The notes below the pieces were generated by a model that saw only the letters and a program-made list of their open reading frames with translations, had not been told where the DNA came from and searched no databases. A DNA stretch of 60,595 bases, counting the filler, from Bipalium vagum (lineage: Eukaryota): NCBI GenBank assembly GCA_037834085.1. It is 3 parts of 3 records of this genome, joined end to end, with 100 filler letters (N's around TTAATTAATTAA, not from the genome) between each part and the next. Parts side by side here need not be neighbours in the genome. Positions count along the whole stretch, not along the records: positions 1 to 17,628 come from JBBMKC010058115.1; 2 more parts are not named here. The stretch is one strand, 5' to 3'. Numbering within the stretch: position 1 is the stretch's first letter; each line of letters starts with the position of its first letter. A program made the position numbers and the translations under genes. Below are positions 1 through 60,595 of the stretch, piece by piece.

Positions 1-45
1 AAAGGTGAACAAATAAATATTTAGTCTTCATTTGTTTTTTGTAAA

Positions 46-233
46 GGGGGTGCCAAAAATTATGCACTTCTGAAAAATAAAATTTTCCAAAAAATAAAAA
101 ATGCACAAATATTAAAATGGATACCATTTAATAATCACTTTCAAAGAAATTTAATTAAATATTTTAAAAAAAAATTTTCAATTTTTATTAAGAATTACAT
201 TTTAAGGGGTGCCAAAACTTTTGCTCACTAGTA
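46..233. mobile_element. Terminal inverted repeat end of a Tc1-like transposon with an inner direct repeat (IR/DR type)
   Basis: GGGGTGCCAAAACTTTTGCTCACTAG|TA at 206-233 is the reverse complement of a Tc1-type terminus followed by TA. The same core GGGGTGCCAAAA recurs at 47-58. Confidence 0.6.
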
Positions 234-689
234 TATTAATAAATAGGATTTTTTTGTTAAAACAGCCAGATACCAATTTAGGAAAGTTCATGCAAAATAA
301 ATGAATGTGATTATATTTGAAAAACAGTTTCACAAGGAGTCGAATAGATGTACAGCATAACAATTAGTATAGTTGATTCCCACAACAACCTTGTACCGTT
401 TAGATCCATAGGAGAAAGGTTTAATGTCACTTATATTGTGAGGATAAAAAATTGAAAATGTATCAAAAGTGCACAAATTATTTTATGGATGAGCTTGATT
501 TGGAATCGGCAAGTAAATTTATTTTGTTCTCAAGAGTAACAATAATTATAATTTATAAAGGAAAAATAGTACAGAAATAATATTTTGAGAAATTATCTCT
601 GACAAACCAATTTTTTTACATAAATAGAAGTGGTTCTAAATGTAAAGGAGCGATGATGCATTGACATCATGTAAAGTATATTCCATGAA

Positions 690-3600
690 CTAACAGAATG
701 GACACTGTTTGAAATGTTGATTGCAAAGCAAACAGATTTTGTGACCACATTCGAAAGCAGAATCCATTGGTCTGATGATACAGATATCGCAAATCTAAAT
801 TTCAATAAGCTTCCATATAACAATATTCATTAAATACTTTTTCTTCAACGACTGCGTTTGGTTCTACGCCTTGTGCGTTGAAAATTCTTTTCGATTCATT
901 TTCAATAATTCGGTCTCTTTTAATGATCATCATTTTTTGCTTGTTGCTGAATATTCTTTCAATTTCTTTTCTGGTTTCTGATTGAGAACAGTGCTCAATG
1001 GCCGTATCTCCTTTTGAAGTCTTAAAATATATATTGCCGCCTTCAGAGATTATTGCTTTAATGGCATTTAGAAATCCCAAATATCGGTTTTCCTTAGTAA
1101 ATTTTAAAAAAATGATTATAAACTGCTTACATAACATATACATCATTATTGTTGGACATTTTCTTAAACAACTGCATCAAAGCGGTACGACCTTCACTAT
1201 CTTCATTATCTACATTATCAGTTTCGAAAATCAGATTTTGCACCAAATCCATCGACTCAGCCTCAATAGCAACTTGCAAAGGTGTTTGAAATTTCTTATT
1301 TTTCACATTAATATATTTTTCTGCCTTTGTCTTAAAAAGAATGATTTTTTGACAAAAATTAAATTTCTTTTCTTTGAACAGTCTAGTTAAAAGAGTTTCA
1401 CCATTGTCGAAATAAAGTGAACTTTTAATTTCTATCTTCAGTAAACATTCGAAAGAATCTTCGTCACCCAGCTTAGCTAATTGATACAGTACGAGATCAA
1501 CTACCGACTTTTTAATGTCGATATCAGCACGAATGACCAACAATTTCAATAAATATGATATTTTTTCATTCATATTTTTGTCATTCTAGGAAAACTTAAT
1601 GAAAACAATAATATATTCATATGTATTACATCATGTAAAGGTTGATCTAAGTTTGATATGAGTTCCAATAAAGCTGTATTTCCTTCGTTATTGACGGAAT
1701 CAACTTTTGCACCAGCTTGAATCAGAAGTTCACAAAGGTCGATGTTTAAAAATTTAACTGATAAATGAAGCAAAGAATTTCCTTCTTCATCACAACTGTT
1801 TGCTTTATCTTCATCTAATGCTTCAATGAAACACGGATAAATTTTATTATTCATTTTGATACACAAGGTCAAAGAGTTTTCCCTTTTAGATATTGGAAAA
1901 GAATCTGTAAAGATTTGATTACCTATAGATTTATATTTAATGAGATATAAATATATTTTAAGGAGCATTAAAAATACAACTTAACATTTTATAAAATTTT
2001 TAATAAAATGTATGAAATTATTAGGTTGTCGAATTAGAAATGTCGTTTATATAAATTGTAAATTGTTTTGTTAAAATAATTTGTTTAACTATTAATTGCG
2101 TGGGTTGCTAAGTGTTGGCCGGCAAATATTGAGAGACTGAAGAAAAATTCGGAGATGCAGTGGGCGATGATTCCAAATTAAAAATCTTTATGAAAGCATA
2201 CCAAGAAGATTTCAAAAGGTTATTAAAAATAAAGGTACTAATTTTGAGTATCTTAATTATTCATGTGAGGTTCACTGCTTATTAAAATTTGTTTGATCAT
2301 TTAAAATGTAAGTAAAAGATGCTTCACTGATATTTCAATTGACCTTTCAACATTTACAAAAATTTTGATCTGGAAATATTTGATTGGAGACACGAACTTC
2401 AACATATTCTCTGATATAGTTAAATAAAGATTGAATCAAAATATTTATAGTTATATATGTCAATCATTTAATGGAAATGATATGGGTGGCTCAAAACACG
2501 TGGACGGAATAGTATTAAGTTAAAACGAATTAGAAGCAATACGAGATCTCCTGAACAAAATTTAGTCTTAAATGTATTATTTTTTTATTAAATATTTTTT
2601 AAATATTTAGATGAACCTTCGTTCGAAAAAAATGACAAAGGCAAGTATCATCTAAAAACCTTTTCAAAAAGAAAATATATTATTTCGACTTTCTAATACC
2701 GAAAATGATATTAGAAATTGTAATTTAAAAACCTCAAATACATCAGAGTCATTGAATGTTTTATTTAATAAATTATTTTTAATATCTGTACCATTTTTTT
2801 AAATACATAATCCTAATTGAACTTGTAATAGAAATACTATTTTTGTTAAATTTTTATAATTTTATACAGGTGTTCCGCACAGTTTTTGATTATCGAAGTG
2901 TTCCGTGGCGCAAACAGCTTAGGAACCACTGCTATATAGTATATAGGTTAATTTTTTTTAATAACGACTCAATCTTTAAATGAATAAGAAATATATTTAT
3001 TATTTTTAGTATCTTATTTAAAACTACAATATTGTTCTTAATTCTGAGATAAATTATTTTGTTTAAATTGAAATACAAAAAAGTAGGAAACGTGTTTTAT
3101 AAGGACATTAAAATATGGTAAAATTTGTTATTTTACTGGCAAAATTCTTAAAACAGACACTAATTTTTTATTTGAGTGTTAAAAAAAACTATTCTTAAAG
3201 TATACGAATTTTAGTAATTAAATTTGATGTAAAATTTTGTCCTACAGTATACACGTATTCATGATTATCATTTTCCAATTCCCAATATGTAACTGTTCCT
3301 TGAAGTTTTTAAGCCAGCTAATAGTGGGATAGATTATGCAGTATCAGTAAATGTGTTTCAAAAATATTTTCATTAATAAAGTAAAAATATTTTCGATAAA
3401 AGTATAAATATCATATTCTTTTAAAATATTTTAAATTAAAATATATAATGAGTAAAATACCTCTTTTCCTTTGAATACTCTCATCATGAAGAAACTGAAA
3501 AATGTAAAACTTTAGATAAAAATAAAAAAACGAACAAAATATTTTAAAAATATAATAACAAAAACCCAGTTTTTTATAGCTTGATTTAAACAAAAATTGG

Positions 3601-5573
3601 CCATAAGGTATAATATCCCTGCACAATTTTATCTAAAAAAATGGTTACAACGCATAAATACAAGACATTTAATCAACAAAAGTTTCGTAACGTCGTTTTT
3701 TTGGATTATTTCCACATAAATTTGCAAATATATTAATAAAGATGACACCATATTGCATTCTATACTTGTCATTTAAATTCTGCAATAAGTTCCAATCTAC
3801 AATAGTCTTTATCAATAGATTTTGAGAGAAGTCTTGCTTGTCAAAATCATTTACCAAAAAATACATCAATTGAATTAGAGTTGAAATAACATTCAATTAT
3901 TTGAAATAATTGCTATCGGAAAATGAACAAAAGACATTTTTGAACTATAATATCCATTATTTTGTTCAGAAGAAATAAGAACCAGATTCAAAAAACAATG
4001 ATATTTAATATCATAAAGGAATATGAATGGTTTTAAATTTAAAGGTAATTTTTAAATAATTTTACCAATTAATAAAAACTTTATGATTAATTAAAAAATA
4101 AAATAAATTATTGTTCGGTCAAAAGTGGTATTTTTAAAACAATGAAAATATTAATTAAATAAAGTTTATCATTTATTTGAACCTCCATATATAGACCACA
4201 GTCTGCTCCATTTTTCATCAACTGATCACAAAGATTTTCGCACTCACGTATCACAGCACAATGGAGAGCAGTTTGTCCCATCTTCAAGAAAATGTTCATG
4301 AGAAGATCGTTACAAAATACTCACAAATCCAGTTTCATTAATGTTTGGTGCATCATCAATCAAATATTGGCAATGGTCAATCATTCCATTTAAAATTGCC
4401 TCATGCAGTGGACTTTGTAAATACTAAACAAAAAAACATTGACAAATTTATTTCAAAAAAATATTTATTGATTAACTTTATTCTTAATGTTACAATTGAC
4501 ATTGAAACTTTTCAAAACTGACATACACTTGTCATGACACAAGATAATGGCCAACGAAAAGGCAGTTCCCAATATCTGAAAACAAAACACCATGAGTTAA
4601 AAATTGAAGAAACTAAAGTTTTTATTCACTTCATGATTGTAATTGGGATCAACAAGACCTTTATTCAAAATATATTCGACCATGTCTGGGTCATTGTCAC
4701 ACACAGCCGTGTGTAATATCGATAGCTTTGCCTTGAATCAAAATGATGATCGAAAATAACAAAGTAAATTAATAGTACTTTTTCTCTGTATTTGAGTAAA
4801 GATTCTCTATTCAATATCAACTTTATTATTTCATGATGACCTTTCTCTAAAGCGATTTTCTTTGCTCTCTCCCACGACTACAGGAAATATTCTTTATTTT
4901 AAAATTTTAATATTCTCTCTAACCTCACTTTCAAATATACTTTTTTTCAATATCTCATGAACAAACACATAACTTCCATATTGTGCTGCTACTTCCAAGA
5001 ATGAGCACGGAATCTACAAAGAAGTCGATTACAAATTTCTTACTTATAAAATTTCACCATTTTTCGTTGACCATTGATAATGTTCGCACAAGAAATCAAT
5101 TGAAATCCTTCTTGATGGTGATCTCTGATAAATTTGTAAAACAGAACCTGAAATTCATTTTACATTTAAATCGATGAGAAAAATATCTCAACCTCCTTGC
5201 ATAATTCAGTGTTTAGTGATTGTGAATTATTATTACTCAAAATATTTTTGATATAAAAAATTTCCTGTAATGAAATCACAATGCGATGGAAAAATTTTGA
5301 GGGACTTACTGAATCGTCGGTTGGCATTTCTGAAATTAATTTTATGATCTTATGCGCTTTATTCTTGAACATTATCTCTAGCCAAGATTGCCTTAACTTA
5401 AGGCTTTAAGTAATTTTCGCATCAACTATTAGAAGAAATTTACATTATTATCCGCAGTGGTCAGAGCTCCACAGACATGAAGTTCAGCAAAACCATTTTC
5501 ATCATCATTGATAATAGAGTCACATATCTTTGATTGCATCTTAATAAACATTTTCAGGCATTTTGGTATTAAA
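690..5573 (-). CDS. Multi-exon ankyrin-repeat protein with C-terminal C3HC4 RING finger (putative E3 ubiquitin ligase; architecture like the C-terminal half of Mind bomb)
   Basis: GT-AG introns 795-837 (43 nt), 1093-1141 (49 nt) and 1586-1629 (44 nt) join the listed ORF fragments in frame. Last exon 690-794 reads ICDICIIRPMDSAFECGHKICLLCNQHFKQCPFC*. Ankyrin motifs: GNSLLHLSV, GNTALL, QTPLQVAI, GRTALM. Upstream ankyrin exons: 4183-4281 (MGQTALHCAV), 4325-4423 (YLQSPLHEAI), 4477-4575, 4630-4731, and further exons to ~5573. The 5' end and the exons in 3250-3920 are unresolved, so this could be two genes. Confidence 0.8.
2120..2513 (+). mobile_element. Tc1 transposon 3' remnant inside an intron
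   Basis: Translates to ..NLYESIPRRFQKVIKNKG.. (Tc1 transposase C-terminus). Terminal GGGTGGCTCAAAACACGTGGACGGAATAGTA at 2484-2513 closely matches the Tc1 end at 17808-17838. Confidence 0.65.
2868..2931. mobile_element. hAT (Charlie-like) element terminus
   Basis: Ends ...CAGCTTAGGAACCACTG; reverse complement CAGTGGTTCCTAAGCTG resembles hAT-Charlie TIRs. Partner end not found. Confidence 0.4.
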
Positions 5574-6246
5574 TCTGTTGCACTTTATTAATAGTTAGGA
5601 TATATTTCTAGATGTTATTATTAAAAAGGAAAAGAGAATAATAAATTAAAGAGTATTATATGCAGAAAAGAGGTGGATACAGGACTATATAGTTCAATCA
5701 ATAGTTTCTGTGAAGAAAAATACATGGCTTAATAAAAGATTAATTCATAGAATAAATTTGTTAGGGACATTAAAAAAACCGCTTGCATAAAATAATTATA
5801 GTGTTTTTTTAGATTAGGTATTTTTTTTAGTGATTCTTCTGCATTTGTTAATTAAACTTATTTTAATAAAATCTAATTTGGTTTTTATTAGACTTTATCT
5901 AATAACTTCGTTCGTATTTTATTATAATTTTTATCATTAATTTTGTTTTGGTTTTTAAATTTATTTAATATTTTTAAAATCAAACGATCAAGATTGTTTG
6001 ACCAACTTTTTTACTGATAAATATTTTCTTAAAGTTATAATTTAATCAAGTGAATATTTAGGTTTATAAATCTGAAAATCTTTTATGTTTAAACAGTTTT
6101 ATACTTCTTCCAATTTTAGTTTTTCTGATCCCTTACCTTATAACATTGATCTAAGATTATTTGTTTATCATTTTTCTTTTTTAATTTTCATTTCATCATC
6201 ATTAATTATAATTTCATGGTAAACTTTATTTATTATCATAATGTTT

Positions 6247-7030
6247 CCATTATTTTAGAAATAAATAATAAATCTATTTTTAAAATAAAAATATAAAGTT
6301 ATGGTATATTTTAATTTCCTAATGGAAACTCAGTATTCTACATCTAAAAATCATAAATATACCTACCAGAATATTAGGATAACACTTCATAAAAATTTTA
6401 ATTTCTTTCAATAAGTTTTTATTTATAAATCTTTTAATTATTATGATTTTTTTTTGTTTTTGTTAAATTGTTCTTATTTAGGTTTAATTTAAAAAATTCT
6501 TATTTTGGTGGATTTTCTTCTTGTATCAAATATTTATTTTGATTTATCATACCTTTCATTTTTGAATTTTTTTCATTTACTTCATTGTTTTCTTTTTTAT
6601 TAATTTCTATATTTTTAATTTTAAGACCTTCACTTGCGAATTTATCGACATGTTTATGAAATGTATCTAAATCTGTATTTAATTCTCTTCCTGCTTTTCA
6701 GGAATTTAATTGATTTATTTCAAATTTAATTTTGTAGCTATTAATTTTTTCAATTTTAAATTCTTTTTTTAATATCATTAGAATTTTTATTTGCGGAGAC
6801 TAAGCCTCCAAGATCATTGATTGCATCCATTATTTTTGAAAAATAAAAATCTATTTTTAAAATAAAAATATAAAGTTATGGTATATTTTAATTTCCTAAT
6901 GGAAACTCAGTATTCTACATCTAAAAATCATAAATATACCTACCAGAATATTAGGATAACACTTCATAAAAATTTTAATTTCTTTCAATAAGTTTTTATT
7001 TATAAATCTTTTAATTATTATGATTTTTTT
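6247..7030. repeat. ~200-bp near-identical direct repeat (6247-6453 and 6828-7030)
   Basis: Both copies contain AAATCTATTTTTAAAATAAAAATATAAAGTTATGGTATATTTTAATTTCCTAATGGAAACTCAG...ATTATTATGATTTTTT. Confidence 0.9.
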
Positions 7031-7925
7031 ATAAAATTTTATTCCCCTTTTTGTATTAAATTTAACATTAAACTATGATTATTATTTTTTCTACATACAA
7101 ATTTATATTTCTTTCCTTTTCGCTCCTTTTTTCATCATTATTATTAACTTAATTCATATTTTCAACACCTCTTGTACTCACAGCTGCTTTTTGAATTTTT
7201 AATTTGATAAATAATTTTCTTTGATAACCATTTCCTTTCTCCATTAAAAATATTTGTTTAGGTTTTCTATTTCAATATATTTATGTAATTTATCCTCGGT
7301 TAATTCTTCAGTTATTTTTTATAAAAAAATTGAGAAAAAAAATATTTTTTAATATTTGATTAATTATACTGGATATGATAAAGGATTTATTTTGGTATAT
7401 AGTTCATGAAAATCGGTTCAGTATACCGAAAGATATTAATATCAAAAGTTTTTATTGATATTATTTTTTAGTTTTTATTATCTTATTCACTATATCCATA
7501 GCGATTCATTTTTTAAAAATGTATCCCAAACAAATTCATTTATTATTTTATTTTTAGATATATTGTGAGCATCGTATTTCAGAGTCATGTCCTGAAAGTA
7601 TGATTTTCCCTACTACTTATTCAAATGAAATTAAAAGATATGAGTAAAAGGGTACTAAAAATACCATTTTCAATAGGTGTAGAACCTTTAAGAAAGTAAT
7701 AGAAAAATCTGTAGAACATGAAGATCTGAAAGTAATTTCAATCCCAATAAAAACGAAGAACTATTTTAAAAATTAAGACACCAACGCCTGCAACATTGCA
7801 AACTAATGTCATGAAAAAATTTTAATGTCATGGGTGCAATAGGTTATAAACGTAGATAGAGGAGACATGTCACACCAAAAAATCTGTGAGTGAGTATTCG
7901 CAATTAAGTGGGACCAGTAGAATGT

Positions 7926-8856
7926 TTAACCATTCAATGAATTATATTGTGCAAAAGTGTAAAGCTAGCGTAGAAATATTCAGAGAAATTCAGTGTTTCG
8001 TGTTGGAATACTGGATGAGTAGTTATATTGTCTACCACGTATGGGAACACGGCTGATTGTCAAAATAAGGAGTACATAGAAATAATGTTCTTCTTACCGA
8101 TCTTTTGTCTGGATTTTTAAACGGTGTTTGCCTTTTTATTTCTTTTTAACAAAAATGGTAATTCAAGTAAGTTGAAGAAAAAAGAATTTCACAGTTGAAA
8201 GGTGAAGGATGGCTTGTGAACATGATTCTCATATTTAAAAGAGAATGATTGTGATGGATTTTCGCCACTTCTGAAACCAGACCTCAAAAAGGAGTTGGGA
8301 ATTTTGGAAAGCATGCTAAGCTATGAGCTGGGTTGGAAATACGAAATAATCGTGAACCAATGCCTTCTGATGTCTGACCTGATTCCAATTCTAGTGGGTC
8401 TTTTAACCACCTGAAAAGATGCCATGTAGCTGAATCTCATCAAGAACAGTGGTTAATAGACAAGTCTGTTGATATCTTCATGTTAGCCTAGATCGCCCGA
8501 AATTTGATCAGGAAATTGGGTTGAATTCCAGTTGAGACTCAGAGTTACTCCTCTGTTGATGAGCCCATGTGGTTGATTTCCACTGGCAGAGTACCTCATT
8601 GTCCTTACTAATAGTATCCTCACGTTAGCTTAATTCTGATAAGTTCGTGAAGAAGGGGTAAAAATCAAAAACACACCCATACAATCAAGGATCTGAAGAT
8701 ATCCGAATTAAATCAAATCGAAGAAGATAAACAATTTTATGTATAATAATCTAGTAGTCTAAATAAAGCGTTTTAAATAATAGTAAAGTGATTAACCATT
8801 CAATGAATTACGTTGTGCAAAAGTGTAAAGCTAGCGTAGAAATATTAAGAGAAATT
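7926..8856 (+). mobile_element. Degenerate LTR-retroelement-like relic bounded by 65-bp direct repeats
   Basis: TTAACCATTCAATGAATTA..GTGCAAAAGTGTAAAGCTAGCGTAGAAATATT.AGAGAAATT at 7926-7990 and 8792-8856. The interior is richer in GC, with weak pol-like fragments. Confidence 0.4.
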
Positions 8857-8907
8857 GTGATCAATTTTGATAATAACAACATTTCCCTGTCAGATTATCA
8901 TTTATTT

Positions 8908-11900
8908 CTATCGGTTATTGTCGGGCTGCAATTTCAGGAATAATGAAGTTTTTAAAAAGACTATATAATTGAATTGCTTGGAAACTAAATGCTTTGATTT
9001 TTATGATGGAATTGTTATTAATGATTGGAAAAGCACTTTTTAATGAAAATGTTTTTGACCAGAACAACTTATTTTTCAAAATTAAAAAATAATATTACTT
9101 CAATGACATTTTTGATTAATTTTACAATTTCTTTATGGTCCATAGATTTTGCTAAGTCCAAAGGAGTTTTTCCGTCCTATAACATAGAAATGAATAACTA
9201 TGTATAAAAATGTAATATAAGAGAAAAAATATATAATAAATTTTGAAAAATGTTATAATTTTAGTTCAACTCCTGATTTTCAAAAATTAATAATATTTCT
9301 TGTAAGAGATTTAAAAAGTTATTTTTAGTGATTATTATATAAAGTAAGTACGGAATGACTGAAAATTCAATAAGTCTTTAACCAAGTCTGATTTCAAGTG
9401 TATAAAATGAAAAATAGTATTCTTTTATATAATATTTATGGGTTGCCTGAAGAGTGCTGAAAAAGTCAACATATACCTGGTTCGATTGTCTTTTTACTTT
9501 TTTAACTTTACAGCATTGGATATTGTGCTATTCAAAAAGTCTATTTCTTTATGGAAGTTGTTTTCTAAGCGAATTTTTGAGTCATTTATATATTTATTCA
9601 ATTTTTGTAGGATGGACAATATAAAATTGATTTAAGTATTTTTTCAAATAAAAATATCATCTCGATAACACAGATTTTGCGAACTGATGGAAATATATTC
9701 AACTATTTTATCATCATTCCTTTCTTCTATATTGCAATTTTTTTTAAAAGTTACTAATTTATCTGTTGTCGTAAAATTTTTAATTTAATTTTTTAATTAT
9801 TATAATTTTTATTATTATTATAATTTTTATTATTATTTTAATTTTTATTATTATTTTAATTTTTTAATTAATTATTATAATCTGTAATTAAATTTTTTTA
9901 ATTAATTAATTTTTTAATTAATTTTTTTTAATCTGTTGCATACCGCTATTCAGACTATGGAGATGCCTAAATATCTCATTTAAGAACCGTACTTTGGACA
10001 TCTTCAACTCATTTTTATGAAATTTACAAAATCTATTTTCACAAAAATAAGATTTTCTCCATGAAGCTCAATTAGGCGAAATAGCAGATTTTCTTTCGAT
10101 AACATCTGTATGTGTGCTGTAGTTATCACCATCATTATTTCTTTTAAAAATGTGTCTAAATTTGAAGGTGAATTATATAAAATTGAAGAAAATAAATCTA
10201 AGAGAATTTTTATAATATTTATCCAACTAACTTTGATTTCACCTGTTAATTTATATATTGAATTTTCTTGAATATTAAAAAAAAATTTACTAATATCTGT
10301 TTGAAGCACTCCAGCAATCATTCCATGACACAGTGGTTGGGAACCGGTGGATTGGAGGAATCATTTAAACATATTTATTAATACAATTTGATTTTAAGAA
10401 AATATTTTTATTCCACTATTTTTAAAATTAAAAAATAATACATTTTGATAATTAAATAAAACTTCATAAGTTAATTAAATTGAAAATTTCAAACAAGCAG
10501 ACCATTACGGTATTCAGAAATAGATAGAAATTTTGTTGATCGTTATCGATCCACAAAGATTCTATCATAAAATCTTCAAGACTCTGTGCTTTGCATCCGT
10601 GAATATTTTTCAAACGTTACAATTTGTTTAGATATTACAATCGATTACTTAAATCCAGAAAATAAAATTTTGATAAAAATGTATTTCACTTACTTGACAT
10701 TTTACATTGATTTCACATTTTTCCTGTATCAATATTTTTACCACTTCAATGTGACCTCTTAGGCATGCAAAATGTATTGGTCTCGATTCCTAAAAGAATT
10801 AAAATGGTTGCTTTTTTCTAATTTAAAAAAAAAATTACAGTTTCAGTTTCAATATTAATTTTGCAATTTTGCTGGATCAAATATTTTACTATATCAATGT
10901 TACCATTGCGACTTGCCAAATGAATTGGTCTTTCCTTCTAATATAAAAAAATTTATCTAAATTATAATCAACAATAAATACATGGTTGTCTTCACTTTCT
11001 ATATCACAGTTTTCATGGATCAATAATTTCACAATTTCAAAGTATCCTTTCTCACATGCATAATGGATGGGCCGCATTTTCTATGCAAATAGAAAACGTA
11101 TCATTTTTCAAATCATTAATAATTTATTACTAAAATGTTTTCACTTTCAATATTGCATTCTTGCTGGATCAATATTTTGGTTATTTCAAAGTGACCTTTC
11201 TCACATGCATAATGAAGAGGCTTTTCTTTCTAATTAAATAAAAATTGATTAGTTTTTTATCCAGAAAAATAATTAATTACATCTTCTGTTTCACACTCAA
11301 TATTGCATTTCTGATGGATCAGTAATTTCACAATGTCAACATAGCCTTTCTCACATGCATAATGAATTGGTCTCCGTTTCTGAACAATTTAAACGTGTTT
11401 ACTTTTAAAAGTTTTTAAAAATTTTTTACACTTTCATCTTCACTTTCAATATTACATTTTTTTTGGATCAATAACTTCACAATGTCAGCATGACCTTTTT
11501 CACAGGCATAATGAATTGGTTTCTTTTTCTAAAAAATAAAATAGTTTAGTTTTTGTAATCATCGATAATTAACTACTAAAATGCTTTCACTCTTAATATT
11601 GCATTTTTTCTTGTTCAATAACTAAACCATTTCAATATAACCTTTCTCACATGAATAATGAATCGGTTTCTCTTTCTCATAAATTAGTTTTTATGAAACA
11701 AAAATATTTGAATTACATTTTCAGTTTCACACTCAATATCGCATTTGTGGTGTATTAATAACTTCACTATTTCAATTTGGTCATTTGAACAAGCATAATG
11801 AATTGGTCTCCATTTCTAAATAAATCAAACTAATCTTTAAAATAGTCAATAATAAATCACTCGTTTGCTTTCACTTTCTATATTACACTTTTGCTGAATT

Positions 11901-12961
11901 AGCAATTTCAAGATTTCAAAATGTCCTTTTTCACATGCATAATGAATGGGTTTCTTTTTCTAAGCAAATCAAAATCGTTCACATTTTATTGAATCATCAA
12001 TAATTATTTACCGAAATATTTTCGCTTTCAATATTGCACTTTTGTTGGATCAATAGTTGAACTATTTCAAGATGACCTTTCTCACATGCATAATGAACAG
12101 GTTTTTCTTTCTAATCAAATAAAAAAAGGCATAGTTCTTTTAATCAGAAAAATAATTAAAAACATTTTCAGTTTCACACTCAATATTGCAATTTTGCTGG
12201 ACCAGTAATCTTACAATATCAACATGGCCTTTCTCGCATGCATAATGAATGGGTCTCCATTTCTATATAAATAAAAGGTTATTTTTTATATTATTAATAA
12301 TAATCAGTTACTAAAATGTTTTCACTTTCAATATTGCAGTTTAGCTGGATCAATAATTTCACTATTTCAAAGTGACCCTTTTCACATGCGTAATGAATTG
12401 GTTTCTCTTTCTAAATGAAAAGCAATTACCCTCCCAAATTAATGAAAATATCGTACTAAAATATCTTCACTTTCAATATTACATTTTTTCTGAATCAATA
12501 ATTTAACAATTTCAAATTGACCATAAGAAAATGCAAAATAAATAGGTCTCTTTTTCTGAAAATAATAAACTTTATATTTTTCCAAGTATCAATAACTACT
12601 TACATAGTTTGCTTCAGTTTCAATATTGAATTTTTGATCAATAAAAAATTTCACAATTTCAATGTAACCATAAGAACATGCGAAATGAAATGCTTTCTTT
12701 TTCTAAATGAATGGGAAAAACAAAAAGTCGTATCAAAATTATTAAAATCATATTTTACTTATCTTAACTTAGCTTATTAAACTAACATAAAAATCATTTT
12801 GGTTGATGATTTCATCAAGAAACACTTTTTCAAAATTGTTTCTGACTCCGTCCAAATCTCCTTTTACCAAAAACTTTTTAAAATTTTCATATTTCCTTTA
12901 AAAGGTTTATATTTATAATATCAACCTCAAAATAAAAAAAATAAAATTACATTTTCGCCAT
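8908..12961 (-). CDS. Ankyrin-repeat-only protein, one repeat per exon (14 repeat exons plus capping exons)
   Basis: Candidate ATG at 12961 (MAKM|KYENFKK..IINQNDFY). Phase-0 repeat exons: 12604-12702, 12457-12555, 12312-12410, 12164-12262, 12012-12110, 11861-11959, 11717-11815, 11577-11675 (contains TAG), 11430-11528, 11281-11379, 11131-11229, 10982-11080, 10839-10937 (all 99 nt) and 10694-10789 (96 nt). Consensus KxxPIHYACEKGHxEIVKLLIQxxCNIExExxx. Then exon 9099-9176 (DGKTPLDLAKSMDHKEIVKLIKNVIE) and a probable last exon 8908-8925 (PDNNR*) followed by AATAAA. Confidence 0.88.
9780..9930. repeat. A/T-only low-complexity tandem repeat in an intron
   Basis: Iterated units such as TTTTTATTATTATTATAA. 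Confidence 0.7.
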
Positions 12962-15900
12962 CGATAAAAATTGATTATCAATATTCCAACGTTTACCTAA
13001 ATTAATATATAATTATCATCAACCATTAAAAAGAAAAATATTTTTAATAATACGTGAATATATAAATGGAAAATCTACAAGCTAACTTAAATTTTCTAAA
13101 ATTCAATTTATTTTTGAAATTTAAAATAACAAACTTACAAAGTTTTCCGCATTAACTGTTTAAAACAAAATTTTGTTATATTTTTTTAAACAACTATATT
13201 TTTAATTTATTTTATATATATGAGAAACTTAGGATATTCTTAGTTTCTTTTAAAAAAATCAACAGAAAAATAAATGATTAAATTAGAAGAAATTTAATAA
13301 GTAAACAAAAAAAGACTTATTTTAAAACAAATTTCCAGGGTTAGACAAAAATTAAAGTGTAATTTAGACCTTCCCAACAGCCAATTGACTACATGTTGAT
13401 TGATAAGGTGATGTTGCATCTTAATAATTTTGGAATAAATATGTTCAGGGTTTGAATTTCAATCCACGTCAACCTAATTTAAAATGTGAGTAGAATATTA
13501 GACAAATAAATAATATTCTCTATCTAAAGAAATTTTTAGAGGGATAGGCTTTAAATTCAATTCAATTCTATATTAAAAGAAACTAAAATATTTTCGCTCA
13601 AAAAAGACTTGCAAATCGAGTACATTTTGTGTATGTGTATAATTTTAAAAAAGAAACCCATTAAAAATATAGAAATAACATTTCATTCTTTCATAAAAAT
13701 AAATATTTATAAAAATATCAAAGCTAAAAAATTCAATTTTTATTTTATAAAACCCAAAGACAAATAAATATCCTCAGATGAAAATTGTACATATAATCAA
13801 AATTACCATTTTCAATAAAATGTGGTATTAATTTTGAATAAAATTGAGATTTATTAATAAATTAAAATTAAAGTTATTTCTTATACTTCTTAAAGGTAAA
13901 TTAAAAAATTGAGATAAATATATACTACATTTATTATGTCTTCCTCTTTTAAAATATATTTTTTAATCGTTTAATTTTCTCAATTTATTTAATTTATAAC
14001 CTTCTCCTTTTGATATTTTTTAAAATCATTTCTTTTAGTTAAAAAATGATTGACATATTTAATTTTTTAAATAATTAGATTTTTGCATTAAATAAAAATA
14101 TTTTTTCATTTAATTTAAACTGTATTTTATTTCCCATTTTAAATATTCGCATAATTTTTCTTTAAAGGAGGGATTAAAATCTGTTGAGATTTTTAATGCT
14201 TGTCTCATATCTATTGTTTTGTTAATAATTATTTTATCACATCTCTTAATTAAATATCATTTTTTATTTATTGTTAAATGATCTTTATTAATTATAATAT
14301 AAATAGTTTTTCGAAGCTCATTAATAATCTGAAAATAGTTTTATAAGTTAAAGTATATTTTGGTGGTTTTTCAATTCAGATTTTTCCTCAAATATATCCC
14401 ATATATTCATTTTCTATTTTAATTTTTTCTTATTTTAGTTTATAATTTTTTGGATGCTATGTAAAATAAACGTGCTAGAATCGAAGACTCGTTTCTAAGA
14501 ATGTTTCTTACCTTTTTAAACTTTTTATTTTTAATATTTCTAATTAATGAGTAATGGGTTTATAAATATCTGTTAATATTCCAAAAAATATTAACCAATT
14601 TTCCTGATTTAAAATTACAAAATAATGAATCGTTCGAATAAACAATATCGTAATAGAAATCAATTTATTCAAAAGAAAAATCACTAAACAATAATATTCC
14701 TCAATTCAATTCTTCTTTTGTCTTTTCTTTTCGTCGTAACCGTTTCTCTGTCGTTTTGTTTCTCCTCTTTTATTTTTTATCCACTTTGATTCTGGTTCCC
14801 TGTTTTGTTCTCGCTGTGGAGAATCTGGTAGTTGCTTTATACTCTTCAGTTTTCCCTCATTGGCCAATCTTAATCACAACTGGGATATCTTCCCTCTTCT
14901 TGCTTTGCTACTGAGAAACCTGCAGCCTTCAATTATCCAGTTCAACCCGGCCTTAGCTAAATAATTGACTCTGCGGTGTCCCTCTCTATCTCTGCGTGGC
15001 CATCCGATCCCTTTTCCATTAGAATAATAACAATATGGGAGCTTTAATTATTCAGCTCAGCCCAATCAGACACAAAAACACACAAACAGACACAGACACA
15101 TTCTTTCTATTTCAATAAACATTCAATAACATTATGCATTTTCTAATTACACGACACACAAAACTGACAATAACCAACGCCAGACACACTCCTTGACACT
15201 CTCCCAGTTTTTACTTTTTTAAAAACATAAATTTTACAATTCTTTTAGAAAATTAATATTATTGAACTCTGAAAGTTCTCAAAAATTTCGTCCCGCGCGC
15301 AAGTAGTGCATAATGCTTGAATTTACTTCAAATTCTTCAGAAATGGCTGGTTAATTTTGAAATTATGTATGAAAAATGAAATTTAAATGATCCGGATTTA
15401 TGATTATTTAAACAATATGCATTTATATATGAATTTTAACTAAAAACATGTAATATATTAAAGTTCAAAATTCTTGCCAATTTATCGCACGTTCCCTTTA
15501 TATCCGAAGCCGAGTTCAGATCAGGACAACCTGGGTCTATTAAAGTACCCAAAAATCATCTAATTTGATTAATTTTCCAGAACTATCCTGGAAGTACACT
15601 GACATAATTTACTCTAAAACTTTTTCGACAATTTTACTTTTAAATATTAAAGCGATTTTTATTTCTCAATTCTGATCTGTATTTATGACTTACTTTTCAA
15701 TCATGTCAAAAGTTTTCAGAGTTGAGGGTTTCCTTAGCGACAAAACGGCATAGAATCGAAATTATTTTCTTTTATTCCTATCATGGTAAAAGAACGAAAA
15801 TAATTACTTTCACCATCAGAACCAAATTAATTTTCATTTGTCTTAATCGTGACATTTATTAATCAATTTTCAATCTGTCGCAAAACTAGATAACTATAGG

Positions 15901-16451
15901 CAGAAAATTGTCATTTAAAATTTTTTCTTATGATCATAAATATTTATACTATTCTTACTGACTACTAAATTTCGGAATCGCAACAATACCTAATTGCGTT
16001 GGTCTATTTCTAATTTCCACAGTATTGGGAATTAACCTTTTGTTTCTTTTGGATATTTAAACGATAAATCCGGTGACAAATAATTTTTTGAAAAACTAAT
16101 CCTAGATCATAAATGATCAATATAAAAAGCAGTCTCTGTGACAACAAAAATTTATTATTATTTTAATTAATAATTCAATAAATTAACAAGTTTGTTTTTA
16201 TCAAAGATAAAAAAGGAAGAAATAAAAATGTGAAATAAATAAAACCAATATTGGTTGAGAGTTACGTATATTTACAAATTTATCGAATTATTATTATTGT
16301 TATTATTATTATTATCGTAATACTACTGTATAAAAATGAAATGATATATCGATTATTGACTTGTGCACTTTCAATGAAACAAACACACTCACATACAACA
16401 CACTCAGACACTTCCTGATTAAATTCAATCTAATTTTTAACGAAGGAAAAA

Positions 16452-16907
16452 TCAGGACCTCTTGTGCCTTTTGGCAGCCAAAATGTCATCAATATCGTCG
16501 CAACAATCCAGAGACGAAGAAGTAGAACACGTTTCGTTTTGACTATTGGCCAGAAACAGCTGTTTGTCGTTCCTGTTATTTTCATCGATCTTGAACTGGG
16601 TCGTGCCAACATTGTCCTTATCGATGTTTTCAAATTTGCTTTGCTGACTATCGACGGACGAACTGTTTCCATTAGTTCCACTGTTCGGATTAGTTCCGGT
16701 GCTCGTTGAAGAAATCACTGATCGCGATGTGGATGCATTGGGAGTTGAGTTTGTACTGCCAGATAGATCATTAGAATCTTCATCGATTAAACGAAGTGAT
16801 GATGATCGAGACAGATTGGATTGATAACTCTGGTAACTGCTGTTTGCATAACCATTGCATCTTGACTGGCGCATTAAAATTTGCACTTGATTCTGAATAT
16901 CACGGCA
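16452..16907 (-). CDS. Terminal exon of an unidentified gene; Ser/Thr/Asn-rich, ending in basic KRHKRS
   Basis: Acceptor ttttttag at 16908 opens a 151-codon frame (CRDIQNQVQILMRQ...AAKRHKRS*) with coding-like GC content. A possible upstream exon at ~17547-17628 (LRLITVGRSCALLLKDIGGSCRSHHKF|gtaatt) runs into the gap. Confidence 0.6.
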   Translation of the reverse strand, partial: CRDIQNQVQILMRQSRCNGYANSSYQSYQSNLSRSSSLRLIDEDSNDLSGSTNSTPNASTSRSVISSTSTGTNPNSGTNGNSSSVDSQQSKFENIDKDNVGTTQFKIDENNRNDKQLFLANSQNETCSTSSSLDCCDDIDDILAAKRHKRS

Positions 16908-17628
16908 CTAAAAAATCCCAATTAATTCAGAATTAATTGTTCATGATAATAGGTAATAATTTTAAGATTACTTAAAATCCTATAACAGTTTCTCAAATAA
17001 AAGTCGTTACTCGCGCAGATAATTCATGTTTAAGAATTCGATTTGAAAACCCAATTTAAATAAATTAAAAACGAACGATAAAAAAAAGAACTATTCAAAT
17101 TTTTGGCATTTTTTCTCATTTTCAAAAAATTTTAATCGGAACAAAAATAGTATTCATTAAGAGAATAATTATTAATATGTTGAATTAAAATGATCCATGG
17201 GTCGTATTTCATTATTGACATGTTGAAACTTTTATTTTAATTAAGTTTCTGTAATTGTCATTTTAGGAAATTAATAAAAATTGATTATTTACTTCTAAAT
17301 TATTATTTAATTGATAAATTGTCATTAGAAAGTTAAATACCATTAATCGTTACCATCACTTCAAACAAATGAATTCAAAGATTGTATCGGAAATCTTTTA
17401 TCTAAAATTTTATCTTATATTACACTTTAATTAATTAAATTTATATTAATAAATATTTATCAGTGGAAAAAAATAATTTCGATGTATTGTCTATTGATTT
17501 GTTTGTTTTAAATCTATTTATCAGATCATACACAGCAAATAATTACAAACTTATGATGGGATCTGCAGGATCCACCAATATCTTTAAGCAACAGAGCACA
17601 GGATCTACCAACAGTGATCAACCTCAGC

Positions 17629-17728
17629 NNNNNNNNNNNNNNNNNNNNNNNNNNNNNNNNNNNNNNNNNNNNTTAATTAATTAANNNNNNNNNNNNNNNN
17701 NNNNNNNNNNNNNNNNNNNNNNNNNNNN
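17629..17728. other. Artificial assembly spacer N44-TTAATTAATTAA-N44
   Basis: Exactly 100 nt. The 12-mer gives stop codons in all six frames. An identical spacer lies at 36187. Confidence 0.97.
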
Positions 17729-17729
17729 A

Positions 17730-17838
17730 CATGTATATAAATTAAATTAGTTCAAATCATAAAACTTTTATTATAATTCGTAATCTACAATTATTTGTAT
17801 TTTTATAGGGTGGCTCCAAAAATGTGGACGGCACTGTA
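17730..17838. mobile_element. Tc1 terminal repeat at contig edge
   Basis: GGGTGGCTCCAAAAATGTGGACGGCACTG|TA; reverse complement TA|CAGTGCCGTCCAC... Confidence 0.65.
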
Positions 17839-17899
17839 TAATTACTCTTTATTGTGTGAATCAATATTTATTAAAGTAAAAATAAAATTTCTTAGATGC

Positions 17900-18603
17900 A
17901 TATAAACAATCAATCTTTTTTGGTTGGTATCACCTGAAAAATTTCCCAACCATTGGAATTTTTATGTAGATTGTTGTATTGAATCCACTTTTCAGCTGAA
18001 CGTTAAAACTGAATTGAAGAATCCCCATATTTTAGACAGCGACAGCAATGAAGAACAGAGAAGAATACGACTGGTTTTATTGCTCTCTGAGAATTCATGG
18101 GGAATCCATTTTCTATGTCTACATGTTTTCCCAAGTTTGTTAAAAATATACTTCTGAGAAAAATCAAATGTAAAGGCAAGTTTTCGCTTGGATTGTTGAT
18201 GATGTGACAAAATGCTTTCTTTCAACATATCCAAATTCATAGTCAAAGGTAGATGTCCGTGTTCTGAATCCTCGAGACTCTTATCTCCATCTCTAAATCT
18301 CATAAATCAATTTTGGCATTGACGTTTCGATATAACGTTATCACCAAAATCTTTCAGTTTCAGTCATAGTTTCACTCAAATTGAAATAAAATAAAAGAGA
18401 GGCATGTAAAACATATTTTTGATCAATCATAATAAATTCAAATCTTTCTGCAATATTTAAATATTATTTAAAAAATTGAATTAAACATATATCTTACTTA
18501 AAACAACAAAATACAATTTTCAATTATTAATTGATTTACAACCATAAATATTCAAATATCACTTTATAAAGTAGGACTAAATTTCTTATTACTCACCCTA
18601 ATA
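17900..18603 (-). mobile_element. Mariner (DD34D-type) transposase remnant
   Basis: RFRDGDKSLED and KWIPHEFSESNKTSRILLCSSLL correspond to the mariner WVPHEL region. Mariner-like end TATTAGGGTGAGTAATAAG (minus strand) near 18585-18603. Confidence 0.8.
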
Positions 18604-19667
18604 TTATTTGCTTATTTTTTTATTCTTAGTACTTTATGTTGTATATCTAAATTATTTCTAATTATTTTTCTATTTTTTACAACTATAACAAATTATTAAA
18701 TATTTAGTATTTTCCATTTATTTTACATTAATAATATTATTAATATTTAATATTAATAACATTACTACTTCAGAATACATATAATAATATAATATTCCAT
18801 AATAAATATAATATAACTACTTTGAAATACTGTAATATTCATAATTAATAACCAAAATTTGCTTTATCTTTTCATTTAATAATTTAAATTCGCTTTATAA
18901 TTAATTTATAAATTTATATATTTTATCAAGGTCTATTTAACACAATAATAAAATCAAATCTCAAAGATTGAACGTCTTGATTGAGTATTGTTCATTGGAA
19001 GTTTGAAATTGTTTGTTGAGGTTTGGAAGTGTTGGTCGAGGATTTATTGATCATAGGAAGTCTTTACAAAGTGAAATACATGATCAGGATTAATTTGGTT
19101 TTAGTCACAAAAATAAACAAAACAAAACAAAATAAACAAAAACATAAACAAAATTATTCATATTTAGCTATAATTATTAGCTTTTCTAGAGGCATTAACA
19201 ATCTTATCGGCCTTGAATTGCTCGTCAAGTAGTGGTTCATTGTAAAATGAGGTCAGTAAGATCAATCAACTGATGACTGAATATCCGTCGAGAAAGATTA
19301 AAAAGAAATAGAAGAGATAACATTCTTTAAAGTGCATATTATTTCGACACTATTTGTTTGAGTGATGTGAGGCTTTACATGTAAAAAAAATGGATATGAA
19401 ATATATGGGAAAAGGTTGAAGACTTTAATATCTAAACCAGGATTAAGAAATAATGCAGAAAACTGAAGATAACGGTTAGAAAATAACAAAACACTATTGT
19501 GAAGGTTGGATATTAATTAAATTGATAAGTATACCAAACTCAGATTTCTTCTAAGTGATGTTCAGGGTAATTAAAATGTGATCACTTAAATAAGTTAATT
19601 GTAATTATATAATAAGGTCCAAAATCCTGAATTAAACAAATTTTATATATGTTAGTTGAAAGTTAAT

Positions 19668-19739
19668 CAGAGATACCGGGATTCGAACCCAGGACCTTCA
19701 CATGCGCATGGACTACTCTGACCGCTGAGCTACATCCCC
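19668..19739 (-). pseudogene. tRNA-Ala(CGC)-like sequence, probably a pseudogene or SINE head
   Basis: Minus strand GGGGATGTAGCTCAGCGGTCAGAGTAGTCCATGCGCATGTGAAGGTCCTGGGTTCGAATCCCGGTATCTC. A and B boxes are intact and the 5' end is tRNA-Ala-like, but the anticodon stem is mispaired and U33 is absent. Confidence 0.7.
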
Positions 19740-19914
19740 TTCTTCCTCAAGTATTAAGGTCCAAATAATTAAAAGTGAACTTAATAATCATTAATTTATG
19801 GTAATAATTGATTGAGAAATCATATCTGTTAAGAGCTTATCTCTAAATTATCTAGCATAAAAAATAATAATTACATTTTCTTATTCATGTCTTTTATCAT
19901 ATACATATGTATAT

Positions 19915-20285
19915 CTTGTATATATCTTCAAACATCTCCGATGGTTTCACTTTTGTATGTATTCTTTTTTTATGTTGTACCACTTTGTCTCTTTGACAAG
20001 CTTCACACGACTTGATGATTTCGTGAAACTTTTCTTTAAAATTTTTAATTTAATTGTATTAATCTTTTTATAATATACCGTATTTCAGCTTCAGTATATG
20101 TTAACATGCGATGTACATGTCCGATGTATATTTCCGTCTTTTCCCTTATTTTGTTTTAGTTTCCGCATTTAATATTTTAGTTCTAACTTTCCCAAGTTTC
20201 GGATTCTCCTGTTGTGATTTTCATTGAACATACTCGTCACACCTTTGTCTTGAAAGCATATCTGTATACAACACCTCCAGGTACA
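19915..20285 (-). mobile_element. Ty3/gypsy RNaseH end and integrase zinc-finger remnant
   Basis: Fragments PGG..DMLSR and HEIIKSCEACQRDKVVQHKKRIHTKVKPSEMFEDIY. Confidence 0.7.
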
Positions 20286-20669
20286 TTTTTAAGGTGCTAA
20301 AATAGTTTCATAAAACATTTAAGCCGTTATTATAATATTAATAAAGCTACTACATAAATTATTATATAAATATAATTTTAATATTCAAATTTTCAGGGCC
20401 TGAATATTCATCTTAAAATATGACCATCCATTATAAAATATAATACTGATACTAATCACTTTATAACTTTACTTCTTCCAAATAATTTTTCAAAACTCCA
20501 TATTAATATTAAAAATTTAATATTAAAATTTCTAAGATTTCAAATTCTTAACTAATAATAAAACTGATCATAGTAGAAATAAATTTTAAATATCGGCACT
20601 TTATAAAAGCTTGTTTAAATATTCATATTTACGATTCGAATTAAAAAACAACTTTTGAATGTTTAATTT

Positions 20670-21084
20670 AAATTGCGAAGAGGCTGCCAGGCAGATCTTA
20701 AGTTCTTTAGTTTTCAAAGTTTGTATTTTAAATAGAAATTTGAACAGACATTAAAGTGTTAACGATAGGAAATCAATATGAAAGGATGTTTGAAAAATGA
20801 TTTTGAAAGTTTTGAATTCGGACCGATTTCAAAGCAGGTGTGTTCATTGATGAATTATTATTATTGAGTCCTTTCAGTTCAGAAAAAAAAACGCTGCTGA
20901 TATGACATACAAACCAGAATTTAGCAATGTGGAGAAGAGTGATATCACGTCTCAAGATGAAATGGATGTCGTAATGAAGGATCTCGAGGAAGACTTCATT
21001 ATTGATATTCCACAAAATATATTGAATAAGAACATGGAAGATGACGAGGATGATTTCATAATTAATCTTCCTAAGATAAATTAA
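20670..21084 (+). mobile_element. Degenerate hAT transposase C-terminal (dimerisation) region with acidic tail
   Basis: ERMF....IRTDFK....IDELLLL with in-frame stops, followed by the acidic ORF 20902-21084. Confidence 0.4.
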
Positions 21085-21419
21085 TAAAATTATTTTGTTT
21101 GGGAATAGAAGATTTTTGAAAATCTCTATTCTGTTTGAATAATCTAAACATACAATTATATTAATAACCAAAAATTAGAGAAAGAACTTAAGTGCTTTTA
21201 TTAGTGTAATTTTTAAGTTTATCTATTGGTTATTTTGCATTGTTAATGCGAATTTATTTGCATTTAGAGTAATAATCCATTTAAAATGCCATTTTTATTA
21301 AAATTAATTCTTATTTTTTATAACAATACCTTTTTATACAATAGTTTTGAAGATAATTTATTAAAATATAATCATGAATGAGAAGATAATTTACATAATA
21401 TTATAATTAACTGAAGATC

Positions 21420-22200
21420 TGAGGAACTTGTTCTTTCCGTAATAAGTTGCATTTTTCTGGATTCACTCAATTTTGCATGTTGGATACTGTCTCAAACTCA
21501 ATGTTAATTTAGGGTTTCTGAAAACCCCAATGAAACATTGTTCTTTCTAGATCATCTAATACTTTTGTCAGTTCTTGTAAAACAATGCTGCCCAGCTTTA
21601 GTGGAAGAAGCTGTCTTTTCCTGTGACTCTTTCTAATAGAAATTGGTAATATGTGTGATGTCCCACTGAAATATTTTGCCCCATGAAGTTTATCTAACAT
21701 TTTCACGTTTGACATCTGAAATGCTTGCCTTTTGTAATTGTGTTTAGTTTCCTGAAATCTAAGAAAATTCTAACATCCTTTCTCTCATTATGCCATTCAC
21801 ATATCCACGGTGTATTCCAAAGAAAATTGTATTTTCTGACAATGCCATTATTTGTTAAATTTTTGATAGTTGTGTCAATCTCTTCCTGATTTATGGGTTG
21901 TCTCCGTGGCTTTTTTTCTATGACATTCCCACTATCTGATATAAATACTCCTGGATATTTTCGAATAACTTTTTCAGACTTATCGTTTTGCTTGTTCATT
22001 AAAATTTCTAAATCATTAATTTTCAGACCAAACTTTACGTCTATGATGGAGACTCTCCAGTTCTTCACTTCTACTTTATTTTCCTCTAATCGATAACCAA
22101 ACTTTCGTTGCATATCTATTCTTTCAACAAGATCAGAAGTCATGTCTTCTACTATTGTTAATTGTACTAATTTCCTAAGCTTTTAGATTTATACATCTGC
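21420..22200 (-). mobile_element. Ty3/gypsy reverse transcriptase remnant (frameshifted)
   Basis: GIVRKYNFLWNTP...VRIFLDFRKLNTIT, then MLDKLHGAKYFS in another frame. Confidence 0.85.
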
Positions 22201-22470
22201 TTGAATCTCTCCCAAAACGATTATTTTGCTTTTAATCGTTAATTTAATTTTCTAAATGTATATTGACTCATCACATTTATCTTTGCCCCTATGTTTAATA
22301 AACATTCAAAACCTCAATTCTAGGTCCACCTTGCATGATGTACTTTAAATAATTAGACATGCTTAAGATTGACTTTATGACAACTTTTTCTCAGAACTAA
22401 ATCTAAAATAGTTTTTCAACAAGGTGGAGTCTTGTAAGAGAATTTTAACAATTTTTTTCTTGAACTTGGA

Positions 22471-22692
22471 TTGACAGCGCTGGACCGTGATTTTCAAGAC
22501 CTGAAAGATATTATTCAGAGGGAGGTGGCTAGAATAACACTAGAAATGTGTCAAAAAGTTATGAATGAATTTTATAATCAATTACATAAGTGTACGAAAG
22601 TTAATGGTCACTGTAGAAAAATATTAAATTTAAAAAAATATATTTTACTTTATCCAAAATTTGCTGTCTCGTGTTGAGTATATTTTACTGTA
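22471..22692 (+). mobile_element. Tc1/mariner-superfamily transposase C-terminal remnant
   Basis: DLKDIIQREVARITLEMCQKVMNEF...CTKVNGH; parallels the C-terminus of ORF 55354-55692. Confidence 0.65.
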
Positions 22693-25600
22693 TTACATCT
22701 TAAAATCGGATAATTACTTTATACACACCAAGTAGTATAAGTATATCAAGAGTTTGCTTCATGTAATATTTGTAATGTAATGAACACTTAATAGAAAAGA
22801 AACCCACCATCAAAGATAATAAAATAAAAATATAAATAAAAAATAAAAAAATTTTCAGAGGCCATTCATAGTTTAAAAACTGACCCAGAAATCTTAAACC
22901 CAAAGAAACTTATTTGGTTTTATAATTTAAAATTTTACAAAAAAAAATTAACAATGTTTTATATTTAAAATAAATAAATAAAATAATTCTTATAAAATTA
23001 ATATTTCACATAATTAATGTCAATGTCAATTTTTATTTAATTTATTTTTTTGATGTTTTTCAATTGAGAATTTTTAAAAATAATAATTTTAAAAAATATT
23101 ATATTATATTTACTTGCATGAAAAAAATAATAAAAAAATGCATTATAGAATTACGTCGATCAATATAAAAGATTATTTTTTACTTAGTGAATAAAAGAAA
23201 TTATTCAGTCGCTTTCATTCAAAGCCATATTAGATATTTTATTATTTTATTTGATGTTTTTATATAAATTAATATAAGGCAAGTTATATATAACAATTTG
23301 TTCTAACGAGGCTAATATTACAATTAATTAAGAAACATTAAAACAAATATATTAATTTAATAGGATATATTATTAATAAAATTATTAATAATTAATATTA
23401 ATAAAGAAACTAACAAGAAGTTGAATGAAAAACATTTACCAAGCAACTTAGAATTATTCTCCTGAGATTTCTCATGAATTGGATAAAGGCAAAGATAATA
23501 TCAAGAGAAATATACTAATACTCTGTTTTTAAAAATTCCGGATTTCTTTATGATATAATTATTAAAACAATATTTGCCAAAAATGAAAATTCGTTCTTAA
23601 ATCTTATATAAGATGGAAAAATTAGGGTAGAAATATTCCAATTGAAAAAATAATTTATTAAAATAGAGAAATTTTAATAAATGAAATAATTTTTATTTAG
23701 TAAAATAATACTTATATTAATGTTACCTTAATAAAATCTGAATTTAAGTAGAATTAATTTTAAGTATATTTATACGGCTTCTGTCAATTAAAATTTGAAA
23801 GAGATGCCCATCAAATTTAATTATATAAAACTAAATAATAAATATAATAATAATATGATTACTAGTATTAGTGTTATAATTAATAGTAGCAACAGATATG
23901 GAAAATTAAAGTCTACAAAAGGAAAGAGAAATTTGAATAACGTAATGTCATAACGAAAATAAAAATGATAATTAAAAATTAAAAAAGTGAGAATTTATTA
24001 TTTATTTATAAACGATGTACTCTTAAGTTCCAGAATCAATTTTGTACTTAATTTGGTAATAATATTTAATACGGAAATTCCACTTTCAATTAATATATCT
24101 CGTAGCATTAAGCTTATGTACTAATAAAAAAATACTAAAATTAACAAGGTTTTTTCCTTTTTCTAATAAAATAATCTTTTACTGCCATTAAAAGATTACC
24201 GAGATTCGATTTCAGGTCTTAATTTAGTTAAAACTTTTCGACATGTTTCTTTACTTCTCTTTGTGAAATTAAAAAAGTAATGGTAATGTCAGAAAGATGT
24301 GAGGACTATCATACTCTTAGAACATTATAAATATTATAAATATATATAATTAATTAAATTTGGACGCAGTCGCAACGTTATCACCGAGAACAAAATAACC
24401 AGAATCGCTGTTTTTTTCTTTTTTTCTAAATTTTGTATTTTTGAGTTCTTGTTAATAATTAGAAAAACCAAAATGACTAAAGAGTGAAAAAATAAATAAA
24501 AAACTAAAAATTAATTATTCCTGAAATAAATAAATAATATTACCAGGGCGATAATATCCATTTAATATATAATTTTTAAATATACTCAGTTCATGGTAAT
24601 GTACCAAATTTTTAAAGAACAGAATTTTTCTACATAATTTATGAATTAATCTCATCAATTTTTTCATAATTAATGATTTACGAGTTTCTGAGATGACTGT
24701 AAAACGTTTTAATACTACTTTGGAAAAGCTTAGTCCAAATATTGGAGGACGATATAAATTACAGGGAACATCAAAGCGTCAGTTAGATTCAGAGATTATA
24801 TGACAAAGTAACATAAAATCGAAAAGGTTAATACACCAGAGGTTCTTAAAAAGAATTTTTCGTTTCTCTTTATTATTAGGTCGTTTCAAAAGTTCTTTCG
24901 TATTTTATTAACACTTTAAAATTAAAAGATGATTTTATTTATAAAAATACTCCTTATCTTTTCCAATCTTTCTTCATTTACAAACAAGATTCTCCATTCC
25001 TGAAATATTTTTATTAATAATATAAGTTACCTTTTCAAGAGAAATATAACAATATTTGGAAAAATATATCTTATCGATATTGTTAATTGAATTATCGCAT
25101 AAAACTTCAATATTATTTAAACAATTTTAAAATATTCTATGGAAACTATGTAGAAATTTCGCCAATATTGATTTAATATCAGAACCTTGTTTTTCAACAG
25201 TGTTTCATGTTCAAAGAAACTCGACGACTTATATACCTTATATAACAAACATCCGTTTTGGTAATGAAAAAATTGAGATGTTTCCTTTTTTGTTGGTACT
25301 CGTTTTTGAAACCCGAAATATCATTAAAGATTTTCGAGATAAATTAAAATAAATTTAAAATAATGATAAAAATTTTTTTCAATGTAGAATTTTTTTGAAA
25401 CATAATTGTTATAATTACACCCTCTCAAAAATTAATGGGCTGTACTCCCAAATAAGAGAAACGAACAGCTCAAATCAAAAATTCTTACAAAACTGTAATG
25501 TAACGATTTAATATTTAGTTTTTGAAAATTATTTTATCAAGTATCGATAATCTTTAATTTTATTAAATAATTAATAAAAAGATGGTTTTTCAATCAATAA

Positions 25601-25859
25601 TACCTTGAGGTTTTTTGTAAATATCAAAAACTATGCTTCTCTTAATAACAGCGAAATATTAAGAAATAATAATTAACAATAGTAAAAAAATCGTTGTTTT
25701 CATCATTGTGATCAAAATAAAAAGGTGCCAGCTGATGGTCTACAAGAAAAGATGATAAAAACTCATTATTACAAGGTAATTATTATAAGGTAATAACAAA
25801 AAATTATAAATCGTAATATTTATTAAATATCATAATAAAATTTCTTGTGGATATTTTTT

Positions 25860-26140
25860 GAATATTTTATCTCTTCGTCCAGTAGTACGGGCGTATACAT
25901 GAACATAAGCCCTTTATTATGACTATCTTATTCTTAAGTAGTCTCCATATGAATTCTATTCTCTTCGTATGAACACCGGTCTCTCTTTTCACAAAATTCA
26001 TCTCATGATTCACTATTAGATGGGAATAATGTTTAGGTCTCCAAGTGTCTATTGCTTACCCCAACAGTGTCAAGCATCTTGACATAAGTAAAAACACGTT
26101 TTTTACAGTTTAAGAAATTTACCCAGGGATCACCCATTTG
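25860..26140 (-). mobile_element. Merlin (IS1595/ISXO2-type) transposase remnant
   Basis: HLIVNHEMNFVKRETGVHTKRIEFIWRLLKNKI matches the Merlin/IS1595 VNH..FV...TG.HT..IE..W motif. Confidence 0.75.
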
Positions 26141-26706
26141 AAGTGGAAAATATCAAAGTTATTTGATGACACATATCAATACTGTTCAAAGCGTTAATTC
26201 AAGTTTTAAATAATAAAACTTTTTTAAGGTTTTCTTTTTTTAAATATATGCGACTTTTATAAAGTAATTGCATCTTTTAAAAAATAAAGGCAAATTAAAT
26301 AATTAATGCACTTTTTTTCAAAATTGTCTAACAATCTTTTACACACCAAATTCAAATCAGATTTTCAAATTTCCAAAAGGTTTATTGATGAAAATTTCAC
26401 AAGCCACATTTTGGTTTATTTTATTCTTTATTTTTTATATTTTCTATCAGTTAAAACAATTCCATATCCATAAAACAATTCTCCATATTTCTTTATATAT
26501 ATATATATAATAGTTCTCAACAAAATAAGTAGGAAATTTTAGAAATATGAACAAAATAGTATAATAAATTACTGATTTTAATTATCTTGTCAAATGATAA
26601 AATTTTATTTAAACAAAAGTCATTAATTTGATTGGTCTAATAATAAACCAATAAAAAGTAATGAAAATCATATTTAATTCCATCTTTCCAGTTGGGCTGT
26701 ATTAAA

Positions 26707-27983
26707 ATGACTGCACATGCCTCGAATGAATCCGGTAGAGGAAAAGTTGAATTGTGTAAGTTTTTATGGATTGAATTTTTCGGATATTTTTATATCCAAA
26801 CTGGAATTTGTTTTGTTGGATTTTGTTTAAACCTTCTCTGTCTTTTTGTATTCCACAAAAGACATTTTCACAGAGTGGTTCACTATTTTATGGCAGCTCT
26901 GGCATTTTTTGATATGCTAACCCTTCTGATAATAATGCCTCAAGGGTTGTTGAGGTTAGAATGAATTTATTCCATGATTAAATATAACGATATTTTGTTC
27001 ACAGATGTTCAGATGCCACCAACCATTACTTTATCTATTGTCAAAACGAAGGATTTAAGAATTTTCGCTTAGTACTTTACATGTATACGATTTATTTCGC
27101 ATTTCCCTTCAGCAACATCACCGAGTGTATGTCAACCTTTATCATTTTGATGTTGACATGGGAACGATATCAAGTCATGAAAGGTCTTTATCATTACAAC
27201 TTTAAATCGACCTCTTATGTTTATTCAATTATCTCAACTTTGATTATAATTTCTATCGTCTTAAACTTTCCTTTCTTTTTCGTACAAGAAAATGTGAAAA
27301 TCAAACATAGTCTTATGGTTACATCGAAAACGTCGAATGTTTCCTATCTCCGTAATCTGACGACCATTAAGACGATATTTACCGAATTTGGCAAAAGTCA
27401 ATTTTACTGGTATTACCTCTGGATGAGAATGGTTATCATTCCGATTTTCGTACTACTTGTCGTCACAATCTTATCCATTCTCTTAATAAAGGTTACACAT
27501 CGTTCATTTAAAAACTATTCTTTACTTTTGAACCGGAAGTCGGATCCGGAATTCAACAGTCGTCAAATAAACTCCATTTTTACCCGTCGTATCGAAATCG
27601 AACTTCAGCTGACTTCTCTGTTGATTCTTTTGATTTTGTTGTTCATTTTTGGTCAATTTCCTCAAGCTTTTTCCTTTATCCAACTGTACGAGAAAATAAC
27701 GAGAAATTATTTCCCACCAGGACCAGGACCAGTAGAATGTAGATATGATTATAAAATATACCGAATGATTTCATATTTCCTCTCACTGTGTACGTACGGG
27801 TTTCCTTTCTTTTTATATGTCGTGTTTGATGGGGCCTTTCGGAAGGCTTTACTGAGAGCGCTATTGTGCAGAAAGAGTCGTGGTGACGAGGATATTGATT
27901 TCATGGACAGTCAAGAAACATTCAATTTAAGCACGGTAAACCCCGTAACATTCTTGTCCCAAAATGCAACGATACATCAATAG
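26707..27983 (+). CDS. Rhodopsin-family peptide-type GPCR (FMRFamide-receptor-like group), two coding exons
   Basis: Exon 26707-26954, phase-2 intron 26955-27004 (50 nt, GT-AG), exon 27005-27983, in frame. Seven hydrophobic segments; TM1 GFCLN, TM2 ALAFFD, TM3 LTWERY, TM4 LNFPFF, TM6 GQFPQA, TM7 FPFFLY..FR. An acceptor at 26690-26691 suggests an upstream exon. Confidence 0.9.
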
Positions 27984-29895
27984 TAAAAAAAAAGTGGCGT
28001 GACTTCGTTTTCACCTAAAATTATTTATTTATTTTTCTATCTGATCGAAATGCTTCTGTCATGGAGATCTGATAGAACTATTATTACTATATCACATGTG
28101 CCTGTCTGAAATGCATGTCAATATTGAAAAAAAATTAATTGATGAAAACCAAAAAAAAATCCTCTTGGCTCGATCAGTGATATTCTGAAGATGTCAGATT
28201 TTATCTTTATCCTCGATATATCTGTTAAATTACATCAAAACTCATTTGTTTTTCTTCGGGGTTTTTTTTTTGTTTAATCAAAATATTGTTCCCGTGCTTT
28301 TCATATTTTCACTCTTGTACCATGAATGTTCTTGTTGTGATCGTCGAAATGATAACATTATTTATAATGAAGTAAATAAAAACTGTGGAAACATTAAATT
28401 TCAATTAAATTATATTAATAAATAATCAGTGAAAAAACAATCAAAATTATCAGGTGTCTAGTGATAATTAATATCGTTTGTTTACTTCATTCGTTTTAAA
28501 AACGTTTGTGTAAACATTTATTAACATTACCTCGAAACAAGTACGAGATAAAGTTAGAGCTATTTATATCGTGAATATGATTTACTACATAGAGATTTTT
28601 TATTGATTTATTTTATTCAGTTTTATTTGAATTTTAAAATGATAGATGAAAACCATATTAGAAATTAAAAAAATGAATAATATGATTAAATTTCAGACTA
28701 ATTTGTAAGTTGATTATTATTTATTTTTTAAAAATTAAATAAATATTAAGTCGTCAGAATTTTGCATAAATTAATGACAATTTTCTTGCAATGTTTCTTT
28801 TATTATATTTTCATTTTACACTCAGTTTAAAAAAATATTATTAGAATAAATTAATTATAAAATATTATATTATGAAATATTATATAATTATTAAATATTT
28901 TTTGATTAACCGGTTAAAATTTCAACTGACTTCTTAACTAGCGCAAAATCAGAAAAATGACCTCATTTATCAACATTTATTTATTTATTTCTAATTAGAA
29001 ATTAAACATTTTTCAATCGGCTTTTATTAGAAATATAAATAATATAACGAAATATTTCTTCACAAACCAGCGATTTTAAAAAAGAGATTTAGTTAATATT
29101 TTAATTAAACTGAGTTTATTTTTTAAAAAGTATTTAGTAATAGAGACAAAAAAAATTTCTTAATTAATTTAACAGTGATTTTCAAAGTGATGGTATTGAA
29201 GAAGAAAACAATAAAAATTGGATACAAGATTTCGGAAGATAATACAAATGAATTTTCTCCCGCTTTATATTTATATGTTAGTGAAACTTATTTTCATTCA
29301 TAATGAAAGTCCTAATTAGCCTTTTCCTAATAGCACTAGAGAAAAAAAATTGTTTTGTCTGAAAGTGAAAACCAAAATATCTTTTGTCAAAACCCTTTTA
29401 ATCATCACTGTTTTGGTCCAAAATATTGTGTCATTTATCTTCAGTTAATTTTCTTCACTTTTTTCTACACTCAGAATATATCTGAGATTCGTTTCCAGTG
29501 AATTTTTTGTTTTATATATGTGCTTCAAATAAGATTAAAATAGGCAAAATGAGCGTATCAGGCGCTGTCTGACATGCGTCTTGAAGAAAAGGCTTTCTGC
29601 TAATAATGGGAATCGTTAGAAATTCAAAAGTACTCTTTACCAATCTCATTAAACTGAGAGTATCATCCACATATCACGGATTCCTGGATGTGCAGGGTTT
29701 GGAAAAGTTGATCATTTCTGCTTCACTTCTGTTAGAGAAAATATTTTATTTACATTTATTTCGTTCTAATGATTTTCTTAAAGAATCAGACATTCTCCTT
29801 ATACTTCATCAGTAACCTAATTTAGTTATTTAATGAAGAATTTTGAGATATCAATTTTTACATACGCAGTCTTACACCATATATATATATATATA

Positions 29896-30140
29896 TACGA
29901 AAGATGTCCAAACATTGTTTGAAGATTACCTCACGAGTTCGTTTTTGTTTAATGGTTAGCAAACGCGGCACCCATCTTGCTGAAAGTTTTTTCATAGGCC
30001 AATGGACTTGGACAATGGAATGTTTGGACTCGTTCATATGAGATGCTTACAATGTCAACTATCTCATGAACTTTGACTCAACGATCTTCCAAAACAATGT
30101 CATGGATTTTATTGATCATTTTTTGCGTAGTCATCTCCAA
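29896..30140 (-). mobile_element. Mariner transposase remnant
   Basis: INKIHDIVLEDR*VKVHEI, then KKLSARWVPRLL in a shifted frame. Confidence 0.8.
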
Positions 30141-31009
30141 AAATAGAAGTTGGTTGATTATTAGAAGTTAAGGCATAAAAAGGCTATAAAACATGTTTTA
30201 TATGAACTTGTATGAGTGTAATAAAGAAATTATAGATTCTTTATTGCAAAGTTGCTTGGCAATATTATATTTATCTTCATATGATAATTTTTTACTCATT
30301 CCTGATTTTGAAAATGTTATGCCAAAATATTATTAAAACAAATTATTGATATTTTTGGACCAAGAATTTTATTTTTTATATGAAAATATAGAGAAATATG
30401 ATAAGTACAAATTATTGGTCCAAATATGGAGTTTTATCCGATTATAGAAGTGGTCCATTTCAGAAATTGGTCTAAAATAGAAGTTGCACTGTATATATCG
30501 AGTAACTTAGGTATATAAATCTTGATCATTCAATCTGATTCCTGGTCAAAGATTCTTCTTCTTTAAATACTCTAAAATGTTCCCAATCACTTAAAAAGTA
30601 TTGTAATAATAATTATGGAATATTTTCATTATTAAAAAAGTTTATGAAAAATGTTACTTGATACATTAAACTCGTTTTTATGAGATGAATTTATAAGAAA
30701 TCTTGTTCTCGGGTGTTGTAATCATAATAAAAATTTTATTATATTTTTTATGTTTTTCAATGTGATTTTCAGAATTTTGAATTAATTCGAGAGAAAAAAT
30801 AAAATCATACAAAATTAAGATTAAAAATGGGATTATCAATTTGGTTTTCATATTTTTCAAATGAAAAATCTTTTCAATTTTTTGTTACTTACAATTCATT
30901 TTAATTACTAAAATAATTTTTTTTTATTATGAAATTTTTTTATTTAAGTTTCTATTTTGATTATTATTGAGTTGTTACCATTTTAATTTTTTATTTGAAA
31001 GGACACAAT

Positions 31010-31400
31010 AATTTTTGCTTATTTGGCTTGGACTGATGTTAAGGAAGAGACAAAATATAACTGTTTTAAGCATTTAAAGACAATCGAATGTGCAAACGTT
31101 GAAAACAATACTGACGCAAACGATAGTTATTATAAAATCTTTCTTAAGCATCCGACATTTTTGAGCGGATGAATGAAAATTACTTTTTAAATGTGGAGTA
31201 TACAGCAAATGATGAAATTATTCACGAATCATCTGATTCCAATTCTGGAAGTATTTTAGAATAAGTTAATGAGATTGAAGAAGAAATAGAAGAGATAATA
31301 GATCAGGAAAAAATACTTTATGACACTTAAACTATATTTAAAAAACATTGACAATTACTTAAGCCAAAAAACTGAAATGGACTAAATCGATTTGAATTTT
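31010..31400 (+). mobile_element. pogo/Tigger transposase C-terminal remnant
   Basis: LAWTDVKEETKYNCFKH resembles the pogo AW..V....I.NCF motif and is followed by an acidic stretch. Confidence 0.55.
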
Positions 31401-32504
31401 TAAAAATAATTGTTTATATATAAAAAATTTTATTATATTTTGTTTTATGTTTTCCAAGCTATATCAATTAATTCCAAAGGGATTTTAGCATATTTTATTC
31501 GAAAATAATTTTTTTCTTTTATTTATTTTTTAATTTTATTCAATTATTTGTGTCTCGCAAGACACAGAAAAGTGTAAAAATATATTCTGTTAAACATTTT
31601 ATACAAAGAATTAAGAAAAAAATATAAATTATAAAATAATCATAATCGCCGAAATAATATTAACAATTATTATTAAAACAAACTGCAACTTTCATCGTGT
31701 ATTTTTTCGTTGAATTTGACTTAACCTTTTTAAATTATTTTTTTATTAAATTAAATTATTAATTAATTAATTAAGGACAATAAAACTTTAATTCGAAAAA
31801 ATCATTAATTATTTAAAAAAAAAGCCTTATTTTATAATATCTAACAAATAGCAAAATAAATAATTACTATTAATTAATTACCAATATATTTCTATCCAAC
31901 TTTATTCCTCAGTGAATTTCTTAATCTGTTCCATTTGGCAAAAATTAGATAAAATAAACATAATAAAGAAAAAAGTGCTTTATGATTAAGATTGTATACA
32001 TATTCCGTTGTATTAAAAAAAAGTCCAGTAAGAGGAAGATATCTGACTGTTTTAAAAATAATATATTTTTGTAAAAGTTGTCCCTTATTGGTTAATTTTA
32101 AAAATAATGATGAAAAATATAATCAATTTTTTTCTATATCAGATTTTTTTTCGAATAATTGAACCGTTTACAATTTTTACAATATTTATAGATATACCTT
32201 TACGTGTTTCGTTATAAATAATTATTATAATTAATGCCATTTTTGCATATGGAGCGAACTATTTGTTGGACCGATTCTTAATGAGGCTGATTATAAATTT
32301 GTTGACCAAACGACATTTTTCATTATTGCACTTCAGGCCTATTTGTGTTTTAACAATAATCTCACAGCATTTTTACGTGGGTAAGATTCATTTAACATTT
32401 GGAATTTAAGGTCTTCCTGACCAGATAAACTTCTATATAATGTTCTTCGATATTGCGTACATTTTAATATTATTTGTACCATATACATTTTTTTTCATAA
32501 TAAA

Positions 32505-34850
32505 ACCATAAACCCCTTGACATTACGTGAGCCTCGATATAACGTATGCTGATCTCGATATATTTTTTAAAAGTTCAATGAAATTGCTTAAAATTATGGG
32601 TTGAACATAATGATGAAAAAGTAATGAGAAATACTGATGATTTATTGAAAAAGAACACATAACATTTCTCTGATGAGTTAAATATTACGAATTTTTAAAG
32701 AATCAAATGGATGGATTAGCAATTTCAAAAAGAAATTGACTGAGAAGGTATGCATACCGATCCAAAAGAAAGTCAACACCTTAAAATCTTCAACAATTTA
32801 GTATTTAAAGTGCTGTAAAACAAACAATTTTTTGCATGTTATGGAATATTTATTTACCAATGCAATACATTAAAAATATATTCAGTATTTTGTAGATCCA
32901 CCGCGCAATTTGATTACTTTCTTCAAAAGAGTAGGTATACTCAAAATCAGATTATTGATGAATTCTCGTGAAATGCTTCCCATTCTGACCTGACCAGTAC
33001 CCATAGATCTTTTGTGTTGCTAATATCTTTTCCATTAATTCTTCTATCAATATAGTTCCATATATGCTCAACCGGATTTAAATCTGGAAATTGTGGTGGC
33101 CAATCCAGGATAACAATTATTGATTTTTGTTCCAACCACATTTTCACCGATTTCGCTTTATGACATGGTGCATTATCTTGTTGAAATAGATGTTCATCTT
33201 CTGGATGCAGTCTAGAAATAGACTGAAGCAAACCTTTCTTCAAAATCTCAAAAAAATCAGACATTTTTATTTTTGTCTGTGACATTTACCAGCACTCTCA
33301 CACCATTATGGCTGAAGCAGCCCCAAACTAAAATCCCATTATTAAATTTCGATGTTTGCAAGACATTCCGGTAGGAAAGCTGTATTTGATCTTCTAATAC
33401 ATATTTTGGTCGATCTGACAATAAAGATAACCAAGATTCGTCAGATAGGATCACTGATCTCCAATACTCAAATGTTTCATTTTCATATTTTTAGCCCATT
33501 CCAATCTTTTGTGAATATTAGCAGAAGATAACATCAGTTTGCGGCGGCTTTGGTGGAACCTAAGTCCGAAAGTCTGCAATCGACGAGAAATTGTCGATTT
33601 GCTTATGCTGACACCTGAAATCTCTGAGTATAAAAAACATCTTGATATTTTTATATTTTTCAAAGTTAACATTTTTAAGTGCCATCTCTTGGCCTCGTTT
33701 TCAATGAATTACCACAACCTTTTGCTCTGCTTACAGTCTGAGTTATACATTCTTTTAAAATAATCTTCTGAGAAACAGATAACTGATATTTTTCCAACAT
33801 CATCCTACATATCTGTCTATAGGAAATCCCTAATTCGTAAAATGTGCATACCTTTGAACGGTTTTCATTTGATAATTGATAGTCACGTGTGGAATTCATT
33901 ACTGTGTATCTCTTAACCATAAGATAAAGACTCTTTATGGTGACTTTTAAAAATATATTACTTCAGTATTATAAAAAAAGGGAGGGTCAAATTTTTGATT
34001 TTGCAATTTTCAAACGAAATAATTTGAAATTTGAACGAACAACATTATTGAACGTATTTCAATTATATTTCATCTAAAACCTTAAGTAACCCTTAATAAA
34101 GTAATATGATTATTGCTGGCAAAAAATAAAAAACACAAACCTTTACTTAAAAGTTGTAATACAACACTATTCTACATTAAATAAAAGTTAAAATTTGTGT
34201 ACTGGCTTTAGTTTCAAATGGTCTACAAAATACAAAACTCGTTTCTGATCGTCTTTAAATTTGTTGATTTTATAGCACTTTAAATAAAAAATTAATAAAA
34301 ATTTTAAGGTGTTAACTTTTTTATGGACCGTAGTGTACATTATGCGAAGAAACTATATCATACGATATTAATTTTGAAAAAGAAGCTTGGGTTTTATAAA
34401 TATCTGCATATATTTAATATTGATGAATTAGTACTTGATTTCAAGGAAATTCTATCAAAATTATTTCAAGAATGAATAGAACAAATATTAACCATTTCAA
34501 AACAAGGGTAACCAATGCATTATGTATTGTAATAGTAATGTTGATGGATCATATAAAGGAAGCCTATATTTATCGGAATATGAAAATCTCTACGACGCTC
34601 TCAAAATAAGCTTGGGTAATATATGAATTTTTTAACAAATTTCTTTTACATTTCAATTCTCAAATTTCTTATGACGAAAGAAAAGTTTAATTTTGTTAAA
34701 AAACGCAAACTATTATAAATTAATTCCACTCTCAAATATCGAACTTCATTTTTACCAAAAATTCTATTGGAATATGGCAGCCGATGAAAGGCAGTATAAT
34801 TAATAGCTTTAAGACCAAAGACCAATTGTTACTTTGAAATTATTATATTA
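32505..34850 (+). mobile_element. Degenerate pogo/Tigger element interrupted by a Tc1 insertion
   Basis: CCTCGATATAACG Tigger-like terminal motif at ~32532. CENP-B-type HTH fragment KESNGWISNFKK lies before 32750. After 34337 come IFNIDE and KTRVT...NVDGS.K..FIG DDE fragments. Confidence 0.7.
32753..34335 (-). mobile_element. Full-length (~1.58 kb) but inactivated Tc1 (DD34E) transposon
   Basis: Imperfect inverted ends (CATACCGATCCAAAAGAAAGTCAACACCTTAAAAT.. / ..ATTTTAAGGTGTTAACTTTTTTATGGACCGTAGTG) with TA on the right and TG on the left. The transposase is split over four ORFs: ILSDES, VWGCFS, FQQDNAPCH, WPPQFPDLNPVEHIW. Confidence 0.92.
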
Positions 34851-35109
34851 TATTTAATTGAATATTTATAAAGTAATCATATTTTTAAAAAATGAAATTC
34901 CTCCGATATTTGGTACTTTTTCCGTTGCACAGACATGTCAAAGTTTACCTGAATTAGGCTATGAAATTAATAATTTCGTTTTACCTCTCATTTTGTGAAG
35001 TTGTTTAAATAATACATATTATTTTATGAATATCTAAATTTAATAAATAGATGGAACAGATATAATTGATAAACTTAATTTGAAAAACTTCTAAAATTTT
35101 AATTTTATA

Positions 35110-35454
35110 GAATGGACCTACCCCCAGATTTAATCCAAATCAAATACAGAACTTCGGATGGAAAGTCTTACCACATTCACCATATTCTCTTGATCCGATA
35201 CTATCGGATTACTATTTATTTATTATTAAATTATTTGAATGACCAGAGATTTTAAAAAAGCCATCAAAACAGAGATCTCATAATTTTTTTGTCTCAAAAA
35301 ACCGGAATTATATAGTAAAGGTATTGAAACTTTAACACTCAGATGGTTTCATGCCTTTAAAATTTGATAAAGAATACATCATTGATTGACATTCAAGAAC
35401 CTTTTTATTGTATTGATTTAAATATGAAAACACTTATTCTTTATCCCAATATAA
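35110..35454 (+). mobile_element. Mariner 3' remnant
   Basis: IQNFGWKVLPHSPYSLDPILSDYYLF corresponds to the HPPYSPDLAPSDYHLF motif. Confidence 0.75.
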
Positions 35455-36082
35455 AATGAGTGAAGTTATGAAATTCGATATCATCCAGGCCATTCACATT
35501 CAGATATAGTCTTTTTCAAAGTCGATAACAAGAACAAAAAATTTTTTTAAAAATGTAATTTTTAGAATCAAAATTGTGGAGTTCTTCATGGGCACGAACC
35601 AAAGAGACACCAGGGTCTGAAATACCAATAATACTATAATAAAAAAATATATTAATTAACAGATATATATATATATTAATAAAAAGTTACGTTATCTTGC
35701 TTTCAGATCGCAATCAGGGTCAGGAAATTGTATTAATGGGCAATTGATTGTAGTACATTGGGCTATTCTGGAAAATAACCTTTCCATAAGGCAGAATTTC
35801 CTTTAGAGAATACTGATAAAAAGGAAATGAATTAAGAAACAGTGTCAATGTCAGAAGAACTTATCAAGGAAGAGCTTCACAAAATTTTGTCAAATAGAAG
35901 TGTCGGAAGAATTTGTACAACCGATCCTTAGGTGCATTAACAATTTGTTTTTAGCAACAGCAGGATAATGCAAAGGGTTTAAGAATTCTTAGGCGATCGT
36001 ACAGGTCTAGTGGACAACCCGGGTACCCATTGATTGCTCCTTTGTGAAAACAATTTATTGTTTACTTTCTTTTGTTTAATGA

Positions 36083-36186
36083 TTAGGTTGGTGCAAAAGT
36101 ATTGCAATTGACTTTGTTTTGTATAGACAGTCGTATTTCATTAGTAAAATCAGTGTTTCTTGATAAAATTATGCAGTATTAGTCTT
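36083..36186 (+). mobile_element. Mariner TIR at contig end
   Basis: TTAGGTTGGTGCAAAAGTATTGC is a typical mariner terminal repeat. Confidence 0.65.
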
Positions 36187-36286
36187 NNNNNNNNNNNNNN
36201 NNNNNNNNNNNNNNNNNNNNNNNNNNNNNNTTAATTAATTAANNNNNNNNNNNNNNNNNNNNNNNNNNNNNNNNNNNNNNNNNNNN
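36187..36286. other. Artificial assembly spacer N44-TTAATTAATTAA-N44
   Basis: Identical to the spacer at 17629-17728. Confidence 0.97.
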
Positions 36287-36323
36287 AGTTGATTTTTAAA
36301 AAAGTTATGACTTCTTAAAGTAT

Positions 36324-36819
36324 ATGGTTATAAATCGCAATTACTCTTTTGGAAACCTAATATACCGAAGTGTTTCGGTAAGAGTCATTCAAGTTTTTGT
36401 TCTCTTCCTTTTCCCAATAATCATAAGCTTTTTATTCTATATATCCATCATAGTCAAACTTTTCGTTATAAGTTCAAATTTGAATATAAGAAACAACGCA
36501 CTAAAGTGAACCATGGGCTGCTTGGGTTATGGGTTGAGTATGGTGTTATACTGTATTTGTGTCATATTTCTTTGGAAGGATTATGGAAAGAAGTTGCGGG
36601 CAACCATGTGGCTAAGGTTTGCCATCAGAGCATCTTATGGCATGTCACCGGTGATCAAGCTTAGTATAAAACGTATTTATATATATATATAATTATACTT
36701 TTCAGATGTTGTACATAATCCTCGACCAAAACATTATATAGAAATCCAATGATATTATCAAAAGAGCCACAAAGCATGTCAATAACAATGTCTTGGAACA
36801 TCCAACGTCTTCGAAGTGA
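36324..36819 (+). pseudogene. Orphan 7TM receptor paralogue 1 (3' half, two in-frame stops)
   Basis: LFPIIISFLFYISIIVKL..NNALK*TMGCLGYG..MWLRFAIRASYGMSP|intron|MLYIILDQNII*KS. Closest to the 41459 copy. The 5' part is missing next to the gap. Confidence 0.88.
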
Positions 36820-38970
36820 ATTCTGCATGATCATTTACATTTCCGACCTTCATCTTTTATCATTTCTGATAACATTTTAAGAGTTTTTTAATTTAGAGAA
36901 AAAAGTTTATATTTTGTCTGTTGCTGAGGTATTTATATATTCTAGAGCTGAGCATTTGGATCCTCAATTTCCTTCGAAACCATGATAGCATATTTGGAGT
37001 TAAAATAATAAAGATCTAAGAATGCTTTTCACTTTGATTGTGATCTGATAAATTATAATTTGTTTATTATTATTTATTATTGGGACCATAATTTACTTTG
37101 CAACGATTTTTTTAATATGACACATTAGTTTACGTCCTATTAAACCTTTTCTTCTTCAAACCATTCCATATCGGATAATTTTCAGCTGTCATCTTTTTTG
37201 TTTCTGTTTTAGATTTATATATATTTGAAGTAACATTCATCTTCAGGTTTAGGGGAACGCGAAGATTAGTCAGTGATAATAACTCACTACACAGTCGGTG
37301 GATATTTACCTTACAGGATCGCCAACAATATGGATAATCAATCGTCATAACTAGATTTCTGCCGAATTTCATGGTCATTTATCAGCTAGTATAGAGCAGG
37401 ATAATGGGAATATCAATTTGAACATTGACTATTATCCTCAATGAGATTCAAATAGACAATATCTCATAAGAATAGTTAGAATCTCTCACTAATTCAACCT
37501 TCCATGTTACGGTCATCAGGCTTTGTATAATATTTTTCAATTTTATTATACCATCTACCTTCATTATATACCATCACCCCCCCAACTTCTTATAAAAGTC
37601 TAATTCATTCAGGCTCCTTTAGGTATATCGAAATGTATGTTGACGATCCAGGTTCTTTAATCGAAGGAGTAAACATGGCTGGCAATTGAATACCTCAATG
37701 ATTAGGTCTGTAAGTGATTTAGAAGCGTCTATCGGTGTGTTGTTATGAATCAAAATTATTTTTCATCATTAAATGAAAAAATTTTCACTTAACATAAAAT
37801 CTATAAAATAAAACTTTCTCATCAGCTTTAGAGAAATATCATCTTTTAACTTCTTTTTTGGATAATTTTTAAAATACTTTAATAGGGGTTCTAAAAATGA
37901 TTTTTAACTGACCCTCTTCCTTTTGTATTTATCATCATGACATTGATTTGACCTCTTGTGCACTAAAACAATATATACGTTTCTTTTCAATTATTTAATT
38001 GCCTCCTTAATAACGTCTTTCACAGATCTAAATATTTTCCCCTTCCTTCTTTTGTTATTTGTCGTCTTCTAACAATAAATAATAATAGAGAAAATTATTA
38101 AAAGACTTTACTTGAACAAAATCTTTGTGATGGATATCGTTATTTTTTAAATAATTTCATATTTTAAATTATAAAAATTTTTTAAACAAAAATAAATAAA
38201 TTTTATTCTGCGCTCAATTTTTAAGTGTGTAAAAAGTATTTTTTGTTTGGATGGATATCATTACAGCAGTATCTCGAAATATATTACGAAATGGCCATCC
38301 TACAAAAGATCCCTGGTAGTCATCATATTAACAAATTTCGGTTTATAATCCAAAAGTATAAGATTTTTAATAATTTACTAATGTCTTCACAATTACATAA
38401 TATTCAATCAAATTTAATCAATCCATGGGAATCCTATATTAATATCAATAAAAATTCACATATCTTTAAGTTATTAATTGTATAAATTTTTTTTATCATG
38501 ACGATTATAAAACATTTTAAAATAATTATATTTACAAAACACGTTTTAAACAAAATTATTTTTATAATATACTTTTAATTAAATTTTAAAAAATAATTAT
38601 TTTTTATTTTATAATTTTATTAAAGCTACTACATTATAATATAAATATGATTAAAATTTTTCGGTGCTTTTATTAATCTTCTTTACAACATTAATGTATC
38701 TGACATTTGATCATAAAATTTGACTTTGTTTAAATACTTTAACAAGTTTGAATGGTCGTCTAATTATCTGAAAAGTAATTATTAAAAAGTTTCCACAGAT
38801 AAAAAATAAAATGATCTCAATAATTTAAGCTCTATCATTTATCCATATTTTTAGCGCAATTTTCAAACGAAATTTATTTAAATTTGTAGAAAGAAATTTA
38901 GAAAGTGTTTTAAGTCATATGTGGTACCAGCAGACATAATTTAAGAATTTATAAGGCCCAATCATGTGTC

Positions 38971-39268
38971 GGTAATCCTATACTTTAGTGGCGCCAAAGT
39001 AGGTCAATTTTTTGCATTTCGCTTATATAGTATAATATATATTTAATTTTTGGTAAATTTAGGAAATTCGTGTAATTTTTAGGTTAACTTTATTTGTTAA
39101 TTTCATAAAATATAAATATAAATACATAAAAATTTAATTTCATATCAGAATAAATAATTAATATTTAAATCTACTCATGATAATTTATATTTTTTTAAAT
39201 ATATTATTTTAAAATAATATTAAGCTAAAATTTGACCTACTTTGGCGCCACTAAAGTATAGGATTATC
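38971..39268. mobile_element. 298-bp MITE, Merlin-like (GGTAA terminus, 8-bp TSD)
   Basis: ~40-bp TIRs GGTAATCCTATACTTTAGTGGCGCCAAAGTAGGTCAA. Flanks are CATGTGTC (38963-38970) and CATATGTC (39269-39276). Confidence 0.85.
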
Positions 39269-40421
39269 CATATGTCGGACTGAAGTATCATTGCGCCCTA
39301 GTATAAGTTGATATTGCTTGAATATTTGGCTGTGAAAGAAGAGTATTTCTAGTTGCACATGGTATAAATTAACAATTGATGAAAAAGTGGCTGCCGTGTA
39401 TTGGTCACGAGGAATTCTTACAAAATTCAATTCATCAAAAACGTTTTCAATAATTGCTTGACTTATCTGTGAGATGTGATCAGCTTTGTAAACATTTACA
39501 TCATTTCGTTGTATATCAAAATCATCATATTCTTTTTCATGTATCCAAGATGTCCAAATTTTATGATAATTGGATCTCGAATACAGTTTCTAGGTGGTGA
39601 AAATATGTGGGATCCATCGATGGTTATTTAAATGAAATAGAATTTAATTTTGTTGCTTATTACATAGTGAGATATTTATGTGTTATATCTTATATAAAAA
39701 TATTATTTTTCAAATATAAATTAATATTTATTATTTTCAAAGTAGTAAAATAGTTACAATGCAATAAATAATGGTGTTATTAAAATAAAAAGTAGTACAA
39801 TGTGTCAATATATGATTTAGAGAGATTTGTCAAGATCGAATTCGAATTTGAGTAGGTGATTTCCTTATGGATTTTGAAATTAGATTAACAAAGGATATTT
39901 TTTATGTTTTCGTCCATTAATAAATAAAATAACTGAAAATAAATTATTCCAGTTTTATTAAATAATAAAAAGGTTTGTTTTTAATAATGAGGCTTGAAAT
40001 TATTACATGATGTTTTTAAACCTATATTGTGCGAACTTCACAACCAGGTTATATGGTCAAAATATCTTCCATTAAGTTAACTAAAGACAAGGTTCAACAA
40101 CCTAGTCATATGTATCTTCAACTGGGAATGATTGGATACCTACCTACAGGAATTCCAACTTCACACAGAATCAAGAGTTTGTTATAATCTTTTTATGAAT
40201 AATTTTTATTTGAACCACAATGGATATATTTTTCTAGAAACATTTTAAATGGTATTTTAAAATCTTTTTAAAACAAATAATATTGATTTATTAACAAATC
40301 TTTTAATTTTAGAGGCTTTTTAAATGAGTTTGGTTTATAATGTAAAAATCACTGTAGAAAAATGAAACCTACGAAATGTGCTCCATAATATTCGTGTATC
40401 TCTTTTCATGTGAAGTCATTA

Positions 40422-40937
40422 CCGTAGATACTCGAATATAAGTCGACCTTGTGTATAAGTCGAGGGGGAAAATGGGAAATTCTGTGAAAAACCGTATGAC
40501 TCTTATATAAGTCGAGGTAAAAATATATACCTGGGTAGTTTCCTATTTCGTACATTTGGAAAATAACATAAAATAACAAGGAAAATGTCAATCTTTTGAT
40601 ATTTTATTGCAAAATTTTCGTGATAATATTTATATTTTTATGTTACAAACATGGCATCATGGGTAACATTTATTAAAAACCACAAAATTCGGAATCAGAG
40701 TCTGATTGAAGAAGTTGCAATGCCTGCTCATTAATCATGTGGTCTGAATAGAAGTCGTCATCATCCGATTCAACGAAACATAAATGATAACCAGTATTCA
40801 ATTATGAATACAACGTGATTAATTGCATAAATACAGCCATTACATTGGTTAAAACTGCTATGACTCATATGAGTCAACCCCATTTGTTCATCAAATTTTA
40901 AAGAAAAAAACCTCGACTTATATTCGAGTATCTACGG
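40422..40937. mobile_element. 516-bp pogo/Tigger-type MITE with TA target duplication
   Basis: TA|CCGTAGATACTCGAATATAAGTCGA ... TCGACTTATATTCGAGTATCTACGG|TA are perfect TIRs; internal TATAAGTCGA repeats. Confidence 0.9.
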
Positions 40938-41324
40938 TACTTATTTTTGTAGTACTTTAAACATATATAATATTTTATTTATAAAACAAATTTGTCGTAT
41001 ACAAGGCGCATAAATTAAATAAATATGAACAGGTGCCATAGATATAAACAACTAACATAGATCTATGATAAATTGTATTCAGCGGAAAAATTGATTTTTT
41101 TCACTCTATAAAATTGAACAAATATCTAGTAGCATTGAAGTTCCAAATCTTCGACGATTACTCAATATTTGTTATTGCACATGACTTTAAGAGTGCATTT
41201 TACTTCCTTTCTGGGATTCTAATATTGATTAGAATGTCTATTGCATCCGGATGTAACGTCCCAAGAGATCCAATAATCAGCATCTTAAGTTGGACTCTAG
41301 TAAATATTTTTGATGGCAATGGAA

Positions 41325-41458
41325 TCATTGTCAAATGATATTAATACAAATACTCTCTCACATCTTTCATTGTCCAAGACAGAATAGAAATTTCTGCTAA
41401 CCAATCATCGTCGAGATTGACTCCTTTTATACAATCGATATTTCCTCTGACCATTATT
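41325..41458 (+). promoter_or_regulatory. Conserved upstream block of the 7TM paralogues (E-box CAAATG, CCAATCATCGTCGAG)
   Basis: Alignable copies precede five paralogues. CCAAT starts at 41401, 47247, 50875, 54412 and 58051. Regulatory function is inferred. Confidence 0.55.
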
Positions 41459-42421
41459 ATGACAGGGTACAGGTTTCAAGAAGATATCTTAACTTGGTAT
41501 TCTTTGAGTCTTTTGATCTCCTTTGTCGGAGTTTTTGGAAATTTGTGGTGTGGTTCAGTAATAGTGCTGTCTAAATCCTTATGGAAATCTCCGTTTTACA
41601 GAATAATTCTTGCCATAATCATTCTCGATATCACAACTAATGCAATTTGCATCCCATTCGAAGGAACTCAGACCTATTTTAAAATCTATAGGAATGAGAC
41701 GTTGGGAAACGAATTGGGTTGCATTGTTGAAGGGATAATTTTTAATGTTGTTGCATCCATGTCGAATATGAACAAGATGATCGCAGCTGGATATCGGGTC
41801 TGGGCAGTTGTGTTTCCCTCAAAATATTACTTAATTTCCAATATGAAAATAGTTACAATACTCATCTTAAGCATATCTTTAGCTCCGGGTTTTCTATTTT
41901 TTGTTTGTGGTATTAACACTTTTGTCTGGTACATCATACATCCAATTTTTGGGGACTGCAGCGAAAAATATCTAAATTATGTGGTAAATTTAATACAAAG
42001 TTCGGTTCTCTACCTTTTCCCAGTAATCATAAGCTTTTTATTCTATATGTCCATCATAGTTAGACTTGTGATGATAAGATCAAAGTTAAATAAAAGAAAC
42101 AACGCACTAAAGAACACAAAGGTTTGTTTGGGTTTTGGGTTAATTATGCTTTTATATTGTATCTGTGTCATTATATTTTGGACGGAGTATAGACAGAGAT
42201 TGCGGGTGAACATGTGGCTAAGGTTTGCCATCAGAGCATCCTATGGCATATCACCGGTAAGCAAGCTTAGTATAAAACGTATTTATATATATAATTATAC
42301 TTTTCAGATGTTGTACATTATCCTCGACCATAACATTATAAAGAAATCCAAGGATGTTATCAAAACCGCATGGAAACGTTTTAATAACAAGGTCTTGGAA
42401 AATCCGATCTCTTCAAAGTGA
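41459..42421 (+). CDS. Orphan rhodopsin-like 7TM receptor paralogue 2 (intact, ~303 aa)
   Basis: ATG at 41459; exon to 42256; intron 42257-42307 (51 nt, same position as in paralogues); exon 42308-42421. TM1 GN, TM2 D, Cys at top of TM3, ECL2 GDC, AGYRVWAVVFP in place of DRY, SPMLY in place of NPxxY. Confidence 0.9.
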   Translation: MTGYRFQEDILTWYSLSLLISFVGVFGNLWCGSVIVLSKSLWKSPFYRIILAIIILDITTNAICIPFEGTQTYFKIYRNETLGNELGCIVEGIIFNVVASMSNMNKMIAAGYRVWAVVFPSKYYLISNMKIVTILILSISLAPGFLFFVCGINTFVWYIIHPIFGDCSEKYLNYVVNLIQSSVLYLFPVIISFLFYMSIIVRLVMIRSKLNKRNNALKNTKVCLGFGLIMLLYCICVIIFWTEYRQRLRVNMWLRFAIRASYGISPVSKLSIKRIYIYNYTFQMLYIILDHNIIKKSKDVIKTAWKRFNNKVLENPISSK

Positions 42422-44789
42422 ATTCTGATTTACTGTTTACTTAGCAATGATTTATTTAATATGACACATTATTTCACATCGTAATAAAAGTTGTGTTCCT
42501 AAATCGATTTGATATCGTATAATTTCATTTGTAGTTTTGATTATTCCTGTTTTTGATAAAAAGCGCATAAGTCCTTTTTGAATAATCTTTATTTCGCTTG
42601 TAACATTTGTCTGAGTAACCTCAATATCTTTAAACTTCCTTCTTATACATATGGCTTTAAGCTATGGGAATAGTTGGTGAATATGGAGAATAGTTGATCA
42701 TCATTACTGATTTTTAGCCAGAAAAATCTTTACGATTATTGAGTTTTGAGAAGATGTGTCATCATTCACTGAACTTCACCTTCCTTTAGTACTGTATTGA
42801 AGCCTAATTTTGTGAATAATTTTCAAAAGCCGATACATGAGATATTCGTAATAAACAACATTGACTTTTTTATCACAAAGATGAAATTCATTTTAAATGA
42901 CTCAATCAAAATTAAAAAACATAATTAGGAAGCTTTTATTCTTTGATTTTTAAAGCCGAAATTTCTGGAGAGCTTTTAGAATTTCATTACAAGTTCTGTC
43001 GTTTGGTTTCAGGATCACATTGAAAGCACTATGACTAATCATAACTAATAATTGATGATGAACAATTGGGTGAATTTGGATCAGTATCACAAGCGAAAAT
43101 GAAATTTCTGCAGCAATCAACTACTACATTGCAATTGTTAAGAACTATCTTTTATCTTAAGAACATATCTTTTTCTTGCTTAAATCTCCAATCACATACC
43201 AGGGGCAGAAATAAATAATGCATACTGCTTAATAATAAATGCATGATAATTTCAAAACATTCTTGATAATCTTTTATTCAAAGAAATCCACATTGGTAGC
43301 CATTTCTCCAATCTTCCAGTTAATTATTGAATACCTTCATAGACTAATTTCTCTGGTTTTGAAACGAAATATTCAGTTCCATTTTTGGATATATTCGTAA
43401 ATTTTGAATTGCTACGCATCAATTACATGTGCAGATGACCGGAACGGATAGAAATCTGAAGGAGTAACTATGGCTGGTTGGTAAGTATTTTACATGTTAT
43501 GCATGAAACTAATTAAAAGGCCCTATCGGTGAGTTATTACAAAAGAAACATATTATTACATGTTTTTAACTTATTCGATGGAATACTTTTTCATTTATAT
43601 GAGAAAATCTATAAAAAAACTTTCTTTCTCACCAGCTTTAGGGAAAAATCATCTTGTAACTGTTGACTTTGTCAATTTTTGAAGTAGTTTTAAAAAATAA
43701 TTTAATAAAAGTTCTAAAAAAATGATTTTTAACTGCCCTCTGTCTATTGTATTTATTAATGTGATATTGATTTGGCTTCTTGTGCACTGAAAAAATTTAT
43801 ACGTTTCTTTTCAATTATTTAATTGCCTTCTTAATAACGTGTTTGATTGAACCAAAACAATCCCACCTTCTCCTTTGTTTTTTGTCTTCTTCGTACAATG
43901 AATTAATAAGGGACAAAATTATTAAAATCTTTTAATTGAAAACAACATTTCTGAAGAATATTCTTACATTCATATATTCTTCATACTTAATTTAAAATCA
44001 TAAAAAGTTTTTATAAGGAAAAAAAAATTGCTATAAAGATTATTTTATTTTGTATTAACATTATTACGAAATACATGATCTATGTAGCTTGAAATATATG
44101 ACGAACTTGCCATCCAAGGGAAGATTCCAGATCTTTCTAGTGTTTATATATATCGTTTTATAATTGATAAGTACAGAATTTTTAATAATTTTTTGTGTTC
44201 AATTATTCAATATTCAATCAAATTTAATCAATCCATGGGAATCCTATATTAATATCAATTAAAATATTGCAATAAAATTTAACACATCTTTAAAGTTATT
44301 AATTATTAACAAGATTTTATATATTATCGACGATTTTAAATATTTTAATATTTTTAAATATTTATTTTTATAAAGCATGTATTTTTGTTTAAAACATGTT
44401 TTATAAATATAATGTCCATATTGTAATTATAATATTTATTTATTATTGATAAGAAAATTATTTTCCTATAAAATGAGTGAGAAGAAAATTTAAAAATATT
44501 ATTGGTGTAGGAAAATCAAAATACATAATTTTTAATAATAAAAATATTATTTAAGTAAAAAATAATTAATGAAATAAAAGAGGAAATTAAAGAGAAAAAA
44601 GAGAAAAAGAGATGATTGAGTAGAAAAGAATAATTGAAGACTTCTGATTATTTTCAACCAATCAAAACAATCAATCTTATATAATAACGACACAAACACG
44701 ATAGGTGAAAACCACAAAATAAGTTTGCACAAATCAAATTATGAAAGAATTTAATATTGAATATTAAAGAAAAATAAATTAATAAATCA

Positions 44790-45400
44790 TTGTTAGAAAT
44801 CGATTAATCAATAAATAAGAATTGAGATATTAGTGTTCGAAAAATAAAATTTCTCCCCCTACTGACGATAGGTCTTTGGATCGTTAGATAAGCCCAATTA
44901 GAGTGCTTATGCACGAGCTATCGTTGAATTTTGACGAATCTTATAAAATAAAATTTAACAAAATAAAGAAAGGCTACTCTCAATTTACCGATGAATGTTC
45001 TTCAGACTCAACAATAATATTTTACTTCCAAATAATAAACTATAATTTATCAATAGAATTTGCTCACACTGTATTTTGGCAAATCTCTCAATTGTGATTC
45101 CCTTTTTATATTGGTCAGTCAACTAACCTGTCCTTTCTTAATCGAAAAATATGAATATGTTTGATTACTGGATTGACGATTGTCGATGATTTTGGTAGAT
45201 TTGGTACTGATAGGAGTCTCCAAAACTGTCGAGAACATTATCTCCACTCCTAAATGTTTCTAATCAGTTTTATATTTTTTGCACTTTTTCTGTACTCAAA
45301 AAAATGCTTTGTTGATGCCAAGGTTGGGATGTGCATCACCATTGCAAGATTTGAACTCCTACAGTGTATTCTGGTAATGGAGATTTTACTAGCATGAATT
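44790..45400 (-). mobile_element. Probable LTR retrotransposon relic
   Basis: HPNLGINK (integrase H..G-like) near 45320 and polypurine tract AGGGGGAGAAA (minus strand) near 44850-44860. Confidence 0.35.
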
Positions 45401-45914
45401 CAACAAGCAATACACGTGAAAATATTATTAATACTAGTGAAGTAAAACCAAATGAAATGTAAAATATATTTTGCGATTCCAAAATAAGATGTTATTCTTA
45501 TTATACTTCGATTGATTCCCTGGTTACTTATTATTTTCTTACTAACCTGATAATAAACTTGAATCTTGAGAGAAAAATGTTTGAAAGGTAACACATTGAG
45601 CAATGGAGAAATAGAATAAGAAAAATGTGTCTTCACTAAATGAAGAGAGAGAAAAAGATAATAATCGAAGAAATAAAAATGAGTAAAGAGTTAAAAGAAT
45701 TGAAAATAAACATCTGTTCCATAAAAAACTGAATCAGAAAACGAGAACCCGTATTGGCTTTATGCTATTATTGAATATGAATATGAAGATATAAGATAGA
45801 CAATTGGATATTGAGTACAGACCGCTGTGTTATCCCTAAAGATAAAACTTCATTTTCCATATCATTCAAAGTAAAATTTTAAATATATAAGCAGTAAAAA
45901 ATTTAATGTTAACG

Positions 45915-46011
45915 ATGTTAGTTGAAAATTACTTGGAGAAATGTCAAATTCATGGAAAGAAAGGACCTTTCACATGCGCATGAACTGCTCTGACCACTGA
46001 GTTAGGTCCCC
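45915..46011 (-). pseudogene. Second degenerate tRNA-Ala-like copy
   Basis: GGGGACCTAACTCAGTGGTCAGAGCAGTTCATGCGCATGTGAAAGGTCCT with the T-arm disrupted. It shares the trailer TTTCAACTAACAT with the 19668 copy. Confidence 0.65.
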
Positions 46012-47175
46012 CGACCAATTCTCAATTTATCTCACAAACAAACCCTTTTAAAACAGAGTCTAATGAATTCAAACGGATTCTATAATATGCATAATGTTTT
46101 ATTAAAAATTTTAATTGAGTTTTAAATATTTGATTGTAAGAATTTTCTTGATTTCTTCAATAAACGATTTTTATCAATTATCGTGTACTCAGATAATCCA
46201 AGTTGACGAAAACAATTCCTTAGATTGTTCGGATACTGATGACCAAAATTTTTAGTCTCTTTAAATTTGTTGTATTTAAGAAATATATTAACTTTTCAAT
46301 GAAATAAACTTATTTTTATTAAAACCACTAAGAAAAGTATTTGTTTAAATATTCAAATATATTTTTATCACTATTTCAAATTTATTGATCACCATACGAG
46401 ATTTTAAATAAATGTTATATATTTTATTAAATTTGATTCTTTTTAATTTATTTATTTAATTAAGAAGGCTGAATGCAAAATTTAAAAGTTCTATATTTAC
46501 GAAACTGAGACTGGATTTATATAAGAATTTCTGAAATAAACAATTAATCTAAGACTTGTATTACTGGTCTTTGCAATAAAGGGTAACTTAGAAAGTCAAT
46601 TTACAAAAGACCGAAACCTAAGGTAAATTTCGGGGCATAAGCTAAGATTGAACTGACAAATAAGCAATCTGAAGGACAGTGGTGTAAATGTAAATCGTAA
46701 GAAATCGATTAATGTTTGCCATATTCTAGTTTCAAGATTTGATGTTACCTTACACAACCAAGTATAATGTATAAAAAAGTAAGAAATTTACCACTAAAAC
46801 CATTGGACAAAGTTAGGAACTGTGATTTGAAAAGATGGTTAGAACAAAATCATTTATGGAAGTGAACAATTTTTTAGACGAGAAGTTGTAAATGAAATTG
46901 GGATAAGTTCCCTTAATAAAATGGAATGACTGGACGACAAATATAAAGAAATTATTGATTTCTATCATTTGATAAAAAATGATGAATGTTGTAATGTAAG
47001 AGAAAATTATAATCCAGAATTTTTAGAAAGATCCAATACTTCATGACAACCAATTATTTTCTTAGACGTTTACCATTGTCAATTAAATATTTATATTTAT
47101 TAATATTAATAATAATATATTTACTGACAAAAAATCGTATTTTTTGCTCTGTATTGGATTTTCCTTCAATTCCCC

Positions 47176-47600
47176 AGCAAATGAAATTAATACAAATACT
47201 CCTTAGCATCTTTTCCTGTCTAAGAGGAAGAAGAAATATCTGCCAACCAATCATCGTCAAGATTGATTCCTTTTCTAAAATTGTTGATTCTTCTAACAAT
47301 GATGTATTAGTTTTACGAGGTTTTCCAAAATATTATAATTTGGCATCTTTCAAGCATTGTGTTGTACCTTTTCGGAGTTTGATTTTGCTGGTATACTGTA
47401 CCTGTGTCATTATTCAATGGACTGACTACGAAATTTCCAGAAGACCATATGGCTAAGGTTTACTCAAAGAATACTATGGAATATCACCAACGATTGAGTT
47501 CTTAATTCAATGTATCGTTATGAAGTAGTTTCTGTGCAATTGTCGACAAAAGGATTTTAAAGAATTCTATGACCTTTTCAAAAATGCATCAAAACACTTC
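47176..47600 (+). pseudogene. Orphan 7TM paralogue 3 (large internal deletion)
   Basis: Conserved upstream block, followed almost directly by TM6-TM7 remnants (YCTCVIIQWTDYE; ATATGGCTAAGGTTT..TATGGAATATCACCA). Confidence 0.75.
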
Positions 47601-47639
47601 CACTTTTTCTTAATATTTATTCACAAACAATCAACACAT

Positions 47640-48652
47640 TTTATTCTAAAATGATAATAAATTAGTCGGACACATGGTATCCATCACTGGCAACGATCTG
47701 CTACCACCTGTCCTCCAGTTTGTTAAATTCACAATTTCAGAAATCTTTGGCTTAGTCATAAAGAATCCAGCTCTTTTTAAGGTTCATAAAGGAATATAAG
47801 ACCCATCATTTGTTGTGGAAAGATGAAAATCCGTTGCAGATAAGTCCGGAAAATATGAAGGATATACGAGAAGTTAGCTTTAGCTTTTCGACTTTTGTGC
47901 TGCTTAAAAGCCTCATTTACTCTTTGTAAGTGGAATATATAATAGTTTTATCATTTCTCTGGTCCTTGGAAGAATTTCCCAATATATAATCCCACCAAAT
48001 ACATATCTTAATCTATATCTAAGCAATTATCTCTCCTCTTACGATTCTATGCAGAAATTGTTCTTCGACATAGTCTGTAGTTCGAAGTCGAGCGAGGTAT
48101 TGAGCAGCAATCACAAGGCGATCATGTTTTAGTTTTTATGTGAAGTGATGAGGCACTAAAATTTCCAGTTTTTGGGAAATTTCCATTGATTGAAGATTGT
48201 CTTTGCATTGGTTTTCATTTTCTTAGCTATTTCTCGGTGAAAAAAAGAACAACCATTCTCCAATAAAATTGCTTTTAATTTGTCCTCTTCGAAAATGGAT
48301 GGTCAACGGCTACGGGATGTCTTAAAGATTGAAATTTTCTTATCAGAATTTTTCAGCAGCATTCTTCATCAATGCTCCATGCAACAGTCCAGATATCTTG
48401 AACTACTTCGGCAACATTCTGGCCTTTGTTAAAAGTAAATAAAAAAAATTATGTTGTTTTTTGAACTTGGAATTGTGTTTCTAAAGTGAAAACAAAATTA
48501 AAAAATTAACGGTCATTGAATAGGATTGTTTTAATTTCGCGAAGCAGAAAAAGATGATTCAAATATATAAAAATAGCACTCAATAAAAAATATTGCAGTT
48601 AAACAAAACAGAAATTTATAAAATCACGAGAATTTGTTACAACCGAATATTA
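47640..48652 (-). mobile_element. Near full-length degenerate mariner element
   Basis: Fragments FEEDKLKAILLEN, LVPHHF, YPSYFPDLSATDFHLF and KLEDRW*QIVASDGY occur in order; terminal ATATTCGGTTGTAACAAA. Confidence 0.8.
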
Positions 48653-50932
48653 AACCTTTCTCAATATTACACGAAAAAATGGTTTCACTCATTTTCATTT
48701 GGACATAAATACTGTAAATTAAAATTGATAAATTCTATTGATAATTTATGTTCCAGTTTCTCTTAATTTAACAATAATTGATCATTTGTTTTAAATCATT
48801 TTATTGTTTTAATTATTCAACGAAATCAATAAACAAAAAATTAATCACATAAATTATCAAAAATTCAGTAAATCAATAGTAAAATAGTAATAATAATAAT
48901 AAAAAATAAATAACAAAAAGGTGATGCATTATGAAAAAAAAAATATTTTTTTCTGTTATTCTTATTATTTTTGATCAATTTGATTTGTTGATAATATATT
49001 CTTTTTGATACGTCACTAAGAAAAACTGTACTTAACAATTTTCGTCATAAACCTAACATTGCAATGTCAAGCGTTTCTAAAAAAATATCGAAAAGTTCGA
49101 TGGTATCAGACATTAATTAAGGAAAAGGCAGATATTTAGAATTTAAATGTATACATGTAGATATATTTTTTGAAGAAGGAGAATCAATATCTAAACTACT
49201 CTTGGACCGGAAGATAAATGGTAATGGAAAATACAAGAAAACTGAAAAATAGTTGTGGTATAGCATCTTCTACGTTTTTTGATTTGATGATTGGTGAGCC
49301 GCTACGGAAGAATTAAAATTAAGTTTTAAGCAGCAAACTTGCATTATTTTCACAATTATTATTTTATTTTATTTTTTATTGGATATCCAACAGATGATCG
49401 GTTAATCGGACTGTTTTCATCTATTAAATGAGGAGAAATAAAATTTGTTCAGAAATGTTTATTTAGTAATTTTAATTCATTTTGAATTATTAAACTTATT
49501 TAAGTCTAACATGATTTTATTTTCAAACGATGATGTCGAAAAAATGTGAAGAAGATGCAATACATATAATAAAAGTATTTTGACAATCAAATAATAATCG
49601 TTTAAATCCGACTTCAATAAAGTAACGATATTTAATAGTGAAGGTAGTGTATCAATCACAGATGACAATATAATCGTGTAAATCAACTGAGACTACTTTT
49701 CATAAGATTTATTTGTGTATTACACTTTAAAATGGTTTCTAAATGAAACAATATAAATCAAAATATTTTGATGTTTTATCCCTTTATTTTTCATCAGTTC
49801 TAATTCGTGATAAATTGTGAACAGATCCCGTAAATTTTTTTTTATTAAAAGGAATATCAAGATTTCAATTTTAATTCACTTGAGTATTTTCCTTTACAAA
49901 TTAATAAAAAATTATTATTTGTTATTTCTGATTGTAAATGTCTATCGAATTATTTAAAATTTATTGATATTTTTTATTGATAATTTTTAAATTTTTTGAT
50001 GGTCGTTGTTTTATTTTTTTTACATTTTTCAGAATTATTTATTTTAATAATATATATTTATATAACAGTTTTTGAGAAACATTGATTACTTCCATATTTT
50101 TCCTGTTGGAACGGATAATTCCAGAAGATTATTTTTTCTATTTTTTCAAATTTATTACTTTTTTAAAATGTTGTACTTTTTGAAAAATCAAGTCTCGTTA
50201 ATCCTACTCAAAAGTATTTTTTGAGTGAATGGATGATAGTGACGAAGGAAAAAATATATTTATAGGGGTCGGGTATGCGGGACTAATAACTACTACTACT
50301 AATAATCTTTAATAAAAACATTTTTTTGAAAGGAAAATGTGCAATTTTATTTTTAAAATTAATTTAGGAAATTTAAAAATTAATTAATTTTTTAAAAATT
50401 TACTAAACTTTTTTTATGGTAACCGAAAATGGAAAATTAAAACCATTTCAAAATTTATTATGACATTATTTATCAAATTCAAAATATTTATTCATTATCG
50501 AAACGAAATAGAAGTATAATTATATAAGAGTAAAGTATAAAGGCTAAGAGTTATTCGAAGTGTCTGGCACTTGCCCTTCACAAGTCATTGCTTTCTTCGC
50601 AAGTTTTCTTTATTAATAAAATATTATAATATCTCGGTCTCATGGCGTGAGATTTAAGACAGAACCAACTGTTACTTTTCAAAGTGTTCGTTGAAGTTTA
50701 ATGGATACCTTGGAAATGTGAGAATGAAAACAATAAAGAAAAAATTAATTACCGTCATAAAAATTGAATATCCTTTTCAACGGTTTGGAATGTCTTGTAA
50801 CGATTGTCAAATGAATTAGTTACCAATACTCTGGCATCTTTTCCTGTCTAACAGGAAACAGGCATTTCCACCAGCCAATCGTTGTCGAGATTGCCCTCTT
50901 TTCTAAAAGTGGTGCTTCCTCTGACATTTATT

Positions 50933-51907
50933 ATGTTACAGAACAAGTCTTTAGAAGATATCTTAACTTGGTATATTCTCAGCATTTTATTGTGCTGTCT
51001 TGGATTCTTTGGGAATCTGTGGTGTGGTTCAATAATTGTTCGGTCGAAATCGTTATGAAAATCTCCCTTCTACAGAATAATCCTTGCAATCATCATTCCC
51101 GATTTTATAATCAACTCGATTTGCATTCCTTTCGAGTTAACGGAAACCTACTTGAAAACCCAGTGGAATCAGAGGATGGAAAACGATGTTGGTTGCATAG
51201 TTGAAGGGGCGATTTTTGCTTTCTCTGCATGCATGTCAAATATGAATAAGATGATCGCGGCTGGATATCAGGTATGGGCCGTTGTGTTCCCATCAAAATA
51301 TCACCTAATTTCCAACATGAGAGTAGTTTCAATCTTGATCTTAACCATATCCTTCGCTCCAGCGCTCTTTGTTTTTATTTGTGGTACTAAGACCATTTTC
51401 TGGTACATCGTAAATCCACTTTTAAGAGACTGTTCTCCGACATCAAAAAGCTTTATGATCCTTCTAGTTCTCAGTGTGCTTCTCTTGATTATCCCCATAA
51501 TCATCAGTTTTATATTCTATATATCCATTATAGTTAAATTTGTGATGATAAGATCCGATTTGAATATGAGAATCAATACTCTGCGGAGAGTCAAGGGTAG
51601 CTTGGGTTTGGGGCTTACGATGTTGCTCTACAGTGTTTGTTTAATTGTGTACTGGATCAATAATAACTCTGAGTATAATGAAACGAATTTTAGGAAGATT
51701 ATATGGATAAAGTTTGTCTACAGAGCAGCTTATTGTATAGCACCGGTGAGTGAATTTATTATATAATGTGTTGGAATTTAACTTTGCTTTCAGTTATTCT
51801 ACGTAACCCTCGACTCAAATATTATACAAAATTCCAAGGAATTTATCAAAAATTATAAGAATTTTTTGAACAAAAGAGTTCGTCAAAATCCGGTCACTTC
51901 ACACTGA
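50933..51907 (+). pseudogene. Orphan 7TM paralogue 4; full length with a single premature TGA
   Basis: ATG at 50933, in frame throughout. TGA at 51056-51058 (codon 42; TGG or AGG in paralogues). Intron 51746-51793; exon 51794-51907. The TM3 Arg is replaced by Gln (AGYQV). Confidence 0.88.
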
Positions 51908-52559
51908 GATTCCCATGGCCATTTTCATTTCCTCCAAACACCAATCTCGGTTTTTGAAATTTTATATTTCTCAATTAAAACGTAAACTATTTTTCTTTGT
52001 ATATTGTAGAAATAATTTAATATTCTCTAGCCCAGAAGTTTTCCAGTAACCGTGGTAACCATGGTGCACTTAAAAAGATCTCTAAGAAACTCGAATTACT
52101 TTGATCTTTATTTTATATTTTTTAAGCCAATCATTAAAATTGATATTTGAGTAACCATTAGTAACGAACAGTTTTTAGCACACAAAATCACATCTGAAGT
52201 AAATTTAAAGGAAAAACAAATTTTTAATCTTTGTCAAATGGATTATTTCATATTTTTTAGGACTAAGCCATGCTCCGTTAAAAAGGTTTTATAAAAAAAG
52301 CATGTGAATGATCGTTAGTTACCGCAACCATATCTGTGTAATTGAGATTCTTAAAATCACAGTTGAACATAATATTTATCTACGAAAATAATTGAAAGGT
52401 AAAAAGTGCTTTCCCTTTCAAAAATTATTTTATTTTAATAAAACAATAATTAATTATTTTAAAAATATTTTTTTTTAAATTTATTTTTAAAATTTGTTTA
52501 ACTTTATTTTAATTCACTATTTTAAAATTTTCAGATAATAATTTTAATTAGAAGTAAAT

Positions 52560-52712
52560 CCTTACAATAATAATAATAATTAATCATAATTAAAAATAAT
52601 AATAAGAAATAATAATAATTAAAAAAAAATAATAATAAGAAATAATAATAATAATTAAAAAAAATAATAATAAAAAATAATAATAATAATTAAAAAAAAT
52701 TATAATAATAAT
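52560..52712. repeat. (AAT)n-based low-complexity tandem repeat
   Basis: Repeated AATAATAATAATTAAAAAA and AATAAGAAATAAT units. Confidence 0.8.
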
Positions 52713-53232
52713 TGTTAATTTGTCTCGAATTCCTAGTAAAAATCTTTAATTAACTTTAAAATTTATTTATAATAAATTTTTAGTCTTCGTAAGGGTCAAT
52801 AATTAAAACATTCAATTATAGATTTTACTGAATTATTAAGATTTTATAAAATCTTCATAATTCCTTATTTCTCTCTTCATAGATACCTCTTCACGCCTTC
52901 CACAAACCTGTCATCTGTTTGCCGCCAGTGTTCTGTAGAATGTATCTTCGATCATGCACATTTGTCATCACTTTGTATGAGCCTTCGAACCGCCCTTCCT
53001 CCGTATTACAATCGTCGTGAATTTTTTATTCTTGTTCAAAGCTTCGAAATATTTACGGCATTGATTAATGAAATTTTCCAGATCATCGGAACGATTAAAA
53101 TTTGGACGAAGTATCTGTAGTAACGTGTCCATAAGTGTGGTCACTGTGTTAATTTGCAGGAATTCCTATAAATAATTTGAATTATTGATTTTACTGAATT
53201 ATTAAAATTTTATAAAATCTTCATAATTCCGA
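52713..53232 (-). mobile_element. Miniature, internally deleted LTR retrotransposon (TRIM-like, gypsy-derived)
   Basis: Two LTR-like copies share GGAATTATGAAGATTTTATAAAAT..AATAATTCAGTAAAATC and end AGGAATTC....CAAATTAACA (minus strand). The interior has a gag start MDTLLQILRPNFNRSDDLENFINQCRKYFEAL, then an integrase tail RFEGSYKV and a purine tract GAAGAGAGAAA. Confidence 0.75.
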
Positions 53233-54469
53233 ATAATAATAATAAAAATAATAAATTTTAAATAAATTAATAAAATATCAAATAAATAAAAATTTTAAAA
53301 AGTGATAAGTAATAATGAAAGTAATGTATTTCTTTATTTAACTTTTTTACCGAATGAGCCTTTTATTGAGAAGTCCATAAGTGAATTTTATGGAAGTTTT
53401 ACTCCAGAATGATTTTCACAATACGAGCTGAAAACTAGGCAACCGCAGCCCTTTGATCAGAGTGAGTTATTTCTCGAGACCATTACATGAAAGCAATCAG
53501 TGAGTGTAATTCAGTGAAGTATTGACTATTGATTCGTGGTGTTGAGTAAGTGTCATTGACGGTTATATGTTTTATATGTAAATTTGAATAAAAGCTCACA
53601 AAGGTCTATTGGTGATTAAAAATATTTGCTTTAGCCATAAAATTAAAGTAGAACTTAATCATTCCAAAGATTTGGGAGTCAGATTTAGAGTGTTGATTAA
53701 TTTTGGTATTAAAAATTACGATGACACTGTCTACCATTTAAAATACCTTTTGAGTTGTTTGGTTAACCAAAGTGCACTTCAAAGAGAATTGGAGTAAAGG
53801 ACAAGTTTAAAAGGATGAATAATAATAATAATTATTAAAAAAAATTATATTTTAAATGTTGTCGACGTACTGTAAAGTCTTGAGTGGGTGGCTATATTAA
53901 GAAAGATAAATAATATTAAGGATTCCTTATTTTGTTATTCATTAATCGATTTAATTTTCATTGGTAACTGTTAATATTCATATTTTAACTATTGTTATTG
54001 ATTTATAATCGTTATGTGTTTAAATTTTTATTGTTTGACATCGGTGACGAGCAAAGCTGATCCAGTCAATTTGAGTAACGGAAATTGATTGTTGTGTTAT
54101 TGTTGGAAACATTTGATATTTGTATTAACCATTGTATTATTGTCAATAAAGTTACATTGTTGAAGTGATTAATTTTCTGAGTCGGGAAAGGATAACGACT
54201 CGGAGCTTAAATTCCTACTATTGGTATTTAGAGTAACATAGTTAATGAAAAAAGCGATAAAACATTTTCATAATTAAATTAAATATAAAATTAATTAATT
54301 ACATTCACAAAACTGGATGTCCTCTGGACTGTCATTAAATTATTATCAAATGAAAATGATACAAATACTGTCTAGTATCTTTTTCTATGAGAAAATTGAC
54401 ATTTCTACAAACCAATCATCGTCGAGTATGCCACCTCTTCTAAAACCCATGCTTACTCTCACAATTATT

Positions 54470-55230
54470 ATGCTGGAAGAGAAACTTTTGGAAGCTATTC
54501 TGTTTTGGTGAGTTCAAAGCACTGTATTATGTGTATCGATGTTTTTTGGAATTAGAAGTGTAGCTCAATAATATTATTCAATCCAAATCCTTTTATAAAC
54601 CTTGTTTTTATGGAATACTCACAATCTCGTAGCCTAAGTAAACCTGCAACTCTTCCTAATCAAAGCACAGGTGTTTCTAATAGATAATAACTTGAGGACA
54701 GAGAACAATATTGGCTGCACAGTTGAAGGGACAATTCTAAAAATGACGAAAATAAATAAGATGATCGCAACCGAATGTCGACCATGAGCGTCCTGTCTCC
54801 TTGAAAATATCACCAAATTCTGTCATGAGAAAAGTTTCCATCTTGATCGTAACAATACTCTTTGTTTTTCTTTATTCATGGTATTAACACCTTTTCGGAA
54901 ACATGGTGAATTCAATTTTATGGTGAATCAAATTCATTGGTGAGTAAGATTCTAATTTTGATTTATCTCTTTTTTTCTATTTTATTTTTATGGCGAACAA
55001 AAGGTTGATTTATGAAGTTAACACATGATTTAAATTCCAGAAGTAATGCAATAAAGAGAACTAGGGGTAAGTGTGGCTTACTACTGATGAACATCTTTTG
55101 TAATATATTTTACTGGACGGAATACCATTTCATGGATTATGAAAAAGAATATATGACGAACATGTGATTATGGTCTTTCCCAAGAATCAGATGAGTTCTT
55201 CAAATAAGCTTTACTTTGTATATGTTACAG
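54470..55230 (+). pseudogene. Orphan 7TM paralogue 5 (heavily decayed)
   Basis: Conserved upstream block, then MLEEKLLEAILFW*, NNIGCTVEGTIL and NKMIA fragments with many stops and indels. Confidence 0.8.
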
Positions 55231-55238
55231 AGTAAATA

Positions 55239-55817
55239 CAGGTTCTTCCAAAAGAAGCCTTGCTACTTTAAGTCGCTATTTCTCCGTACATAAAGATTAA
55301 AAACCCAAGTAATTTTATTTATACCTTTATTTAAACACAGATATTACAAAAATTTATATTTTTACTATGATGTCATTAAAATGACCGCCTCTGGCAGGCT
55401 TACAAGTTTGGGCTACTTTTATGGAATTGTGCATAACTTTTTGGTATAAGTCAATTGAGATCATAGCGATTTGTTCCGAAATGTTGTCTTTGAGTTGTGT
55501 AATAGTTTTTGGTTGATTAATATAAACTTTATCTTTTATATATCCCCATAAGAAATAGTCTGGAGCTGTCAAATCGGGGGATCTGGGAAGCCAATCAATA
55601 AATTTTGCATTTAATTTTTTAATGGTTACTGAAATTGAACTACCGCTTTGATAAAATATTTTGAAAATTTCTGCTTGTTGTTGCATTCTCATAACGATCC
55701 GTATTTAATTTTCAAATGTTTAGCTAGAATAATGTTAAATATTAATTTATTTAAACAAAAGCTACTTAGTATTTAATATGTTAGTTTAATATGTAAAGCT
55801 TCTTTTAGAAGACCCTG
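55239..55817 (-). mobile_element. 579-bp internally deleted Tc1/mariner-superfamily element with an open 112-aa ORF
   Basis: TIRs TA|CAGGTTCTTCCAAAAGAAGC / GCTTCTTTTAGAAGACCCTG|TA. ORF 55354-55692 joins an N-terminal helix segment to WLPRSPDLTAPDYFLWGYIKDKVY. Confidence 0.88.
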
Positions 55818-56549
55818 TATATAAAAAATATCACCGGTTAATCATAATGAAACAGACGAAGAATGGCTTACGAGAGAAACTAGGTTGCTTATCTCAAAGA
55901 TTTTCAGATACAATGACACATTGGTTCTGATATGAATTATAATTATTTATAAAATATTATTTTATAATTATTTATACTCATATTTAAAAATAATAAGTAA
56001 AGTTTTATAATTTTAATTAAAATTAATCGCCCATTTAATCGACATTTTTTATCAAATATAAATGAGATGAAAAAGTCCAATGAGATTCTAAATTGTCAAA
56101 TGTTCCCGTGGATAAGATATGAATGAAAATAAAATAATAAATATTGGTAATCCTATTTATGATTTTGATGTTGTACATGAAAAAAGAATTCAATCTATCT
56201 AGAATCGTTTGAAAAAGACATTTCCTTAAGAATTTAACAAAAATTAGGTTCTTAACTTTATTTATTAAATAAAACAGTATCAAGTGGAAAACAAAATAAG
56301 GCTAATGAAAAATTGTAAAAGTCAAAAGGGATCATTAAGTGATCAATAGAATCAAAAAAGTTGCTCTGCTTATGAGGACATCAGCCGATTATATTAAGAA
56401 AATCTTACGAGATCATTAGACTTCTTAAAACTGATCGAAAAATTTAAAGTATTATTTTATCTGCTGCTCATAACAATTTAAATTTCAAATTGAAATCAAA
56501 TATTTGGTATTCTTATTGGAAATCATTAACCCCTGAATTCATAAATTTA

Positions 56550-57250
56550 TGAAATATATGAATTATTTTTTTATGGAATGTTATTTTTGCATAATTATTA
56601 AAATGCAAAGACGAATTAGCTATTGTTTAAGAGAGTTTCAGAGAAATTTGCAGTTCTACTTTCTTTTCTGCCTGACTGGGAAATTAGTTCTTCTGATCTA
56701 TTTTCCCAATATGGATGTGAACTTAAAATTATAGCCCGAAATGGTTTTCTAAATGAAAGGCTTTTTTTAAAGACTGTTCTTAATGAGGGGGTTAATTTAA
56801 TTAGTTTCCTAAGGCAGAAAAATGTTTTCTTTCTCACACAGAGCTAACCAATAAACTCTCTGCTCCTAGAGTTGATTTACTAAATGGCAAATCTTTCAGC
56901 AACACAACATTCCAGATAACGGAAAAATACTTTAAACACTAAATATTTCTTATATTCAAGACTAGTTACGGAAACGTTAATAACATTTTAAAAACTATAT
57001 GTATAAACAATGAATCGTTGCGTCAATCAATAACTAATGTTTTATTAAAAAGGTAAGTCCAATGACAAGGATCTGAAGAATGTTATTTGGGTTATTATCG
57101 ATCTCCGCAGTTTGACGATTGCTCGAGTAGACCAGGGCAATCTTCAAAATACCTAAACCAAACTCTGACAAAAGTAATACTGTTTTTTTTATCCATGTTT
57201 TAAATTCGATTTTCTTGAAACTCCATTTGATTTTACTTCTTATCAATTAA
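56550..57250 (-). mobile_element. Possible non-LTR (LINE) relic
   Basis: Weak endonuclease-like and RT-C-terminal-like fragments in broken ORFs; no catalytic motif is visible. Confidence 0.3.
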
Positions 57251-58112
57251 TATTCTTTTATTTTTTTAGTTGGCAGGTTACTTATTATTTGATATTGGTC
57301 ATTGAGAGATAAAAGTAAGGTTGTGGAATATGATCCTGGAAATAATGTAATATTATTATGGAAACAGTAAGTTGAGTGTGTTTGGAATATATTCGTGGGG
57401 ACATTGTGATATCTCGTGGTCAGCAGTTGTGAAGTGCATCAGGCGTATATAAAGACATTGTTATTCTGATTTGTTCGAGGAAGAAAAACGTTATTTTAGC
57501 AAAATTTTAATAATGAAATTAATTTTTTTAATTAAAAACTTTCATTAGGATTTTCCGTTAAACGTTAAATATTTTATTTCATTTTTTTAAAATGTCAAAG
57601 TTTACTATTGATTATTTGGTTGAAATTCGGTTTGTTCTCGTTTGAAGGTCATTTTAGATATTATTCTAAAATATTGAAAATTTCAGATTTTCGATAAAAG
57701 GTGTCCAAAAGGGAGTAAACAAAATTTACTCTGATTATTACATTAATTTTTTAATTTTAAATTTAGTTTTAATAATATAACATAATAATATAATATAATA
57801 ATAATAACAAAAAAATTATTAAAAATGTAACTGTCCCTATATAAGCACATAGGATAAAATCAAAGTTTTTGGTAAAAAACTAAAAAAGGTTTCCAAAATT
57901 TAAGTATAACATGAAATAAATTTATTATAGGTACCATTATAGGTACCTTACGCTACACTTTGGACTGACATAGGACAACTACCAATTGAAATGAATACAA
58001 GTACTCTCTGGCATCTTTTATTGACTAAGAGGAACAAGAATCGCTGCCGACCAATCATCATCGAAATTATTTAATATATATTCTAAAACCTAAGCTTCCT
58101 CGGATAATAATT

Positions 58113-59081
58113 ATGGCGGAGAACAATTTTTTCGAAGACATTCTACTTTGGTACGTTATCAGCATTGTGATGAGCTTCTTAGGTGTTCTTGGAAATTTGT
58201 GGTGTGGCTCGATAATAGTCTTAACAAAGTCCTTAAGGAAATCTCCATTTTATAGAATTATCCTTGTGATAATTATTGCCGATATCATAATTAACTCAAT
58301 CTGTACCCCTTTCGAAACAACGCTGACCTACTTGAAAATCCACGAAAATCTGACGATCTCGGACAATATTGGGTGCTCAATTGAAGGTATAATTTTAAAT
58401 GTAGCCGAATCCCTGTCGAATATGAATAAGATGATAGCGGGTGGATATCGAGCCTGGGCGGTTGTGTTTCCCTCAAAATATCGTCTAATATCCAACATGA
58501 GAGTAGTCTCAATATTGATCCTAACCATATCCTTTGCTCCAGTTTTTTGTATTTGTGTTTGTGGTACAAATACTCTTGTCAAATACATGGCAGATCCTTT
58601 TCTAGGAGACTGTTCTGGGAAAGTACAAAATATAGTCACAAATATAATTCTAAATTTAATTCTCTTTTTCATTCCAATTTTCATAAGTTTCTTTTTCTAT
58701 ATATCCATCATAGTCCGATTTTTGATGATAAAATCAAATTCGAATTTGAGAAAAACCACCATAAAGAGAGCTAGGGGCATTTTGGGCGTAGGGTTGAATA
58801 TGTTTATTTACGTCGTTGTTTCTATAATTTACTTGACCAACATCAAATCTAAGACCAATGAAACGAATTTTAGGACGCATATATGGGTTAAGTTTACCCA
58901 CCGAGCATCCTATGCTATAGCACCGGTGAGTGAGTTTATGGTACATTGTAATGATATGACATTCTCTTTTTAGTTATTCTACATAATCCTTGACAAAAGC
59001 ATGCTGAAGCATTCCATGGTTATCCTGAAAATTTCAATGAAACGTTTGGACAACCAGGAAAATACGACTACTACCATCTGA
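58113..59081 (+). CDS. Orphan rhodopsin-like 7TM receptor paralogue 6 (intact, ~306 aa)
   Basis: Exon 58113-58925, intron 58926-58973 (48 nt, GT-AG), exon 58974-59081 (LFYIILDKSMLK...TTTTI*). Motifs GNLWCGS, SPFYRII, GGYRAWAVVFP, PFLGDC. Confidence 0.92.
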
Positions 59082-59349
59082 AATTGGCACCACCATTGAC
59101 TGCACGACACTTTCACCATACGACTATCACTCATCACCTCTGAAAGATTTTCATTTTCTTCAATAAAAACGTAAATTGTTATTGATTGCACTTACTTGAA
59201 TATTTTGAAACTTGATTACTGCGTTCCGTATAAACTTGGGATTCTCTTTCAAACTGAAAAATTGATCGTTTTAAAATGTCCTTACCTTTGATCTTTGGTT
59301 CGAAGTATCGGTTACATCGTGAATGATTTACATTAACTTTACCATCGAT

Positions 59350-60250
59350 TAGAGAAGTGGATTAGAAGCCTAAGGAAGGTTGGAAACCAGAAGAGCCGAA
59401 AAGACTTAGTAATAAAAGAAGTACAGAACAAAGTTCAGCATTCAAGGATTATCCATGAATGATTATTTAACAAACATCATTCAGATATCACTATATCATA
59501 GTCGAACAGTGTTTTCGAACCAATATTGACTTCAGTAAAAATGAGACCATAGATTTGAGGCAGTATTTGCTACGTTAAACCTCAGATAAAGGAAGCCATG
59601 ACAACTGTTGAGAAAACCTGTTTAGGAACAGGTCAGGAAAAGCTTGATTTGTGAAATTAGTGTCATCCACGGATTATTATATGGTTACATTTTAAAAGGT
59701 GTACTTTATGTACCTAGAAGGTAGAAAGGAAAATTCACGGAAAACATTTTAGCTAGAGTAAAGTGGAGAATTACAAAGTATTACAAAGAATTACAAATAA
59801 TTCGGACAGTAAATAAAGGTTTTATGTCCAAAAGACGTGGCAAAGTTTTAAAGTGTAGAGAGGTTTATGCTAGAAATAGAAAGAACAATTTTGGATCATA
59901 ATATTGCAGAAAAAAAACCTGGAGTAAAGATGGTGGAATTAGATGCGCAAGCGTGAAGTAGATTTTTATGTATCAATTGATGAGAGAGTGATTGTGGAGC
60001 CTACCATTATCGATCAAGAAAAGCAAAGTTAACATGAAAGAAGAACGTACAAGAAAACCGGTGAAAAGAGAGAAAAAAAATGATCATCAGAAGAAAAAGT
60101 CAAAACAGCAAATAGATGTACCTGTAGGTTGATGGTGACCCACTCGGATTGGTGATCAATTGTCTTATGTATTTACAGGACTTAATAGATTTTAAAGGGA
60201 TCACAGGAAAACTCAACAAAACTCAGATAAAAAATTCGTACGGGAAAAAT
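59350..60250 (+). mobile_element. Degenerate Ty3/gypsy pol fragments
   Basis: KPGVKMVELDA resembles the RNaseH-terminal PG..MV.ADALSR motif; purine-rich broken ORFs. Confidence 0.4.
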
Positions 60251-60595
60251 GTAAAGAACATGAAATATCGATATTTAAAGTTTTTAAAAAAAGAGTTATT
60301 AAATATACTGTGACCTGAGAATTTTATAGGCATATTTATACTTCATAACGAAACTATTTCAATGATTTACGGTCGAATGGTTTGATTATATTTCTCAATG
60401 TAAATTACTTACTTCTTTGGTAATTTCTGTTATCTATTTTTCCACAAAAATAGTAATACAACATTATAAAACGAGATTTCAACAAATCAATTGTATTAGT
60501 CATCATGTAAACAGGTATTGTGAGGATTATTAAAAATATTAAATAATCAATTAAAAAAATCATTTGTTGTTTAAATAATACGGTTGACAGCAGAT

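Follow-up and report, generated by a model that had tools for sequence, protein, structure and literature searches.

An in-frame TAG codon within a damaged ankyrin repeat exon of Bipalium vagum may well serve as the replacement for the lost 3' splice site of this exon, with a chance somewhat short of even as judged from the sequence. A remnant of 15 residues would then stand in place of repeat 8 of the encoded array, and the reading frame would be kept. The window, i.e. the whole stretch of DNA analyzed (60,595 nt including filler), consists of three contigs. Repeat exon 8 is located in the first one (1-17628), a contig included in its full length. In the preliminary description, the exon had been regarded as dead and released from selection by skipping, or alternatively as a poison exon.

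Gene model

The host is an animal with an AT-rich genome, in which introns are short and GPCR genes numerous. Alignment with paralogs resulted in a gene model of 32 exons on the minus strand, reaching from 12961 to 690 and comprising 3,633 nt or 1,210 codons. All 31 introns are of the GT-AG type, and the single internal stop lies in exon 8; the other 31 exons are open. The encoded order is an N-cap, an array of 14 repeats, more ankyrin-like exons and a C3HC4 RING (Table 1). The array exons are in phase 0 (13 of 99 nt, the last of 96 nt), and all ten that were scanned matched the Pfam ankyrin models. By sequence, exons 4-6, 7-9 and 10-12 with their introns look like a triplet duplication. For the first of the middle exons an alternative in-frame start at 5539 is possible.

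Table 1 Features of the ankyrin-array/RING gene and of the exon 8 region
Feature	Position	Strand	Remark
Start exon and N-cap exon	12787..12961	-	start exon 12951-12961 (ATG), N-cap exon 12787-12895
Array of 14 ankyrin exons	10694..12702	-	one repeat per exon
Old intron 7	11676..11716	-	41 nt, polypyrimidine tract deleted, GAG at end
Predicted extended intron	11622..11716	-	95 nt, made up of old intron 7 and the 54 nt at the 5' end of exon 8; inferred
Damaged ankyrin repeat exon 8	11577..11675	-	ancestral 99-nt exon, phase 0
TAG, codon 18 of exon 8	11622..11624	-	also last three bases of the candidate in-frame 3' splice site ATGGTTTAG
Predicted remnant exon	11577..11621	-	45 nt, LLNKKKCNIKSESIL; use inferred
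Intron 8	11529..11576	-	48 nt, intact (GTAGTT...TTTTAG)
Capping ankyrin exon	9099..9176	-	3' of the array
Ten conserved middle exons	4183..5527	-	72-102 nt, several ankyrin-like
Linker exon	3461..3494	-	34 nt, phase 0 to 1
Three C-terminal ankyrin-region exons	838..1922	-	1630-1922, 1142-1585, 838-1092
Last exon	690..794	-	C3HC4 RING, eight of eight zinc ligands, TAG directly after

Some further features of the gene were noted. Exon 7 (11717-11815), the neighbor of exon 8, has the lowest identity of the intact inner repeats and carries Asp at position 12, where Gly is usual (2 of 255 paralog exons). In the exon at 1142-1585 (minus), the window copy and the copies C199721 and C8800 are without an intron and about 100 codons that are present in four other aligned paralogs; thus, the family has two structural subtypes. 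Within the 3.6-kb intron a stretch of about 250 nt is present twice by eye, about 600 nt apart (6258-7040). The stretches 7970-7890 and 8877-8782 are similar to each other and to a stretch of C144814.

Lesions of repeat exon 8

The in-frame TAG described previously was found again as codon 18, so that exon 8 (11675-11577, minus strand) is translated as KEKPIHYSCEKGYIEMV, the stop and LLNKKKCNIKSESIL. The remaining 13 repeat exons of the array are open, including the last one with 96 nt, and have TAG or CAG acceptors; the GAG in front of exon 8 is the exception it had been taken for. For the 355 scored repeat exons of the family, TAG was counted 248 times, CAG 81 times, AAG 16 times and non-AG nine times; GAG was detected once, in exon 8 alone. 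Among the AG acceptors of the conserved middle exons of paralogs (n = 267) it is missing as well. The upstream intron is indeed the shortest of the array (41 nt vs. 44-84 nt), but this length by itself is not abnormal, with 41 nt in six introns and 40 nt in one across the arrays of the family. The relevant abnormality is the loss of the polypyrimidine tract, of which 11-13 nt are missing compared to the homologous introns 4 and 10. Furthermore, the reported framework substitutions A8S, I16M, I21N and E28K could be confirmed. The same residues occur in 11, 4, 1 and 4 of 255 intact paralog exons, respectively.

The TAG is also confirmed by the sequence data of a DNA run. An 835-nt Logan contig with a depth of 24.5 covers 11128-11962 without any difference; its run, the sole DNA run with this stretch, is probably the source sample of the assembly itself, and Logan contigs drop rare variants. 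This read-level check covered 10300-13200, and the remainder of the gene is taken from the assembly alone. Among the 11,072 array codons five are TAG, compared to 219 AAG and 80 CAG. Three of the four TAG codons outside the window gene belong to decayed copies and one is located at a shifted acceptor. A ciliate-type reassignment of TAG was rejected, since no intact repeat exon contains this codon in frame. The exon 8 lesion is confirmed as real.

The TAG as candidate 3' splice site

Acceptors were scored with a matrix built from 314 paralog acceptors. The old GAG site reached -4.1, which is lower than all of these 314. A score of 7.4 was obtained for the TAG site ATGGTTTAG, which is in frame and 54 nt inside the exon. 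From the old acceptor through exon 8 there are ten AGs, and the TAG alone scores like a real site (33rd, 39th or 47th percentile of real acceptors with three matrix widths); every other AG inside the exon has 0.3 or less. Of 261 intact paralog exons, no more than 4-5 contain an internal AG of this strength. Among the 209 single-base nonsense changes that are possible in 11 other repeat exons of the window, 1 would lead to a TAG with a score of at least 7.4, and 16 would reach 3.5 (5th percentile). With A replacing T, the predicted score of the site is 3.6. The substitutions I21N and Q22K abolish the CAG at +66, the best internal site in six sibling exons. The donor of intron 7 belongs to the 84th percentile, the donor and acceptor of intron 8 to the 11th and 58th percentile.

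A splicing pathway can be proposed on this basis. Intron 8 would be removed on its own, as expected of short introns. The donor of intron 7, a strong one, would pair with the first good downstream AG, the TAG at 11622, resulting in an intron of 95 nt. As splice sites of such short introns are expected to be paired across the intron (PMC6142364), it is likely that intron 8 leaves alone and that the donor of intron 7 takes an AG within exon 8. The remnant LLNKKKCNIKSESIL would be placed in the loop that connects repeats 7 and 9. Transcripts spliced via GAG or the AAG at +4, or retaining intron 7, would meet stops and be cleared by NMD. The shift of the acceptor by 54 nt, a multiple of three, would remove the stop in frame. 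Since the TAG forms a good candidate acceptor in frame and the donor of exon 8 and the 48-nt intron 8 are intact, use of the TAG fits better than the direct join of 11717 to 11528 proposed earlier.

Tolerance of such changes within the family is suggested by the acceptor shift by 6 nt in C112845 and the open degenerate 90-nt unit of C246215. Several observations argue against the TAG acceptor. The test was made post hoc, and a matrix score is not equivalent to splicing. The intact exons 2 and 3 contain internal CAG sites with scores of 6.0-6.5, presumably not used in splicing. Outside the array, real acceptors of the gene reach down to scores of -0.3. An intron of 95 nt is outside the mode of 40-62 nt, although the gene has one of 84 nt. 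Exon 8 shows 6 private changes in the 45 nt of its 3' half and 7 in the 54 nt of its 5' half. With these small numbers, greater constraint on the retained than on the intronized part was not seen; hence the remnant is without sign of selection.

A more detailed history is offered tentatively and is rather unlikely to be right in full. In this history, a nonsense-looking change of A to T, converting a lysine codon into a 3' splice site, would have been fixed as a splicing repair after deletion of the acceptor. This would make exon 8 a clear example from nature of intronization with a stop codon as the acceptor. The gene would belong to an undescribed animal family of at least 60 ankyrin-array RING ligases, with variable repeat cassettes possibly acting as rapidly evolving sensors of substrates or pathogens.

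Selection on exon 8 and on the whole gene

In comparison with the majority of three siblings, 10 nonsynonymous and 6 synonymous changes were counted for exon 8. The same comparison gave 2/7, 4/10 and 5/5 for exons 3, 5 and 11 (total 11/22; Fisher p = 0.052). Relative-rate comparisons, which are not independent of each other, pointed in the same direction in 15 of 15 cases, two of them with p < 0.05. All changes were polarised against sibling exons only. About 6 changes in excess, on about 83 sites, suggest that exon 8 has been neglected for roughly 0.03-0.08 substitutions per site. If the whole gene had been dead for this span, 7.5-25 nonsense or GT/AG lesions would be expected elsewhere. None was observed, or one if the stop at the RING tail is counted; the Poisson chance of at most one lesion with 7.5 expected is about 0.005. 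With 0.01 substitutions per site the expectation falls to 2.5-3.2 lesions, and the time since the damage of exon 8 could be short, since the excess is borderline (p = 0.052).

The middle exons evolve at the normal rate of the family (mean identity ranking 11th from the bottom among 25 copies; pN 0.184 vs. 0.192). The signature of a whole-gene pseudogene, i.e. spread lesions and relaxed evolution throughout, was not found in the window gene. As the 31 other exons are open, whole-gene decay is unlikely. It had been claimed that exon 8 alone was released from selection because it is skipped. The first part of this claim is supported by the damage, which is confined to exon 8, and by the excess of amino-acid changes given above; skipping is a less likely reason than use of the TAG.

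Alternative explanations

Skipping of the whole exon would turn exon 8 into a pseudo-exon within one intron of 188 nt and yield a protein of 1,177 residues with 13 array repeats. We consider this unlikely, though worth weighing. The frame is kept, and a clean stack of 13 repeats would be the structurally simplest product. Decay has reached the two halves of the exon to a similar degree and includes I21N, a core change that occurs in 1 of 255 paralog exons. The donor of exon 8 is weak (11th percentile). Array introns of 182-374 nt in C20123, C235044 and C147662 make a skip of 188 nt feasible. In contrast, the spliceosome must bypass an acceptor of the 33rd-47th percentile 93 nt earlier, the donor GT and 48-nt intron 8 are intact, and the acceptor quality of the stop would have arisen by chance, with a probability of about 0.5-8%. 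The flanking introns have only 41 and 48 nt. According to excerpts of a eukaryote-wide account, long flanking introns are typical of skipped exons and skipping is less usual with short introns (PMC6142364). The array had also been thought to tolerate exon skipping in general. A diversity system based on skipping gains no support from one dead exon in at least 62 arrays.

The gene could also be a null allele, or close to one: with splicing mostly failing at exon 8, it would be a young pseudogene of a family that evolves by birth and death. This, too, appears improbable on balance, but several observations are consistent with it. Retention of intron 7 and use of the AAG at +4 each lead to an early stop, and AAG acceptors are common in the conserved middle exons of paralogs (58/267). 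A null allele is possible because the RING tail is lost as well, in a RING that has diverged; a young one is possible because only about 3 lesions are expected at 0.01 substitutions per site. Decayed copies are frequent, with a flagged exon in 15 of 62 scored arrays and C196598 wholly decayed. However, the tract deletion, the change of the acceptor from TAG to GAG and the stop are all located within one of 32 exon units, and no lesion is present in 60 other GT/AG sites and 3,531 coding bases. The loss of the tail looks old, as judged from an 8-nt gap, and the RING ligands have outlasted it.

A regulated poison exon or a deliberate short isoform of 288 residues under NMD control, the second proposal of the preliminary description, is very unlikely because the acceptor of exon 8 itself is the destroyed element, scoring below all 314 paralog sites. 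The AG and GT dinucleotides are formally present and inclusion would lead to a stop 22 exons ahead of the last one, but exon 8 is less conserved than its siblings and the lesion occurs in no paralog among at least 62 arrays. The probability of a sequencing error or a reassigned TAG codon is negligible: although only one DNA run, probably the assembly's own source, is available, its contig shows no difference at a depth of 24.5, several separate lesions lie within the exon 8 unit, and the intact repeat exons are without TAG.

The RING domain and its missing tail

The window RING belongs to the C3HC4 type with eight zinc ligands and was matched by PF00097 with E 0.008, below the curated cut-off. 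It ends with CPFC, and the TAG (690-692, minus) follows right after the last cysteine. A tail of 13-20 residues, mostly with a RIFFN-like end, is present in 14 of 14 paralogs. The C-terminal tail with an aromatic residue, a feature of dimeric RINGs, is absent in the window copy. In addition, the RING sequence of this copy has diverged further (15.6 of 33 residues identical vs. 19.7-22.9 in paralogs). The DNA past the stop aligns with paralog tails only if a gap of 8 nt is allowed, which suggests an old loss of the tail that was outlasted by the eight ligands. In many dimeric RINGs C-terminal tails are essential, according to the text passages at hand (PMC5702613); thus, the tail loss in the window copy counts against full function.

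Among solved structures, a paralog RING is closest to MIB1 RING3 (E 1.2e-7) and to the RINGs of BIRC7/cIAP/XIAP. The gene product would be a RING E3 ligase of the MIB/IAP type whose binding array is variable. MIB1/IAP-type E3s and the window gene have in common that ankyrin repeats precede a C-terminal RING. MIB/HERC2 and ZZ domains are part of MIB proteins; the window gene model contains neither of these nor a BIR domain. It further differs from the MIB/IAP-type E3s by its single RING, the long variable N-terminal array and the missing post-RING tail.

The ankyrin-array/RING family

In the genome at least 355 repeat exons in at least 62 arrays of 1-27 units each were detected on 73 contigs. 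These totals are lower bounds, with the best 40 candidates scored per genome search. Both include two capping exons mis-called as repeats (no. 8 of C225465 and no. 4 of C235044) as well as the minus-strand array of C8800, which belongs to another ankyrin gene. Arrays of 27 and 17 repeats are present in C69863 and C104243, respectively. The array of C69863 lies next to a high-copy element with a length of about 1 kb (within 4800-6640); 3,510 candidates were found for it, with 81-90% identity among the best 40.

No exon was flagged in 47 of the 62 scored arrays, and 15 contained a flagged one. For 27 arrays (one contig counted twice) at least six middle exons were present on the same contig, and 18 of these are clean throughout. 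One flagged repeat exon together with clean middle exons was observed in three of the 27, namely the window gene, C112845 and C146020. For C112845 the acceptor of the first repeat exon is located 6 nt further into the exon, in frame, and no lesion was found in its middle exons. In C246215 (3475-3656, plus) the array has a gap of 182 nt with an open degenerate repeat-like exon of 90 nt and intact AG/GT; its middle exons showed no lesion. Hence, as this copy suggests, the array seems to be able to hold non-repeat spacers. C236440 has an internal donor changed from GT to TT, with a contig too short to judge. The remaining damaged arrays have lesions elsewhere as well or no middle exons on the contig. 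C196598 is decayed throughout, and some other flagged arrays carry many lesions. An internal dead repeat in an otherwise open gene is rare but real.

Further copies were noted aside from these counts. The first repeat exon of C266960 has its acceptor 3 nt inside the exon, in frame, and its first codon TAG is the likely acceptor. The first repeat unit of C146020 (about 960-1060, plus) is heavily decayed and followed by three open repeats of 96 nt; the middle exons are open and 5' exons were not found on this contig. C24097 and C168233 are decayed copies with arrays similar to the intact C2259 and C88650. DNA identity of C168233 and C88650 is 82%, and the likeness of C24097 and C2259 was noted by eye.

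The family looks like an ordinary birth-and-death expansion through unequal crossing over. The public relatives found are three unnamed metagenome fragments with about 40% identity, and up to 42-51% over the best-matching stretch. In a metagenome scan 3 of 165 candidates were weak ankyrin matches and were left out of consideration, and Atlas assigned generic ankyrin clusters to the family query. With the exon 1585-1142 as query for longer proteins no homolog was found, which is weak evidence. A narrow search of partial literature records gave no description of such an ankyrin-array/RING family. With at least 62 arrays and a conserved ankyrin-RING body, the family may merit more attention than exon 8.

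Comparison with known systems

Genes with one repeat per exon are known from Ectocarpus, where some repeat exons carry a stop or have lost a splice site, as far as described in excerpts of the 2012 study (PMC3341825). On this basis, phase-0 repeat exons, variable repeat numbers and many pseudogenes are common to both families, and stop-bearing or splice-dead repeat exons inside working genes to Ectocarpus and the window gene. In contrast, the window family is found in an animal and combines ankyrin with RING, whereas LRR or TPR are combined with GTPase or NB-ARC in Ectocarpus. The introns of the window family have 40-60 nt and dead units are rare. A hallmark of Ectocarpus is repeat exons, intact or dead, that lie on the opposite strand or are dispersed within introns. 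None of this kind were detected by a nucleotide profile search of the 73 contigs; just a few degenerate same-strand exons were found beyond the arrays.

The removal of stop-bearing exon parts via latent splice sites has been proposed as intronization driven by premature stops (Catania and Lynch 2008, PMC2586383), and a one-sided shift of a 3' splice site is mentioned for Drosophila (Lehmann et al. 2010, PMC2891723). In the portions of these papers considered here, conversion of a stop-bearing exon stretch of 3n nt into intron with the frame kept, use of a latent site and clearance of failures by NMD are shared with the pathway proposed for exon 8. The difference is that the stop itself would supply the AG and that an existing intron would be lengthened, a case not found in these portions. 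For small exons, loss of the whole exon is expected by these authors in the same portions. No stop codon acting as rescuing acceptor was found in the titles and beginnings of abstracts of a narrow literature search. The Tetrahymena LRR genes with exons of 90 bp (Xiong et al. 2019, PMC6564038), according to extracts of that paper, share with the window family a fixed exon length per repeat, expansion and unequal crossing over. They differ by phase-2 introns, LRR and thousands of genes, compared to phase 0, ankyrin and tens of genes. In general, the exon 8 case is a variant of known processes.

If the TAG is a working acceptor, the locus would provide a dated single-locus test of stop retirement by intronization, as outlined in the sections used of PMC2586383. 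Plain skipping of exon 8, or a null allele, would make the case ordinary repeat turnover. For annotation, a broken acceptor beside an in-frame TAG need not mean a pseudogene.

Other features of the window

At 21703-22182 (minus) a fragment resembling a retroelement polymerase was noted by eye; it had no Pfam match. Long ORFs of divergent seven-transmembrane receptors are located on the plus strand at 26988-27983, 41345-42421, 51059-51766 and 58029-58973. A homolog search with a window GPCR as query gave no match, which again is weak evidence, and the three receptor ORFs that were scanned had no relevant Pfam match. Atlas gave generic animal GPCR clusters and placed one of the receptors among the rhodopsin-family GPCRs.

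What the first reader, a model, noticed from the sequence alone, without database searches (positions are those of the whole stretch)
10694..12702. Cassette-like ankyrin array: 14 interchangeable phase-0 exons with splice junctions in the variable hairpin
Seen: 13 exons of exactly 99 nt and one of 96 nt, all phase 0, separated by 41-53 nt introns (period ~140-152 bp). Framework residues (PIHYAC..G..EIVKLLI...CNIE.E) are nearly fixed. Variation concentrates in the last three residues (ANY, DIL, NIL, TEN, NIS, SKR, DES, TED, DNH), the first residues (KKK, KKR, KEK, KWR, KRR, KMR) and helix 1 (CSY, CEK, CSN, SRN, CLR). Established: the beta-hairpin and helix 1 form the ankyrin binding surface, the positions randomised in DARPins. 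Repeat-per-exon arrays under exon shuffling are described for LRR/TPR candidate immune genes of the brown alga Ectocarpus. Inference: skipping, duplicating or swapping any exon keeps the frame and creates a new hairpin at each junction. The locus could therefore generate a combinatorial repertoire of small binders with no other domain, a candidate diversified recognition system. Caveat: repeat-aligned introns also occur in ordinary ankyrin genes.
Basis: partly seen in the sequence, partly recalled or inferred. Interest (0 to 1): 0.8.

Follow-up and report, generated by a model that had tools for sequence, protein, structure and literature searches.

The report
Ankyrin exon array of RING ligase gene
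The 14 one-repeat ankyrin exons are real, but they are the variable front end of a 12-kb flatworm gene that ends in a RING (ubiquitin-ligase) finger and has about 100 paralogues; nothing shows that splicing shuffles them.

Summary
On the minus strand, 14 ankyrin (ANK) repeats are each encoded by one phase-0 exon (13 of 99 nt, one of 96 nt), separated by 41-53 nt GT-AG introns.

The array is not a stand-alone gene for small binders. A 1.5-kb intron leads to an in-register C-cap exon. About ten paralogue-conserved ANK-like exons follow, then larger ANK exons and a C-terminal RING-HC finger most like MIB1 RING3.

The genome, probably a triclad planarian's, holds at least about 100 such genes, with 3-27 repeat exons each. 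N-cap and RING exons lie on the same strand and in the same order on 11 of 11 contigs that carry both.

Arrays grow by tandem duplication of exon-plus-intron units, mostly in 3-unit blocks. The variable hairpin and helix-1 sites show dN/dS of 0.5-0.6, against 0.25 for the framework. That is relaxed constraint, not positive selection.

No RNA data exist, so combinatorial splicing is untested and I consider it unlikely. My best reading is a lineage-specific family of Mind-bomb-like ANK-RING E3 ligases whose diversity is encoded in the germline.

The parts
12951..12961 (-). Putative first coding exon (ATG GCG AAA AT), followed by a 55-nt GT..AG intron.
   Evidence: Sequence reading. It gives an in-frame join to the N-cap exon (11 + 109 nt = 40 codons). 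Inferred, with no RNA support.
12787..12895 (-). N-cap exon (K-Y-x-x-F-K-x-x-L-x-x-G-D-x-x-G-V-R-N-N...), followed by an 84-nt intron.
   Evidence: Conserved upstream of the array in 15 of the 20 paralogue loci. A profile of it finds 101 places in the genome.
12604..12702 (-). ANK exon 1 (99 nt, phase 0).
   Evidence: Ank_3 22.7 bits.
12457..12555 (-). ANK exon 2 (99 nt).
12312..12410 (-). ANK exon 3 (99 nt, type B).
12164..12262 (-). ANK exon 4 (99 nt, type A of the 3-unit block).
   Evidence: 87% nt identity to exon 10. Their downstream introns are 80% alike.
12012..12110 (-). ANK exon 5 (99 nt, type B).
   Evidence: 82-84% identical to exons 3 and 11.
11861..11959 (-). ANK exon 6 (99 nt, type C).
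11717..11815 (-). ANK exon 7 (99 nt, type A).
11577..11675 (-). ANK unit 8 (99 nt, type B). In-frame TAG at codon 18 and weak splice sites; a probable dying or skipped pseudo-exon.
   Evidence: No variant base in the DNA unitigs.
11430..11528 (-). ANK exon 9 (99 nt, type C).
11281..11379 (-). ANK exon 10 (99 nt, type A).
11131..11229 (-). ANK exon 11 (99 nt, type B).
10982..11080 (-). ANK exon 12 (99 nt, type C).
10839..10937 (-). ANK exon 13 (99 nt).
10694..10789 (-). ANK exon 14 (96 nt). It lacks codon 33 and ends at a GTAAGT donor.
   Evidence: A 96-nt closing exon followed by GT is found in 16 of 21 arrays.
9177..10693 (-). 1.5-kb intron holding a dispersed repeat (about 10120-10350) and a non-conserved 118-aa ORF (10360-10007).
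9099..9176 (-). C-cap ANK exon (D-G-K-T-P-L-D-L-A-K...), AG|78 nt|GTAATA. It supplies the missing codon 33.
   Evidence: Conserved in 10 paralogue loci. Pfam Ank 19.6 bits.
7988..8790 (+). Interspersed repeat inserted in the long intron between the C-cap exon and the next conserved exon.
   Evidence: At least 935 candidate copies at 74-83% identity. Paralogues have only 0.4-1.3 kb at this place.
4180..5560 (-). Paralogue-conserved module of about 10 short exons (approximately 5560-5438, 5393-5295, 5273-5178, 5150-5052, 5013-4912, 4877-4773, 4734-4621, 4581-4474, 4423-4316, 4296-4180). They encode degenerate ANK-like repeats.
   Evidence: tblastx finds them collinear with L035, L037, L044 and L046 at 41-78% aa identity. 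They are homologous to the middle region of transcript-like P0198. Some hit Pfam Ank. Boundaries are approximate.
838..1980 (-). Three larger 3' exons with canonical ANK repeats and a linker (ORFs 1980-1573, 1585-1130, 1176-838).
   Evidence: Pfam Ank_2/Ank_4. 64% aa identity to L037 over 1926-1642. The MIB1 ANK domain is among the best solved-structure hits.
690..794 (-). Last exon: RING-HC finger (C-x2-C-x10-C-x-H-x2-C-x2-C-x6-C-x2-C) plus the TAG stop (692-690). It is preceded by a 43-nt GT..AG intron (837-795).
   Evidence: zf-C3HC4 E 0.008, 16.5 bits, full model length; best solved match is MIB1 RING3, E 0.0022; 50 genomic matches.

Best explanation
The array is the N-terminal, variable-length binding domain of one long minus-strand gene, running from about 12961 to 690.

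Gene layout, 5' to 3':
- a start exon and an N-cap exon;
- 14 one-repeat ANK exons, of which unit 8 is defective;
- a C-cap exon;
- about 10 conserved degenerate ANK-like exons;
- larger ANK exons;
- a C-terminal RING-HC finger.

The product would be a Mind-bomb-like ANK-RING E3 ubiquitin ligase, with the homogeneous repeat array as the likely substrate-binding surface. The ligase role is inferred, not shown.

The gene is one of at least about 100 paralogues in what is probably a triclad planarian genome. All share the N-cap and the one-repeat-per-exon design, and they carry 3-27 repeats.

Arrays change length in the germline by unequal recombination or tandem duplication of exon-plus-intron units, most often three units at a time. 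Because every unit is phase 0-0, every gain, loss or exon death stays in frame.

Sequence variation sits at the positions that are least constrained structurally in any ANK repeat, and it evolves under relaxed purifying selection. Diversity therefore lies between paralogues. It is not shown to be generated by splicing.
For: Anatomy.

Evidence for one gene rather than two:
- The closing 96-nt exon has no stop and a conserved donor in 16 of 21 arrays.
- The C-cap exon is in register and is conserved in 10 loci.
- The downstream exons are collinear across paralogues.
- P0198 is an uninterrupted 666-aa ORF on a 2.1-kb environmental contig. It carries the same N-cap, the same Cys-containing repeat type, the C-cap and the middle module in a single ORF.
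- N-cap and RING exons lie on the same strand, N-cap upstream, 5-12 kb apart, on 11 of 11 contigs that have both.

RING: all eight ligands are present with canonical spacing. It gives a weak Pfam hit, and MIB1 RING3 is the best solved match.

Family size: 101 N-cap places and 1174 candidate repeat exons.

Duplication mode:
- Period-3 signal in this array, permutation p = 0.002.
- Introns were co-duplicated: 75-80% identity against a shuffled 95th percentile of 62%.
- Across the family, lag 3 is the commonest same-array nearest neighbour (30 of 84).
- Multi-repeat duplication of ANK repeats is a known pattern (PMC1553488).

Selection: overall dN/dS 0.31, surface sites 0.56, framework 0.25.

Organism: mitochondrial HSP70 is 88% identical to Dugesia japonica mortalin.
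Against: - There is no transcript evidence for any splice junction. The long introns (1.5 kb and 3.5 kb) and the full gene model rest on paralogue collinearity and on one related environmental ORF.
- The RING hit is below Pfam's gathering score (16.5 against 21 bits).
- P0198 ends in a TIR domain, not a RING, so it supports the fusion of array and middle module but not the RING end.
- The TAG in unit 8 means this particular copy may be a pseudogene.
- NG86-type dN/dS on short, recombining, AT-rich repeats is crude, and episodic positive selection at a few sites could be missed.
- Some of the roughly 100 loci may be haplotigs or dead copies.
Confidence: 0.7

Rival explanations
1. One reading: the locus generates a combinatorial repertoire of ANK binders by skipping, repeating or swapping the interchangeable exons at the RNA level or somatically.
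For: - All units are phase 0-0, so any skip is in frame.
- Unit 8 would have to be skipped for an intact product, and skipping it gives a 188-nt in-frame intron.
- LRR exons of brown-algal ROCO genes are reported to be alternatively spliced (PMC11378527).
Against: - No RNA run holds the locus.
- The only DNA run shows one structure. Its 'joints' have 20-32 nt anchors typical of paralogue cross-matches.
- Apart from unit 8, most splice sites score within the family's ordinary range, though several donors (units 2, 3, 6 and 11) are also weak.
- Introns of 41-62 nt favour intron definition (inference).
- There is no excess nonsynonymous change.
- The array is fused to a large conserved C-terminal part, so the products would not be small binders.
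Confidence: 0.08
2. This particular copy is a young pseudogene of the family. The TAG in unit 8 truncates the product, or triggers nonsense-mediated decay, and the locus is decaying.
For: - In-frame TAG, supported at depth about 20-35 with no variant base.
- Unit 8 also departs from the consensus at conserved sites (S8, M16, N21, K28).
- Two repeat insertions lengthen the introns.
- Dead copies exist elsewhere: L038 is a degraded near-copy of L039.
Against: - The other 13 repeat exons show no stop or frameshift. Nor do the N-cap exon, the C-cap exon, the conserved HSPs of the downstream exons, or the RING exon.
- The weakened splice sites of unit 8 fit loss of a single exon rather than loss of the gene.
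Confidence: 0.3
3. There are two adjacent genes: an ANK-only gene ending just after exon 14, and a separate downstream ANK-RING gene that happens to be duplicated together with it.
For: - A 46-nt GT..AG intron after exon 14 would be followed at once by TAA.
- 1.5 kb and 3.5 kb separate the parts.
- No RNA evidence is available.
Against: - The donor after the 96-nt exon is conserved and there is no in-exon stop in 16 of 21 arrays.
- The next conserved exon supplies the missing codon 33 in phase.
- P0198 holds the array, C-cap and middle module in one ORF.
- N-cap and RING have the same order and strand on 11 of 11 contigs.
- In paralogues the same gaps are only 0.4-1.5 kb, and here they are inflated by repeats.
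Confidence: 0.1

Closest known systems
Mind bomb E3 ligases (MIB1/MIB2)
   Same: An ANK repeat domain is followed by a C-terminal RING-HC finger. The RING exon's best solved match is MIB1 RING3 (E 0.0022). The MIB1 ANK domain is among the best matches of the 3' ANK exon.
   Different: - No MIB/HERC2, ZZ or REP domains were found; the N-terminus is the ANK N-cap itself.
- Only a single RING was seen.
- The ANK region is far longer and variable.
- There are about 100 paralogues, where most animals have one or two genes (the last point from my own knowledge).
Ectocarpus ROCO-LRR and NB-ARC-TPR families (PMC3341825; PMC11378527)
   Same: One repeat per exon, variable repeat number, rapid gene birth and death, and exon-level duplication remodelling the repeat domain of a large family.
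   Different: - The repeats are ANK, not LRR or TPR.
- The partner domain is a RING, not ROC-COR or NB-ARC.
- Diversifying selection is reported there but was not found here.
- Alternative splicing is reported there and is untestable here.
- The organism is an animal, not a brown alga.
Vertebrate ankyrin genes (ANK1/2/3) with 99-bp repeat exons
   Same: Many of the 24 repeats are each encoded by a single 99-bp phase-0 exon (recalled from Gallagher et al. 1997, not verified here).
   Different: Those arrays have a fixed repeat number and positionally conserved repeats, and they are single genes. Here the arrays are homogeneous, variable in length and massively paralogous.
Plant XB3/XBAT ANK + C3HC4 RING proteins (PMC3596331)
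   Same: N-terminal ANK repeats plus a C-terminal C3HC4 RING, forming a multigene family of E3 ligases.
   Different: Independent lineage, few repeats, and no one-repeat-per-exon variable array was reported in the abstract I read. No sequence relationship was tested.
Lineage-specific expansions of E3 substrate-recognition families (F-box, MATH-BTB in nematodes and plants; fish TRIMs). Own knowledge.
   Same: Large, rapidly turning-over families that couple a variable binding domain to ubiquitin-ligase machinery. They are often proposed to target pathogen proteins.
   Different: Those families show positive selection at binding sites, which was not detected here. The binding module here is a length-variable ANK array.
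DARPins (designed ANK binders)
   Same: The most variable exon positions (2, 10, 11, 32, 33) coincide with five of the six randomised DARPin positions.
   Different: This coincidence is expected for any natural ANK family, because those positions are structurally free. Position 30 (DARPin 33) is a conserved Glu here, and each repeat carries two conserved Cys (positions 9 and 25).

Membership tests
Ankyrin repeat (Pfam PF00023 / Ank clan) | 33-residue repeat scoring above the curated threshold, with the TPLH-like motif and a helix pair. | tested here: met
   Eight of nine tested exons score 28-33 bits against the 21.1 cut-off. Exon 1 passes Ank_3 only. Consensus x-x-R-P-I-H-Y-A-C-x-x-G-H-x-E-I-V-K-L-L-I.
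Ankyrin repeat (Pfam PF00023 / Ank clan) | Tandem stack bounded by capping repeats. | tested here: met
   N-cap exon and C-cap exon 9176-9099.
RING-HC (C3HC4) E3 ligase | Eight zinc ligands C-x2-C-x(9-39)-C-x(1-3)-H-x(2-3)-C-x2-C-x(4-48)-C-x2-C. | tested here: met
   Read directly from 794-693: spacings 2, 10, 1, 2, 2, 6, 2.
RING-HC (C3HC4) E3 ligase | Profile score above Pfam's gathering threshold. | tested here: inconclusive
   zf-C3HC4 E 0.008, 16.5 bits against a cut-off of 21, but over the full model 1-40/40. phmmer against PDB: MIB1 RING3 E 0.0022, RNF123 E 0.012. 50 paralogous matches in the genome.
RING-HC (C3HC4) E3 ligase | E2 binding and ubiquitin transfer. | not testable with these tools
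   Needs an in-vitro ubiquitination assay.
Mind bomb (MIB1/2) orthologue | N-terminal MIB/HERC2, ZZ and REP domains ahead of the ANK repeats. | tested here: not met
   The gene starts with the ANK N-cap. No such Pfam domain appeared in any window ORF scanned. P0198 also starts at the N-cap.
Mind bomb (MIB1/2) orthologue | ANK domain followed by C-terminal RING(s). | tested here: met
   Only one RING was found.
Exon-per-repeat shuffled receptor families (Ectocarpus ROCO/NB-ARC-TPR type) | Each repeat encoded by its own exon. | tested here: met
   169 of 194 units in 21 arrays are AG|99 nt|GT without a stop.
Exon-per-repeat shuffled receptor families (Ectocarpus ROCO/NB-ARC-TPR type) | Exon duplication or shuffling and variable repeat number among paralogues. 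| tested here: met
   3-27 units per array. 84 of 166 exons have their nearest neighbour in the same array, against 10.6 expected. About half have their nearest neighbour in another array; I did not separate gene duplication from inter-locus exchange.
Exon-per-repeat shuffled receptor families (Ectocarpus ROCO/NB-ARC-TPR type) | Diversifying selection on the repeat surface. | tested here: not met
   dN/dS is 0.56 (CI 0.46-0.69) at DARPin positions and 0.64 (0.53-0.76) at the 8 most variable codons. This is a counting method, not a codon model.
Exon-per-repeat shuffled receptor families (Ectocarpus ROCO/NB-ARC-TPR type) | Alternative splicing of the repeat exons. | not testable with these tools
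   No RNA run holds the locus.
   A conserved donor follows exon 14, the C-cap exon is in register, downstream exons are collinear, and the gene ends in a RING.

The most novel reading that the evidence does not exclude
A planarian-lineage family of about 100 ANK-RING E3 ligases acts as a germline-diversified recognition system, for example restriction of viruses or other intracellular parasites. In this reading the one-repeat phase-0 exons let binding arrays expand, contract and lose units without breaking the frame. Related environmental transcripts carry a TIR effector on the same scaffold instead of a RING. Exon skipping, as would be needed at unit 8, may add isoform diversity.
Probability: 0.2. 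Interest if true: 0.75.

Novelty: new variant of a known kind. Interest (0 to 1): 0.45.

Why it matters
If the gene model holds, flatworms carry a very large, apparently undescribed family of E3 ligases. Their substrate-binding domains are length-variable ankyrin arrays built from one-repeat exons. I found no paper describing it. A survey of 393 RING/U-box transcripts in Schmidtea mediterranea does not mention ankyrin.

It would be an animal counterpart of the brown-algal exon-per-repeat receptor families. It also gives a clear example of exon symmetry making repeat gain, loss and exon death tolerable.

Related environmental transcripts carry a TIR domain on the same scaffold. Planarians lack classical adaptive immunity and have poorly known pathogen receptors, so an immune-type role is worth testing. 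The more exciting claim, a splicing-generated repertoire, has no support so far.

Tried and rejected
1. Ciliate genetic code (TAG = Gln) as an explanation for unit 8. Rejected: 149 of 150 repeat-exon matches have no stop, and HSP70 genes have open frames of 600 aa or more under the standard code.
2. Tandem Repeats Finder did not report the array. The units are only about 70% alike, below its threshold. This does not count against the array.
4. RNA evidence. The look-up of sequencing runs listed one run, not on record as RNA and kept as contigs. Laying it gave unitigs identical to the window and no variant at the TAG. The 'joints' with 20-32 nt anchors were dismissed as paralogue cross-matches.
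5. TIR domain in this gene. None was found in the window by tblastn with P0198 or by Pfam. The genome's 20 TIR_2 matches include ORFs of about 600-680 aa without stop codons; all six I fetched and read lack the ANK array and are unrelated to this family.
6. The 118-aa ORF at 10360-10007 as a C-terminal domain. Rejected: it is not conserved in paralogues and overlaps a dispersed repeat.
7. The profile search of 1.84 billion proteins was dominated by generic giant ANK proteins. Only P0198 carried the family signature.
8. Word searches with P0198 found only P0271 as true kin. P0311 and P0378 (ANK + zf-C3HC4_3) lack the family motifs.
I did not try another route.
10. All searches were exon by exon, by reference.


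Full report
**1. Observation**

The feature lies on the minus strand. Scanning for AG|open frame|GT found 13 units directly; unit 8, which carries a stop, came from the frame translations. Their coordinates are:
- 12702-12604, 12555-12457, 12410-12312, 12262-12164, 12110-12012
- 11959-11861, 11815-11717, 11675-11577, 11528-11430, 11379-11281
- 11229-11131, 11080-10982, 10937-10839 (all 99 nt)
- 10789-10694 (96 nt)

Introns are 41-53 nt. Nine exons were tested against Pfam. Eight pass the Ank threshold and exon 1 passes Ank_3. Exon residue 4 aligns with Pfam Ank position 5.

Unit 8 has an in-frame TAG at codon 18. It also has the weakest splice sites of the array: its acceptor is in the 2nd percentile and its donor in the 5th percentile of 170 family exons. 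DNA unitigs identical to the window cover it, with no alternative base.

A variant genetic code does not explain the TAG. 149 of 150 genomic repeat-exon matches have no stop, and HSP70 genes are open over 600 codons or more.

**2. Organism and family**

The assembly is 440 Mb in 272,664 contigs. Its mitochondrial HSP70 is 88% identical to Dugesia japonica mortalin and about 81% identical to those of trematodes and molluscs. The source is therefore most likely a triclad planarian. This fits the roughly 25% GC content and the tiny introns.

A single repeat exon finds 1174 candidate places in the genome, and all 150 that were scored are significant. I fetched 20 paralogous contigs and scanned them with a family PSSM. 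Counting the window, there are 21 arrays with 194 units. Of these, 169 are AG|99 nt|GT without a stop.

Every array has the same design:
- a conserved N-cap exon;
- 3 to 27 one-repeat exons separated by introns of 21-62 nt, median 47;
- a closing 96-nt exon that ends at a GT donor.

A profile of the N-cap exon finds 101 places on about 100 contigs.

**3. The array is not the whole gene**

The closing exon lacks codon 33 and has no stop in 16 of 21 arrays.

A profile of the window's exons, run against 1.84 billion proteins, mostly returned generic giant ANK proteins. It also picked out P0198 at 34 bits per repeat. P0198 is an uninterrupted 666-aa ORF on a 2.1-kb JGI contig, most likely a metatranscriptome mRNA. 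It has the same N-cap and eight repeats of the same Cys-containing type. After those come a C-cap, a middle region and a TIR domain.

The middle region of P0198 matches DNA downstream of the arrays, on the same strand. This holds in the window and in 10 paralogue loci.

tblastx of the window against the paralogues shows a collinear series:
- a C-cap exon at 9176-9099 (AG|78 nt|GTAATA), which supplies the missing codon 33 in phase;
- about ten exons of 33-41 codons between 5560 and 4180;
- larger ANK exons between 1980 and 838 (Pfam Ank_2).

The last exon (794-693, stop at 692-690) follows a 43-nt intron. It encodes a complete C3HC4 RING pattern. The Pfam hit is weak (E 0.008, 16.5 bits, full model length). 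The best solved-structure match is RING3 of MIB1 (E 0.0022).

The RING exon has 50 matches in the genome. On all 11 contigs that carry both an N-cap and a RING match, the two are on the same strand. The N-cap is upstream and the two lie 5-12 kb apart.

The two long introns of the window gene are inflated by dispersed repeats, with at least 935 and at least 64 candidate copies respectively.

I therefore read one gene, from about 12961 to 690, encoding a Mind-bomb-like ANK-RING protein. No junction has RNA support.

**4. How the array evolves**

Within the window, exon identity peaks at lags 3 and 6 (0.76 and 0.77, against about 0.70 at other lags). The permutation p-value for period 3 is 0.002. 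Units 4/7/10, 3/5/8/11 and 6/9/12 form three types.

Introns of the same type are 75-80% alike, against a shuffled 95th percentile of 62%. Exon-plus-intron blocks were therefore duplicated as DNA.

Across the family, 84 of 166 exons have their nearest neighbour in the same array (10.6 expected). Lag 3 is the commonest distance, with 30 cases. L046 and L051 show further 3-unit duplications. Multi-repeat duplication is the known mode for ANK repeats (PMC1553488).

**5. Selection**

I used 62 independent closest exon pairs. NG86 counts with Jukes-Cantor correction gave these values:

| Site class | dN/dS | 95% CI |
|---|---|---|
| All sites | 0.31 | not computed |
| Six DARPin-randomised positions | 0.56 | 0.46-0.69 |
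| Eight most variable codons | 0.64 | 0.53-0.76 |
| Framework | 0.25 | 0.22-0.29 |

The 16 most recent pairs give the same picture. The repeats are under purifying selection, which is weaker at the surface sites. No excess of nonsynonymous change is seen.

The method is crude for short, recombining repeats, so rare positively selected sites cannot be excluded.

The family consensus has some specific features. Cys occupies positions 9 and 25, where canonical repeats have Ala. The segment E28-S-E30-D is acidic and conserved.

**6. Splicing hypothesis**

No RNA run holds the locus. The single DNA run shows one structure.

Apart from unit 8, most splice sites score within the family's ordinary range, although several other donors in this array (units 2, 3, 6, 11) are also weak. 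Only 46 of 167 introns are multiples of three. With introns this short, intron definition and constitutive inclusion are the default expectation; that is inference.

The one place where skipping is called for is unit 8. Joining exon 7 to exon 9 would remove 188 nt in frame. That fits evolutionary exon death as well as it fits regulated skipping. It also leaves open that this copy is a young pseudogene.

**7. Comparison and verdict**

The closest known families are:
- Mind bomb E3 ligases: same ANK plus C-terminal RING, but this gene lacks the MIB/HERC2, ZZ and REP domains, so it is not an orthologue.
- Brown-algal exon-per-repeat ROCO-LRR and NB-ARC-TPR families (PMC3341825, PMC11378527): same exon logic and turnover, but a different repeat and a different effector, and diversifying selection was not reproduced here.
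- Vertebrate ankyrin genes with 99-bp repeat exons (from memory).
- Plant XB3-type ANK-RING proteins (PMC3596331).

I found no description of such a family in planarian papers.

The reading as a stand-alone combinatorial binder cassette is not supported. What is there is a large, lineage-specific, length-variable ANK-RING gene family. It is moderately interesting, and an immune-type recognition role is possible but unproven.

Noticed in passing
window 7988-8790 (+), inside the intron between 9099 and 5560: An interspersed repeat of about 800 bp with at least 935 candidate copies at 74-83% identity in the genome. Its plus-strand ORFs (7856-8053, 8767-8940) share the internal motif N-H-S-M-N-Y-[IV]-V-Q-K-C-K-A-S-V-E-I. 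GC content is higher (about 33%) than in the surroundings.
   Followed up: partly
window about 10120-10350, in the 1.5-kb intron after ANK exon 14: A second dispersed repeat (at least 64 candidates, 74-94% identity). It overlaps a 118-aa minus-strand ORF (10360-10007) that has no Pfam hit and is not conserved in paralogues.
   Followed up: partly
family consensus, all arrays (e.g. window 11959-11861): Each repeat carries two nearly invariant cysteines (positions 9 and 25, where canonical ANK repeats have Ala) and a conserved acidic E-S-E-D hairpin stem. The related P0198 has a third Cys at position 29. Their role is unexplained; packing, metal binding or redox are possibilities.
   Followed up: no
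P0198 / L061:58-2058 and P0271 (JGI environmental contigs): Two transcript-like ORFs (666 and 686 aa) have the same N-cap, repeat type, C-cap and middle module, but a C-terminal TIR_2 domain instead of a RING. This is an effector swap on the same ANK scaffold. The source organism is unknown.
   Followed up: partly
G000 contigs C201406, C42250, C101885, C236217, C53769, C265140 (L055-L060): At least six ORFs of 600-680 aa without stop codons have a TIR_2 domain preceded by a long helical region. L057 and L058 look like a SARM1-type ARM-TIR-SAM protein by eye. The genome has 20 TIR_2 matches in all. They are unrelated to the ANK family.
   Followed up: partly
L038 (C24097) versus L039 (C2259): L038 is a degraded near-copy of the L039 array, with stops in two units, lost splice sites and a 736-nt gap. 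It is a dead paralogue or a badly assembled haplotig, and is evidence of gene birth and death.
   Followed up: no
L039 5932-6116, L040 651-855, L048 1929-2126, L052 619-813 (array-strand coordinates): Gaps of about 185-205 nt inside otherwise regular arrays hold recognisable but altered repeat units: shortened in L039 and L052, lengthened to 102 nt or more in L040 and L048. Individual exons therefore change length or decay in place in other paralogues too.
   Followed up: partly
window 9775-9932: An AT-rich minisatellite or microsatellite block (periods 12, 14, 18 and 30) inside the 1.5-kb intron.
   Followed up: no
window 13000-17628: The region upstream of the gene was not analysed. It holds a 151-aa Ser/Asn-rich minus-strand ORF (16907-16455) with no Pfam hit, and GC rises to about 0.26-0.32 over about 14000-17500.
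   Followed up: no
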